The notes: generated by a model not told the origin, from the letters alone. Shown: positions 1 through 64,000, counted from the stretch's first letter. The stretch is 64,000 bases of DNA from Christensenellaceae bacterium (GCA_045645345.1 JAZRIP010000026.1:5142-69141); one strand, 5' to 3'. Translations and numbers: made by a program.

Positions 1-1
1 A

Positions 2-421
2 CAATATATAGGCACAATCGTTGGTGCGTTAGATTATAGATATAACCCTGCAATTAAATACAACGTAGAGTTGTTCCCAAATTCAGACAAACTTGGGCAG
101 TTAAAAGTAACTTTAAGAACGCAAAACGTTATGCTTTTAGATTTAATGAGTGATTTTTACAAATATTATATATATTTAGAAAAGACGTACTATAACGAAA
201 AGGCGACCTATCTATTTGAGCAAAACAAGTTTATAAGGCTTTTTGATTTTCCAAATAGCGTAGTAACTACAAAGCAACTTGCTGAACTTTTGACCGTCTA
301 CGTTAAAGATTTTGACGAACTTTTAAACGTATATTTTAACAATTTAACAAACGATACTAGCGTGTTTAAAAAGGTTGAAAGAAAATTTATCGAATTAAAA
401 AGAGAGAGCATAATAATTTAA
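2..421 (+). CDS. hypothetical protein, 5'-truncated by window edge
   Basis: The reading frame is open from nt 2 with no stop before the track ORF at 71. It ends 8 nt before clpB, so the two are probably co-transcribed. No motif recognised. Confidence 0.5.
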   Translation, partial: QYIGTIVGALDYRYNPAIKYNVELFPNSDKLGQLKVTLRTQNVMLLDLMSDFYKYYIYLEKTYYNEKATYLFEQNKFIRLFDFPNSVVTTKQLAELLTVYVKDFDELLNVYFNNLTNDTSVFKKVERKFIELKRESIII

Positions 422-429
422 GGAGTAAT

Positions 430-3015
430 ATGAACAATAAAAATTTTACGCAAAAAAGCGTGGAAAGTATAAACAGTGCGTTAACTTTTGCAAAAGAAAA
501 TTCTAATCAACAAGTAACGGGCTTACATTTGCTTTACTCATTACTTGACGAAAATTCTTTAATTTTTCAAATTTTAACGAACATGCAAGTTGACGTTAAT
601 AAACTTAAAGAAGATTGCACGAAAAAAATAGCAAAACTACCAAAAGTTAACGGGGGCGAGCAGTATTTAAGCGTTGATTTTTCAAACGTCGTTGACTACG
701 CCGAAAAAGTTTCAAAAGAAATGAAAGACGAGTTTATTTCAGTTGAGCATTTATTTATAGGTTTAATTGAAAAGGCAAGTCAAGAGTTAAAAGAACTATT
801 TACAAAGCATAAAATTAATAAAGACGAATTTTATAAGCAATTAGCAAAAATAAGGGGAGGGCAAAGAGTTATGAGTGATAATCCAGAAAGCACTTACGAC
901 GCGTTAAACAAATATGGTCAAGACTTAGTTGAAAGGGCAAAACAAAATAAAATAGACCCCGTAATAGGTAGGGACGAAGAAATTAGAAACGTAATACGCA
1001 TTTTATCAAGAAAGACTAAAAACAACCCCGTATTAATAGGCGAGGCGGGCGTTGGTAAAACGGCTATTGCCGAAGGTTTGGCAATTCGTATAATGAAAGG
1101 CGACGTTCCCGAAAAACTTAAAGACAGAAAACTTTTTTCGCTTGATATGGGGTCGTTAATTGCAGGTGCAAAATATAGGGGCGAGTTTGAAGAAAGGCTA
1201 AAAGCCGTTTTAAACGAAGTTAAAAAAAGTCAAGGTAAAATTATCCTTTTTATTGACGAACTTCACAATATCGTTGGTGCAGGCAAGACTGATGGAGCAA
1301 TGGACGCAGGCAACTTGTTAAAGCCTATGCTTGCAAGGGGCGAACTTCATTGCGTAGGGGCAACAACGCTTGACGAGTATAGAAAATATATCGAAAAAGA
1401 CCCGGCGTTAGAAAGAAGATTTCAACCCGTTTTAGTAAAAGAGCCAACCGTTGAAGACACTATTTCAATTCTTCGTGGGCTTAAAGAAAGATACGAAGTA
1501 TACCACGGTGTAAAAATTCAAGATAGTGCGATTATATCTAGTGCAGTTTTATCAAACAGATATATAACCGATAGATTTTTACCCGATAAAGCAATAGACT
1601 TAATCGACGAGGCGTGTGCAATGATAAAGACTGAAATGGACTCAATGCCAGCCGAAATGGATAGCGTTTCAAGAAAAATAATGCAACTTGAAATTGAAGA
1701 AACGGCACTTAAAAAAGAAACGGACACCTTGTCTAAAGAAAGACTAAAAGCATTGCTTAAAGAATTAAACGAGTTAAGAGACGAATACAAGGTAATGCAA
1801 GCAAAATGGCAAGGCGAAAAAGACGATATAAACAAAGTTCAAAAATTGCGAGAAGAAATTGAAACGCTAAACGCCGAAATGGAAAAGGCTGAAAGAGAGT
1901 ACAATCTTCAAAAAACTGCCGAAATTAAATACGGCAAATTACCCGTACTTAAAAAGCAGTTAGAAGAAGTTGAAAGGATTACGCAAACTCAAAAAGAAAG
2001 CCTACTTCACGATAGGGTAACTGAAGAAGAAATTTCAAAAATCGTTTCAAAATGGACGGGAATACCCGTATCAAGACTTAAAGAAAGTGAACGTGAAAAA
2101 ATTTTATCGCTTGACAAAACCTTGCACGAAAGGGTAATCGGTCAAGACGAGGCAGTAACAAAAGTAAGTGAAGCAATACTGCGTTCAAGAGCAGGAATAC
2201 AAGACCCTAATCGCCCTATAGGTTCGTTTTTATTCTTAGGACCGACGGGCGTTGGTAAAACTGAACTTGCAAAAGCACTTGCTGAAACGCTATTCGACGA
2301 CGAGAAAAATATCGTACGAATTGATATGACCGAGTATATGGAAAAGTTTAGTGTTTCTAGGTTAATAGGTGCTCCTCCAGGCTACGTTGGTTACGACGAA
2401 GGCGGTCAATTAACCGAGGCAGTAAGGCGTAAACCGTATTCGGTTGTGTTGTTTGACGAAATCGAAAAAGCACACCCCGACGTGTTTAATATTTTACTTC
2501 AAGTGTTAGATGACGGAAGAATTACCGATTCGCAAGGCAAAACCATTGACTTTAAAAACACAATCATTATTTTAACGTCGAATTTAGGCTCGGAATTTAT
2601 ACGTGAAGGAATTACGAGTGATAATGAAATTTCGCTTGAGGCAAAAGAGCAAGTTAACAACCTTTTAAAAGCAAGTTTTAGACCGGAATTTTTAAATAGG
2701 TTAGACGAAATTGTCCTTTATAAACCACTTTCTAAAAATGATATTTCTAACATTATAGAACTTCTTTTCAAAAATTTGAAAAAGCGTTTACAAAATAAAG
2801 ATTTGCATTTAGAAATAACGAAAAGTGCAAAAGATTTTATCATTGAAAACGGTTACGATTCAGTTTACGGGGCAAGACCACTTAAACGCTTTATTCAAAG
2901 CAAAGTTGAAACGCTTATCGCTAAAAAAATATTATCAACCAACTTGCATAGTGGCGACGTTTTAGTGGTAGACCAAATCGACGGCGAATTAACAATCGAA
3001 GTAAAAGGCAAATAA
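430..3015 (+). CDS. clpB: ATP-dependent chaperone ClpB (class I AAA+ disaggregase)
   Basis: 861 aa. Has a Clp N-domain and two Walker A loops (GEAGVGKTA, GPTGVGKTE). A long coiled-coil middle domain lies between the NBDs. A GARPLKR-type sensor motif sits at the C-terminus. Confidence 0.95.
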   Translation: MNNKNFTQKSVESINSALTFAKENSNQQVTGLHLLYSLLDENSLIFQILTNMQVDVNKLKEDCTKKIAKLPKVNGGEQYLSVDFSNVVDYAEKVSKEMKDEFISVEHLFIGLIEKASQELKELFTKHKINKDEFYKQLAKIRGGQRVMSDNPESTYDALNKYGQDLVERAKQNKIDPVIGRDEEIRNVIRILSRKTKNNPVLIGEAGVGKTAIAEGLAIRIMKGDVPEKLKDRKLFSLDMGSLIAGAKYRGEFEERLKAVLNEVKKSQGKIILFIDELHNIVGAGKTDGAMDAGNLLKPMLARGELHCVGATTLDEYRKYIEKDPALERRFQPVLVKEPTVEDTISILRGLKERYEVYHGVKIQDSAIISSAVLSNRYITDRFLPDKAIDLIDEACAMIKTEMDSMPAEMDSVSRKIMQLEIEETALKKETDTLSKERLKALLKELNELRDEYKVMQAKWQGEKDDINKVQKLREEIETLNAEMEKAEREYNLQKTAEIKYGKLPVLKKQLEEVERITQTQKESLLHDRVTEEEISKIVSKWTGIPVSRLKESEREKILSLDKTLHERVIGQDEAVTKVSEAILRSRAGIQDPNRPIGSFLFLGPTGVGKTELAKALAETLFDDEKNIVRIDMTEYMEKFSVSRLIGAPPGYVGYDEGGQLTEAVRRKPYSVVLFDEIEKAHPDVFNILLQVLDDGRITDSQGKTIDFKNTIIILTSNLGSEFIREGITSDNEISLEAKEQVNNLLKASFRPEFLNRLDEIVLYKPLSKNDISNIIELLFKNLKKRLQNKDLHLEITKSAKDFIIENGYDSVYGARPLKRFIQSKVETLIAKKILSTNLHSGDVLVVDQIDGELTIEVKGK

Positions 3016-3064
3016 AAAAACGTTAATAGTCGCTATTCCTTAGAGAATAGCGACTAAAATATTA

Positions 3065-3102
3065 TCACGGCGAGTGATTGAACTGCAAGTTCAAGTCGCA
3101 GT
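3065..3102. repeat. 38-nt direct repeat, copy A1 (tcacggcgagtgattgaactgcaagttcaagtcgcagt)
   Basis: Matches copy A2 at 3281-3318 with one mismatch. Contains 13 nt (gcaagttcaagtc, 3085-3097) identical to the T-arm of the adjacent tRNA-Leu, but in the opposite orientation. Confidence 0.85.
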
Positions 3103-3164
3103 AAGAATAAAATACAAACAAAAAAAGAACACGGTGTAGTGCTCTTTTTTATTATGGTGTGGGC

Positions 3165-3180
3165 AACAAGTTTCTGCCCC
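3165..3180 (-). repeat. 16-nt duplicate of the tRNA-Leu 3' end (att-like scar)
   Basis: tggtgtgggcaacaag is identical to 3375-3390, the 3' end of the tRNA-Leu gene, in the same orientation. It is preceded by an A-run/hairpin/T-run, as the real tRNA end is. Confidence 0.8.
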
Positions 3181-3280
3181 TTGATAAGGGGAAGGCAAAC
3201 AAAGTTTGCGAGGGGAAATTCCCTTAAAAAGGGAAATGTCGCAAAGCGACAAAAGGATGGCTGTCCTGCAAAGGATGCCG

Positions 3281-3318
3281 TCACGGCGAGTGATTGAACT
3301 GCAAGTTCAAGTCGTAGT
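3281..3318. repeat. 38-nt direct repeat, copy A2
   Basis: See A1. Matches 37 of 38 positions. Confidence 0.85.
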
Positions 3319-3374
3319 GCATATGTAAAACGAATAAAAAAATAACACCCATGCGTGGTGTTATTTTTTATTTC

Positions 3375-3456
3375 TGGTGTGGGCAACAAGACTTGAACTT
3401 GCACGGTTACCCATATGAATCTGAATCATACGCGTCTGCCATTTCGCCATGCCCAC
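3375..3456 (-). tRNA. tRNA-Leu (anticodon CAG), CCA encoded
   Basis: The reverse complement folds as a type II tRNA. Acceptor GTGGGCA/TGCCCAC, anticodon stem TATGA/TCATA with loop TTCAGAT, long variable arm, T-arm GCAAG-TTCAAGT-CTTGT, 3' ACCA. Confidence 0.9.
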
Positions 3457-3458
3457 GC

Positions 3459-4313
3459 TTATTCTTCGTCTATGATTTTATAGCCCCTTTCTTCAAGCCA
3501 TACTAACGCCATATCTACCCACTTTGGATAGTCTTTTGCCATTTGTCCTAACCTACTAGCAAAAGTATTGTACACGCTTTGCTCGCCGATACTCATGCCG
3601 TGTAAGCCCTTTTCAAAAATGTGAATAGAGAAAGGCACGCCTGCATCGTCGTACGCCATAGCAAGTTTTAAACTATTTTGACAAGGCACGCAATTATCTT
3701 CAAAAGTAGAAACGATAAAACATGGCGAACTTTCACTTGTAACTAAGGTTTCTAAACTTAATTTTTCTTTAAGAGCATTATCTTCGCCACACAAGTTGTC
3801 GAAAGACGACATATGCGCCCTTCCGTTATAAGAAACAACGGGGTACATATAAATTGTTTCGTTAGGTTTAACAAGCGACTTTTTGTCGCCTAAAAAGTTA
3901 AGGCTATCGTCGTTATATAGTAACGAAACCATACCCGCTAAATGACCACCAGCCGAAAAACCTACTACGGCAACTTTGTCTTCTATAACGAACAAATCTT
4001 TTGCGTTAGAACGAATATACGCCATAGCCATTGACGCTTCTTGCAACTGAACGGGGTGTCTAGTTGGTTTAGTGCTATATTTTAACACGAAAGCGTTATA
4101 GTCTTTTGACAAAAATTTTAAGGCAACGGGCTCAGCCTCTCTATCACTCGTATGGGCGTAACCACCACCTGGAATTATAAGCATTGCAGGGTGCTTTCTT
4201 TTAAGGTTAACGTGTGGAGTTTGATGCACTAAATAACACGTTAAAATTGCATTAGCCCCTTCGGGTTTTTTTACGTTAAAATATTCGTATAAATCGACTT
4301 GAAAAACTTTCAT
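3459..4313 (-). CDS. alpha/beta-fold esterase/lipase
   Basis: Start moved to MKVFQV, which has an AGGAG SD (taaaaaggagcagtattATG). Has an oxyanion-type PGGGY motif and a GFSAGG nucleophile elbow (GxSxG). The stop codon lies 2 nt from the tRNA-Leu 5' end. Confidence 0.8.
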   Translation of the reverse strand: MKVFQVDLYEYFNVKKPEGANAILTCYLVHQTPHVNLKRKHPAMLIIPGGGYAHTSDREAEPVALKFLSKDYNAFVLKYSTKPTRHPVQLQEASMAMAYIRSNAKDLFVIEDKVAVVGFSAGGHLAGMVSLLYNDDSLNFLGDKKSLVKPNETIYMYPVVSYNGRAHMSSFDNLCGEDNALKEKLSLETLVTSESSPCFIVSTFEDNCVPCQNSLKLAMAYDDAGVPFSIHIFEKGLHGMSIGEQSVYNTFASRLGQMAKDYPKWVDMALVWLEERGYKIIDEE

Positions 4314-4450
4314 AATACTGCTCCTTTTTAGGCTTATGATAATATTATATATTAATATTTTGTTAAAATCAAGCCATATTGTAAGTTTGCATAAAAAAAG
4401 CGTTACGTTAAGACTGTTTTTAAAGTGATATTGTTTCGTAGCAAATAGTG

Positions 4451-4528
4451 TAGCAGGGCGTAGCGAACGCCAACTAAGCAAGCAGTTCTTAGCCGAGCAA
4501 AGCGAACGCCAACTGCGAAAGCAGTTCT
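4451..4528. repeat. tandem 39-nt direct repeat x2, GC-rich and hairpin-forming
   Basis: Units 4451-4489 and 4490-4528 share 32 of 39 nt. Each contains agcgaacgccaact and aagcagttct. Unit 2 forms a perfect aactgc-GAAA-gcagtt hairpin. Confidence 0.85.
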
Positions 4529-4711
4529 ATAAACCAAATCCATATTATTAAATCACTCATAACCCAAGCCGTTATTTTATTATTTGACAACCATTTTAGT
4601 TTATTGTACAATAAATAAAATTCTACTTTTGGTTGAAAACTCCCCAACTCAACCATTAGTTCGTGGTAATTTAGTAAAATTAAGTTATACTAATATTGTA
4701 AGGAGGCAGTT

Positions 4712-5323
4712 ATGGACTTAATTAAAATAGGTAATTTTATAGCCGAAAGAAGAAAGGCAGTCAACTTAACGCAAATGCAACTTGCTGAAAAGTTAAATAT
4801 TACCGATAGGGCAGTTTCTAAATGGGAAACGGGCAGGGCGTTGCCCGACTCGTCAATTATGCTTGAACTTTGCTCAATATTAAAAATTACTGTAAACGAA
4901 TTATTGTCTGGGGAGGTTTTAAATATGGACAATTACAATAAACAATTAGAAAATAACTTAATTGAAATGGCAAAACAAAAAGAAAAAGCCGATAAAATGC
5001 TTTTAAAATTAGAATTTGCCGTAGGAATATCTTGCGTTGTCGTCTTATTAGCGTTTGTATTAATTGCAAGTTTCGTTCAAATGCAAGAGTGGTTAAAGGT
5101 AGTTATCGTATCCGTAGGGCTAATCCCTTTAATCGTTGCTATACCTTTCTTAATCAAAATAGAACAAACGGCAGGCTACTATGAGTGTAAGCATTGTAAA
5201 AATAAATATATTCCGTCGTATAATAGCGTATTTATGGCAATGCACCTTGGTAGAACAAGATATATGAAATGCCCAAAATGCAACAAATTCTCTTGGCAAA
5301 AAAAAGTAATAAATAAAGATTAA
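4712..5323 (+). CDS. membrane-anchored XRE-family HTH regulator with C-terminal zinc-ribbon
   Basis: N-terminal HTH_3 signature (LTQMQLAEKLNITDRAVSKWETG). Two TM helices. C-terminal CxxC...CxxC (CKHCKN...CPKCNK). AGGAGG SD. Confidence 0.8.
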   Translation: MDLIKIGNFIAERRKAVNLTQMQLAEKLNITDRAVSKWETGRALPDSSIMLELCSILKITVNELLSGEVLNMDNYNKQLENNLIEMAKQKEKADKMLLKLEFAVGISCVVVLLAFVLIASFVQMQEWLKVVIVSVGLIPLIVAIPFLIKIEQTAGYYECKHCKNKYIPSYNSVFMAMHLGRTRYMKCPKCNKFSWQKKVINKD

Positions 5324-5435
5324 TAATTAAATAAACGAAACGGCAAGAAAATCTTGCCGTTTTATTATTAAAAAAGTTGTTTTTTACTATTTATTTTTTT
5401 GTCTTATTATGTTACAATAGACTTAAGGAGCAATT

Positions 5436-7148
5436 ATGTTAAAACGATTTTTGTCATACTATAAACCACATAAATTAATGTTTACTTTAGATATGTTGGC
5501 GTCGCTTACAGTATCGTTACTAGGTATGCTTTACCCGATAATTACAAGATATATGCTAAACGATTTTATTCCAAATAAAAACGCTGAACTTATAATAACT
5601 TTCGGCGTAGTATTGTTTGCAATTTATATCGTTAGAATGTTTCTTAACTATTTTATACAATATTGCGGACATATAGTCGGTGTAAAAATGCAAGCACAAA
5701 TGCGTAGCGATATGTTTAACCATCTTCAAAAATTGCCGTACAAGTTTTACGATAATAATGAAACGGGTAAACTTATGTCACGTATGACTAACGACTTAAA
5801 CGACGTTAGCGAACTTGCTCATCACGGACCTGAAACCTTAATAATTTCGTCAATATCCTTTATTGCTGCGTTTATTTATCTTCTTACAATAAACGTAACT
5901 CTTACTTTAATTATATTTTTATGCGTTCCGTTCTTGCTTGCTATTTCTTTCTTAGTTCGTAAAAAAATGCGTAACGCTATGATGGAAAGTAGGCGTGCAG
6001 TAGCACAAATAAACGCATCGCTTGAAGGTAGTATTTCAGGGATTAGAGTAACTAAGGCTTACACTAACTCTAAAACGGAAATAGAAAAATTCGAGCAAGG
6101 CAACGAAAGGTTTGTTAAAGCAAGAAAAAGAGCCTATCATTTTATGGGAATTTTTCACTCGACTTCAACTTTCGTTACCGAAGTATTTAACGTAGTAGTT
6201 TTATTAGCAGGTGGTTTATTTTTATACGCAGGGCAAATCGAACTTGGCGATTACTCGGTTTTTATCGTTTCAATCAACATATTTTTATCGCCCGTTCGTC
6301 AACTTATTATGTTTATGGAGCAATTCCAAAACGGCTCGACGGGTTTTCAACGTTTTATTGAAATTATGGATACCCCTATCGAAACGGATAATCCATCGGC
6401 AAAAGATATTGAGTGTGTTCAAGGCAATATTGAGTTTAAAAACGTAACGTATAGATATAGCGAAGAAAAAGAAGTTTTAAACGACTTGTCTTTCAAGGTT
6501 GAAAAAGGACAAATTTTTGCACTCGTTGGTTCAAGTGGCGGTGGTAAAACGACAATTTGCCATTTAATTCCTAACTTTTACAAAGTTGAACAAGGCGAGA
6601 TTTTAATCGACGGCATAAATATTAAAGATATAACGATGCAGTCTTTAAGAAAAAGTATAGGCATAGTTCAACAAGACGTGTATTTGTTTAATTCAAGTAT
6701 AAAAGACAATATTTTATACGGCAGACCAGACGCAACCGAAGAAGAAATTATTACTGCGTCAAAGCGTGCAAATATTCACGACTACGTTATGACGCTTGAA
6801 AAAGGTTACGATACCGTGATAGGTGAACGTGGCGTAAGGCTTTCGGGTGGGCAAAAACAAAGGCTTTCTATAGCAAGGGTATTTTTAAAAAATCCACCTA
6901 TCTTAATTTTAGACGAAGCGACTAGTGCGTTAGATAATTCTACCGAAATATTAATTCAACAATCGCTAGACGAACTTTGCAAGGGTAGAACGACTATAGT
7001 CGTTGCACATAGACTTTCAACAATAAAAAATGCAGACCAAATAGCAGTAGTTGAAAATGGAGAAATTAAAGAACAAGGCACTCACGACGAGTTAATTAAT
7101 TTAAACGGAAGATATAAAACTTTATATAGTCAACAATTTAGAGAATAA
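5436..7148 (+). CDS. ABC exporter, fused permease/ATPase (MsbA/multidrug type)
   Basis: 570 aa. Six-TM N-terminal half. Walker A GSSGGGKTT, signature LSGGQKQR, Walker B ILILDEATS. Confidence 0.9.
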   Translation: MLKRFLSYYKPHKLMFTLDMLASLTVSLLGMLYPIITRYMLNDFIPNKNAELIITFGVVLFAIYIVRMFLNYFIQYCGHIVGVKMQAQMRSDMFNHLQKLPYKFYDNNETGKLMSRMTNDLNDVSELAHHGPETLIISSISFIAAFIYLLTINVTLTLIIFLCVPFLLAISFLVRKKMRNAMMESRRAVAQINASLEGSISGIRVTKAYTNSKTEIEKFEQGNERFVKARKRAYHFMGIFHSTSTFVTEVFNVVVLLAGGLFLYAGQIELGDYSVFIVSINIFLSPVRQLIMFMEQFQNGSTGFQRFIEIMDTPIETDNPSAKDIECVQGNIEFKNVTYRYSEEKEVLNDLSFKVEKGQIFALVGSSGGGKTTICHLIPNFYKVEQGEILIDGINIKDITMQSLRKSIGIVQQDVYLFNSSIKDNILYGRPDATEEEIITASKRANIHDYVMTLEKGYDTVIGERGVRLSGGQKQRLSIARVFLKNPPILILDEATSALDNSTEILIQQSLDELCKGRTTIVVAHRLSTIKNADQIAVVENGEIKEQGTHDELINLNGRYKTLYSQQFRE

Positions 7149-7187
7149 AAAAAGCACCTTGAAGGTGCTTTTTAAATTGTATAACGT

Positions 7188-7742
7188 TTAATTTAAGTTA
7201 AAGCAAGCAATAAAGTAAATTACGCATAACGTCACGGCTAAAATACAACCTAAAACACACAAAATCGTTTGTAGAACGACTTCGTCGTCGGCATTGTATC
7301 GTTGCCGTATCATTAAAATAACCGAACCAACTGCTATTGCAGGTGGAACTAATAAGTATAAGCCTATATATACTACGAAGGCAAAAATCATATACAAAAT
7401 TCCGTACACAACGTTAATTGCTCCCGTTATTAATACGAGTAATGCTTCAATTACGATTAAAAGAAGGGTTATTGCAATAAACGGCAAAAAGCCGAAAAAC
7501 GCAAGGAAAAAGTTTGTATCGGCAACTTCTAACGCCCAGTTTGAAAAAAGTTCAAACCAACCTTGCCATTTGTGCGTTAAGTACATTTCTTCAAACAAGT
7601 CGCCTATATGATTAGGAATAAATATCAATACGTCGTATTTTACTAGCATAAATATTCCAAAATAAATAAGTGCGATTAAAACGGGGTACGAATATAAAAA
7701 TATATATCTAAAAAACGCCCCGATTTTTTCTAAAAAAGACAT
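7188..7742 (-). CDS. hypothetical polytopic membrane protein
   Basis: 184 aa and strongly hydrophobic, with 4-5 predicted TM helices. SD aagggg upstream. No recognisable family. Confidence 0.6.
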   Translation of the reverse strand: MSFLEKIGAFFRYIFLYSYPVLIALIYFGIFMLVKYDVLIFIPNHIGDLFEEMYLTHKWQGWFELFSNWALEVADTNFFLAFFGFLPFIAITLLLIVIEALLVLITGAINVVYGILYMIFAFVVYIGLYLLVPPAIAVGSVILMIRQRYNADDEVVLQTILCVLGCILAVTLCVIYFIACFNLN

Positions 7743-7871
7743 AACAAACCCCTTATTAGTATATTAAAAAAATTCAAATAACGATTTTATTATATACGAA
7801 AAAATTTTTAAAATCAAGTAAAAAGCCGTCAAACACGTTTAAGTGTTTAACGGCTTATTTTTTTATTAAAA

Positions 7872-8903
7872 TTAGATTTCAGCGAAGTATTTGATAGTTC
7901 TTACCATTTGTGAAGTGTAAGAGTTTTCGTTATCATACCAAGAAACAACTTGTACTTGGTAAGTTTCGTCGTCAATCTTAGAAACCATAGTTTGAGTAGC
8001 GTCGAAAAGTGAGCCAAATCTCATACCGATAACGTCGCTTGAAACGATTTCGTCTTCGTTGTAGCCAAACGATTCAGTTGCTTGTGCTTTCATAGCAGCG
8101 TTGATACCGTCAACGGTAATATCTTTACCTTTTACAACTGCAATTAAAATAGTAGTAGAACCAGTTGCAGTAGGAATTCTTTGAGCAGCACCGATAAGTT
8201 TGCCGTTAAGTTCAGGAATAACAAGACCGATTGCTTTTGCAGCACCAGTAGAGTTAGGAACGATATTCATAGCACCTGCTCTAGACCTTCTTAAATCACC
8301 CTTTCTTTGTGGACCGTCAAGAATCATTTGGTCACCAGTGTAAGCGTGAACGGTAGTCATAATACCAGATTGAATAGGAGCATAGTCGTTAAGTGCTTTT
8401 GCCATAGGAGCAAGACAGTTAGTCGTACAAGAAGCGGCAGAAATAACAGCGTCTTCTTTAGTTAACGTTTTGTGGTTAACGTTGAATACGATAGTCTTTA
8501 AATCGTTACCAGCAGGAGCAGAAATAACTACTTTTTTAGCACCGGCAGTAATGTGAGCCATAGACTTTTCTTTTGAAGTGTAGAAACCAGTACATTCTAA
8601 AACAACGTCTACGTCAAGTTTACCCCAAGGGCAGTTTACAGCGTCTTTTTCAGCGTAAATTTTAATTTCTTTTCCATCAACGATAATAGAATCATCGGTA
8701 GCAGAAACAGTGTGAACACCTTCACCATATTTGCCTGCGAAACCACCTTGTGCAGTATCGTATTTAAGAAGATGAGCAAGCATTTTTGGGCTTGTTAAGT
8801 CGTTAATGGCTACTACTTCGTAACCTTGTGCATCAAACATTTGTCTAAACGCAAGACGACCGATACGGCCAAAGCCGTTAATTGCAACTTTTACATTTGA
8901 CAT
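7872..8903 (-). CDS. gap: type I glyceraldehyde-3-phosphate dehydrogenase
   Basis: Start at [16 protein letters not shown], with GGAGGA SD. Active-site SCTTNC motif is present. Confidence 0.95.
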
Positions 8904-9118
8904 TTTTGTGTCCTCCATAAACATATATACTTTAAAATTTTTATTAATTAATTAAATTGTCAAAAAATTAACAAATAAAGGTAAACTTAAATTACCATAA
9001 GCATTATAATAGTTTTTGACGTTTTAGTCAATTATTTTACGTTAATAATTAAAAATTTTAAAAAAATACCCTATTATTCTTTATTTTTAAATAATAGGGC
9101 AGTTTTTAATTTGTAAAA

Positions 9119-10882
9119 TTAAAGTCTATCTTTAATTTCTTTAGTAATTTTTGCTACGAAATCGTCAAGCGAATAAACTTCGGTTTGCAACGTATCTCTA
9201 TTCCTAACTGAAACGATATTTTCTTCAACTTCTTTTTGACCGATAATAATCATATAAGGAACTCTATCAACTGCTTGGGCTTCTCTAATCATATAACCGA
9301 TTTTTTCATTTCTATCGTCAAGTTCAACTCTCACGCCGGCGTCTTTTAAAGCATTGTAAACTTTTTTGCCGTAATCTGCGTATTTTTCTGAGACGAGTAA
9401 AACTTTTGCTTGTTTTGGAGCAAGCCAAACTGGGAATTTACCAGCAAAATGTTCGGTGATAATGCCTATAAACCTTTCGATAGAGCCAAAGCAAACTCTA
9501 TGAACCATAATAGGCACTTGTTTTTCGCCGTTTTCATCAACGTACTCTAAGCCGAAATTAATAGGCATTTGAAAATCAAGTTGAATAGTTCCGCATTGCC
9601 AAGTTCTACCAAGGCAGTCTTCTAAATGGAAGTCGATTTTAGGTCCGTAGAAAGCACCGTCGCCTTCGTTGATAGTGTAAGGAACGCCAAGTTTATTAAG
9701 GGCAGTGATAAGACCATTAGTTGCACTTTCCCAGTCTTCATCCGTACCCATACTATTTTCAGGGCGAGTTGATAATTCGATATTGTATTTAAAACCAAAT
9801 TTTGTGTAAACTTCGTTGATAAGGTTAGCAACTGCTAAAATCTCGTCGGTAATTTGTTCCTTTCTCATAAAGATATGAGCATCGTCTTGCGTAAAGCAAC
9901 GAACCCTAAATAATCCGTGTAACGCACCTTTTAATTCGTGACGGTGAACTATACCAAATTCGCCAACTCTTAAAGGTAAATCTCTATAACTATGTGGACG
10001 ACTTCTATAAACCATAACGCCACCAGGACAAGACATAGGTTTTACGCAATAAGTTTCTTCGTCGATAGTAGTCGAGTACATATTGTCTTTATAATGGTCC
10101 CAGTGACCACTAGTTTCCCATAACTTTCTATTCATAATGATAGGGGTAGTTACTTCAACGTAGCCGTCACGATAGTGAATTGAACGCCAGTAATCAATAA
10201 GGGCGTTTTTAATAGCCATACCGTTTGGCAAGAAGAAAGGAAAACCAGGTGCTTCGTCACAAAGCATAAATAAGTTCATTTCTTTACCGATACGACGGTG
10301 GTCACGGCGTTCTGCTTCTTCTAAAAGTTTAAGATAGTTATCAAGTTCTTCGGTAGTTTTAAAGGCGACACCTTTAATTCTAGTAAGCATTTTATTGTTT
10401 TTATCGTTTTTCCAGTAAGCACCAGAAAGCCCCATTAACTTAAAGGCTTTTATTTGCTTGGTGTACGTTAAGTGAGGACCAACGCACATATCGATATATT
10501 CGCCTTGTTGATAGAAAGTAATAATTGCGTCTTCATCAAGGTCGTCAATATGTTCAACTTTATAAATTTCGCCCCTTTCTTTCATTAAGTTAATAGCGTC
10601 TTGACGAGAAAGAGAAAAAGTTTTAATAGGTAAATTTTCTTTAACTATTTTTCTCATTTCGTTTTCAATTTTAACTAAATCTTCGTCGGTGATTTTTACG
10701 TCGCCAAGGTCAACGTCGTAATAAAAACCCTTTTCGTTAGCAGGTCCGTAAGCGAAAATTGCATTAGGAAAAATCCTTTTAACCGCTTGTGCTAAAACGT
10801 GTGCAGAAGTATGACGAATTATATGTAATTCTTCTTCTACTAAACATTCTTTAACTTCACCGTTGTTGTAAATTGCTTTCAT
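9119..10882 (-). CDS. thrS: threonine--tRNA ligase (short form, N-terminal TGS domain largely absent)
   Basis: Editing-domain HxxxH (HTSAH). Class II core motifs (FRVRCFTQDDAHIF, GTIQLDF). C-terminal anticodon-binding domain. Start at MKAIYN with GGAGGG SD. Preceded by a T-box leader. Confidence 0.9.
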   Translation of the reverse strand: MKAIYNNGEVKECLVEEELHIIRHTSAHVLAQAVKRIFPNAIFAYGPANEKGFYYDVDLGDVKITDEDLVKIENEMRKIVKENLPIKTFSLSRQDAINLMKERGEIYKVEHIDDLDEDAIITFYQQGEYIDMCVGPHLTYTKQIKAFKLMGLSGAYWKNDKNNKMLTRIKGVAFKTTEELDNYLKLLEEAERRDHRRIGKEMNLFMLCDEAPGFPFFLPNGMAIKNALIDYWRSIHYRDGYVEVTTPIIMNRKLWETSGHWDHYKDNMYSTTIDEETYCVKPMSCPGGVMVYRSRPHSYRDLPLRVGEFGIVHRHELKGALHGLFRVRCFTQDDAHIFMRKEQITDEILAVANLINEVYTKFGFKYNIELSTRPENSMGTDEDWESATNGLITALNKLGVPYTINEGDGAFYGPKIDFHLEDCLGRTWQCGTIQLDFQMPINFGLEYVDENGEKQVPIMVHRVCFGSIERFIGIITEHFAGKFPVWLAPKQAKVLLVSEKYADYGKKVYNALKDAGVRVELDDRNEKIGYMIREAQAVDRVPYMIIIGQKEVEENIVSVRNRDTLQTEVYSLDDFVAKITKEIKDRL

Positions 10883-10889
10883 AACACCC

Positions 10890-11105
10890 TCCAAAAATAT
10901 AAAAAGCCCTTAACGGCAAAAGCCGTCAAGGGCGTGATTGTACACGCTGTTCCACCCTGATTTATAAATCAAGCAAACGCTTTATCTTTAACGCAGATAT
11001 ACGGTAGTTTTTAACTACGGCTAAGGAGCCGTTTTCAATTATCACTCTATAAAAGGCTTTCACCATTGCCTTTCTCTCTGTAAAAGAATAAATAACCTAC
11101 TCTTT
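10890..11105 (-). promoter_or_regulatory. T-box riboswitch leader of thrS
   Basis: On the minus strand I read an AGAGA/AG box (agagagaaagg), a GNUGNA box (ggtgaaa), an F-box (gcgtta) and the T-box sequence aaatcagggtggaacagcg. These are followed by a terminator, gcccttgacggcttttgccgttaagggcttttt. Confidence 0.85.
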
Positions 11106-11164
11106 CCTATAATCGCCTTATTAATTTAGTTAATTATATCAAAATAAATTTTAAAAGTCAATTA

Positions 11165-11959
11165 TTATTCAAGAAATTTATCTTTTAATAGTTGAATATC
11201 TTGGTCGGTTAATAGCAAAACGTTTTTACAATAGTCTATAACGGAGCCGTATTCTTTTTTAATAAAATCTAAAATAAAATCGACGTATAAAAGTTTAGCC
11301 GTCATCATATTGTTTAAAATGCCTTTAAACTGATTTGAATAAGGACATATTACTAAACCTAATTTATTAAGAGAATTTCTTTTTCTACGAAACCTGTTTG
11401 AAATAAGGTAATCTTTTTTTATAATTTCTTCACTAACACCTAAAAGGCTTTCAATCAAAATAGCAACTAGTCCCGTTCTATCTTTACCGCCGTTACAATG
11501 CCAAAGTATTTTATCGTATTTTAAAAAGCAAGCCATTACCTTTTGTAATATCGAAACGGAATATTTGCTAGTTAATAATTGACGATACATTTCAATCATA
11601 TAGTTATCCGTAGTTTTGAATTGAGTTTTTATGCGTTTTGCCTCGATTAAATAAACAATACGCATACTTTTTTCAACGAAAACTTCTTCGGTTGCAGTGC
11701 AAGGAAGTGGATAATTAATATATTCTACGCCCTTCAAAATAGTGTCTGGTGAAGAATTTACTTCGACAGGCGTTCTTAAATCAATAACTGCGTCTAAATT
11801 AAAATTTTCTAATGCTGATATAGTGTGTTTGGTAAGTTTTCTAAGTTTGCCACTACGGATAAGACAGCCTTTTTTAATAATTTTGCCATCCGTTGCGGGT
11901 AAACCGCCTAAATCACGAGTGTTATTCAATTTTTTCAATCTTAATTTAGTAATTTTCAT
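11165..11959 (-). CDS. protein-tyrosine phosphatase family protein (Y_phosphatase3-like)
   Basis: CX5R P-loop HCNGGKDRTG. 264 aa. Confidence 0.8.
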   Translation of the reverse strand: MKITKLRLKKLNNTRDLGGLPATDGKIIKKGCLIRSGKLRKLTKHTISALENFNLDAVIDLRTPVEVNSSPDTILKGVEYINYPLPCTATEEVFVEKSMRIVYLIEAKRIKTQFKTTDNYMIEMYRQLLTSKYSVSILQKVMACFLKYDKILWHCNGGKDRTGLVAILIESLLGVSEEIIKKDYLISNRFRRKRNSLNKLGLVICPYSNQFKGILNNMMTAKLLYVDFILDFIKKEYGSVIDYCKNVLLLTDQDIQLLKDKFLE

Positions 11960-11975
11960 TAGTAACCTAAAAAAT

Positions 11976-12692
11976 TTATAAAAGTTGTTTTTTTCTATCT
12001 TTAACAGAAGTTGCTTGTAAAGTTTTTTCTTTTTCTAACGCTTTTTCTTTGCGAATATCGTACTCGCATTTTACCGATTTTTTTCTAATAGTAAAATTAA
12101 TTTCGTAATGTTTAAGACCTAAAGACAATAAAGTTTCAAGTGCGTCGATAACGTTATCAATATGTGAATAAAGCACTCGTTTTTTACCTTTTGCGTCTTT
12201 CCAAACTATATCTAAATTACCAAAATAAACGTTTTCGGGCTTTTCTGTTTTAACCTTTTCTAAAAGTGCGTCGTTTTCACTATCAAGTTTACTAGCAGGT
12301 AATTCTATAGTAACTTTAATTAACGTAACGTCTTTATATTTAGCCGTAACTTTATCAATAAACATTTCTTTGTCTTTAATAATTACTATAGGCTCGTTTT
12401 TAGTTGGATAATTTTTAATAATAGAAGGTATTAAAAATATCGGCAACAATAAAAACATGCCGAAAATAGCGGCAAAATCCATTTGCCCCGTTGAGAAGAA
12501 TAAAGACGTAGGACCAAGCATTACTACTAGAAGTAGTATAGAGAAAATAAGCCCCGTCCTTTTTTTGTTTTTGTTATACTGTACGTTTGGGTAATAGTTT
12601 TTTTCCATAATGACTTTATTGTATAGTATATTAGACTTTTTGTCAACCTGTTTTTTGCTCGTCGTCATTTTCAATTTTTTGTTTGTTGCCAA
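11976..12692 (-). CDS. hypothetical membrane protein (start uncertain)
   Basis: Two TM helices followed by a soluble domain. The track start is a TTG that overlaps the upstream gene by 50 nt. Internal ATGs at 12668 and 12608 are alternatives. Confidence 0.55.
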   Translation of the reverse strand: MATNKKLKMTTSKKQVDKKSNILYNKVIMEKNYYPNVQYNKNKKRTGLIFSILLLVVMLGPTSLFFSTGQMDFAAIFGMFLLLPIFLIPSIIKNYPTKNEPIVIIKDKEMFIDKVTAKYKDVTLIKVTIELPASKLDSENDALLEKVKTEKPENVYFGNLDIVWKDAKGKKRVLYSHIDNVIDALETLLSLGLKHYEINFTIRKKSVKCEYDIRKEKALEKEKTLQATSVKDRKKQLL

Positions 12693-13809
12693 CTAAAATT
12701 TTACGGGATATAGGTTTGTAGTAATCGTTTCTAATAAATACGTCGTTAATTTTTTTGCCGTTTTTGTAGTAAGATAAAAATCCTTGACTTTTAACTCCCT
12801 GTTTTTCGTTTTGAATTATACTTTGTTCGCCTTGATAAAGAGTGTCGCTTTCAATATATTCGCAAGGCGACGGAGTTATTGTTTGAGTAATTTTGCTAAT
12901 CCTTTGGATTTGATATGGATGTTTTTCGCCGTAAATACGAAAAGTTAAATTGTTTCCGTCTGCTTTTGCAGTAATATAAATAGGGTTAGCCGTATCGTTT
13001 TTAAATTTTAAATCTAAACTGGTTCCACTAACCATAGCGTCGAAAGAAGGCTCGACGTAGTTTACCATTAATGAGTGGGCATGATGCTCTATAACTTTTA
13101 AATTTGATAACAACAAGGCGTTATAAAGGGTAGTTGAAACTTGACAAACGCCACCACCAACGCCGTCGACGTATTCGCCGTTTAGTATAATTTTTGCCGT
13201 TTGATAGCCGTTTTTTTCATTTCTTTCACCAACCGTTTTGTTAAATGAAAAAATCTCTTCGCTTTTTATTATAGTACCGTTTAAGCGTTTGATTGCCAAA
13301 CTAATATTAGTTTTTCTGCCGTCAACCGACGTATAGTAATTAGTTGTAAATTCTCCCCTTAAAAAAGTTAGGTTTTCGTTATTTTCAGTACTTGTTTTTG
13401 GTAAAATCGTTACTGTTGAGCATTTTATAAAGTTAACGTTGTCGTTTAATGCTAAATCAACGTCTTTTTTTAGTTTTTCTTTATCAATGCAAACGCCGTC
13501 ACTACTTTTTGTAATAGTAAAAGGGGTTTCAAAATTAGACTTAGAAAAACTAAGCGTAGAATTTACAGGGTTTACAAGAGTATCTAAATAAATTTTATCT
13601 ATAATGTTTTCAAGGTCGTTTAAATATCTTCGACCGTTATATACGCTTGTTTCGTATTCGTAAAAACAATAAGTTTTATCTAGTGCCGAAATTGTTAAAA
13701 TAGGTGAATTTGCATAAACGGGATTAACCGAAAAACAAAAAGTCGCAATATTAAATACGACTAAAAGTAATAAAAATATACAAATTTTTGCCCTTTTAAT
13801 ATATTTCAT
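12643..13809 (-). CDS. VanW-family protein with C-terminal G5-like domain
   Basis: Signal/TM at the N-terminus. VanW core GGGVCQVSTTLYNALL...HHAHS. G5-like segment YQGEQSIIQNEKQGVK. Confidence 0.8.
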   Translation of the reverse strand: MKYIKRAKICIFLLLLVVFNIATFCFSVNPVYANSPILTISALDKTYCFYEYETSVYNGRRYLNDLENIIDKIYLDTLVNPVNSTLSFSKSNFETPFTITKSSDGVCIDKEKLKKDVDLALNDNVNFIKCSTVTILPKTSTENNENLTFLRGEFTTNYYTSVDGRKTNISLAIKRLNGTIIKSEEIFSFNKTVGERNEKNGYQTAKIILNGEYVDGVGGGVCQVSTTLYNALLLSNLKVIEHHAHSLMVNYVEPSFDAMVSGTSLDLKFKNDTANPIYITAKADGNNLTFRIYGEKHPYQIQRISKITQTITPSPCEYIESDTLYQGEQSIIQNEKQGVKSQGFLSYYKNGKKINDVFIRNDYYKPISRKILVGNKQKIENDDEQKTG

Positions 13810-13833
13810 ACTAAAAGTATGTTTATAATTTTA

Positions 13834-14490
13834 TCAAATATACTCCCTAACTTTAACGTGTATGGTTTTTTTGTTCGTTTCGATATAGCCTTGGTTAGTA
13901 AGATTTTTTATTTCTCTCATTAAGGCAGACCGGTCAACGCAAAGATATTCGGCTAAAGACGTGTAAGACATAGGCAAAGTAAACGGGTTACCGCTTTTTT
14001 TAAGCATTAAATTACAATAGCCTAAAAATTTATCTTTAATGGTTTTGTTTGATAAAAGTTCTATTCTTTGCGACAAAGTTTTAGTTTTTTCAATAACTAT
14101 TTGCATTAAATTTTCAACTAAGGTAGAGTGATATTTACACGCTTTTGTACATCTTTTAAAAACTTCTTCAAAATCAAAAAGCAAAACGATTACGTCGGTT
14201 GCTGCAAAAACGCTAATATAGTTAACGTCGGTTGCGGTGTAAGAAATTTTATCACTGAAAATATCAAAATTAGTTAAGTTTTCTAAAATAAAATAATTCC
14301 CGTTAGGGTCAAGTTTTTTAACGTACGCTTTGCCTTGAAGAACTATTCCTAATAGACCGTTTTTATTATTAAAAGAACAAATTTCATCCCCTTGTGAAAA
14401 TTTTAATTCTTTTGCTTTAAAACAAATAAGCATTTCTTTTATTTCGTTTTGGCTTATATTTTTAAATAAAGGACAATTTAAATACTGCAT
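13834..14490 (-). CDS. Crp/Fnr-family transcriptional regulator
   Basis: N-terminal cNMP-binding-like beta roll. C-terminal HTH (TSLAEYLCVDRSALMREIKNL). Divergent from the glycosidase operon. Confidence 0.8.
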   Translation of the reverse strand: MQYLNCPLFKNISQNEIKEMLICFKAKELKFSQGDEICSFNNKNGLLGIVLQGKAYVKKLDPNGNYFILENLTNFDIFSDKISYTATDVNYISVFAATDVIVLLFDFEEVFKRCTKACKYHSTLVENLMQIVIEKTKTLSQRIELLSNKTIKDKFLGYCNLMLKKSGNPFTLPMSYTSLAEYLCVDRSALMREIKNLTNQGYIETNKKTIHVKVREYI

Positions 14491-14587
14491 ACACCACCTA
14501 TTTGTTGCAATTACAACATTTTTTTTATATTAACATAAAGCCAAGGATTTGTAAATAGATTTTGAAAATAATTATTTTGGTTTGGTA

Positions 14588-14616
14588 TTGACACTAACGA
14601 GTTTAAAAGGTATAAT
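14588..14616 (+). promoter_or_regulatory. sigma-A type promoter for the glycosidase operon
   Basis: TTGACA (14588-14593), 17 nt spacer, TATAAT (14611-14616). Confidence 0.6.
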
Positions 14617-14652
14617 TTATTAAAATTATATACTTAAAAAGGAGTGGCAATA

Positions 14653-15981
14653 ATGAAATTAAGACCGATTGAATTGACTTGTTTTACACCATCTAATAAG
14701 GAATTGAAAAATCCGTATAGGGGGTTTATGTCTTTTAACCATTTTAGAGATGGTAAATTGTTCTCAAATAGCGTCGCAGGTATTTATAAAGAAAGATATC
14801 CTATAGCAAGTGACGTAGAACAAAACGGACATTTAGAAGGTTGGCATCCAGATACCGAACTTGCCTATATTAGAACGTGTTGGAAGGATTTTGAGCCAAA
14901 GCAAGGCGAATATAATTTTAAAATGTTTGAAGAAATTTTTGACTTAGCAAAGGAACACAAACAACATTTGATTATAAGAATTATGCCACATACGACAAGG
15001 GCGAGTGAAGACGTTCCCGACTGGCTTAAAGAACTTATACCTTGCCCTGAAAGACCAGACGATAAACGTGTAAAAGAATCGCCTAGTCATCCGTTATTTT
15101 TACAAACTTTTACCAAGGCAATAAAAGCGTTTGCCGAAAGGTTTGATAGCGACCCAACTCTTTACGCAATCGACGTTTCGTTGTTTGGGGCGTGGGGGGA
15201 AGGACACGGCTATGAAACGGCGTCGAAAGAAGATATTAAAAATTTAATGGACACTTACGCAACGTGTTTTAAAAACACTCACGTTTTTGGTCAAATTTGC
15301 GGACCTGAACTTATTCAGCAAGTAAACGAAATCGGGATTAAACCTATAGGTTTAAGGGCTGACGGCTACGGCAGTCCAAGTCAAATACAATGGCACTATC
15401 CAAGATTAACTAAAAACATTAAAGATTTATGGAAAGTTGCACCTATTACCATTGAATCGTGGTGGTATATGAGTTCGTGGGACGAGCATAATTTTGGTGA
15501 TATAGAATATCTTATCGATAACGCTTTAAAATTGCATTTAAGTTCGTTTAACAACAAGTCGTCTACTATTCCGTTTAAATGGAGAGATAGCGTGCAACGT
15601 TTAATTAATCGTATGGGTTACAGATTTTTTATTACTAGTTTCTTTTTCCCTGACAAAGCGTCTAAAGGGGACGAATTAGATTGTAAAATCGTAATTAATA
15701 ACGTGGGTGTTGCTCCTATATATACTAAACATCCGTTTACAGTAAGGCTTAAAGGTGAAAATTTTGAAAAAATTTATAGTTACGATATCGATATAACTAA
15801 GTGGTTACCTGGCGATACGGTTGAAGACCTTCCTATTTTGTTACCAAACGATATTAAAGAAGGTAAATATAAAATTCAAGTTGGTTTAGTTGGCGAATAT
15901 CCTACGCCTACTATCCATTTTGCTAACGACCTTGAAATTGAAGACGGATATTATACCGTTTGTCAAATTGAAGTTGAATAA
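14653..15981 (+). CDS. putative glycoside hydrolase (TIM-barrel, DUF4874/DUF4832-like)
   Basis: Start at ATG 14653, 8 nt after AGGAG. Has NPYRGF and FGAWGEGHG motifs typical of GH42-like uncharacterised glycosidases. The family call is tentative. Confidence 0.55.
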   Translation: MKLRPIELTCFTPSNKELKNPYRGFMSFNHFRDGKLFSNSVAGIYKERYPIASDVEQNGHLEGWHPDTELAYIRTCWKDFEPKQGEYNFKMFEEIFDLAKEHKQHLIIRIMPHTTRASEDVPDWLKELIPCPERPDDKRVKESPSHPLFLQTFTKAIKAFAERFDSDPTLYAIDVSLFGAWGEGHGYETASKEDIKNLMDTYATCFKNTHVFGQICGPELIQQVNEIGIKPIGLRADGYGSPSQIQWHYPRLTKNIKDLWKVAPITIESWWYMSSWDEHNFGDIEYLIDNALKLHLSSFNNKSSTIPFKWRDSVQRLINRMGYRFFITSFFFPDKASKGDELDCKIVINNVGVAPIYTKHPFTVRLKGENFEKIYSYDIDITKWLPGDTVEDLPILLPNDIKEGKYKIQVGLVGEYPTPTIHFANDLEIEDGYYTVCQIEVE

Positions 15982-15997
15982 TGAAAGGAATAATATT

Positions 15998-18955
15998 ATG
16001 AATTCAAGCAAAACGTTATCTAAAAAATTTTGGTTAGCCCTAATAATTTTTAGTTTAGCAGGGCAAGTTGCATGGGTTGTAGAAAATATGTATTTTAACG
16101 TATTTATCTACAAGATTTTTGCCGCAACTGAAAAAGATATTTCGTTGATGGTAGCGTTAAGTGCCGTATCGGCAACCTTGACGTCAATATTTATAGGTGC
16201 GTTGTCTGACAAGATAGGCAAAAGAAAACTATTTATTTGCGGTGGCTATATACTTTGGGGTATATCAATTTTGTCTTTTTCGCTAATTAGAACTGACGTT
16301 ATCAACGCACTATTTCCTATGGCTATATCGTCTGCGTCGGTAGGAATTACGCTTGTAATTATAATGGACTGCGTTATGACTTTTTTTGGCTCAAGTGCGA
16401 ACGACGCTGCGTTTAACGCTTGGCTCACCGATAGTACTAACAGCAAAAATAGGGGTATGGCAGAAGGCTTAAACGCAATGATGCCACTCGTTGCTATTTT
16501 GGTAGTTTTCGGGGGATTTATGGCTTTTAACTTAGAACAAGTTGAAAGTTGGACTTTAATATTTTTAATTATAGGTGTAGTAGTCGTAGCAATAGGTGTT
16601 TTAGGATTGTTTATTATTGAAGAACCTAAAATTAAAAAAGACAAATCTAATTATTTTGCAAATATTATATACGGATTTTTACCAACGACAATAAAAGAAA
16701 ATTCAAAATTGTATTTGGCGTTGATAGGCTTTATACTATTTAACGTTTCAATACAAATTTTTATGCCTTACCTTATTATCTATTACGAAGTATCTCTTAA
16801 AATGAGTGACTACGTTTTAATTATGGCTCCAGCAATAATTATAGCGTCAATCGTAACGGCGTTATGGGGTAAGGTGTACGATAAAAAAGGCTTTGCCTTT
16901 TCATCAACCTTTTCTTTAACGTGGCTAATAATAGGGTACGTGCTACTTTTCTTATTTAAAGATAAACTTTTAGTGTTTATCGGCTCCCTTTTAATGATGT
17001 GCGGATATCTATCTGGTATGGCAGTTTTCGGTGCTAAAATTAGGGCGAATACACCGATAGGCAAGGCGGGAAGATTGCAAGGCGTAAGAATAGTAGCACA
17101 AGTATTAGTTCCGGGATTAATAGGTCCGTATATAGGTCAATTAGTTCTTGCTAACGCAGAAAAAATAGTTATTGACGGCGTTACTAAATTCGTTCCTAAC
17201 GCAAATATTTTTTTGGCGGCATTAGTGGTAATATTAATAACGTTGCCGTTCGTTTTTATCTTTTTAAACAAAGAAGAGCAAGTAATTAACGACTTAAAAA
17301 CACCTTATCAAATTGACGACACGCCTTTTAACGAATATCCAAGACCACAGTTTAAAAGACAAAGTTTTATAAATCTTAACGGCAAATGGAACTTTAAAAT
17401 AACTAAAAAGAATAAAATTTTATACGATGGTGAAATTTTAGTTCCTTTTTGTCCCGAAAGCAAATTATCGGGCGTAGAAAGAGTTACAAAAAAAGGTGAA
17501 ACTTTAATTTATGAAAAAACCTTTAACATAGTTAAAGGGGAATTAATAACTCTATTGAATTTTGGTGCAGTAGATAGATATTGTGAAGTTTATATAAACG
17601 ACAAAATAATCGGCACAAACAATAACGGATATATACCTTTCACCTTTGATATAACAGACTTTATCGTTGACGGAGAAAATAAAATAATCGTAAAAGTTGT
17701 CGACGACACGAGCCTTGACTATCCATACGGCAAGCAAAAAATTAATCGTGGTGGAATGTGGTATACTTCGGTAAGTGGAATTTGGCAAACGGTATGGCTT
17801 GAACAAGTCGAAAAAACTTATATAAAATCAATAAAAGTAACGCCAACTATAAATTCGGTTACGATAGAAATCGATGGTGGAGAGAAAGAAAAAACCATTA
17901 TTTTATACGACAATGAATACTCTTTTAGTGGTGAAAGCATAACTATAAATTTAGACGAACCTAAACTTTGGACGCCTGAAAATCCATACCTTTACGAGTT
18001 TGAACTTATAAGTGGAAAAGATAAAATTACTTCATATTTTGCGTTAAGAGAGATTAAAATAGAAAATGGTGAAATATTATTAAATAATAAGCCGTATTTC
18101 TTTCACGGACTACTTGACCAAGGTTATTATAGTGACGGAATATTCTTGCCTGCAAACGAGCAAGGTTTTAAAGACGATATTTTAAATATGAAAAATTTAG
18201 GCTTTAATACGCTAAGAAAGCATATCAAAATAGAGCCTATGATTTTCTACTATTACTGCGACAAATACGGTATGATAGTGTTCCAAGATTTTATTAACAA
18301 CGGCAAGTATAGTTTTTTAATGGACACGGCTTTACCGACTCTTGGTTTTAAGAAAAAAAGATTAGTAAAAGTAACCGAAAAGCAACGCAAAATTTTTAAA
18401 GCAACGGCAGTTAAAACTATTGAGTTATTGTATAATACCCCGTCGGTCGTTTACTATACGATATTTAACGAAGGGTGGGGACAATTCGATGCAACTAACG
18501 TTTATAATGAAATAAAAAAATACGACGACACGAGAATTTACGATACTGCGTCGGGTTGGTTTAACGCTTGTCAAAGCGACGTTCAAAGCGAACACGTTTA
18601 TTTTAAGCCTTTAAATTTACAAAAACAAAATAATAAGCCGTTGATTTTAACGGAATTTGGTGGCTATTCTTACAAAATCAAGCAAAATTCATATAATTTA
18701 TCAAAGACTTATGGTTACAAAAAATGCACCGAAAAGACTTTTATGAACGATATAGAAGACTTATATTATAATCAAGTCGTGCCGTCGATTAAGAAGGGGC
18801 TTAACGGAGCAATCTTAACGCAAGTTAGCGACGTAGAAGACGAAACTAACGGACTTGTAACTTACGATAGGCAAATTATAAAAGTCGATAAAGAAAAAAT
18901 GCAAAAAATAGCCAAGGCGATTTTCGATGCGAACGACGAAAAAATTAAGAGTTGA
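15998..18955 (+). CDS. fusion protein: N-terminal MFS-type transporter (about 12 TM) plus C-terminal glycoside hydrolase family 2
   Basis: Start at MNSSKT (15998). About 455 aa is hydrophobic and transporter-like. The GH2 N-terminal signature follows (EYPRPQFKR...LNGKWNF), then acid/base FNEGWG and nucleophile LTEFGG. The frame is continuous with no stop. Confidence 0.8.
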   Translation: MNSSKTLSKKFWLALIIFSLAGQVAWVVENMYFNVFIYKIFAATEKDISLMVALSAVSATLTSIFIGALSDKIGKRKLFICGGYILWGISILSFSLIRTDVINALFPMAISSASVGITLVIIMDCVMTFFGSSANDAAFNAWLTDSTNSKNRGMAEGLNAMMPLVAILVVFGGFMAFNLEQVESWTLIFLIIGVVVVAIGVLGLFIIEEPKIKKDKSNYFANIIYGFLPTTIKENSKLYLALIGFILFNVSIQIFMPYLIIYYEVSLKMSDYVLIMAPAIIIASIVTALWGKVYDKKGFAFSSTFSLTWLIIGYVLLFLFKDKLLVFIGSLLMMCGYLSGMAVFGAKIRANTPIGKAGRLQGVRIVAQVLVPGLIGPYIGQLVLANAEKIVIDGVTKFVPNANIFLAALVVILITLPFVFIFLNKEEQVINDLKTPYQIDDTPFNEYPRPQFKRQSFINLNGKWNFKITKKNKILYDGEILVPFCPESKLSGVERVTKKGETLIYEKTFNIVKGELITLLNFGAVDRYCEVYINDKIIGTNNNGYIPFTFDITDFIVDGENKIIVKVVDDTSLDYPYGKQKINRGGMWYTSVSGIWQTVWLEQVEKTYIKSIKVTPTINSVTIEIDGGEKEKTIILYDNEYSFSGESITINLDEPKLWTPENPYLYEFELISGKDKITSYFALREIKIENGEILLNNKPYFFHGLLDQGYYSDGIFLPANEQGFKDDILNMKNLGFNTLRKHIKIEPMIFYYYCDKYGMIVFQDFINNGKYSFLMDTALPTLGFKKKRLVKVTEKQRKIFKATAVKTIELLYNTPSVVYYTIFNEGWGQFDATNVYNEIKKYDDTRIYDTASGWFNACQSDVQSEHVYFKPLNLQKQNNKPLILTEFGGYSYKIKQNSYNLSKTYGYKKCTEKTFMNDIEDLYYNQVVPSIKKGLNGAILTQVSDVEDETNGLVTYDRQIIKVDKEKMQKIAKAIFDANDEKIKS

Positions 18956-19005
18956 AAATTTTAAAAATTTATGTTAAAATATAAAAAAACGATAAAGGAC
19001 TATTT

Positions 19006-19689
19006 ATGATACAAAAATCTAGCCGTGGCAATTTTAACGATTTTATTCACTTTTTATTAATGACGCTTTTGTCTGGAGCAATGATGGGTATTTGTGCTAC
19101 GTCGTCGCTGACGGCAAACGCTTTAAGTCAAGACGGGCGAATAGTAGGTTCGTTACTTTTTTCGTTAGGGATGTTCGTTATACTTGCATTTGAAATGAAA
19201 CTTTTTACGGGGCTTATTCCAAAAATTCCACACACTAACCCAAAATCTTACTGGCAATTACCCGTTTGTTTGCTTGGAAATATCGTAGGAGTATTAGTTG
19301 TTTATTTATTAGTTAGTCAAACTTTTTTTGCAGATAAAGTTATACTTGAAGGAAAAACTTTAATAAGTAATAAACTTTCGCAAGAAAACTGGGCTTTATC
19401 TTCGCTTTCATCAGGTATTATATGTGGAATTTTAATTACCTTATCCGTACTTAGCGTAGACCACTCGCATAAAAAAGGTTTAAGTGCAAACGTAGGCGTA
19501 ATGTTTCCTATAATAGTTTTCGTATTTTGTGGTTTTGACCACTCTATTGCAAATATGTTCTACTTTTATTGTTTAGGCGAAATTTCGTGGAGAGTTATAG
19601 GCTATATATCTCTTACTATATTAGGAAATTTAATAGGTGGAATAATTTTACCACTTGTATTAAAATTAAGGGACAACGACCCAGTATAA
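19006..19689 (+). CDS. formate/nitrite transporter (FNT) family protein
   Basis: 227 aa, six TM helices. FNT signature GFDHSIANMF. Confidence 0.8.
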   Translation: MIQKSSRGNFNDFIHFLLMTLLSGAMMGICATSSLTANALSQDGRIVGSLLFSLGMFVILAFEMKLFTGLIPKIPHTNPKSYWQLPVCLLGNIVGVLVVYLLVSQTFFADKVILEGKTLISNKLSQENWALSSLSSGIICGILITLSVLSVDHSHKKGLSANVGVMFPIIVFVFCGFDHSIANMFYFYCLGEISWRVIGYISLTILGNLIGGIILPLVLKLRDNDPV

Positions 19690-19698
19690 AAAGGCACA

Positions 19699-19766
19699 AA
19701 AAAACACGCTTTTGTCGCAATCCATTATGGAGAGTGACAACGGCGTGTTTTAATTTTTAGTAAGTT
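19699..19766. repeat. 68-bp perfect direct repeat, copy 1 (bidirectional terminator hairpin)
   Basis: aaaaaacacgcttttgtcgcaatccattatggagagtgacaacggcgtgttttaatttttagtaagtt is identical to 20597-20664. It has a 15-bp stem (one mismatch) flanked by an A-run and a T-run. It includes the last 10 nt of the XRE CDS. Confidence 0.95.
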
Positions 19767-20002
19767 CCTTCTAACTCTAAGTCTTTAAACAAATCGTCGT
19801 TAAAAAAATCAAAAAGAGAAATGTTTAAGGCTTGGCAGATATCAAGCAAAGTTCGTGTTCCAGGATTTTTGCTTTTACCATAAAAAATGCTTTTTATAGT
19901 ACCTGCAGGCAAGCCCGAAAGGGTTGCAAGTTTGTTAGGACTTATAGAATTTTGCTCACATAAAGCGTATATTCGTTTTGTGATTGCTTCTTCTAATTTC
20001 AT
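19757..20002 (-). CDS. XRE-family HTH transcriptional regulator
   Basis: 81 aa. HTH_3-like (ISPNKLATLSGLPAGTIKSIFYGKS). Divergent from the SLOG gene. Confidence 0.8.
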   Translation of the reverse strand: MKLEEAITKRIYALCEQNSISPNKLATLSGLPAGTIKSIFYGKSKNPGTRTLLDICQALNISLFDFFNDDLFKDLELEGTY

Positions 20003-20022
20003 ACTTTATAATTTCCCAAAGT

Positions 20023-20093
20023 TATATCTTCTATAATAATATCAAAAATAATTTTAAAATATGGAAGATATATCTTCTATTTTGTGCTATAAT
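20023..20093 (+). promoter_or_regulatory. putative operator/promoter between the XRE and SLOG genes
   Basis: Direct repeat tatatcttctat at 20023-20034 and 20069-20080. Perfect 14-bp palindrome gaagatatatcttc at 20064-20077. Extended -10 TGcTATAAT ending at 20093. Confidence 0.5.
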
Positions 20094-20106
20094 GATTGTT
20101 GAGAGT

Positions 20107-20586
20107 ATGAAAACGATAGCATTTTTTGGACATAGAAGAGTATTAGAATTTAATAAAGTAAAAGAAAAACTGTTAAAAATTTTAAAAGACGTTATAAAAC
20201 GCAAGGGGGTAACCTTTTTAATAGGTTGTCACGGCGATTTTGATAATCTTGCTTTATCGGTATGTTTAGATTATAAAAAAAATATAGACAACGATGCAAA
20301 AATAAACGTAATTTTAACAAGCGTATCTTATTTAAACAAAGATGATAATGGGGTAAGTAGGGCAGATTTATATTTAAATAAAGGGGGAGAAACAATATTT
20401 TATAATATTGAAGAAATTTATTATAAAAAACGTATTGAGTACTCTAATAAGAAAATGGTAGATAATAGTGATTTAATAATATGTTATGTAGATACAAAAA
20501 GTTACAAGAGTGGAGCAAAAAAGGCAGTTAATTATGCAGTCAAACAAAACAAAAAAATTATAAATTTGTTTGGGCAAGAAAAATAA
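20107..20586 (+). CDS. SLOG-superfamily protein (DUF1273 / YpsA-YoqJ-like)
   Basis: Start moved to MKTIAFFGHRR. The pattern FGHR...G..GDFD..A......RN/KKMVDNSDLIICY...SGA...V.YA matches the SLOG/DUF1273 family as I remember it. The track's N-terminal extension overlaps the promoter. Confidence 0.7.
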   Translation: MKTIAFFGHRRVLEFNKVKEKLLKILKDVIKRKGVTFLIGCHGDFDNLALSVCLDYKKNIDNDAKINVILTSVSYLNKDDNGVSRADLYLNKGGETIFYNIEEIYYKKRIEYSNKKMVDNSDLIICYVDTKSYKSGAKKAVNYAVKQNKKIINLFGQEK

Positions 20587-20596
20587 GTGTTTATAT

Positions 20597-20664
20597 AAAA
20601 AACACGCTTTTGTCGCAATCCATTATGGAGAGTGACAACGGCGTGTTTTAATTTTTAGTAAGTT
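20597..20664. repeat. 68-bp perfect direct repeat, copy 2
   Basis: Identical to 19699-19766. It immediately follows the SLOG stop codon. Confidence 0.95.
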
Positions 20665-20794
20665 ATTTATTGTTCCACCAGTCTTGCTCGGCTGTGCTAT
20701 CTGCAATGCTTTTCTTTGACGGCTTAGTGTAAGTAGGCGTATAACTACTACGACTTGGTCTATAACTATAATAATCAAATTCAATAAAAGGCAT
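20663..20794 (-). CDS. possible 43-aa small ORF (MPFIEFDYYSYRPSRSSYTPTYTKPSKKSIADSTAEQDWWNNK)
   Basis: An ATG-to-TAA ORF that is absent from the track because it is under 60 aa. Its stop overlaps the end of repeat copy 2. No SD or clear promoter, so coding status is doubtful. Confidence 0.25.
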   Translation of the reverse strand: MPFIEFDYYSYRPSRSSYTPTYTKPSKKSIADSTAEQDWWNNK

Positions 20795-20874
20795 ACTTTT
20801 ACATTTTAAAAGTATGAAACTAATAAAAAAATCTCAATAAAACTCAAAAAATGAAATTTTAGTTTAAGACAAAA

Positions 20875-21157
20875 GTGTAGCCTGCTATACGTCGCAAAAG
20901 CGAAATATGGTGGGCTTTTCTTATCCGCATAGATTAAGTTGAAAAGTGATATTTTTAGCCGTGTGGCTAAAAGTTATATGCCGTTGGCGTGATATTTTGG
21001 CAAAGCCAAAGTGATATTAAATAAATCCTTAACCTTGCGTAGCAAGATATCACTGCGTTAGCAATATCACTTGCCGATAGACAAATCTCACAAATCCGTT
21101 TACGGATTTATTTAGTTGTCGCAATTCCCTACGGGAAGAGCGACTTTCTTGTCCACC
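20875..21157. other. hairpin-dense, GC-enriched non-coding block (candidate structured RNA or protein-binding array)
   Basis: At least 7 short perfect hairpins: 20956-20969, 20997-21009, 21034-21046, 21092-21109 and the nested pair at 21118-21144, among others. GTGATATT occurs three times direct (20946, 20989, 21011), followed by three inverted copies (21046, 21063, 21085). A possible closing helix is ggtgggc 20909-20915 with gtccacc 21151-21157. Confidence 0.6.
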
Positions 21158-21171
21158 TTTTTGTTTTTCTA

Positions 21172-21200
21172 TTGAAAAACTTAAAAAAGTATGATATAAT
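21172..21200 (+). promoter_or_regulatory. strong sigma-A type promoter of the TIR-pair operon
   Basis: TTGAAA (21172-21177), 17 nt spacer, extended -10 TGaTATAAT (ending 21200). SD aaggggg lies before ATG 21227. Confidence 0.65.
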
Positions 21201-21226
21201 GAAACAAATTTAGTAAGGGGGCTTAT

Positions 21227-22354
21227 ATGGAAGTCGTTTCTAATAATAATTTAGATTTAAAAGAATATTTAGGTCATATCGTAATTTTGCACGATAGCCA
21301 ACAAGACGATAAACTCGACCAGTTAAAAGAAGTGCTTGACGTTTCAGGTTATCAATATTTTTGCATGCCGATAGTCGACGAAGACGTTGACGGGGCAGTT
21401 GCTTTTGAAGATACCAACATTTTTAACGGATGCGTTTGTTTAATTCCCGTTTTTTCTAAACGTCTTTTTGAAGAAGGTAACGTATTTTTAAAAAGTCAAT
21501 ACTGGTATTACATAGGTTACGTAAAATCAATTCATAGCGATGCTATATTGCCGTACTGCACCGACGAAAGTCAAAAAGCATCTTTAAACGGCACGCCTTT
21601 ACATAAATTAGATTTTAAAAACAACGTTGACGATTTAATGTATACTATTCAAGAAAAATATTCGTCAAAATTGATTTGTTATAATTACTACGAAAATAAA
21701 ACGGTTAATAAGTTTGCGTCAAAGCGTATTATGTATAGGGACCTTTGTATAAAGTTTAAAATTTATCAAACTGCGTTCGAAAACGCAAAACAATATTATC
21801 AAGACTGCACGTCAAGACGTATAAGCGATAATGCGTTTGACGAATTTATAGCAAGTGAAATCGTTGCAGGTTGCAGAGTGTTGAGTTTTGGTAGCGTTAA
21901 AAACTTAACCGCACCACTTATGCCGTATAAAGACGAAGTGGTTACTAAGGTCGACGATTATCCTAAAACCATAACGGGTAAAAAATCCTACGTTCAACTT
22001 TCTAGCGAAGAACAAGAAGAAACGGGGGTTAGGGCTGAACTTACAATGAACGTTTTGATGCCCGTTCATAAACTTTTAGGGACTACTTTTAAGTGCTTTA
22101 TTACGCTTAAAAACAATAAATGTCCTATATACTTGTTGCTTGCGTTATTAGAAGGCGATTTTATAGGTAAAGCACCTGAGTTTAACGATAATTTAAGCGA
22201 AGAAAATGATTTTTGGATGCAAATATATCCAAAAGAATCGTTTATCGACCAAAAAAACTCTCGTTTATATATTAGCACGGGACTTACTAGCACGAAAAAC
22301 GACGACGAAAGTTTGGGTGTAGGCGGGTACAACGATTATATGTATCCGCAATAA
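21227..22354 (+). CDS. TIR-like (degenerate) domain protein with uncharacterised C-terminal domain; paralog of the downstream gene
   Basis: 375 aa. The N-terminal roughly 130 aa aligns by eye with the TIR of the next gene (HIVILHDS vs GIFISHSN; CVCLIPVFS...SQYWYYIGYVK vs AVVIITESS..SNWVNYEVGFLK). It lacks the SHS and the Glu. Shared C-terminal motifs are PVHKLLGTTFKCFI, RLYIS and NDYMYP. Confidence 0.6.
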   Translation: MEVVSNNNLDLKEYLGHIVILHDSQQDDKLDQLKEVLDVSGYQYFCMPIVDEDVDGAVAFEDTNIFNGCVCLIPVFSKRLFEEGNVFLKSQYWYYIGYVKSIHSDAILPYCTDESQKASLNGTPLHKLDFKNNVDDLMYTIQEKYSSKLICYNYYENKTVNKFASKRIMYRDLCIKFKIYQTAFENAKQYYQDCTSRRISDNAFDEFIASEIVAGCRVLSFGSVKNLTAPLMPYKDEVVTKVDDYPKTITGKKSYVQLSSEEQEETGVRAELTMNVLMPVHKLLGTTFKCFITLKNNKCPIYLLLALLEGDFIGKAPEFNDNLSEENDFWMQIYPKESFIDQKNSRLYISTGLTSTKNDDESLGVGGYNDYMYPQ

Positions 22355-22367
22355 TAAGGGGGAGAAT

Positions 22368-23504
22368 ATGTTACCGATAGAAACAAAAATGCAAGGTGAT
22401 TTTGATTTTTACACAAGGCTTTTAAAAGAAGAAGAGAAAAAGTTTTACGGTATATTTATTTCGCACTCTAATGCAACTGCAAAGGATTTAGAATTATTAA
22501 ATTCGTTGCGTCAGGCGTTAAGTGAAAAAGAAATTTATACTTTATGCGATAAAGAATGTATTAAAGGTGGCGACGATTTTCAGGCGAAAATCGAAGACGC
22601 TTTAGATTGTTACGGTGCAGTCGTTATAATAACCGAAAGTTCAATTCGTTCAAACTGGGTTAATTACGAAGTGGGATTTTTAAAGGGGCGTGGTAAAGAA
22701 GTTTACGTTTGGGACCCATACAATCTCTTTTCTAGTAAAAATAGGGAAGTTGATAAAACTTTAAAAACAGCGTATTCGTTTTTTAAAAACGTTGGCAATA
22801 TTTATAACGATATGCAAGACGTTATAGACGCCGTCTCACAAGCGTCGCCATACTCGGCAATGTTTATTGAAGAAAACGAGTTTATAACTTGTAAAGAGTT
22901 TTATGGTAGGGCAAACGAAAGGCTCGAGTCGGTTATAGCAACTTTATCAAGCCCTATATTTGAAGAATACTATTCGTTGTTTAAAGATTGCAAGTTTGGT
23001 GTTTTAATACCAAATTTTGGTATGTTTTACGAAGAACACGGCGACGGTGAACATTGTTATTCTAAAAGGAACGCTTTAATTACGGATGGAATTTGTCCTA
23101 TAAGTGAAAAGCCTTGTGCGTTAGTTTCAAGAAAAGTAATCGACGAAGAAAACAAAGAGTGCGTAGTTTTAAATAACGTAGCCTACTCGGGGACTTTAAG
23201 AAGAAAGGGTGAAGTCGATAGAACGGGTGAGTTGTATGAAGAAAGCGTAGTGGAATTTACAATTCCTTTACACAAGTATTTAGGCACAGAATTTAAGTTT
23301 ATCATTGACGGGGCAGATAATCAATCGCACCTTGCTATTATGAAAATTTTAGACCAAGCAGGTATGAATCCTACTATTTCGGAAAGTAAAATAGGCACAA
23401 GAATTTATCTTTCTTTACCAGAACGTCGTGGTCAAGGTTTATATAGATTAAACCATCAATTTACAAATAATTTCTTATGTCCGTACGCATCAAGAAAAAA
23501 ATAA
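22368..23504 (+). CDS. TIR-domain protein with uncharacterised C-terminal domain
   Basis: 378 aa, 13 nt after the upstream paralog, with SD aaggggga. TIR hallmarks: FISHS (aa 30-34), GGDDF loop, AVVIITESSIRSNWVNYE with W97 and E101 in the SxWxxxE position of catalytic-Glu TIRs. C-terminal motifs are PLHKYLGTEFKFII, RIYLS and NNFLCPY. Confidence 0.7.
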   Translation: MLPIETKMQGDFDFYTRLLKEEEKKFYGIFISHSNATAKDLELLNSLRQALSEKEIYTLCDKECIKGGDDFQAKIEDALDCYGAVVIITESSIRSNWVNYEVGFLKGRGKEVYVWDPYNLFSSKNREVDKTLKTAYSFFKNVGNIYNDMQDVIDAVSQASPYSAMFIEENEFITCKEFYGRANERLESVIATLSSPIFEEYYSLFKDCKFGVLIPNFGMFYEEHGDGEHCYSKRNALITDGICPISEKPCALVSRKVIDEENKECVVLNNVAYSGTLRRKGEVDRTGELYEESVVEFTIPLHKYLGTEFKFIIDGADNQSHLAIMKILDQAGMNPTISESKIGTRIYLSLPERRGQGLYRLNHQFTNNFLCPYASRKK

Positions 23505-23510
23505 GATAAT

Positions 23511-23542
23511 TAAAAAACACTTGTTTCAAACAAGTGTTTTTT
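23511..23542. terminator. bidirectional intrinsic terminator after the TIR pair
   Basis: aaaaaacacttgtttcaaacaagtgttttttt: a perfect stem flanked by an A-run and a T-run. Confidence 0.8.
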
Positions 23543-23568
23543 TGTACAAATTATATATAATTTATCGA

Positions 23569-24369
23569 TTACTGCACTAAATCGTTAAGTTTTAAGTCCC
23601 TATATTGTTTAGGCGACATGCCGGTATGTTTCTTAAATGCTCTACTAAAATAATATACACTTTCAAAACCTAATAAAAACGCTGTTTCGCTTATAGTACA
23701 AATATCGCTTTTTAGTATTTGTTTCGCCCTGTTAATTCGTATAGCGTTTTTATATTCAATAGGTGTAACGCCCGTTTCTTTTTTAAAAATTCTATAAGTT
23801 TGTGCTTGGCTTAAAAAACACAATTTTGATAAAATATCACAACTAAAATTACTGGTGTAATTTCTTTTAATATATTCAATCGCAGGTGAAATAACGCTTT
23901 GTTTGTGTTCGTCGCTAGACTTACTGAATATGTCGAAAAGTTGGTACAAAAGTGCCGTGCTTTTAAACGTACCACTTGCGTCACGGAATAACTCAACAAG
24001 GTCTATAACCATATCTAAAATATATTTTTCAGCGTTACGATAAACTATTTGTGGCGTAGTTGAAAAAACTATTCGTTCGCCGTTTTTGGCCGTAATTTTA
24101 AAGTCAATGCGATAAAATGCAATTTGTTCGCTTAAAATAGTCAATTTGTGCTTAGAAAGGTGGGGTAAATATATAATATCGCCGTGAGTTAGCGTTTGTT
24201 TATTATTTTCCCACTCGTAAAGGCACTCGCCTTTATCAATTAAAATAAATCCGTTAGGCACTCTCGCTTTCATATCAAGCGTCTTGTAAGACGGTGTTTG
24301 ATAAATTGCCGAAATATCGGTTAGGTAGTATTTTTCTTTAATTAATTCGTTTAACGTACAAGTTTTCAT
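23569..24369 (-). CDS. AraC-family transcriptional regulator (cupin sensor plus HTH)
   Basis: 266 aa. C-terminal double HTH (SQAQTYRIFKKETGVTPIEYKNAIRINRAKQIL...YYFSRAFKKHTGMSPKQYR). Confidence 0.9.
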   Translation of the reverse strand: MKTCTLNELIKEKYYLTDISAIYQTPSYKTLDMKARVPNGFILIDKGECLYEWENNKQTLTHGDIIYLPHLSKHKLTILSEQIAFYRIDFKITAKNGERIVFSTTPQIVYRNAEKYILDMVIDLVELFRDASGTFKSTALLYQLFDIFSKSSDEHKQSVISPAIEYIKRNYTSNFSCDILSKLCFLSQAQTYRIFKKETGVTPIEYKNAIRINRAKQILKSDICTISETAFLLGFESVYYFSRAFKKHTGMSPKQYRDLKLNDLVQ

Positions 24370-24506
24370 AAATTTATTATAATATCCTATTAGTTTAAAG
24401 TCAATTAAAAATGAGAAAATAGTTTAAAAAGTAAAAAATATATTGCATTTACTCTATGAGTAAATTATGGTAAAATTGTTGTAGAAATTTACGGAGGTTT
24501 TTATAT

Positions 24507-24707
24507 ATGGCAAAAAAATACAAAGTAGGTGGTGGCTGTGCTTTATGCCTTATGTGTGTTTATGAGTGTGCCGTTGGTGCAATTAGTATAAATGAAAACG
24601 TATCGGCAGTTATAGACCAAGCAAAATGCGTTGGTTGTGGAAGATGTTATAACAATTGTCAAGCAGAGGCAATTATTGAAGATAAAGATTATAAGGAGAA
24701 TAAATAA
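24507..24707 (+). CDS. 2x[4Fe-4S] ferredoxin
   Basis: 66 aa. Two Cys clusters (CALCLMCVYEC and CVGCGRCYNNC). The stop overlaps the next start (TAATG). Confidence 0.85.
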   Translation: MAKKYKVGGGCALCLMCVYECAVGAISINENVSAVIDQAKCVGCGRCYNNCQAEAIIEDKDYKENK

Positions 24708-26227
24708 TGTTAAAATTTAAATGCGAAAATGGTTTCGTTATAAACGGCGAAGAAAAAATTCCAGTATACGGCGAATACGACGTAGTTGTCGTTGGTGGTG
24801 GTATGGCAGGTGTTGGTGCTGCGTTAGCATCGGCAAAAATGGGTGCAAAAACTATTATCATTGAAAATACGTCGGCTCTCGGTGGTCTTGCAACTATGGG
24901 CTTAGTTAATATTCCGCTTGACTTCGTTTCTGGCGTTGGTAAAGAATTTTTTGACGACCTTGACGCTATTAACGGCTTAAGAAGAAGAAACAGCGACCCA
25001 GAAAAACACAAATTAATTTTTGATAGATTACTTCAAAAATACAATTGTGAAATTTTATTAGTTACTCCACTTGTAGATACGTTAGTTGAAGGTAACGAAG
25101 TAAAAGGTATTATTATACATACTAAGCAAGGCAGAAAGGCTATTTTAGGTAAGCGTTTCGTCGACGCATCTGGTGATAGCGACTTAGTTTACTTTGCTGG
25201 TGGCGAAACGGTAACGGGTAGACCAGGCGACGGTATGAGTATGGGTTGCTCGTTAGACTTTATTTTAGGTGGCGTTGACTTTGATACTTATCAAGCAAGC
25301 GAACTTGGTCAACATGACCAAAAATGGATTAAATTTATCGATAAAGCCTTAAAAGAGGGTAAATTACCATACGAAATTGACAATCACTTAAACTGGATGA
25401 CACACCTTCCTGATAGACCTGAACACTGCAAAAAAGACGAAGTAAGTATATGTTTTGCTCACTCTAGAAATTGTTTTCCAACCGACAACAAAGACTTAAC
25501 TAGAATGTATATCGAAGGCCGTGAACAAGCACAAATTTTAGCAAAATTCATCAAAGAAAACGTTCCAGGATTTGAAGAAAGTTATTTAAGTTATACGGGT
25601 GCGTTACTCGGCGTAAGAGAAAGTCGTAGAATTATAGGTGAATACGAATTTACGGGTATGGATATTGCGTATGCTAAAAAATTTGACGACGTTATTGCTA
25701 TAAGTCAACACGGTTTTGACTTGCACGGCTTTGAAAAAGCAGGTAATATGAAATGGTTTAAGGGTAAATTACCAAACGGCGAAGACGCATATATTGCAAA
25801 TCGTGCAGGTTGGGGCTCACAATTGCCACCAGACGACGGCTTACCAAGAGTTAATATGAAAGACTTAATAAGTAGCGACGCTTATTATTACGATATTCCA
25901 TATCGTTCACTCGTTCCTATTAGACTTGAAAACGTTTTAGCGGCAGGTAGAAACATTTCTTCTGATATTCCAGGACAAAGCGGTACTAGACTTGTTATGT
26001 GTTGTATGAGTTTAGGCGAAGCGGCAGGCACTGCGGTTGCTATGTCGTTAAAAGCAAATTGTACTCCAAGAAATATTGACGTTGGTGCATTGCAAAGACA
26101 ACTCGTTAAAAACGGCTACAATATAGGTCAAAGATTTAGAAAAATCCCAGCCCTTGCAGAAGTTGATACTAACGGCGAAGCAAGTGCGTACGCTATTGAT
26201 ATTAAGAGTGTAAACGATAACGGGTAA
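24707..26227 (+). CDS. FAD-dependent oxidoreductase (FAD_oxidored family)
   Basis: 506 aa. N-terminal dinucleotide fold VVVVGGGMAGVGAALASAKMGAKT. Translationally coupled to the ferredoxin gene. Confidence 0.8.
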   Translation: MLKFKCENGFVINGEEKIPVYGEYDVVVVGGGMAGVGAALASAKMGAKTIIIENTSALGGLATMGLVNIPLDFVSGVGKEFFDDLDAINGLRRRNSDPEKHKLIFDRLLQKYNCEILLVTPLVDTLVEGNEVKGIIIHTKQGRKAILGKRFVDASGDSDLVYFAGGETVTGRPGDGMSMGCSLDFILGGVDFDTYQASELGQHDQKWIKFIDKALKEGKLPYEIDNHLNWMTHLPDRPEHCKKDEVSICFAHSRNCFPTDNKDLTRMYIEGREQAQILAKFIKENVPGFEESYLSYTGALLGVRESRRIIGEYEFTGMDIAYAKKFDDVIAISQHGFDLHGFEKAGNMKWFKGKLPNGEDAYIANRAGWGSQLPPDDGLPRVNMKDLISSDAYYYDIPYRSLVPIRLENVLAAGRNISSDIPGQSGTRLVMCCMSLGEAAGTAVAMSLKANCTPRNIDVGALQRQLVKNGYNIGQRFRKIPALAEVDTNGEASAYAIDIKSVNDNG

Positions 26228-26357
26228 TAAAAAAACGATACGGAGTTGAAATTTATTTTTTAACTTCGTATTTTGTTATTGACAACGCTTAAACCCTTTT
26301 GTATAATAAAAAGTGAAAACAATAATATTGTTTTAAAAAATAATAAAAGGTACTGGT

Positions 26358-27602
26358 ATGGAAAAATTACAATTAACGAATTTAGTTTTTGAAGATTACG
26401 AACAAAGGTTTGCAAAAGCAAGAGTAGACCAAAAATTTAGAGAATTATGGAAAGAAAAAGATAGAGAAGAAGTTTTAAAACACGTTAAAGATATTCTTCG
26501 CTACGATGAAAGTTTAATTCCAGAAATTAAAGTTATAGACGAGCAAACTAAAATGGTAGGCGATATAAAAGTTACACATTTTACTTTTGAAAGTTGGAAA
26601 AACGTTTACGGCAAATACACATTGTTTTCGCCAAATTTAGAAGGGAAAAGGCCACTCGTTGTTATCTGTTCAGGTCACGAGCCTTTAGGCTGTTTAGCGG
26701 AGGCAAACCAAAGGCTTGCTTACCGTTTAGTAAAAATGGGTTGTCACGTCGTAATAAATCAAAATATGGGGCAGGGTGGCAGAGAACCGTTAGGTCATAA
26801 ACGCGTTGTTGGACCGTTTTATTGTGGGCTTACTTTCCAAGGTTTAATAGTTGCCGAAACCATTGCCGTTATTAGACACGCTTGCAAGTTTGATTTTATC
26901 GATACAGAAAGGGTAGGTACTACGGGTAATTCGGGCGGTGGTACGTTAACTATGTTTTTATCAGCGTTAGCACCCGAGGTTCAAGCAGTAGCAACAACTG
27001 GATATCCGTCGGAATTCGACCATCTTTTTCAAAAAGAACGTTTTCATTGTGCTTGTAATTTACTTAGTGGGGTTATGGGAAAAATCGATATGTGGGAAGT
27101 TTTAGCACTTCACGCACCAAATCCACTTATGATGGAACAAGGTATGAACGACCACCTTATTCCTTTCGATTGTTTTGCAAGGGCTGCAAGAAAAGTTCAA
27201 ACAACTTATAAAATGATGGGTAAAGGCGAAAATTTCTCTTATAAAACTACTCCTACGGGGCATCCATGGCTTGACAGTGATATGGTTATTATAGGGCAAT
27301 TCTTTGCTAAATATTTCGGTTTAGAAGAAGTAGAAGTTGCTAGTGATGAAGGAATGATGGTTCCTATAAGCGACGGCGAAATTTTATTCCCTAAAAACGC
27401 TATTAACGTAAATCAATTAGCAGAACAATTAACCGGTATAAAATTGCCTGCTAGCGTTAAAGAATTAAAAGACATTTATAAACCTAAATACAAAGGTAAA
27501 CTTATTAACAAAGACGACGTTATAACCGATATAGGTAGGGGAGACCTAATGACCGTTTGGGCTCAATACGAAATTACGTTAGACGGAGAAGTTGTTCGTT
27601 AA
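26358..27602 (+). CDS. alpha/beta hydrolase (esterase, acetyl-xylan-esterase/DLH-like)
   Basis: 414 aa. Nucleophile elbow GNSGGG. TTGACA-17-TATAAT promoter at 26279-26307. Confidence 0.7.
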   Translation: MEKLQLTNLVFEDYEQRFAKARVDQKFRELWKEKDREEVLKHVKDILRYDESLIPEIKVIDEQTKMVGDIKVTHFTFESWKNVYGKYTLFSPNLEGKRPLVVICSGHEPLGCLAEANQRLAYRLVKMGCHVVINQNMGQGGREPLGHKRVVGPFYCGLTFQGLIVAETIAVIRHACKFDFIDTERVGTTGNSGGGTLTMFLSALAPEVQAVATTGYPSEFDHLFQKERFHCACNLLSGVMGKIDMWEVLALHAPNPLMMEQGMNDHLIPFDCFARAARKVQTTYKMMGKGENFSYKTTPTGHPWLDSDMVIIGQFFAKYFGLEEVEVASDEGMMVPISDGEILFPKNAINVNQLAEQLTGIKLPASVKELKDIYKPKYKGKLINKDDVITDIGRGDLMTVWAQYEITLDGEVVR

Positions 27603-29215
27603 TGAGTATAATTACGATAAATAGTTATAAAGGTGAAAGACTTTTTGCCGATAGGCTTAACAGTTTAATATCTAACGCAAAAGACGGCGACGTTCTCGTA
27701 TTTGAAAAGGGAGAATATTATTTAGATAAGCAAATAAACGTTATAAATAAGAAAAATATAACTTTTGATTGTCAAAGTGGCGTTGTTTTTTCGGTAAAGT
27801 TTGACGTAAGCGTAGGTGGTGAAGTTCCTACTACGAATATAAACGCATTTTATTTTGAAAGTTGCGAGAATATAACTTTTAAAGGCGGGGTTGTTCAAGC
27901 AAGTCAACCAACTAGCGTTAGGGGTAAACTAATTAAGGTTAATAAAGAAGAAGATTACGTTGAAGTTGAAGTGTATCCAAAAAGTCCGTTATCTAGCGAC
28001 GTTAAGTTTATAGGTGGTATGACTTTTGATAAAAATGGTATGCCAACTCATGGAGCAATGGCTACTCATAAAAAGAAAGACCCAAGATTTGATACGTATA
28101 AAGACAAGCGAATTATCGTTGCAAACGAACTTGTAACGACTAACGCCCCAAGTCCAACCTTAAGAACCGAAAGGCTTAATGAAAACCTTTTTAGGTTTAG
28201 GGGAATTATGAATATGCATATTCACGAAGAAGGACTTGATTGTGCTTTATATCACGCATATTACGGAATTTCAGCCTTTATTTTTAGAAATACCAGCAAC
28301 GTAACGATTGATGGTGTAAGAATAAATCGTTTCGGTGGTATGGGCTACCTTGTTTTAACAAGATGCTATAATTTTGCTTTTAAAAACTTAATTTTTGATA
28401 ATCCCGATAAAGAACACTCTTGGATGTCAACTCAAAGCGATGCTATTCATACGTTAGGCTTAGGCGGTGAATTAATTTTAGAAAACGTTTACTTCGATTC
28501 GACTTGCGACGATTGTCTTAACGTTCACTCACAAATACTTACTTGCAAAGAAATTATTGACGGCAAACATAAGGTCGTATATGATAAAAAGCAAGGTATA
28601 GTTTCAAAAACGTGGGCAAAAGCGGGAGACGTGCTTTACGTATACGATAGTCAAAGTTTGGTTATAAAAGGTCAAGTTGAAGTGGAAAATTTCGTTGACG
28701 GATATCTTGTTTTAAAAGATGATGGTTATAAAGTTTCGGTTGGTGATATGCTTACTAATTGTGAATATATGCCTAACGTAACTATTGACAATTGTGTAAT
28801 TAATAAGTGTGTTGGACAGTTTAAAATAAAAAGTTGCAAAAAGGCAGTAGTTAAAAATTGCAAGTTTTATAATGAAGGCCGAGCAGTAAACGTTAGCGAA
28901 TTTTTACCAACTTTAGAAGGCGGTCCTGCACAAAACGTAGTAATTGAAAATAACGAGTTTTACTATGCAAAAAGGCAAGCCCCTATATTTAGTGGGTACA
29001 TAAAAGACTTTTCGGAGTATTATGATTACGATAGGATTGACCAGCCTATAATACAAAACGTCGTGGTTAAAAACAATAAGTTTATAAAAACGACGTGCCA
29101 AGAAGTTATGCGTTTCTTAGCAACGGACGGATTAGTTGTTGAAAATAACGAGTTTATTGATTGTTTAAGTCAAGAAATTAAAATCGAGTGTTGTAAAAAC
29201 GTAACTATTAAATAA
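27602..29215 (+). CDS. right-handed parallel beta-helix repeat protein (putative polysaccharide-degrading enzyme)
   Basis: Start ATG 27602 overlaps the previous stop (TAATG). Periodic N-x-T/V-I/V-x-N/G repeats (NITFKGG, NVTIDGVRINRF, NVTIDNCVINKC, NVVIENNEF, NVVVKNNKF) are typical of the pectin-lyase fold. Confidence 0.6.
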   Translation: MSIITINSYKGERLFADRLNSLISNAKDGDVLVFEKGEYYLDKQINVINKKNITFDCQSGVVFSVKFDVSVGGEVPTTNINAFYFESCENITFKGGVVQASQPTSVRGKLIKVNKEEDYVEVEVYPKSPLSSDVKFIGGMTFDKNGMPTHGAMATHKKKDPRFDTYKDKRIIVANELVTTNAPSPTLRTERLNENLFRFRGIMNMHIHEEGLDCALYHAYYGISAFIFRNTSNVTIDGVRINRFGGMGYLVLTRCYNFAFKNLIFDNPDKEHSWMSTQSDAIHTLGLGGELILENVYFDSTCDDCLNVHSQILTCKEIIDGKHKVVYDKKQGIVSKTWAKAGDVLYVYDSQSLVIKGQVEVENFVDGYLVLKDDGYKVSVGDMLTNCEYMPNVTIDNCVINKCVGQFKIKSCKKAVVKNCKFYNEGRAVNVSEFLPTLEGGPAQNVVIENNEFYYAKRQAPIFSGYIKDFSEYYDYDRIDQPIIQNVVVKNNKFIKTTCQEVMRFLATDGLVVENNEFIDCLSQEIKIECCKNVTIK

Positions 29216-29287
29216 TTTATACCGAAAAGCCGATTGCTTCTCGGTATTTTATTTGACAATTTTAATTTATTATTTTATTATTTATTT

Positions 29288-30061
29288 ATGGTAAAATTTA
29301 TTACGAATAAGCGAATAAATAAATATTTAAGTAAAGAAAAAAAAGTTAAAAGTCTACTTTTTACAAGTTCAACTAACGATGATTTAAAAAAATCTATATT
29401 GAACGCAGGCGTATACGACGCAATAGTTAGTGAATTACAATTTAAAGGCAGAGGTAGGTTGAAAAGAAAATTTCACTCGCCTATGTTTAGTGGAATTTAT
29501 ATTTCAATCAGGCTTAAAAATTCGTTTGACTACGCTAGCGTTGGAAGAATTACAACGTGCGTAGCCGTTTTAGTAAGTAAAGCAATTGAAAGCCTTTACG
29601 ACGTAAAAGTTGGCGTTAAGTGGGTAAACGACCTTTTCATAAACGGCAAAAAAGTTGCCGGCATTTTAGCCGAATCAGTTATAAAAGACGGAAAAATTCA
29701 AGGTATAATAGTAGGCATAGGATTAAACGTTTACGATAAAAAATTTCCAAAAGAACTTGAAAATATAACAACTAATTTACAAAAAGAAACGGGCAAAAAG
29801 GTTGATAGAAATCAAATTATTGCAAAAATATTAGAAAGTTTAGACGGCATTTACGAACAAATTCAAAATGACGATTTTATTTGTGAATATAAAAAAAAGA
29901 TGTTCCTTTTAAATAAAAAAGTAGTCGTTTCAAGTGGTGATAATCGTTTCGAGGCAATTTGTGTTGACGTTACTTATGATGGCAAATTAGTTGTTATAAA
30001 AGGCAATGAAAAAATAGAAATTTCAGTAGGTGACGTTAGCGTAAAAAGTGCTAATGATTGA
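29288..30061 (+). CDS. birA: biotin--[acetyl-CoA-carboxylase] ligase, group I (no HTH)
   Basis: GRGRLKRKFHSP (GRGRxGRxW-type) and KWVNDLFINGKKVAGILAE motifs. Start at MVKFIT with no SD. The promoter is placed for a leaderless mRNA. Confidence 0.8.
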   Translation: MVKFITNKRINKYLSKEKKVKSLLFTSSTNDDLKKSILNAGVYDAIVSELQFKGRGRLKRKFHSPMFSGIYISIRLKNSFDYASVGRITTCVAVLVSKAIESLYDVKVGVKWVNDLFINGKKVAGILAESVIKDGKIQGIIVGIGLNVYDKKFPKELENITTNLQKETGKKVDRNQIIAKILESLDGIYEQIQNDDFICEYKKKMFLLNKKVVVSSGDNRFEAICVDVTYDGKLVVIKGNEKIEISVGDVSVKSAND

Positions 30062-30159
30062 ATTATAGGTTGATTTTTGTAATAAAATGTAATTAGGTAT
30101 TGACATTTTGTTTTGTTGTGTTGTATAATTAATTTATAAAAGGTTGGAGGTTTTTTCTT

Positions 30160-30474
30160 ATGTCAAAAAATTTAGAAAAAGTTTGGGATTTTATAGGTGA
30201 AGTTTTAGCACTTTTGCTTTTAATAGTTTACGCAGTTTTAATATTAGATGCTAATTTTCATTTTTTACCAAGTGGGCCTATAATGGAAGTGTTGCAAATT
30301 TTAAGAACGTATGGTTCTTTTGCTCTTGTGGGTATAGTTGGCTTTGAAGCAATTACTAAACGTGGTTTTCTATTTAAACTTATCTTTTTAGCACTTATTG
30401 CTTTAGTTGTAATATTTATGTTTTTCCCAGATACTTACGATGCATTAATAAAAGCCTTTGTAAGTGTTCAATAA
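30160..30474 (+). CDS. small hypothetical membrane protein
   Basis: 104 aa, 3 TM helices. GGAGG SD. TTGACA/TATAAT promoter upstream. Confidence 0.6.
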   Translation: MSKNLEKVWDFIGEVLALLLLIVYAVLILDANFHFLPSGPIMEVLQILRTYGSFALVGIVGFEAITKRGFLFKLIFLALIALVVIFMFFPDTYDALIKAFVSVQ

Positions 30475-30643
30475 TTAACAAAAAATTTAACGACCTTAAA
30501 CTTAAGGTCGTTTTTTTGTGTAATGAATATTGAAAATCGCTTGAAAAGTAAGATACTTTGTGCTATTATATATATGATGGGTAATTTTGGGTTATCCTTC
30601 AAAAGAATATATATAGAACTATGTTCTAATTAAGGAGAATATT

Positions 30644-31231
30644 ATGGAAAATATTAAGGTTGTTCCCGTTGTTGTAATAAACGATATTAACGACACTAAC
30701 AAAACACTTTCGGCTTTATGTGAAGGAGGGCTTCCAGTTGCTGAAATTACGTTTAGAACTGCTTGTGCCGAAGAAGCAATTCGTCTTGGTACGAAAAACT
30801 TCCCAGATATGTATATAGGTGCTGGTACTGTTATTAATAAAGAACAGGCAGAAAAAGCGTATAACGCAGGTGCTAAATTTATCGTATCGCCAGGTTTAAG
30901 CGAAGAAGTTGCTCTTTTCTGTAAAGAAAAAGGCATTACTTATTACCCAGGTTGTGCTACGCCAACTGAAATTATGCAAGCAATTGCACTTGGCATTAAA
31001 ATCGTTAAATTTTTTCCAGCAAACGTTTATGGTGGCCTTAAAGCAATTAAGGCTTTGGCTGGTCCGTTCCCACAAATTAAATTCTTACCAACGGGTGGCG
31101 TTGATTTAACTAACCTTAAGGAATTTTTAGAATTTGACAAAATTTACGCTATCGGTGGTAGTTTTATGATGAAAGGCGATATCGTAGAAAACTGCAAAAA
31201 AATTAACGAAATTATTGATAGTATGCAATAA
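30644..31231 (+). CDS. eda: 2-dehydro-3-deoxyphosphogluconate / 4-hydroxy-2-oxoglutarate aldolase
   Basis: 195 aa. Has VVPVVVI, AEITFRT, GAGTV and FIVSPG motifs, plus a Schiff-base Lys region (VKFFPA). Confidence 0.9.
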   Translation: MENIKVVPVVVINDINDTNKTLSALCEGGLPVAEITFRTACAEEAIRLGTKNFPDMYIGAGTVINKEQAEKAYNAGAKFIVSPGLSEEVALFCKEKGITYYPGCATPTEIMQAIALGIKIVKFFPANVYGGLKAIKALAGPFPQIKFLPTGGVDLTNLKEFLEFDKIYAIGGSFMMKGDIVENCKKINEIIDSMQ

Positions 31232-31287
31232 TAAAAACGCACTTATAGTGTGATAAATAAAATATTTTATATAAAGGAAGATTTATT

Positions 31288-32307
31288 ATGAAAGTTATTA
31301 CTTTTGGTGAAATCATGTTAAGACTTGCTCCAGAAGGATATTTAAGATTTGTTCAATCTGAAAAATATCTTGCTACTTTTGGTGGAGCAGAAGCAAACGT
31401 TGCAGTATCACTTGCAAACTATGGCGTAGACGTAAGTTTCGTTACGAAACTCCCTAAAAACGAAATAGGTCAATCGGCAATCAATTCTGTAAGAAAGTTT
31501 GGTGTTGATACGTCTAAAATCGTTCGTGGGGGCGAAAGAGTAGGTATTTATTACTGCGAAAAAGGTGCATCTCAAAGACCAAGTAAAGTTGTATATGATA
31601 GAGCATATTCTGCTATCAGTATGGCAAAGAAAGAAGATTTTGACTGGGCGTCTATTTTCGAAGGCGTTGATTGGTTCCACTTTACGGGAATTACTCCAGC
31701 TCTTTCTGACGAAGTTGCTGAAATTTGTTTAGAAGCAGTTAAAGAAGCAAGAGCAAGAGGCATTAAAGTTTCTTGCGACCTTAACTTTAGAAAGAAATTA
31801 TGGTCTAAAGAAAAAGCAGGCGAAGTAATGGGTAAACTTTGCAACTATATCGATTATTGTATTGCTAACGAAGAAGACGCTAAAGACGTATTCGGTATTG
31901 AAGCAGACGATACTGATATTTACAGCGGTAAACTTAATAGAGAAGGCTATATTTCAGTTGCTAAAAAATTAACTGATAGATTTGGTTTTAAAGGTGTAGC
32001 AATTACGTTAAGAGAAAGTTTATCAGCAAACGACAATAACTGGTCGGCAATGCTTTACACTAACGGCGAAGCAGTATTTAGCAAAAAATACGCAATGCAC
32101 ATCGTAGACAGAGTTGGTGGTGGTGATAGTTTCGGTGGTGGTCTTATCTACTCACTTTTAAATGGTTACGAACCACAAAAGGCTATTGAATTTGCAGTTG
32201 CCGCATCTTGCTTAAAGCACTCTGTTGAAGGCGACTATAATATGGTTAGCGTTGACGAAGTTGAAAAACTTGCTGGTGGCGACGCTTCTGGTAGAGTTCA
32301 AAGATAA
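31288..32307 (+). CDS. kdgK: 2-dehydro-3-deoxygluconokinase (PfkB family)
   Basis: 339 aa. PfkB signatures (GGAEANVAV; DRVGGGDSFGGG). Adjacent to eda. Confidence 0.85.
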   Translation: MKVITFGEIMLRLAPEGYLRFVQSEKYLATFGGAEANVAVSLANYGVDVSFVTKLPKNEIGQSAINSVRKFGVDTSKIVRGGERVGIYYCEKGASQRPSKVVYDRAYSAISMAKKEDFDWASIFEGVDWFHFTGITPALSDEVAEICLEAVKEARARGIKVSCDLNFRKKLWSKEKAGEVMGKLCNYIDYCIANEEDAKDVFGIEADDTDIYSGKLNREGYISVAKKLTDRFGFKGVAITLRESLSANDNNWSAMLYTNGEAVFSKKYAMHIVDRVGGGDSFGGGLIYSLLNGYEPQKAIEFAVAASCLKHSVEGDYNMVSVDEVEKLAGGDASGRVQR

Positions 32308-32359
32308 TTTGACTAATAATTTATAGATTTTTGTTAATACTACTTGTATAGGAGTTATT

Positions 32360-32473
32360 ATGCAAGAAAAAAGTATTACGGAAATTATTTGGGAACTTTT
32401 TGAAAATTCAGGCAAAATAAATTATTATTTATTAGCGAAACGAATTGACGAAGAGGACGAAGAAAAAAGATAA
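32360..32473 (+). CDS. yqzL: YqzL-like small protein (37 aa)
   Basis: Not in the ORF track. GGAG SD. MQEKSITEIIWELFENSGKINYYLLAKRIDEEDEEKR carries the W..F..(T/S)G.I..YLL.K pattern. It lies immediately upstream of recO, as in Bacillus. Confidence 0.65.
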   Translation: MQEKSITEIIWELFENSGKINYYLLAKRIDEEDEEKR

Positions 32474-32474
32474 A

Positions 32475-33203
32475 ATGGAATTAAAAGTAAACGCACTTGT
32501 AACAAGGGCGGTAGAATATAAAGAAAACGATAAAATATTGACTTTATATTCTTATGAAAAAGGCAAAATAACTGCCGGAATAAAAGGGGTAAAAAAGTCG
32601 GGGGCGAAATTAAAGTTCGCTTCCGAACCTTTTTGTTTTGCCGAATTTATTTTGGCTAATAAAGGGGATAGAAATACTGTCATAAATGCTACGTTTATCG
32701 ACAGTTTTTATAATTTACGAACAAACTTATTAAAATATTATACAAGTTGCGTCGTTGCCGAAACTATTAACGTAATAGTTGAACAAAACGCTAGCGACGA
32801 AAATTTGTTTAATTTGATTATTAATACGATAAAATATATTTGTTACGGACAAAACGAAAAAGCCGTGCTTTGCAAATATCTTTATCTATTTTCTAAATAT
32901 AACGGATATGAAATTCAAGATACGGCTTGCTGTGGCTGTCTTGAAGATATTGAAAAAAGAGTGTTTTTTAACGTAACCGACGCAACCTTTAGTTGCGAAA
33001 GTTGCAAAACTCATAATTTTATGGAAATAACAAATGAAACGTATCAAACCTTAAAAATGATTAATAAACTAAGTTTTGAAGAAATTGCGTCTAAAAAAGA
33101 AATTATAGAGTGTGATAAATTTTTAAAATTTATGCTTTACTATTTAAAAGCAAAAACCGACGTAAAATTAATTAGTGGCGATATGGTGTTTAGTGATGTG
33201 TGA
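32475..33203 (+). CDS. recO: DNA repair protein RecO
   Basis: Start at MELKVNALV. OB-fold N-terminus (EYKENDKILTLYS...GKI). Zn motif CCGC...CxxC. Confidence 0.85.
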   Translation: MELKVNALVTRAVEYKENDKILTLYSYEKGKITAGIKGVKKSGAKLKFASEPFCFAEFILANKGDRNTVINATFIDSFYNLRTNLLKYYTSCVVAETINVIVEQNASDENLFNLIINTIKYICYGQNEKAVLCKYLYLFSKYNGYEIQDTACCGCLEDIEKRVFFNVTDATFSCESCKTHNFMEITNETYQTLKMINKLSFEEIASKKEIIECDKFLKFMLYYLKAKTDVKLISGDMVFSDV

Positions 33204-33204
33204 T

Positions 33205-34188
33205 ATGATAAATAAAGAAAAAGAAACGTTTGGTACTATCAACAAAACGCCGATATATACGTATACGATTTCTAGTTCAAAACTAAAAATTAAAGTTATT
33301 AATTACGGAGCAACAATAGTTGACGCAGTTTATTTTAAAGATAAAAATACGTCTATTAACGTCGTTTTAAAATATAATACTTTTCAAGAGTATATAAATC
33401 AAAAAGCCTACTATGGTGCGATTATCGGTAGATATGCAAATAGAATAGAAGGGGCAAAATTTACTTTAAACGGCAAAGAGTATCGTTTAAAATGTAATGA
33501 AAACGGAAATCAGTTGCATGGTGGTGAAAGTGGTTTTGATAAAAAGATATGGCAAGTTGAAAAGTATTCTTTAAACTCGATAACCCTTTCATATTTAAGT
33601 AAAGATGGTGAAGAAGGGTTTCCGTCAAGCGTTAAAGTTTTTGTAACTTATACGATAGACGACGATTGCTTTAAGATTGATTATTTTGCGACGAGTGACG
33701 GAGATACTTATATAAATTTAACAAATCATGCTTACTTTAACTTAAACGGAATAGAAAATAAAATTGATGGTTGTTTATTGCAAATTAGTGCCGACAAAAT
33801 CACAAAAACAAACGAAAATCTAATACCTAACGGTGAATTTATTTTTGTAAAAGATACGTTGTACGATTTTAATAATCCACGCCCGTTTATAAAAGATTTA
33901 AGTTTAGATGCAACCTTATTTAGTAGGGGTTGTTACGATGATAATTTTGTTTTAAAAGGTAATGGTCTTAGAAAGGTTGCATACCTTTATAGTCCAACGA
34001 CTAGACTTAAAATGGAAGTTTATACCGACCAAAAAGGTATGCAAGTATACACGGGCAACTCTTATGGAATAGCCTTAGAAACGCAAAACTTTCCCAACGC
34101 TATGAACGTTAAGGAGTTTCCGTCGCCTTTACTTAAAAAGCAAGAAAAATATAAAACGACTACCATTTATAAATTTTTTATACAATAA
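33205..34188 (+). CDS. galM: aldose 1-epimerase (mutarotase)
   Basis: NRIEGAKFTLNGKEYRLKCNENGNQLHGG signature and HAYFNL. The start could be 33196 or 33205. Confidence 0.85.
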   Translation: MINKEKETFGTINKTPIYTYTISSSKLKIKVINYGATIVDAVYFKDKNTSINVVLKYNTFQEYINQKAYYGAIIGRYANRIEGAKFTLNGKEYRLKCNENGNQLHGGESGFDKKIWQVEKYSLNSITLSYLSKDGEEGFPSSVKVFVTYTIDDDCFKIDYFATSDGDTYINLTNHAYFNLNGIENKIDGCLLQISADKITKTNENLIPNGEFIFVKDTLYDFNNPRPFIKDLSLDATLFSRGCYDDNFVLKGNGLRKVAYLYSPTTRLKMEVYTDQKGMQVYTGNSYGIALETQNFPNAMNVKEFPSPLLKKQEKYKTTTIYKFFIQ

Positions 34189-34236
34189 AAAACTTGGCTT
34201 ACGCCAAGTTTTTCTTTTTTACAAGATTTTCTTTTA

Positions 34237-34650
34237 TTAAATAATACTATATAAAAATCTGTTTTCCATATCGGTAATGTTTTTGTCAACTGCTAGAACG
34301 GCAATACATAAATTAACGTAAGCGTCTTTAATTTCAGTAGGGAAAGACTTGTATAAGTCCCTAACGATATCTTGTGCTTGAGTATTATAAAAGTCTTTTG
34401 CAACTTCAAAAGCACTATCGTACGTATACCCACCGATAAACATTTGAATAAATTTAGTTTCAGCGTCGGTAAGTTTGCCGTCACTTGCTACGCAAGTAAA
34501 AATACTACCGATAAGTACGCTGTTGATTTTTTCGCCAGCGTGTTTTTGTTTTAACGTGTTGTAAATTTTTTGGTAATTTTCACCTGCAAAGTTTTCTAAA
34601 TCACGGTAATTTAAACCTAAACAATAATTAATAGTAGATTGAATATTCAT
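34237..34650 (-). CDS. hypothetical protein, TerB-like (tentative); paralog of 46043..46471
   Basis: 137 aa. SIFTCVASDGKLTDAETKFIQ resembles the TerB-fold ADG...E...I motif. Clear full-length similarity to the ORF at 46043. Confidence 0.5.
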   Translation of the reverse strand: MNIQSTINYCLGLNYRDLENFAGENYQKIYNTLKQKHAGEKINSVLIGSIFTCVASDGKLTDAETKFIQMFIGGYTYDSAFEVAKDFYNTQAQDIVRDLYKSFPTEIKDAYVNLCIAVLAVDKNITDMENRFLYSII

Positions 34651-34743
34651 ATATAAACCCCCTTTATATAAAAAAATTATACATCTTAAATATTATATTG
34701 TCAATAAAAGAAAATAATTAATTTATATAAGGGTAAAATGATA

Positions 34744-34956
34744 TTAGTTTGTGCAATCGTCAAGCCCTACTAAATAGTCAATCGAAACGTTAAAAAATTT
34801 GGCTAATAAAATTAACGAATACATATTAGGCTCTCTTAGCCCATTTTCCCAAAGGCTAATAATGCCTTTACTAACACCTATTTGTTTTGCAAGTTCCACC
34901 TGCCCAATACCTGCTTCAATACGCAAGGCTTTTAAATTTTCTTTAAAGGTTATCAT
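34744..34956 (-). CDS. XRE-family HTH transcriptional regulator
   Basis: 70 aa. HTH_3 (GQVELAKQIGVSKGIISLWENG). Confidence 0.85.
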   Translation of the reverse strand: MITFKENLKALRIEAGIGQVELAKQIGVSKGIISLWENGLREPNMYSLILLAKFFNVSIDYLVGLDDCTN

Positions 34957-34975
34957 ATTATAATAATCTCACAAT

Positions 34976-35019
34976 TGTAAGAAAAATACTTGACTTCTTA
35001 CAAGTGTAAGAATATAATA
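34976..35019 (+). promoter_or_regulatory. promoter with TGTAAGAA operator repeats
   Basis: Inverted repeat ttgtaagaa (34976-34984) and ttcttacaa (34996-35004), plus a third half-site gtgtaagaa (35005-35013). These overlap TTGACT (34991-34996), 17 nt spacer, TATAAT (35014-35019). Confidence 0.6.
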
Positions 35020-35053
35020 AACTCAAGGCTTACCAAAGAAAAAAGGAGAAATA

Positions 35054-35626
35054 ATGTTTAAAAGTAATGATAAATCATTTTTTATGATTAGAAAAATTGT
35101 TAACGTTGTGTACTTTGTTTTAATGTGCGTTGCAGTTGTTGCAGGAATTGTTATGATGGCGTCAGCAAAGGAAACGGGTACCTATTATGGAGACGCTTAC
35201 ACTTATATTAACTGGGGAATTCTTATAGCAGGCTTATTGACTATGTTGGTAGGACCTATACTTCTTCAATTAGGCTGGATTGCAACTGATGCAATTTTCA
35301 ATACTATAATGGACGTAAAAATTATAAGAAACGCTACTTTAGGCGTTGAAATACCTGAACTTCCTGCTCCATTATTTGCTAAAAAGCGCGAAAAAAATAA
35401 TAGCGTTAACGTTTATGAAAAATTAAAAGCATATAAAGATTTGTGTAACGAAGGCTTTATAACGCAAGAAGAATACGAAACCATTAAGAAAGATATGTTA
35501 AAGAAAACTGATAGTGGGCTTGAAAGCAGTATAGATAAAATTAAAAAATTAAAACTTTATCTTGACGAAGGTTTATTAACGGAAGAAGAATTTGAAAAAG
35601 AAAAGTCTAAGATTTTAAAAAAATAA
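35054..35626 (+). CDS. membrane protein with two C-terminal SHOCT domains
   Basis: 190 aa, two TM helices. Two SHOCT-like repeats (LCNEGFITQEEYETIKKDML; LDEGLLTEEEFEKEKSKILKK). Confidence 0.7.
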   Translation: MFKSNDKSFFMIRKIVNVVYFVLMCVAVVAGIVMMASAKETGTYYGDAYTYINWGILIAGLLTMLVGPILLQLGWIATDAIFNTIMDVKIIRNATLGVEIPELPAPLFAKKREKNNSVNVYEKLKAYKDLCNEGFITQEEYETIKKDMLKKTDSGLESSIDKIKKLKLYLDEGLLTEEEFEKEKSKILKK

Positions 35627-35734
35627 TAAAACTAAACAATGGTAAGACTTATATTTAGTAGGGGGTGCGAATTAAATATTGCGCCCCTAAATTTATTTTT
35701 CATAAATTATTTAGTTTTTTAATATAATAGTTGT

Positions 35735-36259
35735 ATGAAAAAAGATATTTTTGTTTGGCAATTTATATGTTTTACGTTTGTCTGTATGCTTGGAACGATT
35801 TTACATTTTTTATATTCGTGGATTCCGTTTTTACCTATAGCAAGCGTTTCAAGTATTAATGAGTCAACTTTTGAACATATTAAAATCTTATTTTTTCCTA
35901 TGTTGTTGTTTGCTATTATACAACGGCCGTTTTTTCAAGACGATTTTAAGGGGTTTTGGTGCGTTAAATTAAAAGGAATTTTATTAGGTATAGTGCTAAT
36001 TCCAACTTTGTTTTATACTTTGACGGGCATTTTCGGCACGCTATACGGCTGGGTAAACGTATTAATATTTTTTGTTTCGGCGTTTATATCAAGCATTTAC
36101 GAAGGCAAACTTTTTAAAGAAAATAAACCTTGCAAGTGTAATATTTTAGCGTTTATTACCTTATGCTTAATAGCAATAGTGTTTATTTTATTTACCTATT
36201 TCCCACCAAAAATCCCACTATTTCTAGACCCTTTAACAAAGACTTACGGAATAAATTAA
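35735..36259 (+). CDS. hypothetical polytopic membrane protein
   Basis: 174 aa, 5-6 TM helices. No SD. TATAAT ends 6 nt before the ATG. Confidence 0.6.
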   Translation: MKKDIFVWQFICFTFVCMLGTILHFLYSWIPFLPIASVSSINESTFEHIKILFFPMLLFAIIQRPFFQDDFKGFWCVKLKGILLGIVLIPTLFYTLTGIFGTLYGWVNVLIFFVSAFISSIYEGKLFKENKPCKCNILAFITLCLIAIVFILFTYFPPKIPLFLDPLTKTYGIN

Positions 36260-36356
36260 AATATTAAGACGTATTTAGCATTTTATAATACGTCTTTTTT
36301 AATGCTTTATAAAAAATAGTTGTAAAATATGGTTAAATTTGGTATAATTTTAAAAT

Positions 36357-37190
36357 ATGGAAGTAATTGAAATTAAAAACGCAACTTTCAAATACGGCAA
36401 TAGTGATAAAGCCGTCATAAATAACGTAAACCTTAGCATAAAAAAGGGAGAATTCGTTTGTATTTTAGGTAAAAATGGGAGTGGTAAAAGTACTTTAAGT
36501 AAACTTATTAACGGCTTGCTTTTGCCTGAAAGTGGCGAAGTTTTGGTTAACGGACTTTCTACAAGTAATAAATCTAACCTTTTTGAAATAAGAAAAAGGG
36601 TTGGTATGGTATTCCAAAACCCCGATAATCAAATGGTGGCAACAATCGTTGAAGACGATATTGCTTTTGCCCCAGAAAATATAGGTTTATCGAGTGAAGA
36701 AATAGGCAAAAGAATAGATTTTGCCCTTTCGGTAACCGATATGCAAGAATTTAGGTTTTCTCAAGGGCATAGATTGTCTGGTGGTCAAAAACAAAGAATT
36801 GCAATTGCAGGCGTACTTGCCTTAAAACCCGACGTTTTAATTTTAGACGAATCGACGGCTATGTTAGACCCTAAAGGGCGTAAAGAAGTAATGGACGTTG
36901 TTAAAAAATTAAACGACGATGGGATGACGGTTATTTGTATAACCCACTATATGGACGAGGCTTTAAACGCTGATAAAATAATCGTAATGCAAGATGGAGA
37001 AATAGTTAAAAGGGGTGGCGTAAACGATATTTTTAATTCAAGCGTTGACGTAGAAAGATACGGTCTTACTTTGCCAAGAAGTATTTACATTGCTAACGAG
37101 TTAAGAAAAGCAGGTTTACCTATAAGTCAAAACATTTTAAGTGTGGACGAGTTGACGGAGGAATTATGCAAATTACTTGTAAAGAATTAA
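36357..37190 (+). CDS. ecfA1: energy-coupling factor transporter ATPase EcfA1
   Basis: Walker A GKNGSGKST, LSGGQKQR, Walker B ILDEST. First gene of the ecfA-ecfA-ecfT-truA block. Confidence 0.9.
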   Translation: MEVIEIKNATFKYGNSDKAVINNVNLSIKKGEFVCILGKNGSGKSTLSKLINGLLLPESGEVLVNGLSTSNKSNLFEIRKRVGMVFQNPDNQMVATIVEDDIAFAPENIGLSSEEIGKRIDFALSVTDMQEFRFSQGHRLSGGQKQRIAIAGVLALKPDVLILDESTAMLDPKGRKEVMDVVKKLNDDGMTVICITHYMDEALNADKIIVMQDGEIVKRGGVNDIFNSSVDVERYGLTLPRSIYIANELRKAGLPISQNILSVDELTEELCKLLVKN

Positions 37191-38029
37191 CGTTTACTTA
37201 CAACGAAAAAACAGAGTTTAGACGTCAAGCCCTATCAAGCGTTTCCTTAACCATTAGCGAAGGTGACTTTTTTGGAATAATAGGACAAACTGGTAGTGGT
37301 AAAAGCACTTTTATACAACATTTAAACGGGTTAATTCCCGTTCAAAAAGGCTTTTTAACTGTAGGTCAATACGATTTGTCAAACGGCAAAAAAACTGATA
37401 AAAAACTGCTAAAAGAATTGCGTAGTAAAGTGGGTTTAGTTTTTCAATATCCAGAATATCAACTTTTTGCCGAAACGTGCTACGAAGACGTTGCTTTTGG
37501 GTATAGAAATTTTATAAACGGCACTAAAGAAGACGAGTTAGTGGCTGTAAAAACGGCAATTGAAAGTGTTGGCTTAGATTTTGAAGAAGTAAAAAACAAA
37601 TCGCCGTTTGATTTATCTGGTGGACAAAAAAGAAGAATTGCAATAGCAGGTGTAATCGTAACAAAGCCCGAAGTTTTAATTTTGGACGAGCCTGTTGCAG
37701 GCCTTGACCCTTGTGGCAAAAAAGAGTTAATGAAACTACTTCACGCATTACACGAAACACTTTGCAAAACTATTATAGTCGTTTCTCACGATATGGACGA
37801 AGTGTGTGAAAACTGCAATAAAATTGCAGTATTTAGTCTCGGCAAGTGTGTTTTAACGAGTACTCCAAGCCAACTTTTTAGCCAAAAAGAAATGCTAGAA
37901 AATTTGCGTTTAGATATTCCCGTTACTAGTAAAATAGCAAATTCACTTAAAGAAAAAGGTGTTGAAATTTCAACCGATTACAAAATTCAAGACTTTATTA
38001 AACAAATAATAAAAGTTTATAAAAATTAG
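37166..38029 (+). CDS. ecfA2: energy-coupling factor transporter ATPase EcfA2
   Basis: Walker A GQTGSGKST, LSGGQKRR, ILDEPVAGLD. Overlaps the ecfA1 end. Confidence 0.9.
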   Translation: MQITCKELTFTYNEKTEFRRQALSSVSLTISEGDFFGIIGQTGSGKSTFIQHLNGLIPVQKGFLTVGQYDLSNGKKTDKKLLKELRSKVGLVFQYPEYQLFAETCYEDVAFGYRNFINGTKEDELVAVKTAIESVGLDFEEVKNKSPFDLSGGQKRRIAIAGVIVTKPEVLILDEPVAGLDPCGKKELMKLLHALHETLCKTIIVVSHDMDEVCENCNKIAVFSLGKCVLTSTPSQLFSQKEMLENLRLDIPVTSKIANSLKEKGVEISTDYKIQDFIKQIIKVYKN

Positions 38030-38038
38030 GAAAAAAAT

Positions 38039-38845
38039 ATGTTAAGCGACGTTACTTTTGGGCAATATTATCCATCGCAAAGTTTTGTTCATAAACTTGA
38101 TTCTAGGGTAAAATTGCTATTATTAATTGCATATATAGTATTAATCTTCATAGTGAATAATTTCTATGGCTTTTTAGTCGTGGGGATTTTTCTTGCAATG
38201 GCAATTATATTTTCAAAAGTACCGTTTGGCTCAATTTTAAAAAGTTTAAAAGCCATTTTATTCATAATTATATTTACCGTCGTTTTAAACTTATTTTTCT
38301 ACAAGCCCGAAAATCCAACTATTTTATTTTGGGTAATATCAAAAGAGGCTTTAATATTTTCGGCTTTTATGGCGTTAAGGCTTATCTTTTTAGTAATAGG
38401 AACGTCGCTTCTTAGTTTAACCACCACTCCCGTTGCTTTAACTGACGGAATTGAAAGTCTACTTAAGCCTTTAACCATAATAAAATTTCCAGTACACGAA
38501 TTAGCACTCGTTATGAGTATTGCTCTTAGGTTTATTCCTATATTAATGAACGAAACGGATAGAATTATTATGGCACAAAAGGCAAGGGGAGCAGACTTTG
38601 ATAGTGGCAATATAATTAAAAAAGCAAAGGCGTTAATTCCAGTGCTTATTCCGCTTTTGATAAGTGCCTTTAAAAAGGCTGAAGAACTTGGCGACGCTAT
38701 GGATAGTAGGTGTTATAGCGGTTCTAAAATAAGAACTAAATATAGAAAGTTGAAAATGACTTGGCGTGATTTAATAGCAACTTTATTCACGACGGTAACT
38801 ATCGCTACGATTATTTTTACAAATATGTTGGGGGTAGTTGCATGA
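38039..38845 (+). CDS. ecfT: energy-coupling factor transporter transmembrane protein EcfT
   Basis: 268 aa polytopic protein with a CbiQ-type ARG motif region (AQKARGADF). Confidence 0.85.
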   Translation: MLSDVTFGQYYPSQSFVHKLDSRVKLLLLIAYIVLIFIVNNFYGFLVVGIFLAMAIIFSKVPFGSILKSLKAILFIIIFTVVLNLFFYKPENPTILFWVISKEALIFSAFMALRLIFLVIGTSLLSLTTTPVALTDGIESLLKPLTIIKFPVHELALVMSIALRFIPILMNETDRIIMAQKARGADFDSGNIIKKAKALIPVLIPLLISAFKKAEELGDAMDSRCYSGSKIRTKYRKLKMTWRDLIATLFTTVTIATIIFTNMLGVVA

Positions 38846-39576
38846 GAAGGATAATGTTAGTTTTAGCCTACGACGGCACGGATTTTTACGGATATCAAGT
38901 CCAAAACGACGATAGAACGGTGCAAAAGGTTTTAGAAGACGCTATCTATAAACTGACTGGTGAAAAGGTTAAAAGCGTAGCGAGTGGAAGAACGGATAGT
39001 GGCGTTCACGCCGAAGGGCAAGTCGTCCATTTTGATACGAATAGCACTATTCCCCAAAACAAGTTTAAAGACGCTTTAAATAGCCTTTTAGATAGCGACG
39101 TTAGGGTTTTAAAGTCGAAAGAAGTAAACCCCACCTTTCACGCAAGATACGACGCAAAAAGCAAGGTTTATAAATACGTAATTAATAATAGCCAAGTTGA
39201 AAATCCATTAACTAATAGATACGCAACTTTTTATCCGTATAAAATTGATTTTGATAAAATAAACGACGCTATAAAAGAGATAGTCGGCACGCACGACTTT
39301 AAATGTTTTTTAGCAAGTGGTAGTCAAGTTAAAAATACCATACGCACGATTGAATATATAAAGGTTGCTAAAAAAGGCAAACAAATTACCTTTACGATAA
39401 AGGGTAACGGATTTTTATACAATATGGTAAGAATTATTGTTGGAACTTTGCTTGAAATAAGCCAAGGTAGATTATCTACAGCCGACCTAAAAAACGCCAT
39501 AGAAACAAAAGACAGAAAATTAGCAGGCAAAACAATGCCTGCAAACGGATTACGATTATATAAAGTTTATTATTAA
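38842..39576 (+). CDS. truA: tRNA pseudouridine(38-40) synthase TruA
   Basis: YDGTDFYGYQVQ, catalytic GRTDSGVHA, FLYNMVR. Confidence 0.9.
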   Translation: MRRIMLVLAYDGTDFYGYQVQNDDRTVQKVLEDAIYKLTGEKVKSVASGRTDSGVHAEGQVVHFDTNSTIPQNKFKDALNSLLDSDVRVLKSKEVNPTFHARYDAKSKVYKYVINNSQVENPLTNRYATFYPYKIDFDKINDAIKEIVGTHDFKCFLASGSQVKNTIRTIEYIKVAKKGKQITFTIKGNGFLYNMVRIIVGTLLEISQGRLSTADLKNAIETKDRKLAGKTMPANGLRLYKVYY

Positions 39577-39614
39577 AAAACGCCTACCCGTAGGCGTTTT
39601 TATTGTTATAAATA

Positions 39615-40331
39615 TTATTTTAATTCGCCAAGCGAATTCATTGTGATTGCACATAAAGCAATAGACGCAGTTTCGGCACGCAAAATGCGTTTACCTAAAA
39701 ATATCGTCTTGTAATTATGTTTTTTAGAAAGTTCAAATTCTTCTTGAGAAAACCCACCTTCGCTACCAACCACAATCACCGTCGAGCCTTTTATATTTTT
39801 AAAGTCCACTTGATTTTCTGTGGCAAATTCGCAAGCAAAAAGTTTATTTTCGTATTCGGTGTATAACGATAGGGCTTTTTCAAAATCTTCGGCGTAATCA
39901 ACTACTGGTGCAATCGCCCTTTTACATTGTTTAGCCGATTCAATCGAAACTTTGTTTAATCGTGCAAGTTTATTGTCGTTCATATACGCCGAGCAAAACT
40001 TAGAATTAAACACGGTAATTTTACTTATGCCAAGTTCAACTGCCTTTTGTACTACAAGTTCGGTTTTGTCTCCCTTTAAATAACCCGTAAGTAAAGCAAC
40101 TTTAGTTTTAGGCTCGTTTTTACTTAATACTTTTTCTTTAACACTTGCTGTGAAATCTTTTTTATTAATTTTTTCAACTACGCAAACGTACTCGTAGCCC
40201 GAATTATCTAAAAGGACTATATCGTCGCCTTCTTTTATTCTTAAAACGCTTACTGCGTGACGGAATTCTTCGCCGGCAATGGTAACCGTCTGTTCTATTT
40301 TGTTTACGAAAAATCTTCTATAATCACTCAT
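39615..40331 (-). CDS. rsmE: 16S rRNA (uracil1498-N3)-methyltransferase RsmE
   Basis: 238 aa. RFFV N-terminus. PUA-like plus SPOUT architecture. C-terminal LGKRILRAETA motif. Confidence 0.85.
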   Translation of the reverse strand: MSDYRRFFVNKIEQTVTIAGEEFRHAVSVLRIKEGDDIVLLDNSGYEYVCVVEKINKKDFTASVKEKVLSKNEPKTKVALLTGYLKGDKTELVVQKAVELGISKITVFNSKFCSAYMNDNKLARLNKVSIESAKQCKRAIAPVVDYAEDFEKALSLYTEYENKLFACEFATENQVDFKNIKGSTVIVVGSEGGFSQEEFELSKKHNYKTIFLGKRILRAETASIALCAITMNSLGELK

Positions 40332-40339
40332 AACAATCC

Positions 40340-41482
40340 TTATTTTTTAACGAAAAGTAAAGATAAATCTTCAGGTTCGTAGTCTGCAATTAATTTACAA
40401 ATTTTTTCAATAGGTAAGGCTAGTAAAATTTCGCTACCTTTTTTAGTTGACGCTAAACTTTTAAAACCTATATCGCTTAAAGGGTGTGACTTAATAACGT
40501 CTGCAACCGCCTTTCTGTCATAACTATATTCTTTATATAAACTAACGGCCAAAACAGCCATTTTATCGGCGTTTAAAAGTAATTCGCTTAGTTTAAAATC
40601 GTAATACTTTATAGTAGGAATAAATGACGGACAATTTTTAATTATCGTATCAATTTTTTCTCTTTGGTTTAATAAAACGTCAATACACTCTTTTTTAGTA
40701 ACGTAGTCTTTAGACGCAACGTGGTGCATCATAATATAGTCGGGTGATTTTACTTTTATTCTATGAAAGTTTTTATCAACAACGACGTAACCTTCTTGAT
40801 TAATTTCTTGGCTACTTTTATTTAAACTGATTACGCTATTGATACAATCGGTTAAACAACCGATAGGATATTGACAAGGTTTTTTAATTCCTATATCAAT
40901 ATCGTATTCTTCGCCAGTCTTATTGTTTCTAGTTCCTAAATGATAAAGCATAGGCTCGTTGTATTTAACTACTATTTGAGTTAACGGACTTACAAGTTCA
41001 AAAATGTAAGTGTAATCTTTATTTAATAACGAATAGTCTATATCTTTATAATTTTCTGTTTGTTTTATAACGTCGCCGTAAGTTATTCCTACCAAGCCGT
41101 TTATCGGTGCGTTTTCGCTATAAATAACGCCGTTAGTTGAAAATTGCCATTTGTTATTAGTGAAATCAAACCATAATTTTACGATAGAGCCGTCGACTTT
41201 TTCTAAAACCCTTGCACTTTTCCAGTCTATTTCGTCAACGTAACCTTCGTTATAATTTCCAAATTTTCTAAAAGGCCAACAAGCAACTTCAAGATTTTGT
41301 AAGTTAATAATAATTCCACGTGCTTCTTGTACGATGGGATTTTTAAAGTCGCAAGTAATACCGTAGTTGAAAATAGCGTACGGACCGCTTTTTCTCACCT
41401 TTATTTCAAGAGAGTTTAATTGTGTTTCCCAAGTAGTAGGATTATCTTTTATAAAATTACATATAATTGAGTTTTTAGTCAT
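40340..41482 (-). CDS. ATP-dependent RNA ligase, T4 Rnl1-like
   Basis: Nucleotidyltransferase motifs in Rnl1 order and spacing: I EKVDGS (Lys95), III IFELVSP, IV EGYVVVD, V HRIKVKSPDY. Confidence 0.7.
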   Translation of the reverse strand: MTKNSIICNFIKDNPTTWETQLNSLEIKVRKSGPYAIFNYGITCDFKNPIVQEARGIIINLQNLEVACWPFRKFGNYNEGYVDEIDWKSARVLEKVDGSIVKLWFDFTNNKWQFSTNGVIYSENAPINGLVGITYGDVIKQTENYKDIDYSLLNKDYTYIFELVSPLTQIVVKYNEPMLYHLGTRNNKTGEEYDIDIGIKKPCQYPIGCLTDCINSVISLNKSSQEINQEGYVVVDKNFHRIKVKSPDYIMMHHVASKDYVTKKECIDVLLNQREKIDTIIKNCPSFIPTIKYYDFKLSELLLNADKMAVLAVSLYKEYSYDRKAVADVIKSHPLSDIGFKSLASTKKGSEILLALPIEKICKLIADYEPEDLSLLFVKK

Positions 41483-41490
41483 AATTCACC

Positions 41491-42438
41491 TTAATGAGCA
41501 AAAATATCAGCCTTGTTTAAATTAACTAAATCGTCGAAAAATTCTTGACCAAATAAATCTTTGTCTTTACTTTTAACAACTTCTTGTTTTTTCCACAAAT
41601 TAAGTGGACGCATGTGGCAGTTTATTAAAAGGGCTTGATATAAATATTTTTCAAATTCTTCACTAGTTACCTTTTTGCCTAGACAACGCCAAGTCAAATA
41701 AAGGTAAGCACCGTAATTTTCGTGACCGTAAAAATGTGCGACATGGGTAATTTCTCCACGCATATTTAAAAATGTTTTAGTGTAGTATTTGCCTATGTCG
41801 TGGTATTTAACTACTTCTTTTAACCTTTCGTTAAAGTTGTTTTCTACAGCGTATTCGTAGGCTTTAAGCATATGTTCGCCAAGCGTTAAAGAGTGGTGAG
41901 GATTATCTTGTTTAAAATCCATTGTCCACTCAAAGTCGAATTTTACGGGAACGCTATCAAAAATAGGTATTATTTGGTCAAATCCGTCGAAGTAATAAGG
42001 GAGTTCAACGTTGCAAAACATTTTTTGCATAGCGTCGTCTGGAACTTTAGCGTAGCCCGTTCTTAAAGAATTTCTTCTTTTACACTCGTCGATTGAAGTT
42101 AAAAAGAGATTGCAAATTTTTTTGCAAGGAGTTCTATATAATTGTTTTAAAAAAATCTTTCTACGACGGCGACCTAAATTAGTTGCATCAATTACGACGC
42201 TTTTTCCATTTTTTAAAGAATTAGACGCTTTACTTTTAATTTCGTCGAACACCATACTATTTAGATTAGTAAAGGTGGGCATAATTATTTCGCCTAATTC
42301 TAATTTATTTTGCAAATCTTCTCTAATTTCGTCGGAAGACAAAACGACGTAACCTTTTTCTTTATATAGTTTTGAATAAGTGCTTTTTCCACTTGCAGGT
42401 ACACCGCAAAGCATAATTAATTCAAGAGTGTTTTCCAT
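41491..42438 (-). CDS. bifunctional polynucleotide 5'-kinase (P-loop) / HD-domain phosphoesterase (Pnk-HD)
   Basis: Start at MENTLELIML. Walker A GVPASGKST. SSD general-base-like motif. RRRR lid. C-terminal HD domain (NPHHSL...YHDIGK...GHENYG). 8 nt upstream of the ligase gene. Confidence 0.7.
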   Translation of the reverse strand: MENTLELIMLCGVPASGKSTYSKLYKEKGYVVLSSDEIREDLQNKLELGEIIMPTFTNLNSMVFDEIKSKASNSLKNGKSVVIDATNLGRRRRKIFLKQLYRTPCKKICNLFLTSIDECKRRNSLRTGYAKVPDDAMQKMFCNVELPYYFDGFDQIIPIFDSVPVKFDFEWTMDFKQDNPHHSLTLGEHMLKAYEYAVENNFNERLKEVVKYHDIGKYYTKTFLNMRGEITHVAHFYGHENYGAYLYLTWRCLGKKVTSEEFEKYLYQALLINCHMRPLNLWKKQEVVKSKDKDLFGQEFFDDLVNLNKADIFAH

Positions 42439-42445
42439 ATTTATT

Positions 42446-42474
42446 AATATATACAAAATTAGCGAAAATGTCAA
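42446..42474 (-). promoter_or_regulatory. sigma-A type promoter positioned for a leaderless Pnk-HD/ligase mRNA
   Basis: Minus strand reads TTGACA (42474-42469), 17 nt spacer, TATATT (42451-42446), 7 nt, ATG (42438). No SD. Confidence 0.5.
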
Positions 42475-42571
42475 TAATTTTAAGTTTTGTTAAAATTTTC
42501 AAAATTATGATTGACTGTCGTTATTTTTAATGTTAAACTTAAATTAACCTAGAATTAAGGAGATAAAACTT

Positions 42572-44041
42572 ATGGTAAAAGATTTAATTTATGCGTCGCC
42601 TGAAAGTCAAGGTATTAGTTCGCAAGACGTATTAAAATTCATTGATGAAATAGAAAAACACAAAATAAATCTTCACTCGTTTATGTTTGTTAGAAACGGC
42701 AAAATTCTTGCTGAAGGTTATTTTAAACATTTTGATAAAGATTTTAAACACCGTTTATATTCTTCTACAAAAACGTTTCTTGCCGTTGCAATCGGCGTGT
42801 TAATCGACCAAGGCGTATTAACTTTAAAAACTAAGGTTGTTAAATTTTTAAAGCCGTTAATTCATACGAAACTTTGTAAAGAAGTTAAAGATATGACGGT
42901 AGAAGATTGTCTTACGATGAGCCATCCTATGTATGGTGGTAAAGGTCCAAATTTAGATTATAGATTATGGAACGAGGGCTACATAAATAGTCCGGATATT
43001 ATTAAGCCATCGGGTGCTTGTTTTCAATATGGTGCAGGTGCTAACTTATTAGGTGTAGTTGTTGAAATGGCTACGGGTGGTAAGACTTTCGTTGACGTGT
43101 TGCGTCCTATATTCGACGAACTTGGTATGAGTAAAGATATAAGATGCGTTCAAGACTATCAAGGCTATTGTTGGGGTGGCAGTGGTTTAGTTTGTACGCT
43201 TAGAGATTATGCTAAGTTTGGCGAATTCGTTATGAATAGGGGTAAGGTAAACGGAAAACAACTTGTTAGTTTATCATATATGAAGAAAATGACTTCTCAA
43301 CAATATTCTGCAGTTCAAAGTAATAACTACTCACCACTTAAACACGGCTACGGCTACTTTACTTGGATTACTCCAGATGGAATTGCGTTTAGGGGATTAG
43401 GCACTCAAGATTGTTTCTGCTTTAAAAATAAAGACTTTATGTTCTGTTGTCAGGCTGAAACCTGTGGTCCTAACGACGTTGCCGACTTAACCGTGTACGA
43501 CCTTGTTAAGTTGCTAGTTTACGACAAAATAGGTAGAGTTAGAAAAGAAGGCAAAGCGTATGAAAAATTGCAAGCAAAATTAAAAAATTTAAAATCGCCT
43601 TCGTACGGCACTGCGTCAAGCAAGTTTGAAAAAGTGATTGACGGCAAGACGTATACTCTTGGCAATAACGCTATGAAATGGTCTTGGTTTAAATTCGACT
43701 TTACATCTACGGGCGGTACGCTTTCTTATGAAAATGCTCGTGGCGTAAAAACTATAAAGTTTGGTAAAGGCGAACTTATAAAGGCAACTTTCCCAGAAAC
43801 AGGATATTATGACTGGAAAGCACACGTTCCTGCAAATAGGGAATTAAATAGTTTAAACTGTGTTGAGTGGATAGACGAAAACACTCTATTGTTAAGGGCT
43901 CATATAGCAGATATTCCGTTTGGCAGTATGTATACAAGATTTGCTTTCAAAGGAGACAAGGTGGGCGTTGCAAATTCTGCCGTTGGCGAATTTTTATTCT
44001 ACGACTATAACGGATTTGCTTACGGCGAGTTAAAAAAATAA
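42572..44041 (+). CDS. serine hydrolase, beta-lactamase/transpeptidase-like family
   Basis: 489 aa. SxxK motif (YSSTKTF). C-terminal extra domain. Confidence 0.7.
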   Translation: MVKDLIYASPESQGISSQDVLKFIDEIEKHKINLHSFMFVRNGKILAEGYFKHFDKDFKHRLYSSTKTFLAVAIGVLIDQGVLTLKTKVVKFLKPLIHTKLCKEVKDMTVEDCLTMSHPMYGGKGPNLDYRLWNEGYINSPDIIKPSGACFQYGAGANLLGVVVEMATGGKTFVDVLRPIFDELGMSKDIRCVQDYQGYCWGGSGLVCTLRDYAKFGEFVMNRGKVNGKQLVSLSYMKKMTSQQYSAVQSNNYSPLKHGYGYFTWITPDGIAFRGLGTQDCFCFKNKDFMFCCQAETCGPNDVADLTVYDLVKLLVYDKIGRVRKEGKAYEKLQAKLKNLKSPSYGTASSKFEKVIDGKTYTLGNNAMKWSWFKFDFTSTGGTLSYENARGVKTIKFGKGELIKATFPETGYYDWKAHVPANRELNSLNCVEWIDENTLLLRAHIADIPFGSMYTRFAFKGDKVGVANSAVGEFLFYDYNGFAYGELKK

Positions 44042-44256
44042 TTTAACAATTTAATAAATTAACCTATCAAATTCAATTTTGATAGGTTTTTATTTTGCCT
44101 TACTTGTTTAAAATCGATTAAATATGTCATATTTGTACAAAACAAGTCAAATTACGACAAAATAAGTTAAAATACTTTTAAAAAACAGGTTAAAAATAGT
44201 TTATTTTGTACAAATTTAGTGCTATAATGAGATTAACAAATAAAGGAGGCGAATTT

Positions 44257-45015
44257 ATGGTTAAAAATAGTGTCGTAATTTTGCAAGATAGTGAACAAAC
44301 TATAGCGTCAATGAAAAGCGTTATAGAAAGTATAGGCGATTTAAAAGTAGTTGGTCAGTCTATTGATGGAGAAGAAGGATTAAAACTTGTTGAAAAATTT
44401 AATCCAGAAATTCTAATTTTAGGTGTTATTTTAAAAAATCAAGACGGGTTTGAAGTGCTTGAGAAAATTAAATTATTAGGGATAGATACTAAAGTAATAG
44501 TTGTAAGTGCTTTTACAAGAGAAGATATAATACAATCGGCAATTTCTTTGGGTGCATATTATTATATAGCAAAACCTTATAATAACGAAACGTTAATCAA
44601 AAGAGTAAAAGAAATGCTTTTAGGTTCAAAAATACAACAAGCACCCAGCAAGGTTGAAATAAAAAGAAGTTCGCTTGACGAGAAGATAAGTAAAATTTTT
44701 ATAACGGTAGGAATTCCGCCACATATAAAGGGGTACAATTATCTTCGTGAAGCGGTAAAAATGGCAGTTAATAACCCAGACGTTATAAATAACGTAACTA
44801 AGCAGTTATATCCTAGAATAGGCGATTTATTTTCAACTAGTGCGTCTAAAGTAGAAAGAGCAATACGTCACGCCATTGAAGTTGCATGGAATAAAGGTCG
44901 CATTGAAAGTTTAAATAGCATATTAGGAATAAGGGCGTATATGGGTAACGAAAAGCCTACGAATAGTGAATTTATAGCGTTAATTGCCGATAAAATGCTC
45001 TTAGAAGGGGCATAA
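44257..45015 (+). CDS. spo0A: sporulation master regulator Spo0A (atypical receiver domain)
   Basis: Start at MVKNSV with AGGAGG SD. The C-terminal Spo0A-specific effector domain is unmistakable (GIPPHIKGYNYLREAV...ASKVERAIRHAIEVAW...KPTNSEFIALIADKM). The receiver has Gly56 where the phospho-Asp is expected, and Gln10 in the acidic pocket. Confidence 0.9.
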   Translation: MVKNSVVILQDSEQTIASMKSVIESIGDLKVVGQSIDGEEGLKLVEKFNPEILILGVILKNQDGFEVLEKIKLLGIDTKVIVVSAFTREDIIQSAISLGAYYYIAKPYNNETLIKRVKEMLLGSKIQQAPSKVEIKRSSLDEKISKIFITVGIPPHIKGYNYLREAVKMAVNNPDVINNVTKQLYPRIGDLFSTSASKVERAIRHAIEVAWNKGRIESLNSILGIRAYMGNEKPTNSEFIALIADKMLLEGA

Positions 45016-45127
45016 AGGGTAAAAAACAACAAAAATTTTAAAAATTTTGCAAAAAAGTGTTTACAAATTGCATTATAGTGATTATAATAATCAAGCGATA
45101 CAAATTATTGTATAAGGAGTCGTTATA

Positions 45128-45664
45128 ATGGCAAAATACACTTTATGTCCAAGATGTGAACTTAATTATATTCTTGAAGGTCAAGAATATTGCGACGTAT
45201 GTAAGGCTCAATTAAAAATAGGTCCACAATTAATGTTCTCTGCATTGGGCGATGATTTAAATGAAGATAAAATTTTATGTCCCGTTTGTAAAGTAAACTA
45301 TATTACGGAAGATGAACGCATGTGTCAAGAATGTCGTGAAAATTTAGAATATAAGCAAGCCGAAGACGATTTAGACGGCACTTCAAGTGACGATGAAAGT
45401 TGGCGTCAATATCTTGACGAAGACGAAAAGGATGAAATTTCTAAAAAGGGTGACGAAGATATGGTTTCGTTTAGTCAAATCGAAGAAGAAGAGGCGGGTT
45501 TAGAAGAAGAAGACGAAGATATTGATGCGTATACTAACGAGCCTACTTCAAAAAGCAAGTACGACGACTATGACGACTTTGATATTCCACCCGTTGACGA
45601 CGAAGATTTCTTAGACGACGAAGACGACGATGGCGAAGAAGATGATGACGACGAAGATTTTTAA
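45128..45664 (+). CDS. double zinc-ribbon protein with poly-acidic C-terminal tail
   Basis: 178 aa. CPRC...CDVC and CPVC...CQEC. The last roughly 100 aa is dominated by D/E (ends DDEDDDGEEDDDDEDF). Confidence 0.6.
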   Translation: MAKYTLCPRCELNYILEGQEYCDVCKAQLKIGPQLMFSALGDDLNEDKILCPVCKVNYITEDERMCQECRENLEYKQAEDDLDGTSSDDESWRQYLDEDEKDEISKKGDEDMVSFSQIEEEEAGLEEEDEDIDAYTNEPTSKSKYDDYDDFDIPPVDDEDFLDDEDDDGEEDDDDEDF

Positions 45665-45710
45665 GGTGCTTTAAAGAATAATTATATATTTAAAAGGCAA
45701 TACTTTTAAT

Positions 45711-45959
45711 ATGATAAAATCAAATAAAAGTATTGTAAGTGCAAAGGAAAAAATACGCAAGTATTTTGAAAAAGACGTTATTGTAAAGGTCAATTTAGGT
45801 AGGAATAAATACGCTAGTTTTACTGGTAAAGTTACAAATGTTTATCCAGCCTTATTTACGGTAACTCCACATAAAACTTTTAACGGCAAGACGAGTTTTT
45901 CATATAGTGAATTGATGTGTGGTTTAGTATTAATAAAACGAATAGACAAAGTAGAATAA
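45711..45959 (+). CDS. veg: Veg-family protein (DUF1021)
   Basis: 82 aa. Similar to B. subtilis Veg in pattern (GR.K...G.....YP..F.V........SFSY.....G). Confidence 0.7.
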   Translation: MIKSNKSIVSAKEKIRKYFEKDVIVKVNLGRNKYASFTGKVTNVYPALFTVTPHKTFNGKTSFSYSELMCGLVLIKRIDKVE

Positions 45960-46042
45960 AACGCAGTATTAATACTGCGTTTTTGTGTTTGACAAGGGGT
46001 TAAAAAAGTAGTATAATTTTTTAAAATAAAAGGAAATTTATT

Positions 46043-46471
46043 ATGAATATTCAAAAAACAATAAATTTTTGTTTGAGTTTAGATTATAAAAATTTAAAAG
46101 AATTTGCTAGTCAAAACTATCAAAAATTATATAATTTTTTAAAAGAAAAGCAGTCGATTGAAAGATTAAACGTCGTACTATCTGGCAGTATTTTTACTTG
46201 TGTTTCTGCCGACGGAAAAGTTACCGACGAAGAAATAAAGTTTATTAAAGATTTTGTAGGGGAATATTCTTATGAAAGTCTTACTAAAATGGTTGATGAA
46301 TATTATGCTTACGATGCACAAGAATCGATAAGAATGCTTTACAGTGTTTTAAACGACGAAATGAAAAAGGTTTTAACAAATTTATGTGTAGCAGTTTTAA
46401 CGGTAGACAAAGATTTTGACTTTTGTGAAAATTTTTTATTGTCATTAATGACGTACGAAGAAACTTTTTAA
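46043..46471 (+). CDS. hypothetical protein, TerB-like (tentative); paralog of 34237..34650
   Basis: 142 aa. MNIQKTINFCLSLDYKNLKEF... parallels MNIQSTINYCLGLNYRDLENF... along the whole length. TTGACA-17-TATAAT promoter upstream. Confidence 0.5.
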   Translation: MNIQKTINFCLSLDYKNLKEFASQNYQKLYNFLKEKQSIERLNVVLSGSIFTCVSADGKVTDEEIKFIKDFVGEYSYESLTKMVDEYYAYDAQESIRMLYSVLNDEMKKVLTNLCVAVLTVDKDFDFCENFLLSLMTYEETF

Positions 46472-46494
46472 TAAAAAACGTTAATTAAAAATTT

Positions 46495-46569
46495 AGGGGT
46501 GTAGCCAAGCGGTAAGGCAATGGATTCTGACTCCATCACACGTAGGTTCAAATCCTACCACCCCTGCCA
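46495..46569 (+). tRNA. tRNA-Gln (anticodon CTG), CCA encoded
   Basis: 75 nt cloverleaf. Acceptor AGGGGTG/CACCCCT, anticodon stem ATGGA/TCCAT with loop TTCTGAC, T-arm GTAGG-TTCAAAT-CCTAC, 3' GCCA. Followed by a terminator hairpin at 46570-46601. Confidence 0.9.
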
Positions 46570-46743
46570 AAAAAGCAGACTAAAACATAGTCTGCTTTTT
46601 TCAATGAAATTGTTTCTTTATAAACAAGTGAAATACGCCTAAGGCGTGTTAAAAAAAAATTTTATATTACTAAAAATTTTATATTAATTAAAAAAAGACG
46701 AGAAACTTCTCGTCTTTTTACTTGTATTAAATTTGTCTAAGTA

Positions 46744-48366
46744 TTAGTTTTTTGCTTTTTTCGTAACGATATATTTTGTAACGAAAAGAGATACAATCAT
46801 AATTACTATTGAGATAGGAAGTGCTATCCAAGCGTTAGGAATAAAGCCTGCAATTATGTAACATACGAACGAAACAACTGCAACGTAAAGTGCGTAAGGA
46901 ATTTGCGTTTGAACGTGATTTAAGTGTTCACACTCAGCACCGGCACTTGACATAATAGTCGTGTCTGAAATAGGCGAGCAGTGGTCACCACAAACAGCAC
47001 CTGCAAGACAAGCCGAAATACCAACGATTTGCAATGGATTAGTTGCGTCGAACATTGCTAATACGATAGGAATTAAAATGCCAAACGTACCCCAAGAAGT
47101 ACCAGTAGCAAATGCTAATATACAAGCAACTAAGAAAATAACTGCAGGTAAGAAACTTGCTAAGCCTTCAGGGAATTGTTTCATCATATTTTCAACGAAA
47201 ACGTCTGCTCCAAGAACGCCCGTAATATTTTTTAACGCCGTAGCAAAAGTTAAAATTAATATTGCAGGAACCATTGCTATAAAGCCTTTTGGAATTGCGT
47301 CCATTGCTTCCTTTACCGTGCAAACTTTTCTAATAGCCATATAAATGATGGTAGCAACTAAAGTTATAAGACCACCCCAAGGAAGAGCAACCGTAGCGTC
47401 GGTATTACCAAACGCACCTATAAAGTTGCCTGCGTTTTCAGTTCCGCCCCAAATATCGACGCCAAAGAAACCACCAACGTAAATAAGTGCGAATACGCAA
47501 GTTATAATTAATACTACGATAGGAGCAATCAAGTCGATAATTCTGCCACGTTCGTTTGCGATAACGGTTTCACTAGAAGAAATTTTTGCACCACTAAACA
47601 AGTCACCGTTTTCAGCGTTAATTTCGTGTTGTTTCATAGGACCAAAGTCAAATTTCATTAAGATTAACGCTACAACGAATACTAAAGTTAAAAGAGAATA
47701 GAAGTTGAACGGAATTGCCGCAACGAATAAACTAATGCCTTGACCGTCAGCAGCGTATTGAGAAACTGCCGCAGCCCAAGAAGAAATAGGGGCAATCATA
47801 CAAATAGGAGCAGCCGTAGCGTCTATTAAGAAAGCAAGTTTAGAACGGCTTATTTTGTGTTTATCGGTAAGTGGACGCATTACCGAGCCAACCGTTAAGC
47901 AGTTAAAGTAGTCGTCAACAAATATTAAAACGCCTAAAACAAAAGTACAAATTGCTGCACCAACTTTAGTTTTGATATGTTTTTGAGCCCAGTCGCCAAA
48001 TGCTTTAGAGCCACCTGCCTTATTTATAAGAGCAACTAAAATACCAAGTTCAATTAAGAACACGAAAATACCTGCAGTTCCAGAAACGGCGTCGATTAAA
48101 CCCGTGCTAATTACCGTATCAGTTATACCCGTAAACGAAAAACCGTTTGCTAAAATAGCACCAGACACTATACCTATAAAAAGTGAAGAAAATACTTCTT
48201 TGGTAATAAGTGCAAGGCCGATTGCTATAACGGGTGGGAGTAATGCCCACGCAGAATTAGTTACGTTACCCGTTAAAACTGCCACCAACAAAAGAGCAAT
48301 AATCACTACGCCAGCAATTATTGTGGCGATAGTCTTTTTTGAAAGTTTTTTTGTAAAATTACACAT
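46744..48366 (-). CDS. NhaC-family Na+/H+ antiporter-type transporter (probable lysine-regulated transporter)
   Basis: 540 aa polytopic protein. AAGGAG SD. Preceded by a lysine riboswitch. Confidence 0.8.
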   Translation of the reverse strand: MCNFTKKLSKKTIATIIAGVVIIALLLVAVLTGNVTNSAWALLPPVIAIGLALITKEVFSSLFIGIVSGAILANGFSFTGITDTVISTGLIDAVSGTAGIFVFLIELGILVALINKAGGSKAFGDWAQKHIKTKVGAAICTFVLGVLIFVDDYFNCLTVGSVMRPLTDKHKISRSKLAFLIDATAAPICMIAPISSWAAAVSQYAADGQGISLFVAAIPFNFYSLLTLVFVVALILMKFDFGPMKQHEINAENGDLFSGAKISSSETVIANERGRIIDLIAPIVVLIITCVFALIYVGGFFGVDIWGGTENAGNFIGAFGNTDATVALPWGGLITLVATIIYMAIRKVCTVKEAMDAIPKGFIAMVPAILILTFATALKNITGVLGADVFVENMMKQFPEGLASFLPAVIFLVACILAFATGTSWGTFGILIPIVLAMFDATNPLQIVGISACLAGAVCGDHCSPISDTTIMSSAGAECEHLNHVQTQIPYALYVAVVSFVCYIIAGFIPNAWIALPISIVIMIVSLFVTKYIVTKKAKN

Positions 48367-48397
48367 AACTTTCTCCTTATAAAAAATAAATTTTAAT

Positions 48398-48596
48398 AAA
48401 AAATCACGATACTACTAAATATCGTGAAAACAAAATATCTAATAGCACTCCACAAAAACTGTGACAGTCAAACGCATATTTTGCGTTTGCCCAGACTATT
48501 TCTTTTGGCGAAGAAATATCTTCGGCAACGTCCCCTACGCTTACCCACGATTTGCCATAAAGGTAAGTTTAATGTCAGTTGCACCTCTATCTAATT
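48398..48596 (-). promoter_or_regulatory. lysine (L-box) riboswitch with terminator
   Basis: Minus strand reads AGATAGAGGTGCAAC...GGGGACGTTGCCGAAG...CTGG...GACTGTCAC. This matches the conserved L-box cores of the B. subtilis lysC leader as I remember them. It ends in cacgatatttagtagtatcgtg plus a T-run. Confidence 0.75.
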
Positions 48597-48697
48597 TTTT
48601 ATTAATTTATTAAAGTTTAATTGATTTTTTGCCAATTGTCAACAAAAAAAGTCTAAAATACTTAAAATTGTTAAAAAAATTTCATATTTCAGTCAAA

Positions 48698-49924
48698 TTA
48701 ATTAGTGTTCATACACTTTACTATTATTTGGTGAGTAATATCTTCGTTAATAGTTAAATAATGTTCGTTAAATTTATAAGGATAATACTTGTATAATAAG
48801 TTAACGTATTCAAATATATCGCTACCACAATTTTTTGCTCTATTAAAAAGAGTTTTGACCATTGTTTCAGTATAAGTTTTTGCTTTAAAAAGTGTTTCGT
48901 CGTTAAGTTTACCTAGCGAAGATATTTCGTCTATTGATTGAGATATACTAGAATCGCTAATTTTTAACCACATATCAAGATATACTGTAAAAACTGGTTT
49001 ATTATCAACAAAGGTAAGTTTTCGTCTATGCGTCGCTTTTGTAACGCTAATTAAAAACGTACCTTCTTTTCCGTCGTGGTCGTGCGAAGTAATTGAAAAA
49101 GACGCTTCGTTTACGCTTTTAAAAAGTAGTGAGAAAAACAAAGTAAGTTCGCTGTCAATTTCATCAACTTTTTTACCTTTGTAAAATAAAATGGTACTTG
49201 ACGCATCGTAAATAACCTTACTATCTTGACCTTGCTCGCCACCTTGACTAGAACCTGAAGACGCACCCGAGCCACTTTCACCACTAGAACCGCTTAAACC
49301 TTTATCAACTTGCGTTACAGAGTTTTTTAGTTCTACCTTTTTAACGAGTGGCATAAATCCGCTTTTAGATTTAGAAAAATAGCCTATCGAAAAATTTTTA
49401 ATAGTAGTAGTCATTACTCTACTTGCAGTATTAGAATCTCTTACGAAAATTTTAGCAAGGGCAAATCCTGAAACGTTATCAAGTGGAGATGCAGACGAAA
49501 GCAAATCTTTTGCCGAGCCTTCGCACGCACATAAAATTGCCGAGTCTTCAACCTTATAAGAACGAACGAAAAAGTCGATTACGCCCATAACGTCATCTTG
49601 CAATATGCTTTCTCCAAGTACTATTAAATTGCAAAAACTTAGTTTAGGATACCAACCCGTTTGTTCGCCTATTTTAGAAATAGCAGAATAAATGGTACTA
49701 CCTTCACCCGTAATAATAGATTCGCTATTTTTAGCCGAATCGGCACTTGCTTGCGGAATTGCAATTTGAGTAGTTACTGAATAAACATCTTGGTCTTTAT
49801 CTATACCGATAGAAACGATAAGTGCCGTTTTTTCTATATTAATATAACTATAATCTGCAGAAATAAAAAACACGAAAACTGCTAATAAAAGTAGCATAAA
49901 AAATTTAATTCTTTTGCGTGGCAT
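48698..49924 (-). CDS. spore germination protein, Ger(x)C family
   Basis: 408 aa, third gene of the A-B-C germinant receptor operon. Has an internal S/G-rich low-complexity insert. No lipobox Cys after the signal-like N-terminus. Confidence 0.75.
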   Translation of the reverse strand: MPRKRIKFFMLLLLAVFVFFISADYSYINIEKTALIVSIGIDKDQDVYSVTTQIAIPQASADSAKNSESIITGEGSTIYSAISKIGEQTGWYPKLSFCNLIVLGESILQDDVMGVIDFFVRSYKVEDSAILCACEGSAKDLLSSASPLDNVSGFALAKIFVRDSNTASRVMTTTIKNFSIGYFSKSKSGFMPLVKKVELKNSVTQVDKGLSGSSGESGSGASSGSSQGGEQGQDSKVIYDASSTILFYKGKKVDEIDSELTLFFSLLFKSVNEASFSITSHDHDGKEGTFLISVTKATHRRKLTFVDNKPVFTVYLDMWLKISDSSISQSIDEISSLGKLNDETLFKAKTYTETMVKTLFNRAKNCGSDIFEYVNLLYKYYPYKFNEHYLTINEDITHQIIVKCMNTN

Positions 49925-50993
49925 TGTTTTTTCTCCTATAAACGATAAAGGTTAAAAGCGGAATTACGTAGGTGAAGATAATTAAAATCCAAATACCATA
50001 ATTTTGAAACCAGTTCAAAATGCTGAAAAATCCGTTTTCAAAAACTAAGGTTAGCATTAAGGCAACTCCGTTGATAATCAAAGGGGCAGTATATGCTTTT
50101 TTAAAATCGTAAGCACGTTTTATGAGTGAAGATGCAAACATTAACGGCATAGCAATTAAAAATATACTAGCAAACGATAAAAGTAAAGTTCCTATATAAT
50201 CAAATCGTCCTATATTAGATAATGATATAGAGTATTTACTCATCTTTATAGGTGCATAAAATTGTCTTTTAGCAATGCTACCGAAAATAGCGTAAAAAAT
50301 GGCTAGTAAGACTATTATTATAAAAGCAGAAATTACGTATGATAAAATAATTTTAGGCGTCATTTTTTTATCTTTTTTAACTTCGTTTAAGAAAAATAAA
50401 ATATAAATGGGGTCTCCAAACCAAAGTAAAGTTTTAAAAGACGCATCAAAAATAGTTTTTGGATTACGTGGAAAAAAAGGTAACAAATTATCGTAATCTC
50501 CAACGTTAAACGAAAGCAGATAGATAATAAAAATACCTACAAAAAACAAAATGGTAACAATTTCCATACTTCTAGCAAACGATTTTATGCCCTTTAACGA
50601 AACGTAAAACGTTATTGCAAAAACGGGTATATAAGTTAGTACGTTAGGTTGTGTTTCGTAAAAAGTAAGTTCGATAGAATTTTTTTCTTCTATCATAGGA
50701 ACAAATACTTTAAACATAAAAAAAAGGGCGTATAGTGAGATTATCGCTTTACTTATAAATTTTCCGTAACTACTTTCAAGCATATTGTAAAAAGAAAAAT
50801 TATCTTGATTATTATAAAATTTTAATATAACCAAAAGTAAAAGAAAGTCAATTAAGTAGTTTAAAAGAGCAGATAAAATCAAACCTTCTTCGGCTATTTT
50901 TGAGATAAGTCCCGGCATAAAAAATATTTTGCCTACGCTAGCAGTCGTTATTATAATAAAGCAAAGTTGTCTACTGTTTAGTTTGTGCATCAA
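49905..50993 (-). CDS. spore germination protein, Ger(x)B family (APC-type permease)
   Basis: 362 aa, about 10 TM helices. Overlaps both neighbouring genes. Confidence 0.8.
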   Translation of the reverse strand: MMHKLNSRQLCFIIITTASVGKIFFMPGLISKIAEEGLILSALLNYLIDFLLLLVILKFYNNQDNFSFYNMLESSYGKFISKAIISLYALFFMFKVFVPMIEEKNSIELTFYETQPNVLTYIPVFAITFYVSLKGIKSFARSMEIVTILFFVGIFIIYLLSFNVGDYDNLLPFFPRNPKTIFDASFKTLLWFGDPIYILFFLNEVKKDKKMTPKIILSYVISAFIIIVLLAIFYAIFGSIAKRQFYAPIKMSKYSISLSNIGRFDYIGTLLLSFASIFLIAMPLMFASSLIKRAYDFKKAYTAPLIINGVALMLTLVFENGFFSILNWFQNYGIWILIIFTYVIPLLTFIVYRRKNNATQKN

Positions 50994-52422
50994 AAAATCT
51001 CCTTCTTACTCTATTTGTGCTTTTAAGTGATAACGGGCGTTTTTTCATACTATCAAAGAAAGACATTACAAATCCGTCTTGTAAATCGCTTAAGATAAGC
51101 GGTGAAAAAGGTGAAGTTACCGAAACGCCAAAACTTTCAAGCGAACTTAAATAAATGACTAGCCCCGCCGAAAGCAGTAAAATTCCGTATCCACCGAAAG
51201 TTCCCGCAACTATTAAAAAAATAATTCTTAATACAGAAAGACTTTCCATAAGGTCGGGAACGGTATACAAACTTATTCCTGATAAAGCAATAATTAATAT
51301 GGTCGGCGTAGAAATAATACCTGCGTTAACGGCAGTATCTCCAAGAACTAACGCACCTACTACACTCATTGCGATGCCGACGTACCTTGGCATACGTATA
51401 CTTGCTTCGTTTAGTATTTCAAAAATTAGTAAAGTAAAAAACATTTCGGCACTAGGCGAAAGCGGAATACCTTTTATACTATTTACGATTGTTAGTAAAA
51501 AGTTTAAGGGAATTAATTGCAAATGAAAAAGTTGGGCTGAAACGTAAAAAGCAGGTGCTAAAATTGAAACGAAAACGGCAATAAAGCGTAAAAATCTTGA
51601 AACGTTAGCCCTATACGTGTTTGAATAGTAGTCTTCGCTTGATTGAAAGTCTTCTAAAAGCAAATAAGGTATAGTCAAAACTATGGGTGAGCCGTCAACG
51701 ATAATACCAACTCTACCTTCTAATAGTTTACTGGCTAAAATATCGGGTTTTTCGGTAGAGTTAACTTGTTTAAAAAGCGATGCTTTTTTATTAGATATAC
51801 ATTTTGAAACGTACGAACTATCAATTATGCCTTCAACGTTGATATTTTTTATTTTTTCAGTTACCAATTCTACTATTTTTTTATCTACAATTGAGTCGAC
51901 GTAAACTATACCGACAACGGTAGATGAATATTTACCTAATATAAATTTTTTATAAACTAAATCGGGGCTTTTAAGCCTTTGTCTAAGTAAACTTAAATTA
52001 GTTTGAATACTTTCAACAAATCCTTCTCTTGGTCCTTTTAAAATGGTTGAAGTAGGTGGCTCAGCAACAGGACGTGTAGCGTGTTTTTTGCAAGCGACTG
52101 AAATGGCCTCGGTAAATCCGTCTATTAGCAAAACGGTGTCGCCAAAAGTTACTTTTTCAACGCAATCTTCAATTGTTTTTAGTACTTCGCCTTCGGGAAG
52201 TGTTAAATTAGATAAAATTTCTTTGCAAGAGTTTTTTAGTTGCATTTTAGAAATAGGTTCTAAAACGTGTTTGCCTAACAACTCTTTATCTTCTAAGTGG
52301 TCGTAAAAAATGCAAACGGCGTTTGCGTTTTGAACGGACAACTTAAAAAAAATTATATCGTCGCTATTTAAAATTGATTTAAGATTTGTTACGTTTGATT
52401 TTAAATCTGTATTTATTTTCAT
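50971..52422 (-). CDS. spore germination protein, GerA/Ger(x)A family
   Basis: 483 aa. Soluble N-terminal domain plus C-terminal TM bundle. Typical GPREGFVESI and DGSP motifs. Confidence 0.85.
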   Translation of the reverse strand: MKINTDLKSNVTNLKSILNSDDIIFFKLSVQNANAVCIFYDHLEDKELLGKHVLEPISKMQLKNSCKEILSNLTLPEGEVLKTIEDCVEKVTFGDTVLLIDGFTEAISVACKKHATRPVAEPPTSTILKGPREGFVESIQTNLSLLRQRLKSPDLVYKKFILGKYSSTVVGIVYVDSIVDKKIVELVTEKIKNINVEGIIDSSYVSKCISNKKASLFKQVNSTEKPDILASKLLEGRVGIIVDGSPIVLTIPYLLLEDFQSSEDYYSNTYRANVSRFLRFIAVFVSILAPAFYVSAQLFHLQLIPLNFLLTIVNSIKGIPLSPSAEMFFTLLIFEILNEASIRMPRYVGIAMSVVGALVLGDTAVNAGIISTPTILIIALSGISLYTVPDLMESLSVLRIIFLIVAGTFGGYGILLLSAGLVIYLSSLESFGVSVTSPFSPLILSDLQDGFVMSFFDSMKKRPLSLKSTNRVRRRFFDAQTKQ

Positions 52423-52491
52423 ATTTTTACTATTTGTTATTATAAAAAAATTATGTACGAAATAAAAAAACGGGCTATTCGCCCGTAAAAA

Positions 52492-53016
52492 CTAGTTTTT
52501 AGTTTTTGTTTCTTCAAACGCCTTTATGACAATGCTAGTTAGTGCGTTGCACTCGTTTTCACTTATGCTCGTATTGCCTGCAATGATATTGTAAATTGCT
52601 TGTGCACAAAGTTCGTTATCTTGACCAAAATTTAATTCTTTTAAAATATTTTTAGTCGTTTTTTCAATAGAGTTTGGTGAAACTATGCCCTTTAATATAT
52701 TGCTTATAATTTTAGAGACGTTAGAACTATTCGAGAAAAGTTGTTTAATGATAGCGTAATATAAAGTTGCTACGCCACCTATTCTTAAACCTACGTTAAA
52801 TAGTTCGTCGAAAGAAAAGTCGCAAAGTATAAATTTGCTGTATAAAAAATTAAAAAGAATACCTAATACGAAAGGTAATAAAACGATAAGATTATTGTGA
52901 GATGCAGGAACGAATTTTTTTAAGATATTCGTTAATATAAAGACTATTAAAGCAATAAAAGGAACGTCTAAACCCATTACCGAAAGTTGACTAAAAAAAG
53001 TGGTAACAGTTTGCAT
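52492..53016 (-). CDS. hypothetical membrane protein
   Basis: Start at MQTVTT with AGGGTGA SD. Three TM helices then a soluble tail. Possibly holin-like, but not supported by any motif. Confidence 0.5.
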   Translation of the reverse strand: MQTVTTFFSQLSVMGLDVPFIALIVFILTNILKKFVPASHNNLIVLLPFVLGILFNFLYSKFILCDFSFDELFNVGLRIGGVATLYYAIIKQLFSNSSNVSKIISNILKGIVSPNSIEKTTKNILKELNFGQDNELCAQAIYNIIAGNTSISENECNALTSIVIKAFEETKTKN

Positions 53017-53159
53017 TAAAATCACCCTATAGTTCGAAAAAACTATAAAATTTAAGGTAGCCGTTATCGTAGTTTTAAGTTACGATACAAAAATTTTACA
53101 ATCAAATTCGCACTTTTAAAAAATTCCAGACGCATTTTTATTTTACTATAAAAGTTGAA

Positions 53160-55439
53160 TTATTCAAGGTCAATATGACTAATTTTTGAAAAAATTCTTA
53201 CGCACAAAACAGTCATATCATCTTTAGGAATATTGCCGTTTAATTCTAAGGCTTTATTTAAAATTTTATCTGCAATTAGTTGTGGGTTTTTATTGTCCAA
53301 AGTACGTATAAAATCTATAAGGTCGGTCGACGACGTAAAAGCGTCGCTAATGCCGTCGGTAAACGTGATAATGGTATCGCCGTCCTTTAAAGTGGATTTA
53401 CAACCGCTAGGCGACAAGTCGTCTAAAATTCCAAGTGGTAACGATGAGCCTTCAATAATTTTAACGCTTTCGTCACTTAATATAAAACTATAAGGTGCAC
53501 CTATTTTAATAAAGTCGGCTATTAGTGTATGTAGGTTGACCACGACTACGTCTATTGCCGAAAAATTGTCGTCGGTATTGATAGTTAAAACTTTGTTTAC
53601 TATATTTAGAATTAAACTACTATCTAGCCCTGCCTTATAAAAAGATTCAATTAACGAAATAGCCGTTTTAGAAGTATTTTCTGCACGTACGCCACTGCCC
53701 ATACCATCGCTTAGGGCAATCAAAAATTTACCTTCGTCAATTTTTGTAAGGCTGTGTGTATCACCACTTAAATTTTGGTTAGATTTAACCTTGCTAGCCA
53801 CCCCGAAACAAGCGTCTTTAACAGGGGAATTTTTAATGGTGATTGCCGACAACTCCATAGATATATTGGTCTTAGAAGTTATGCTCATAGGTTTTTTTGT
53901 AACCTTGCTTATAGTTTTTAAAAAATTAGGTTTGCTTATAAGGTTAGTGTTGCATACTATATTAACTTCGATATCGTCGTCGTTAATTAAAACGTAAAGT
54001 TCGTTAAATGGTAAATTATTCCGTCTTAAAGCGTTTGATAAGTCCTTTTCGATTTTACTTGAAAACGACGCTATAGTTGAGTAATCTACCGCCATGCTTT
54101 TTAATAACGACGCAACGCCTTGTGATTGTAAACATATTAATTCTTTGCCTTGCGATACGTCTTCAATCTCTTTTATTTTTTGTTTATAATCACCTATTAG
54201 TTTATTCATTTCATACAAAATACTATTAGCATAACTGCATTTTTTTATAAAATCGTTAGTCAAATCTATAAGCGAAACTTTGCATTTAGCAACGCCGACC
54301 GAAAGTATTTTTACTAGTTCGTTATGATGGGGCAAATTATTTTGTTTGCATTGAGAATATTTTGGACAATTTTCGCAAACTTTTATTATAATTTCATCAG
54401 CCATTTTAGATAAAAGTTCAGGACTAGACGGAACGGTGTTTTTAAGTTTTTTAAAACTATCTTCAATTTGATAAAAAACGCTACTTACGTCATGCAGTTT
54501 GTTTGCAACTGAAAGCCTAACTTTATTTATAGCGTATTTAGGGAGAATTTTTGAAGAAAGGTTATCAATTTTGTTTTTAGTTTTTTCAAGAAGTCTATTT
54601 GGTAAAAACAAATAAACTACAATTGAAATTACGCTATATAATATTGAGTAAACGTCGTAAGGACCGTAAATTTTCAAAACTATCATAAATAACAAGTCGA
54701 CAAGTAAAAGTAAAAACGCCGACAAAATTTGGTTGTTTTTTCTAAAAATTATAGAACATAACCCAAAAAAAGAATATACTGCCATATAATTTAGCGAAAA
54801 AGTAACGATTGTGGGGGCTATTGATAAAACTACCGCACAAGCAACGCTGGTAGCACCATTAAAAAGGTAGGCTGTTAATAAAATTATAAAAATAGAAACA
54901 GCCTTTGCCGTTTCAGCGTTAAACACGTTAATTATTCCTAAAAACAAAGGTAAAGAAAACGTCGCTAGACAAGCAATTTCTTCTCCAAGCAATTTATAGT
55001 TAAATTTTTTAATAAACACTATTCTTGACGACGAAATAAAAACGAAAGATAGTATAGTTGAAAGGGAAAGATATATAATTTTATGTAAAAGTTCACCTTT
55101 ATGCGTTAAAAAAATGAAAACGGTGCAAGCCGTTAAGGCGTAGGCTACAAGTTCGCTTTTAACTAACTTATTTTTCTTTCTATAAATTAAAAAGACAAGT
55201 GTTAACGCCACGCAAATAACCAAACTTGGAACTATTAAAGATAGGTCAAGAGTAAAGGCAAAAGGTATAAAAAAAGACAACGCCGTATCAATAAGTGGCA
55301 AGCCTAGATATAATAGAGATATAAAAAAAGGCACTACTAAAACTGAAGAATTTTGTAGTGAATTTTTTAATAAAAAACTTATTGATAACGTCAAAATAAA
55401 ACGAAATAAACGTTTGTAAGTAAATTGATTATTTAACAT
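53160..55439 (-). CDS. spoIIE: stage II sporulation protein E (PP2C phosphatase SpoIIE)
   Basis: Start at MLNNQF. About 10 N-terminal TM helices. C-terminal PP2C motifs (GDTHS, SDGMGSG, FTDGISD, DDMTVL). Confidence 0.9.
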   Translation of the reverse strand: MLNNQFTYKRLFRFILTLSISFLLKNSLQNSSVLVVPFFISLLYLGLPLIDTALSFFIPFAFTLDLSLIVPSLVICVALTLVFLIYRKKNKLVKSELVAYALTACTVFIFLTHKGELLHKIIYLSLSTILSFVFISSSRIVFIKKFNYKLLGEEIACLATFSLPLFLGIINVFNAETAKAVSIFIILLTAYLFNGATSVACAVVLSIAPTIVTFSLNYMAVYSFFGLCSIIFRKNNQILSAFLLLLVDLLFMIVLKIYGPYDVYSILYSVISIVVYLFLPNRLLEKTKNKIDNLSSKILPKYAINKVRLSVANKLHDVSSVFYQIEDSFKKLKNTVPSSPELLSKMADEIIIKVCENCPKYSQCKQNNLPHHNELVKILSVGVAKCKVSLIDLTNDFIKKCSYANSILYEMNKLIGDYKQKIKEIEDVSQGKELICLQSQGVASLLKSMAVDYSTIASFSSKIEKDLSNALRRNNLPFNELYVLINDDDIEVNIVCNTNLISKPNFLKTISKVTKKPMSITSKTNISMELSAITIKNSPVKDACFGVASKVKSNQNLSGDTHSLTKIDEGKFLIALSDGMGSGVRAENTSKTAISLIESFYKAGLDSSLILNIVNKVLTINTDDNFSAIDVVVVNLHTLIADFIKIGAPYSFILSDESVKIIEGSSLPLGILDDLSPSGCKSTLKDGDTIITFTDGISDAFTSSTDLIDFIRTLDNKNPQLIADKILNKALELNGNIPKDDMTVLCVRIFSKISHIDLE

Positions 55440-55483
55440 AAAAACCACCCTATAATGACGATATCATTATTAGAGTGGCTTTT

Positions 55484-55513
55484 TTTATAGTATTGTAAGA
55501 GTTTTTGTCGAAA
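55484..55513 (-). promoter_or_regulatory. putative Spo0A-dependent spoIIE promoter with a perfect 0A box
   Basis: Minus strand reads tTTCGACA (0A box TGTCGAA on plus strand at 55506-55512) overlapping a -35-like TCGACA. A 16 nt spacer follows, then TATAAA (55489-55484). Confidence 0.5.
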
Positions 55514-55521
55514 GGTGTAAA

Positions 55522-56736
55522 TTATTCAATAACCGTAGTGCCTATATTTCTAATATTTGCTTTAAAAACGTTGTCGCTACCAAAAAGTTTTTTCATTTTT
55601 AAAAGGTATTTATCAACTTCGTTATCGTTAACTATGGCTAAAATAGAACCGGCAAAACCACCGCCGTGAATTCTACACGCACCGTCTTTAATAATTAATT
55701 TTGAATATTCTACGGCAAGAAGGATAGGCTGTGTTTCATCGTTTGGAACGTAGTAGTTTTGGAGTAAAGAAAGACTAGAAACACCAGATTCGTTTACGAG
55801 TTTTAAAAAAGTCTTATAATCGTTTTGCAAAAGGGCGTTTTGACAAAGTAAAACTCTTTCGTTTTCTTTATAAAAATGAACGCAACGCATTATGGCTCTA
55901 CCTGTAAAATGTCTTTTAAGAGCAGGCATTTGGCTTAAAAATTCTTTAAACGGAATTTCTCTTAAAACACTTTTACCAAAGAAGTTAGCAACGGCAGACA
56001 TTTCACTTCTAATGCTAGCATAGTGTGAAGTTAAATTAGCGTGGTCGCCACCCGTATTAGTAATTACTATTGAATAACCGACAGGTGCGTTAATTTTGGA
56101 AATGGTAGGATTTTCTTCGTTTTTGAAATCAAGTTTAACGAGTGAGCCGATTGAAATTCCACACTGGTCTAAAAGTCCGCAAGGTTTGTTAAAATATACG
56201 TTTTCGGCATATTTTGAAATCACTGCTTTATCAATTTCGGTTAAAACGCCGTTTAAATACAAATAATTAAAAATTTCGGCAACCAAAACTTCAAAAGACG
56301 CAGACGAAGAAACTCCAGCACCTTTAAAAATATTACTATCGGTATAAGCCGTAAAACCACCTATTTTAAATCCCCTTTCTTTAATAGCATACGCAATACC
56401 TTTTACGAGTGCAGTGGAAGTTGAAAATTCTTCTTTTTTCAAAGACAAGTCGTTCAAATCGACTATAACGGGTGTGTAGCCTTGTGAGTAAATTTTTACT
56501 AAACTGTCTTGCGTTTTATTAACTACTGCAAGAATATCGCAACTAATCGACGCAACTAAAACCATACCGTTATTATGGTCGGTGTGGTTGCCTAAAACCT
56601 CGCATCTGCCAGGCGAAGAAAAAACGTGATTAGGCTCAAAACCTTCGCCTTTGATAAATTCTTTTTTTAAGGTTTCAATACGTTTTTCCGCCTTTTTCGC
56701 AAGAGTTTTATTACCATATAAAAGTTCTAAATTCAT
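55522..56736 (-). CDS. galK: galactokinase
   Basis: GRCEVLGNHTDHNNG (galactokinase signature) and GHMP kinase motif GAGVSSSAS. Confidence 0.9.
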   Translation of the reverse strand: MNLELLYGNKTLAKKAEKRIETLKKEFIKGEGFEPNHVFSSPGRCEVLGNHTDHNNGMVLVASISCDILAVVNKTQDSLVKIYSQGYTPVIVDLNDLSLKKEEFSTSTALVKGIAYAIKERGFKIGGFTAYTDSNIFKGAGVSSSASFEVLVAEIFNYLYLNGVLTEIDKAVISKYAENVYFNKPCGLLDQCGISIGSLVKLDFKNEENPTISKINAPVGYSIVITNTGGDHANLTSHYASIRSEMSAVANFFGKSVLREIPFKEFLSQMPALKRHFTGRAIMRCVHFYKENERVLLCQNALLQNDYKTFLKLVNESGVSSLSLLQNYYVPNDETQPILLAVEYSKLIIKDGACRIHGGGFAGSILAIVNDNEVDKYLLKMKKLFGSDNVFKANIRNIGTTVIE

Positions 56737-57038
56737 TTTTTTACCTTCTTTCTTAGTTAGGACTTTATTATATCAAAACCGTTTGCTTTTGTAAATAGAA
56801 CCTTGAAAATTAAATTAATATAAATTACTAAAAAGGTCAAAAAGCGTCGATTTAGTCAAAAAAATATAAAATATACGCTACCAAACAATTGCAAAAATCA
56901 AAAAAATATGATAATATAAATAACGGAAAAATTCACACTGCGATTATCACCCTTGTTCGAGAGATGGTAAATTTCACTTTTCATGCCGTTTTTTTAGGGA
57001 GTTACGATGTCGTAGGAGGAATATCGGAGGTATTTATT

Positions 57039-57818
57039 ATGGCAGTTTGTTCAATGAAACAATTACTCGAAGCAGGCGTTCATTTTGGTCACCAAACTTC
57101 AAGGTGGAATCCAAAAATGAAAAAGTACATTTACGGTGCAAGAAACAATATTCATATAATTGACTTGCAACTTACCGTAGAAGAAATCGAAAAGGCTTAC
57201 AAATTCGTAGTTGAAACGGTAAAACAAGGTAAATCAGTTTTATTTGTAGGCACGAAAAAGCAAGCACAAGAAGCAATTAAGCAAGAAGCAGAAAGATGTG
57301 GACAATTCTATATGAACACAAGATGGCTTGGTGGTACGCTTACTAACTTCAAAACTATTAAGTCACGTGTTGAAAGACTTGATAAACTTGACAATATGGA
57401 AAAAACAGGTCAATTCGACTTACTTCCTAAAAAAGAAGTTATTGCACTTAAAGCAGAAAGAGATAAATTGCAAGCAGTTTTAGGTGGTATTAGACAAATG
57501 AATACCCTTCCAGGCGTGTTATTCGTAGTTGACCCACATAGCGAAGATATTGCAGTTAGAGAAGCAAAAAATCTTAATATTCCAGTAGTTGCTATTACCG
57601 ATACTAACTGTGACCCATCACCTATCGATTACGTTATCCCTGGTAACGACGATGCTATTAGAGCAGTTAAACTCGTTGCTTCAATTATAGCAGATGCAGT
57701 AATCGAAGCAAATCAAGGTGAAGACGCTGTTAGACGTGACGTTGAAGAAGATGCAGTTTCTATGACTGACGCTATCGAACAAGCAGATGCAACTGAAACT
57801 GAAAGTCAAGCAGAATAA
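57039..57818 (+). CDS. rpsB: 30S ribosomal protein S2
   Basis: Start at [27 protein letters not shown] with GGAGG SD. The track's N-terminal extension is spurious. Confidence 0.95.
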
Positions 57819-57845
57819 TTAAAAATAAAATTAAGGAGAATTAAT

Positions 57846-58505
57846 ATGAGTTTTACAGCAAAAGACGTAATGGCACTTCGTGAAAGAACGGGTGCAGGTA
57901 TGATGGATTGTAAAAAAGCACTTACTGAAACTAACGGCGATATGGATAAAGCAGTTGACTATTTAAGAGAAAAAGGTATTGCTAAGGCTGCTAAAAAAGC
58001 AGGTAGAATTGCTGCAGAAGGTATCGTTGATAGTTATATTCATATGGGTGGTAGAGTTGGCGTTTTACTTGAAGTAAACTGTGAAACGGACTTCGTTGCT
58101 CGTGGTGACAAATTTAAGGAACTCGTTCACGATATCGCACTTCAAATTGCGGCGGCTAACCCTATTTATCTTGCAAAAGAAGACGTTCCAGCCGACGTTT
58201 TAGAAAAAGAAAAAGAAATTTTAAAGGCACAAGCACTTGAAGAAGGTAAACCTTTAAATATCGTTGAAAGAATGGTTGAAGGTAGAATTAAAACTTTCTA
58301 TGACGAAAATTGTTTACTTTGCCAAAAGTTTGTTAAAGACCCTTCTAAAACTATCGAACAACTCGTAGTAGAAGCAACTGCAACTATCGGCGAAAAGATT
58401 AGCATTAGAAGATTTGTTCGTTACGAAATGGGCGAAGGTTTACAAAAGAAAACTGAAAATTTAGCAGATGAAGTTGCAGCACAAGTTGGTGCCATGAAAC
58501 AATAA
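57846..58505 (+). CDS. tsf: translation elongation factor Ts (short form)
   Basis: UBA-like N-terminus [19 protein letters not shown]. 219 aa. Confidence 0.95.
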
Positions 58506-58565
58506 TTATTAAAAAGGAACTTTTATGTTCCTTTTTTTTAAAATAGTTTATAACGGAGAAATTTT

Positions 58566-59270
58566 ATGAAAAGCAAGTATAAAAGAGTAATAATAAAAAT
58601 AAGTGGCGAAGCGTTAGCAGGTCAAAGTGGATTTGGTTTTGACCATAACGTAGTTGACGGCGTAGTTGAACAAATAAAAACGGTGGTAGAAGAAGGCGTT
58701 GAAGTTGCAATCGTAGTTGGTGGCGGTAACTTTTGGCGTGGTAGACAAGGCACTGAGATGGAAAGAACTACGGCAGACCATATGGGTATGTTGGCAACCG
58801 TAATTAACGCACTCTGCTTACAAGACGCATTAGAAAGAAAAGGCGTTTTAACTAGAGTTCAAACGGCACTTACTATAACTAGGGTTGCAGAGCCTTATAT
58901 TTTGAGAAAGGCTTTAAATCACCTTTCAAAAGGAAGGGTAGTGATTTTCGCTTGCGGTACGGGTAATCCTTTCTTTTCTACAGATACTGCAGTTGCTTTA
59001 AGAGCAGCAGAAATTAACGCCGACGTAATATTGCTTGCTAAAAACGTTGACGGGATATACGATAGCGACCCAAAAACTAATAAAAATGCTAAAAAATACA
59101 AAGAAATCAAGTACATTGACTTTATAAGTCAAGAATTAAAGGCAATGGACACTGCCGCAGTTGCTATTTGTATGGAAAATAAAACTCCTATACTAGCGTT
59201 TGGACTTAACGAAGAAAATGCAATCGTAAGAGTAGTTAACGGCGAAGATTTAGGTACTTGGATTAGATAA
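58566..59270 (+). CDS. pyrH: UMP kinase
   Basis: [39 protein letters not shown]. Confidence 0.95.
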
Positions 59271-59419
59271 AAAGTTAAAACACTTTGGATTTTTTGCCAA
59301 AGTGTTTTTTAATTAACATAATTAAAAATGGTATTTTGATTAAAAATAAAAAAACCCTTTACAAAATGGCAATATTAATATAAAATAGTATTGAGAAAAT
59401 ATATTTAGGAGATTTTATT

Positions 59420-59995
59420 ATGGCAATCGATTTAGAAAGTTTAGAAATGATAATTTTAGAATGCGAAGAAAAAATGGGCAAATCATTAGACGTTTTAAAA
59501 GCAGACGTTATTCAAATAAGAGCAGGTAGAGCAAATCCACGTATTTTAGATAAAATTTTAGTTGAAGCATACGGGGGGATGAGTCCTATTAATCAATTAG
59601 GTAACGTATCAGTTACAGACGGTCAATGTTTAGTTATTTCTCCTTGGGACAAATCGTTACTTAAAAGCGTTGAAAAGGCAATACTTTTATCAAATATAGG
59701 TTTAACTCCTACAAACGACGGTAACGTAATAAGAATAGTATTTCCAACTCTTACAGACGAAAGAAGAAGGGAACTTTGCAAGCAAGTTAGAAAAATGGGC
59801 GAAGACGGCAAAGTTGCTATAAGAAATATTCGTCGTGAGTTTTTAGATTCTTTCAAAAAACTTAAAACGGCAAAAGATATAACCGAAGACCAATATTCAC
59901 AATACGAAACGCAAGTTGATAAACTTACTGCCAAAAACGTAGAGGCAATTGATAAGGTTATAGGCGATAAAGAAAAGGAAATAATGACGGTATAA
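59420..59995 (+). CDS. frr: ribosome recycling factor
   Basis: 191 aa. IRAGRANP and LTDERRRELCKQVRK motifs. Confidence 0.95.
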   Translation: MAIDLESLEMIILECEEKMGKSLDVLKADVIQIRAGRANPRILDKILVEAYGGMSPINQLGNVSVTDGQCLVISPWDKSLLKSVEKAILLSNIGLTPTNDGNVIRIVFPTLTDERRRELCKQVRKMGEDGKVAIRNIRREFLDSFKKLKTAKDITEDQYSQYETQVDKLTAKNVEAIDKVIGDKEKEIMTV

Positions 59996-60687
59996 TGCAT
60001 AATACACATAAAATTCCACACCACATCGGTTTTATTATGGATGGTAACGGTAGGTGGGCAAAGGAAAGATTGTTACCAAGGACAAGGGGACACGTTAAAG
60101 GTGCTAACGTTGTTGAAAAAGTTGTAAACTACTGCTTTAAGAAAGGAGTAGAAGTCGTTTCGTTGTATGCTTTTTCAACGGAAAACTGGCAACGCCCAGA
60201 AAAAGAAGTTAATAAAATTTTTAGTATTTTAGAAACCTTTTTAAATAAATATTCGGCTAAACTAATTAGTCACGAAATTAGATTAATATTCTCGGGCGAT
60301 TTAACTAGATTGCCTGAAAAATTACAAGCACTTTGCTTGCAAAGGGTAGATGAAACTAAAAAGTTTGGCAAAGGCATACTAAACATTGCTTTAAATTATG
60401 GTAGCAGACAAGAAATTTTAAGGGCTTGCAACGAACTTTTAAAAGAAGGTAAACAAGAAATTACCGAAAAAGATTTTGAAAGGAAATTGTACACGCATGG
60501 TCTTCCTGATATTGACCTTATAGTTAGAACGAGTGGCGAGCAACGTTTGAGTAATTTCTTTTTGTATCAATCAAGTTACGCAGAACTATATTTTACAGAA
60601 TGTTTATGGCCAGATTTTAACCATAAGGAATTACACAAGGTATTTGAGTGGTATGCTCATCGGCACAGAAGATTTGGAGAGGTTTAA
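59995..60687 (+). CDS. uppS: isoprenyl transferase (undecaprenyl diphosphate synthase)
   Basis: HIGFIMDGNGRWA, FSTENWQRP, RTSGEQRLSNF. Confidence 0.95.
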   Translation: MHNTHKIPHHIGFIMDGNGRWAKERLLPRTRGHVKGANVVEKVVNYCFKKGVEVVSLYAFSTENWQRPEKEVNKIFSILETFLNKYSAKLISHEIRLIFSGDLTRLPEKLQALCLQRVDETKKFGKGILNIALNYGSRQEILRACNELLKEGKQEITEKDFERKLYTHGLPDIDLIVRTSGEQRLSNFFLYQSSYAELYFTECLWPDFNHKELHKVFEWYAHRHRRFGEV

Positions 60688-60689
60688 AA

Positions 60690-61574
60690 ATGTTAAAGAG
60701 AACGATAACGTCAATTTTTATAATTGTAATTGTGTTAGCCTTCTTTGTTTTAAGGCAATTAGTAGACGTTAGGTTTTTCGACTTATTTATATATTTAGTA
60801 GCGTTGACGTGTGCTTTTGAATTTTTGCGAGCATTGAAAGATGGGATAACTATACACCAAAAAGCACTATCGTATGCGTTTACTGTTTTAATTATACCTT
60901 GCATAGTATTTGCGTATAGGTATGCACTTTCGTTTACTATTTTTTTAGTTGCGTTGGTGTTTTTGTTCTCGCTTTTTCACGAAAAATCATCATCTATAGA
61001 TAAAATAGCAAAAACCATATTGTCAATGTTTTATCCTACGGGATTTTTCATTGCTTTCACGTATATTAATGCGTATAGTAAAATTTTCGTTAACGTAGAC
61101 GACGTATTTTCGTTAATAGTTTTAATATTAATTTTCGGTTGTGCTACTTTTACCGACACTATGGCATATTTGGTTGGCTCTATTGTAAAAGGCAAAAAGT
61201 TATGTCCTAAAATAAGCCCTAACAAAACGGTTAGCGGTGCAATCGGTGGGCTTTTTGGTGGAATTATTGCATCGGTATTAACGTACGTAATATTTGCTAG
61301 TTTAGGTTATGATTTATTCAGTTATTTGTCACCATCGGTATTTGGTTCTATTACTCCGTTTTTAAAGATAGTAATAATGACGATAATCGGTTTAATTTTT
61401 GCCGTAGTCGGCGAAGTAGGCGATTTGGCAGAAAGTTTAATAAAGCGTCAACTTGGCGTTAAAGATATGGGCAATTTATTGCCGGGACACGGCGGTATGC
61501 TCGATAGAATGGACAGCATAGTATTTATTTCGCTTTTAGCACACATATTGTTCTCATTTTTAGTAGGTAGATAG
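60690..61574 (+). CDS. cdsA: phosphatidate cytidylyltransferase
   Basis: Start at MLKRTI with GGAGAGG SD. CTP-transferase signature SLIKRQLGVKDMGNLLPGHGGMLDRMDS. Confidence 0.9.
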   Translation: MLKRTITSIFIIVIVLAFFVLRQLVDVRFFDLFIYLVALTCAFEFLRALKDGITIHQKALSYAFTVLIIPCIVFAYRYALSFTIFLVALVFLFSLFHEKSSSIDKIAKTILSMFYPTGFFIAFTYINAYSKIFVNVDDVFSLIVLILIFGCATFTDTMAYLVGSIVKGKKLCPKISPNKTVSGAIGGLFGGIIASVLTYVIFASLGYDLFSYLSPSVFGSITPFLKIVIMTIIGLIFAVVGEVGDLAESLIKRQLGVKDMGNLLPGHGGMLDRMDSIVFISLLAHILFSFLVGR

Positions 61575-61588
61575 GATATAATAGTAAT

Positions 61589-62734
61589 ATGATAAAAATT
61601 GCATTACTTGGTTCAACGGGGTCTATCGGTAGGCAAGTTTTAAACGTCGTAGATAGATATCCTAATAAATTTCAAATAGTATCGATGTCGGCAGGTGCTA
61701 ACGCTAGTCTTTTTAACGAACAGATTAATAAATATAAACCAAAAATAGCATCACTTTACGACGTTCAAAAATTAAACGGCATTAAAGAAGTACCAAACGG
61801 CACTTCTTTATATTATGGCGAAAACGCTATTTTGCACGCCGTAGACGTTGATTGCGACGTGGTTTTCGTTGCAGTTATGGGCTTTAGTGGGGTAAAAGCC
61901 GTAAAATACGCTATAGAAAACGGCAAAAGAATTGCTCTTGCTAATAAAGAAACGTTAGTTAGTGCAGGTCAACTTATAATGCCCCTTGCAAAAAAACACG
62001 GGGTGGATATTATTCCGGTTGATAGTGAACACTCGGCAATTTGGCAGTGTTTAGACTATAATAAAGAAAAACCTTTTAAAAATCTAATACTTACGGCGTC
62101 TGGTGGTGCTTTTAGAGATAAAACTCAACAAGAGTTAGAAAACGTTACTTATAAAGACGCATTATGTCATCCTACGTGGAAAATGGGTAATAAAATAACC
62201 ATTGATTGTGCTACGATGATGAATAAAGGTTTTGAAATTTTAGAGGCAATGCATTTGTTTTCAATCGGTCTTGATAAAATTAAAGTTTTAATTCATAAAG
62301 AAAGCATAGTTCACTCTATGGTTGAGTTTGAAGACGGCGGAATTATAGCACAACTTGGCGATGCTAATATGGAATTACCTATTCAACTTGCTTTAACTTA
62401 TCCAGAAAGGTTGCCTTTAAATAATGATAATTTTAGTTTGGTGGGGAAAAATCTATCGTTTTATGACGTTGATAGAAATAAATATCCTTGTTTTGCTCTT
62501 TTTGAAGAAGTTATAAAAAAGGGTGGAGTATATCCGTGCGTATCGGCTAGTGCCGACGAAGAAGCCGTTAAATTGTTCTTACAAGGCAGAATAAAATATA
62601 CGGAAATCGTCGAATATATAAGATATGCTATTGAAAAGTCAAATCAACTTCCGTTAACGTTTGAAAACTTGTATTATATAGATTATAACGCAAGACGATT
62701 AGTTGACGAGTTGTATGCAAAAAGGAACGGCTAA
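61589..62734 (+). CDS. dxr: 1-deoxy-D-xylulose 5-phosphate reductoisomerase
   Basis: LGSTGSIG, LANKE, PVDSEHSAIWQC. Confidence 0.95.
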   Translation: MIKIALLGSTGSIGRQVLNVVDRYPNKFQIVSMSAGANASLFNEQINKYKPKIASLYDVQKLNGIKEVPNGTSLYYGENAILHAVDVDCDVVFVAVMGFSGVKAVKYAIENGKRIALANKETLVSAGQLIMPLAKKHGVDIIPVDSEHSAIWQCLDYNKEKPFKNLILTASGGAFRDKTQQELENVTYKDALCHPTWKMGNKITIDCATMMNKGFEILEAMHLFSIGLDKIKVLIHKESIVHSMVEFEDGGIIAQLGDANMELPIQLALTYPERLPLNNDNFSLVGKNLSFYDVDRNKYPCFALFEEVIKKGGVYPCVSASADEEAVKLFLQGRIKYTEIVEYIRYAIEKSNQLPLTFENLYYIDYNARRLVDELYAKRNG

Positions 62735-62737
62735 TTT

Positions 62738-64000
62738 ATGACGGGAATATTTAACACTATTTTATATATAGGTTTAGCAATATTAATTTTGCTTTTTATG
62801 ATAACCGTACACGAGTTTGGGCATTATATCGTTGGTAAACTTTTAGGTTTTAAAATTAACGAGTTTGCAATAGGTATGGGACCTGCGTTATTTAAAAGAA
62901 AAAGCAAAAAAACTAACGAAGTTTTTTCTATTCGTATTTTCCCGTTAGGGGGATATTGTGCCTTTGACGGCGAAGACGAGCAAAGCGATAACGAAAACGC
63001 CTTTAATAACAAAGCACCGTATAAAAGAATTTTGGTCCTTATTGCCGGTGCTACGATGAATTTAATTTTTGGCGTACTGATATTAATGCTTTCAGTTGGT
63101 TGCTACGGGCAGTTGTTAGTTCAAACTTATGATATTAAAGTTGACCAAACGTATCAAGAGTATTCGTTAAAAAACGACGACGTTATACTTGCAATAAACG
63201 ATAAAAACGTTTTTATGTCAAGTGACGTGGCAAGCATATTAAAAGGTAAAAAACAAGGTGATATTGTAAAAGTTAAGGTTAAAGAAAAAGTTGGTAACAC
63301 GTATCAAACGGTTACTAGGCAAGTAAAATTACGCAACGACGTTAGTAACGAAAATTTAACCGACGTGTTTTCGGCATTTGAAAGTTTAGGTATAGCCACG
63401 ATTATAAGAATAGATAGCGTTAGCGAAAATTCTACTTTTGTTGAAGGTAAAACCTATTTGCAACGATTAAAAACGGCTGAAGAATATTACGATTGCCAAA
63501 GAATTTTTAATCTTCAAGACTTAATTAATTACGCTAAAACCAAAAACGTAGGTGAAATAGTTTCTTTTTACGTTTCAGTTGAAGGAGAGACTGAACCTAA
63601 ACTTGTAGAAATTCCGCTTGCCGTAGATATTCAAAACTTAGATAATCAAAGCCTTTTAAATGTTTTAGGAATAAACCAAACGTCAAAATTATTAAAATAC
63701 ACGACAAAAAACACCAAGTTTTCTTTCTTTGAAACGTTAGGAAGAAGTTTGGAATATTCGGTAACTATTGCAGGCACTATTTTTAGAACGCTTGGCGAAT
63801 TATTAACGGGTAAATTAGGTATGAGTGCAGTAGGTGGACCGATTACTACAATTACTACGACTGCAACTGCTATTCAAACGGGTGGATTTAATTACTTTTT
63901 AGAAATAGCAGGTTTTATAGGTATAAATTTGGCTGTATTTAATTTATTGCCTATTCCAGCGTTAGACGGCTCAAGAGTGTTATTTTGTTTAATAGAGTGG
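62738..64000 (+). CDS. rseP: RIP site-2 metalloprotease RseP/RasP, 3'-truncated by window edge
   Basis: Not in the ORF track because it has no stop inside the window. ATG at 62738. HEFGHY zinc motif. PDZ-like middle region. The frame is open to nt 64000 (421 codons). Confidence 0.9.
   Translation, partial: MTGIFNTILYIGLAILILLFMITVHEFGHYIVGKLLGFKINEFAIGMGPALFKRKSKKTNEVFSIRIFPLGGYCAFDGEDEQSDNENAFNNKAPYKRILVLIAGATMNLIFGVLILMLSVGCYGQLLVQTYDIKVDQTYQEYSLKNDDVILAINDKNVFMSSDVASILKGKKQGDIVKVKVKEKVGNTYQTVTRQVKLRNDVSNENLTDVFSAFESLGIATIIRIDSVSENSTFVEGKTYLQRLKTAEEYYDCQRIFNLQDLINYAKTKNVGEIVSFYVSVEGETEPKLVEIPLAVDIQNLDNQSLLNVLGINQTSKLLKYTTKNTKFSFFETLGRSLEYSVTIAGTIFRTLGELLTGKLGMSAVGGPITTITTTATAIQTGGFNYFLEIAGFIGINLAVFNLLPIPALDGSRVLFCLIEW

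Follow-up and report, generated by a model that had tools for sequence, protein, structure and literature searches.

TIR enzymes that make signalling nucleotides from NAD+ are central to bacterial, plant, and animal immunity, and the bacterial catalogue of such enzymes is growing. Two adjacent genes, here referred to as A and B, in a 64,000-nucleotide stretch of DNA from a Christensenellaceae bacterium (the whole stretch is hereafter termed the window) raise the question of whether this catalogue should include an enzyme with an equally large, catalytically dead partner. A preliminary description of the locus regarded the pair as a candidate immune module centred on NAD or nucleotides. Is the pair an immune module, and which part would each of the two proteins take in it?

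The two open reading frames of 375 and 378 aa named in the preliminary description were found on the plus strand, 13 nt apart, together with all motifs quoted from them, i.e., FISHS, GGDDF, and VVIITESSIRSNWVNYE (with Glu as residue 101) in B, and the blocks common to A and B, respectively (PVHKLLGTTFKCFI and PLHKYLGTEFKFII; RLYIS and RIYLS; NDYMYP and NNFLCP). Ribosome-binding sites are strong for A and B alike, and the expression signals are consistent with a single operon (Table 1). Regarding the strong promoter and single terminator initially proposed, the hairpin downstream of B is likely a bidirectional intrinsic terminator common to the convergent AraC gene, and the promoter-like site closely follows the consensus; however, the latter is a consensus match only, and such sites are regionally not above the expectation from shuffled sequence.

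Table 1. Genes, protein domains, and sequence elements of the A/B locus, with positions counted from the first nucleotide of the window.
Feature	Position	Strand	Description
SLOG/YpsA-like ORF	19984..20586	+	Probable start ATG 20107; 640 nt upstream of A; context only, membership uncertain
Promoter-like site TTGAAA-17 nt-TG-TATAAT	21172..21200	+	Upstream of A; 11/12 positions match, extended -10 TG
Ribosome-binding site AAGGGGG of A	21215..21221	+	Sequence reading; 5-6 nt 5′ of ATG at 21227
Gene A	21227..22354	+	375 aa ORF; N-terminal domain TIR-like but degenerate (residues ~12-150), C-terminal domain (residues ~160-375)
Ribosome-binding site AAGGGGGAG of B	22356..22364	+	Sequence reading; within the 13-nt gap
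Gene B	22368..23504	+	378 aa ORF; predicted TIR enzyme with family-specific C-terminal domain
TIR domain of B, residues 26-148	22443..22811	+	FISHS, GGDDF, W97-x-x-Y-E101 catalytic motif
C-terminal domain of B, residues 158-378	22839..23501	+	Beta-rich, about 220 aa
Perfect 15-bp hairpin with A-run and T-run flanks	23512..23542	.	dG -13.8 kcal/mol, z = -3.43

The N-terminal domain of B had been considered a textbook bacterial TIR, and the profile searches agree. Pfam TIR_2 (PF13676) matches residues 29-104 of B with 32.8 bits at a gathering cutoff of 28, and a profile of B searched against PDB sequences returns TIR matches only, with AbTir and BtTir at E-values of 2.6e-13 to 1e-12 over residues 26-148. 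The AF2 model of B (pLDDT 88.3) is matched in Foldseek by the TIR domains of RPS4, RUN1, and AbTir at a probability of 1.0 and target-normalised TM-scores of 0.5-0.64. The homologs of B form 123 clusters, all of them full-length; F30, S32, H33, G68, W97, and E101 are invariant among 50 homologs, and the catalytic Glu101 is kept in all 50 of these as well as in 30 of 30 in the paired comparison of A and B. As judged from its sequence, B is a true TIR protein that retains the catalytic Glu, and it is probably an NAD-cleaving enzyme. The N-terminal domains of both proteins could alternatively be nucleoside 2-deoxyribosyltransferase-like or nucleotide-hydrolase enzymes of nucleotide metabolism rather than TIR NADases, given that a fold search of viral proteins (BFVD) returns many nucleoside 2-deoxyribosyltransferase models and that one PDB match for A is a putative deoxyribosyltransferase. 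We regard this as highly improbable: cross-matches at the level of the fold are expected because TIR and deoxyribosyltransferase folds belong to one flavodoxin-like superfamily, and the TIR_2 score over the cutoff, the E-values near 1e-13 for AbTir and BtTir, and the invariant W-x-x-Y-E motif argue for a TIR.

Protein A is matched by nothing in Pfam (TIR_2 included), PADLOC, NCBIfam, PHROGs, or PDB-sequence profiles, and scans of A, B, and the isolated C-terminal domains against the Pfam, NCBIfam, PADLOC, and PHROG libraries gave the TIR core of B as the sole match. Its relationship to B is therefore a matter of profile and fold comparison. BLASTP aligns A and B over a 47-aa stretch only (E 0.001); the whole profiles can be aligned collinearly across 274 columns (probability 89.8%, E 1.8e-6). 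In separate comparisons of the two halves, the C-terminal ones alone are significant (probability 94.4%, E 9e-8), and the C-terminal half of A also matches distant B-like proteins (probability 96.3%, E 1.7e-9). The similarity of the N-terminal halves rests on the predicted fold and on weak collinear matches of eight A proteins with the profile of a distant TIR; the AF2 model of A, of low confidence (pLDDT 70), has a flavodoxin-like N-terminal domain that weakly matches BtTir and BtpA (E 6e-3 to 1.6e-2, target-normalised TM-scores 0.52-0.59). Hence, the earlier designation of A and B as full-length paralogs is upheld for the collinear profiles and the C-terminal halves, but the N-terminal halves are not significant alone. 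The homologs of A form 17 clusters, and the catalytic Glu is present in none of 30 homologs, the aligned residue being Q, V, F, Y, H, T, L, or N. One A-like protein of a related locus (L052), in which a Y-E-x-G motif is retained, matches the profiles of both A and B (1e-13 and 5e-12). On the alignments, A is a degenerate TIR-like paralog of B that has no catalytic Glu, and it is predicted to be a regulatory or sensor pseudo-enzyme partner of B.

The C-terminal domain common to A and B had been described as a region assignable to no family, and this description stands for Pfam (even at E <= 10), NCBIfam, PADLOC, PHROG, and PDB sequences. Only 54 matches were obtained among 1.84 billion representative proteins, and in roughly full-length matches of that search the domain sits behind a TIR. 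In B, it carries the motifs NFGMFY, P-x-H-K-x-x-G-T-E-F-K, R-I-Y-L-S, and NNFLCP, and five invariant cysteines (C230, C243, C250, C265, and C371) that constitute a candidate Zn site. The fold searches (PDB, BFVD) used full-length models, in which the N-terminal domain dominates, and they yielded no assignment for the C-terminal domain. Those searches nevertheless offer, as a lead, a possible relationship with the TIR-APAZ proteins of SPARTA, in which the C-terminal domain would be of the APAZ type and would either have a nucleic-acid-guided partner encoded elsewhere or bind nucleic acid itself. TIR-APAZ chains are the top Foldseek matches of the A model (E 1.8e-5, probability 1.0, 240-480 columns), TIR-only matches being weaker (E 6e-3), and the same chains match the B model. 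However, with an rmsd of 20-28 Å and TM-scores of about 0.25, one domain alone superposes, the model of A is of low confidence, and Rag GTPase-roadblock proteins score alike, which suggests a generic resemblance of Rossmann-like and alpha/beta domains. Furthermore, matches to the TIR-APAZ chains by PDB sequence profile are confined to their residues 28-86, the TIR-APAZ models of PADLOC (Aga_TIR-PNTD1-PNTD2) match the TIR part of B only and A not at all, and a conserved partner of the size of an Argonaute is absent in the window and among the recurrent neighbours. A SPARTA-like nature of the pair is accordingly very unlikely.

The conserved pairing of the two genes, as initially proposed, is found throughout the family. 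Wherever the upstream DNA is present, A immediately precedes B; these informative loci comprise more than 35 in Clostridia MAGs and three metagenome loci of about 30% identity, and the gap is 11-24 nt in most of them. A and B co-diverge (r = 0.95) and are an obligate, co-inherited pair. The mean identity is 36% for A and 49% for B; thus, A evolves faster, which would be typical of a regulatory or sensor subunit. The pair is patchy and rare (36 loci in 185,579 species representatives), the family is confined to little-studied gut Clostridia, and zero copies on phages, plasmids, or viral contigs were found in IMG/VR, the INPHARED phages, and the PLSDB plasmids. Strict co-inheritance and the faster evolution of A would also suit a toxin-antitoxin-like addiction module, with an NADase toxin (B) and a pseudo-enzyme antitoxin (A) that neutralises it in a heterodimer; the order of neutraliser and then toxin, their tight coupling as in type II operons, and insertion sites that differ between lineages point in the same direction. 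Toxin-antitoxin modules are usually enriched on plasmids and phages, from which the pair is absent, and A matches B in size and retains the full domain architecture, unlike the usual small antitoxins. A DNA-binding domain for autoregulation is absent as well, and the conserved RyR partners of related loci, described below, imply a diffusible ligand and not simple neutralisation, all of which makes an addiction module unlikely.

The genomic neighbourhood bears on the immune role more directly. In the window, which is core chromosome, the genes flanking the pair are an FNT transporter, an HTH gene, the SLOG-like ORF, and an AraC gene. The pair had been placed in an islet delimited by repeats and interpreted as an accessory insertion, and both points need amending: a perfect 68-nt direct repeat (19699-19766 and 20597-20664) brackets the upstream cassette of the HTH gene and SLOG-like ORF and not A/B, and the insertion reading is weak in that, in a related Christensenellaceae MAG, the pair occupies an equivalent position with respect to the downstream genes. 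Compared with this MAG, the AraC sugar locus is an extra piece in the window. The SLOG/YpsA-like ORF matches PHROG 289 at E 1.8e-9, with a weak DprA-like match, and has no match in Pfam, NCBIfam, or PDB; a weak GHR...G.FD match (E 0.013) connects it with the C-terminus of the HD-like/RyR/SLOG-like protein of another locus (L054). As a conserved effector of the type III Thoeris kind it was rejected, for the pair is not accompanied by a homolog of this ORF in other loci. Likewise, the Gut-1-like RNA hairpins that precede A are absent in four related loci and were dropped as a conserved leader.

Across about 30 loci, almost all of the 128 immediate neighbours are housekeeping genes, and a handful match defence models (e.g., one UG26 reverse transcriptase); the expected enrichment next to known defence genes is thus not borne out, nor is it by the core-chromosome setting of the window. 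Housekeeping neighbourhoods had been held to speak against an immune role, and in part the homologs do show them; however, the flanking genes differ between lineages and the insertion sites vary. A GH77 4-alpha-glucanotransferase is translationally coupled to the pair in 5-6 species, its gene overlapping the start of A in L007, L035, L041, L042, and L044, and this coupling is unusual for an immune system. AraC regulators occur near the pair in 7 loci. Two loci have surroundings that look like conflict-system neighbourhoods: a TIR-MORN gene adjoins the pair in L031, and L054 has an AAA ATPase as well as a protein that combines HD-like, RyR, and SLOG-like domains.

Besides GH77, the only recurrent partner across loci is an RyR-like protein. 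In 14 related loci, the pair is adjoined by an RyR or RyR-like protein, and the stop codon of one gene often overlaps the start codon of the next. Such a neighbour is present in about one third of the related genomes, and about 60% of the pairs, including the one under study, are without it, no RyR gene lying beside the pair in the window. The statement that the pair has no SIR2, Macro, TM, STING, Argonaute, or nuclease partner accordingly describes the window, but the related loci add an RyR or RyR-like one. In Pfam RyR (PF02026; gathering cutoff 27.4), a 95-aa protein of L052 scores 124.9 bits and a 754-aa protein of L054 scores 32.1 bits; an RyR-like 595-aa family reaches 21 bits, under the cutoff, and a 720-760-aa family has no Pfam match, the latter two families being linked by a custom HMM and an invariant H-x-x-W...H...D. 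RyDEP binds or cleaves 2′/3′cADPR via residues of these types (Lopez Rivera et al. 2026 preprint, PMC13232231). In most of the RyR or RyR-like partners, transmembrane helices and Rossmann-like domains are joined to the RyR portion, and the RyR-like membrane protein is found without the pair too.

These neighbourhoods lend some weight to a non-immune second-messenger module, in which A or the C-terminal domains would sense a physiological cue and B would respond by making an ADPR-type signal; this signal would regulate carbohydrate metabolism or, via the Rossmann/RyR membrane protein, membrane transport, and the module would be a housekeeping regulator of gut Clostridia. The core-chromosome setting and housekeeping neighbours, the synteny with the related MAG, the GH77 overlaps, the AraC regulators nearby, the absence of a link to mobile elements or phages, and the solitary occurrence of the RyR-like membrane protein are all in its favour. 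Nevertheless, since the flanking genes vary between lineages, no single pathway is tied to the pair, and its rare and patchy distribution and the conflict-like surroundings in L031 and L054 are at odds with a housekeeping regulator. To our knowledge, the characterised bacterial TIRs with a catalytic Glu all act in conflict systems or virulence, which further counts against this reading. We consider it rather unlikely; a non-immune role, should it apply, would make the pair an uncommon example of TIR signalling with a housekeeping function in bacteria.

We return to the immune reading, of which the TIR of B with its Glu, the degenerate paralog A, and the conserved pairing stood up to analysis, but not the enrichment of defence genes, the neighbours being mostly housekeeping. 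That A/B is a self-contained, co-inherited two-gene TIR module, with B as the enzyme, A as the regulator or sensor, and a trigger that is most likely phage infection, has in our estimation an even chance of being correct. Briefly, A would be an ancient duplicate of B that lost the catalytic residue and kept the family-specific C-terminal domain, through which A and B may assemble. As the regulatory or sensing subunit, A would keep B in an inactive state, from which the trigger would release it; the TIR domains would then oligomerise and become active, and the TIR of B would cleave NAD+, leading to depletion of NAD+, to a cyclic ADP-ribose isomer, or to both. In related genomes, the neighbour with the RyR domain may read or degrade the ADPR-based product, and the pair in the window could either be a stand-alone NADase or cooperate with a receptor whose gene lies at another genomic site. 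The formation of a heterodimer, the NADase or signal chemistry, the trigger, and the immune role are here inferred, and phage defence is perhaps the role of the pair. A bolder proposal, which we put forward as a speculative and rather doubtful one, is that a TIR-made cADPR isomer from A/B is read by the RyR-domain membrane protein, as a prokaryotic counterpart and possible antecedent of the cADPR control of animal ryanodine-receptor channels, with the dead TIR paralog as the sensing or gating subunit and the pair in the window as the minimal two-gene form.

In its domain content, the pair matches no named defence architecture, as had been surmised, and the combination of a presumably active TIR protein with a dead-TIR paralog as its obligate partner, each bearing the family-specific C-terminal domain, is a new architecture. 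The enzymes closest to B in sequence are the NADases AbTir and BtTir (PDB 7UWG, 7UXU, 8G83, 7UXR), which are the best sequence matches of its TIR and have the same catalytic Glu motif. Enzymes of this family reportedly make 2′cADPR or 3′cADPR. By contrast with B and its cysteine-bearing C-terminal domain and pseudo-TIR partner, AbTir and BtTir have a coiled-coil N-terminal region and are encoded by single genes. The SPARTA system (short pAgo and TIR-APAZ) resembles A/B in the succession of a TIR and a 200-300-aa alpha/beta domain and in two co-encoded proteins, presumed to form a heterodimer in the case of A/B; it differs in that the pair has no Argonaute, a short Argonaute (MID-PIWI) gene not lying beside it in the window, shows no sequence similarity past the TIR in PADLOC models and PDB profiles, and has a paralog and not a MID-PIWI protein as the partner. 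The paired plant TIR receptors (RPS4/RRS1, PDB 4C6T) provide an analogy only: adjacent genes encode a signalling TIR and a sensor or regulator TIR that form a heterocomplex, as may A and B, and the TIR of RPS4 is the top fold match for B. Being NLRs, the plant proteins additionally carry NB-ARC and LRR domains, and homology outside the TIR is not implied; nevertheless, if A gates or senses for B, the pair would be an enzyme/pseudo-enzyme heterocomplex comparable to these receptors, with an activation logic that is new.

Thoeris (types I-XI) combines a TIR signal generator with diverse effectors, and its type III combines several TIRs with an SLOG effector (Yirmiya et al. 2025, bioRxiv 10.64898/2025.12.03.692087). 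Like Thoeris, the pair has a TIR that carries the catalytic Glu, operons with several TIRs occur there too, and the ligand-binding-domain neighbour of the pair in related loci may be a membrane effector. ThsB models of PADLOC match B weakly and only in the TIR core (E 2.8e-9 and weaker), and the NCBIfam model of type III ThcB4 scores 16.7 at a cutoff of 220. Unlike Thoeris, B has its own 220-aa C-terminal domain and a dead paralog as obligate partner, the window is without a conserved effector and without defence-island context, and RyR is not among the effector terms in the covered part of the Thoeris tables of bioRxiv 10.64898/2025.12.03.692087. Finally, RyDEP and other proteins with the RyR R12 domain (PMC13232231) resemble the partners of the pair in their RyR or RyR-like domain with its invariant H-x-x-W...H...D. 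Whereas RyDEP is a phage protein, the RyR partners here are encoded by the host, beside the TIR pair. The presence of A/B next to host-encoded RyR membrane proteins, together with the binding of 2′/3′cADPR by RyR domains, makes a host-side function of bacterial RyR proteins testable, and this adjacency also bears on the old question of how cADPR and the ryanodine receptor are related.

Genes A and B constitute an undescribed two-gene family of a TIR and a pseudo-TIR protein with an orphan C-terminal domain, found in gut Clostridia only. Both tandem, same-strand ORFs of the preliminary description were recovered to the nucleotide, 13 nt apart, together with all of its quoted motifs, Glu101 of B lying within WVNYE. 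The ribosome-binding sites of A and B are both G-rich. The promoter-like site upstream of A is defined by consensus alone, the tally of such sites in the region being not above chance, and the hairpin downstream of B is common to B and the convergent AraC gene. Word-seeded searches gathered 123 homolog clusters of B and 17 of A, all from Clostridia MAGs or metagenomes, and scanning 185,579 species-representative genomes gave 36 loci, in Christensenellaceae, Oscillospiraceae, Acutalibacteraceae, Faecousia, and 'Eubacteriales' MAGs. An A homolog lies directly 5′ of B on the same strand in every locus including upstream DNA, usually with a gap of 11–24 nt, and the same arrangement is found in three metagenome loci, where identity of the B-like proteins is only ~30%. 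Pairwise identities of A and B correlate across 30 loci (r = 0.95), with A diverging faster than B (mean identity 36% vs 49%). The pairing is obligate and co-diverging, and the pair is a unit. A toxin–antitoxin-like reading of this unit is considered improbable.

B is a TIR protein with an intact active site. It exceeds the Pfam TIR_2 gathering cutoff (32.8 vs 28 bits, residues 29–104), and a 50-homolog B profile matches AbTir and BtTir, two bacterial TIR NADases with solved structures, among PDB sequences at E 2.6e-13 to 1e-12 (residues 26–148). Plant and bacterial TIR domains are superposed on its AF2 model (pLDDT 88.3) with a probability of 1.0. F30, S32, H33, G68, W97, and E101 are invariant among homologs, and the catalytic Glu is kept in 30/30 B proteins; a deoxyribosyltransferase-like metabolic reading of the pair is given next to no weight. 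The beta-rich domain at residues 158–378 of B has invariant C230, C243, C250, C265, and C371 and the motifs NFGMFY, P-x-H-K-x-x-G-T-E-F-K, R-I-Y-L-S, and NNFLCP. This domain has no Pfam match, even at E ≤ 10, and nothing corresponding in NCBIfam, PADLOC, PHROGs, or PDB sequences. Its profile alone matched 54 of 1.84 billion representative proteins: the roughly full-length matches (~300–420 aa) carry the domain from approximately residue 140 to the end, with a FISHS-type TIR at the start of every one whose N-terminus was read, and the remainder are short fragments. No N-terminal domain other than TIR was seen in front of it among these matches. The C-terminal domain common to A and B is shown to be family-specific and orphan.

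A is a pseudo-TIR, a dead paralog of B, and has no match in Pfam, NCBIfam, PADLOC, PHROGs, or PDB sequences. BLASTP against B aligns the P-x-H-K-x-L-G-T-x-F-K stretch alone (E 0.001); whole-protein profile–profile comparison is collinear over 274 columns (probability 89.8%, E 1.8e-6). The proposed full-length paralogy is carried mainly by the C-terminal domain: in such comparisons, the C-terminal half of A matches that of B (94.4%, E 9e-8) and a distant B-like subfamily (96.3%, E 1.7e-9), whereas the N-terminal halves of A and B compared alone are not significant. A degenerate TIR in the N-terminal domain of A is supported by weak TIR fold matches of its AF2 model (pLDDT 70), in which this domain is flavodoxin-like, by collinear matches of 14–21 bits to a TIR profile from distant B-like proteins at residues ~20–140 of eight A proteins, and by a weak TIR_2 match in the precomputed Pfam annotation of the A-type protein of locus L007. 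The residue aligned to the catalytic Glu of B is Q, V, F, Y, H, T, L, or N, and Glu or Asp occurs there in 0/30 A proteins; the earlier label of A as 'TIR*-X' was apt, its TIR being degenerate and the Glu absent in 30/30. Since a very distant A-like protein of locus L052 matches both the A (1e-13) and B (5e-12) profiles and still reads F-Y-E-M-G, the sequences are consistent with derivation of A from a B-like ancestor.

The pair had initially been placed in an islet delimited by repeats, as an accessory insertion. The perfect 68-nt repeats instead bracket an 830-bp HTH and SLOG-like cassette upstream, not A/B; this cassette resembles an insertion duplicating the formate/nitrite transporter terminator. 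In L013, a related Christensenellaceae MAG (A 79%, B 81% identical), the pair is directly followed by genes matching window 29249–42015; window 23505–29248 is therefore an extra segment, comprising an AraC regulator and ferredoxin, FAD-oxidoreductase, and sugar genes that are absent in the otherwise syntenic L013. The AraC-locus segment, not the TIR pair, is what was inserted or deleted between the two genomes. Because L013 is syntenic downstream and the upstream flanks are unrelated, the pair is at a synteny break without being an islet of recent insertion. The Rfam Gut-1 RNA is matched three times below threshold (34.8, 45.3, and 35 bits vs a gathering score of 50), with two matches inverted to each other in the 640-nt spacer 5′ of A and the third just 3′ of a tRNA gene; because four related loci lack the motif 5′ of the pair, the matches are probably a dispersed hairpin element of the window's genome.

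Coordinates of features in the window and in loci of related genomes and metagenomes (L numbers)
Feature	Position	Strand	Remarks
Gene A	21227..22354	+	ORF, 375 aa
Gene B	22368..23504	+	ORF, 378 aa
Promoter-like site	21172-21200	+	TTGAAA-17 nt-TG-TATAAT; consensus match, 11/12 positions
Perfect 15-bp hairpin + T-run	23512-23542		dG -13.8 kcal/mol, z = -3.4
Perfect 68-nt direct repeat	19699-19766 and 20597-20664		terminator-like hairpin itself
Cro/C1-type HTH gene	19757-20002	-	within repeat-flanked cassette
SLOG/YpsA-like ORF	19984-20586	+	divergent from HTH gene, 640 nt upstream of A
Gut-1-like matches	20944-21022 (+), 21042-21118 (-), 46602-46672 (+)		Rfam RF01706, sub-threshold
T-box leader	10925-11122	-	95 bits; ordinary cis-regulator unrelated to pair
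Lysine riboswitch	48435-48597	-	86 bits; ordinary cis-regulator unrelated to pair
712-753-aa partner genes	L016 6692-8851, L021 6579-8801, L022 2725-4878, L027 878-3043, L029 6579-8840, L030 102-2363, L034 6146-8284, L039 6564-8789, L055 6001-8178		
Stand-alone 95-aa RyR protein + second RyR-like protein	L052 1-1065 and 1065-1352		directly 5′ of A-like gene
754-aa RyR-domain protein + 767-aa AAA ATPase	L054 9063-11330 and 4155-6461	- and -	
GH77 genes	L007 5441-6910, L035 4717-6153, L042 7452-8861, L044 7434-8822		
ORF spanning fused GH77 + A	L041 7486-9942		
TIR-MORN-repeat protein	L031 1327-2460		directly 3′ of B homolog

The flanking genes of the pair vary by lineage and are mostly housekeeping, including tRNA synthetases, TadA, RlmH, methylglyoxal synthase, peptidyl-prolyl isomerase, NadA, and EF-Ts, and the 64-kb window is core chromosome (ClpB, rpsB, tsf, frr, uppS, cdsA, dxr, spo0A, gap). 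Among 128 immediate neighbours in ~30 non-redundant loci, PADLOC at E ≤ 1e-8 returned a few isolated matches and one UG26-type defence-associated reverse transcriptase (E 7.8e-162), the sole strong defence-model match. Searches of the viral contigs of IMG/VR, the phages of INPHARED, and the plasmids of PLSDB yielded no relative. In one clade (L007/L040, L035, L041, L042, and L044), a gene for GH77 4-alpha-glucanotransferase is located 5′ of A; because it overlaps the A start in L007 and L042 and ends a few to 32 nt before it in L035 and L044, co-transcription of this starch/glycogen enzyme with the TIR pair is suggested. The TIR-MORN-repeat neighbour in L031 matches TIR_2 at E 1.8e-20 and MORN at E 6.9e-39. 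The housekeeping context, the synteny with L013, the coupling of GH77 to A, and the absence from mobile elements favour a non-immune NAD-derived signalling module, the main rival, which we nevertheless consider rather unlikely. Of the immune-module reading, the TIR/pseudo-TIR pair with an orphan domain stands, whereas the defence context does not, the flanks being mostly housekeeping on a core chromosome; the immune role of the pair is unproven.

Adjacency of the pair to RyR-domain proteins is recurrent: an RyR or RyR-like neighbour is present in 14 loci, none of which is the window. In eight genome loci, a 712–753-aa protein is encoded directly 5′ of A, with stop and start 2–4 nt apart or overlapping, and the arrangement recurs in one further locus pair (L055/L056) found through homologs of this partner. 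The partner comprises N-terminal hydrophobic helices, two GxGxxG Rossmann-like segments, and a conserved C-terminal RyR-like module; its family, of 8 clusters, is without Pfam annotation and is also present without the pair (L057, L058). Its invariant residues (720–760-aa proteins) are E-H-x-R-W-N-A-Y, a downstream H, and D/Y-D-Y, with the same H-x-x-W spacing as His75/Trp78 of RyDEP, a phage RyR-domain protein whose residues for binding or cleaving 2′/3′cADPR are His75, Trp78, His100, and Asp117 (PMC13232231). Most homologs tested bind these signals at nanomolar affinity (PMC13232231). Furthermore, a weakly related 595-aa protein, with weak TrkA_N (E 6e-4) and RyR (E 4e-4) matches, lies 11 nt 3′ of B in three loci, and the 95-aa protein of L052 matches PF02026 at 124.9 bits (E 1.6e-36). 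The surroundings of the very distant A/B pair of L054, which include a 767-aa AAA ATPase, resemble those of a conflict system; the convergent 754-aa protein there has an HD-like N-terminus, an RyR domain (32.1 vs cutoff 27.4 bits), and a SLOG-like C-terminus. An HMM from the C-terminal modules of these partners picked up one protein outside its training set, of 657 aa and encoded just 3′ of the L047 B fragment, and nothing in the window.

A and B may assemble into a heterocomplex, with contacts made by the TIR faces or by the C-terminal domain that both carry; in it, A would gate or sense and B would cleave NAD+ once activated. The product may be ADPR or a cADPR isomer, in line with the resemblance of B to AbTir and BtTir and with RyR-domain ligand specificity. 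The RyR membrane protein, where present, could serve as effector or as signal-degrading off-switch; the pair of the window might deplete NAD+ on its own or work with a receptor whose gene lies elsewhere in the genome. This reading as a whole, an A/B heterocomplex with A-gated, NAD-cleaving B and an immune trigger, is given an even chance, the immune trigger being its weakest step. Of all leads, that of host RyR-domain membrane proteins linked to the pair is the most interesting, and it comes from related loci, not from the window.

Regarding known systems, a SPARTA-like TIR-APAZ reading is highly improbable: the pair is without an Argonaute, APAZ is undetectable by sequence, and fold matches lie at rmsd 20–28 Å. 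Thoeris membership in the window was likewise rejected, with no conserved effector, no defence-island context, and ThsB/ThcB models matching the TIR core alone. Type III Thoeris combines several TIRs with a SLOG effector, a likeness offered in the window by the SLOG-like ORF 5′ of A; this ORF was rejected as such an effector, being unconserved with the pair and located in its own repeat-flanked cassette. In its working, the pair would come closest to TIR systems of the Thoeris type or to stand-alone TIR NADases.
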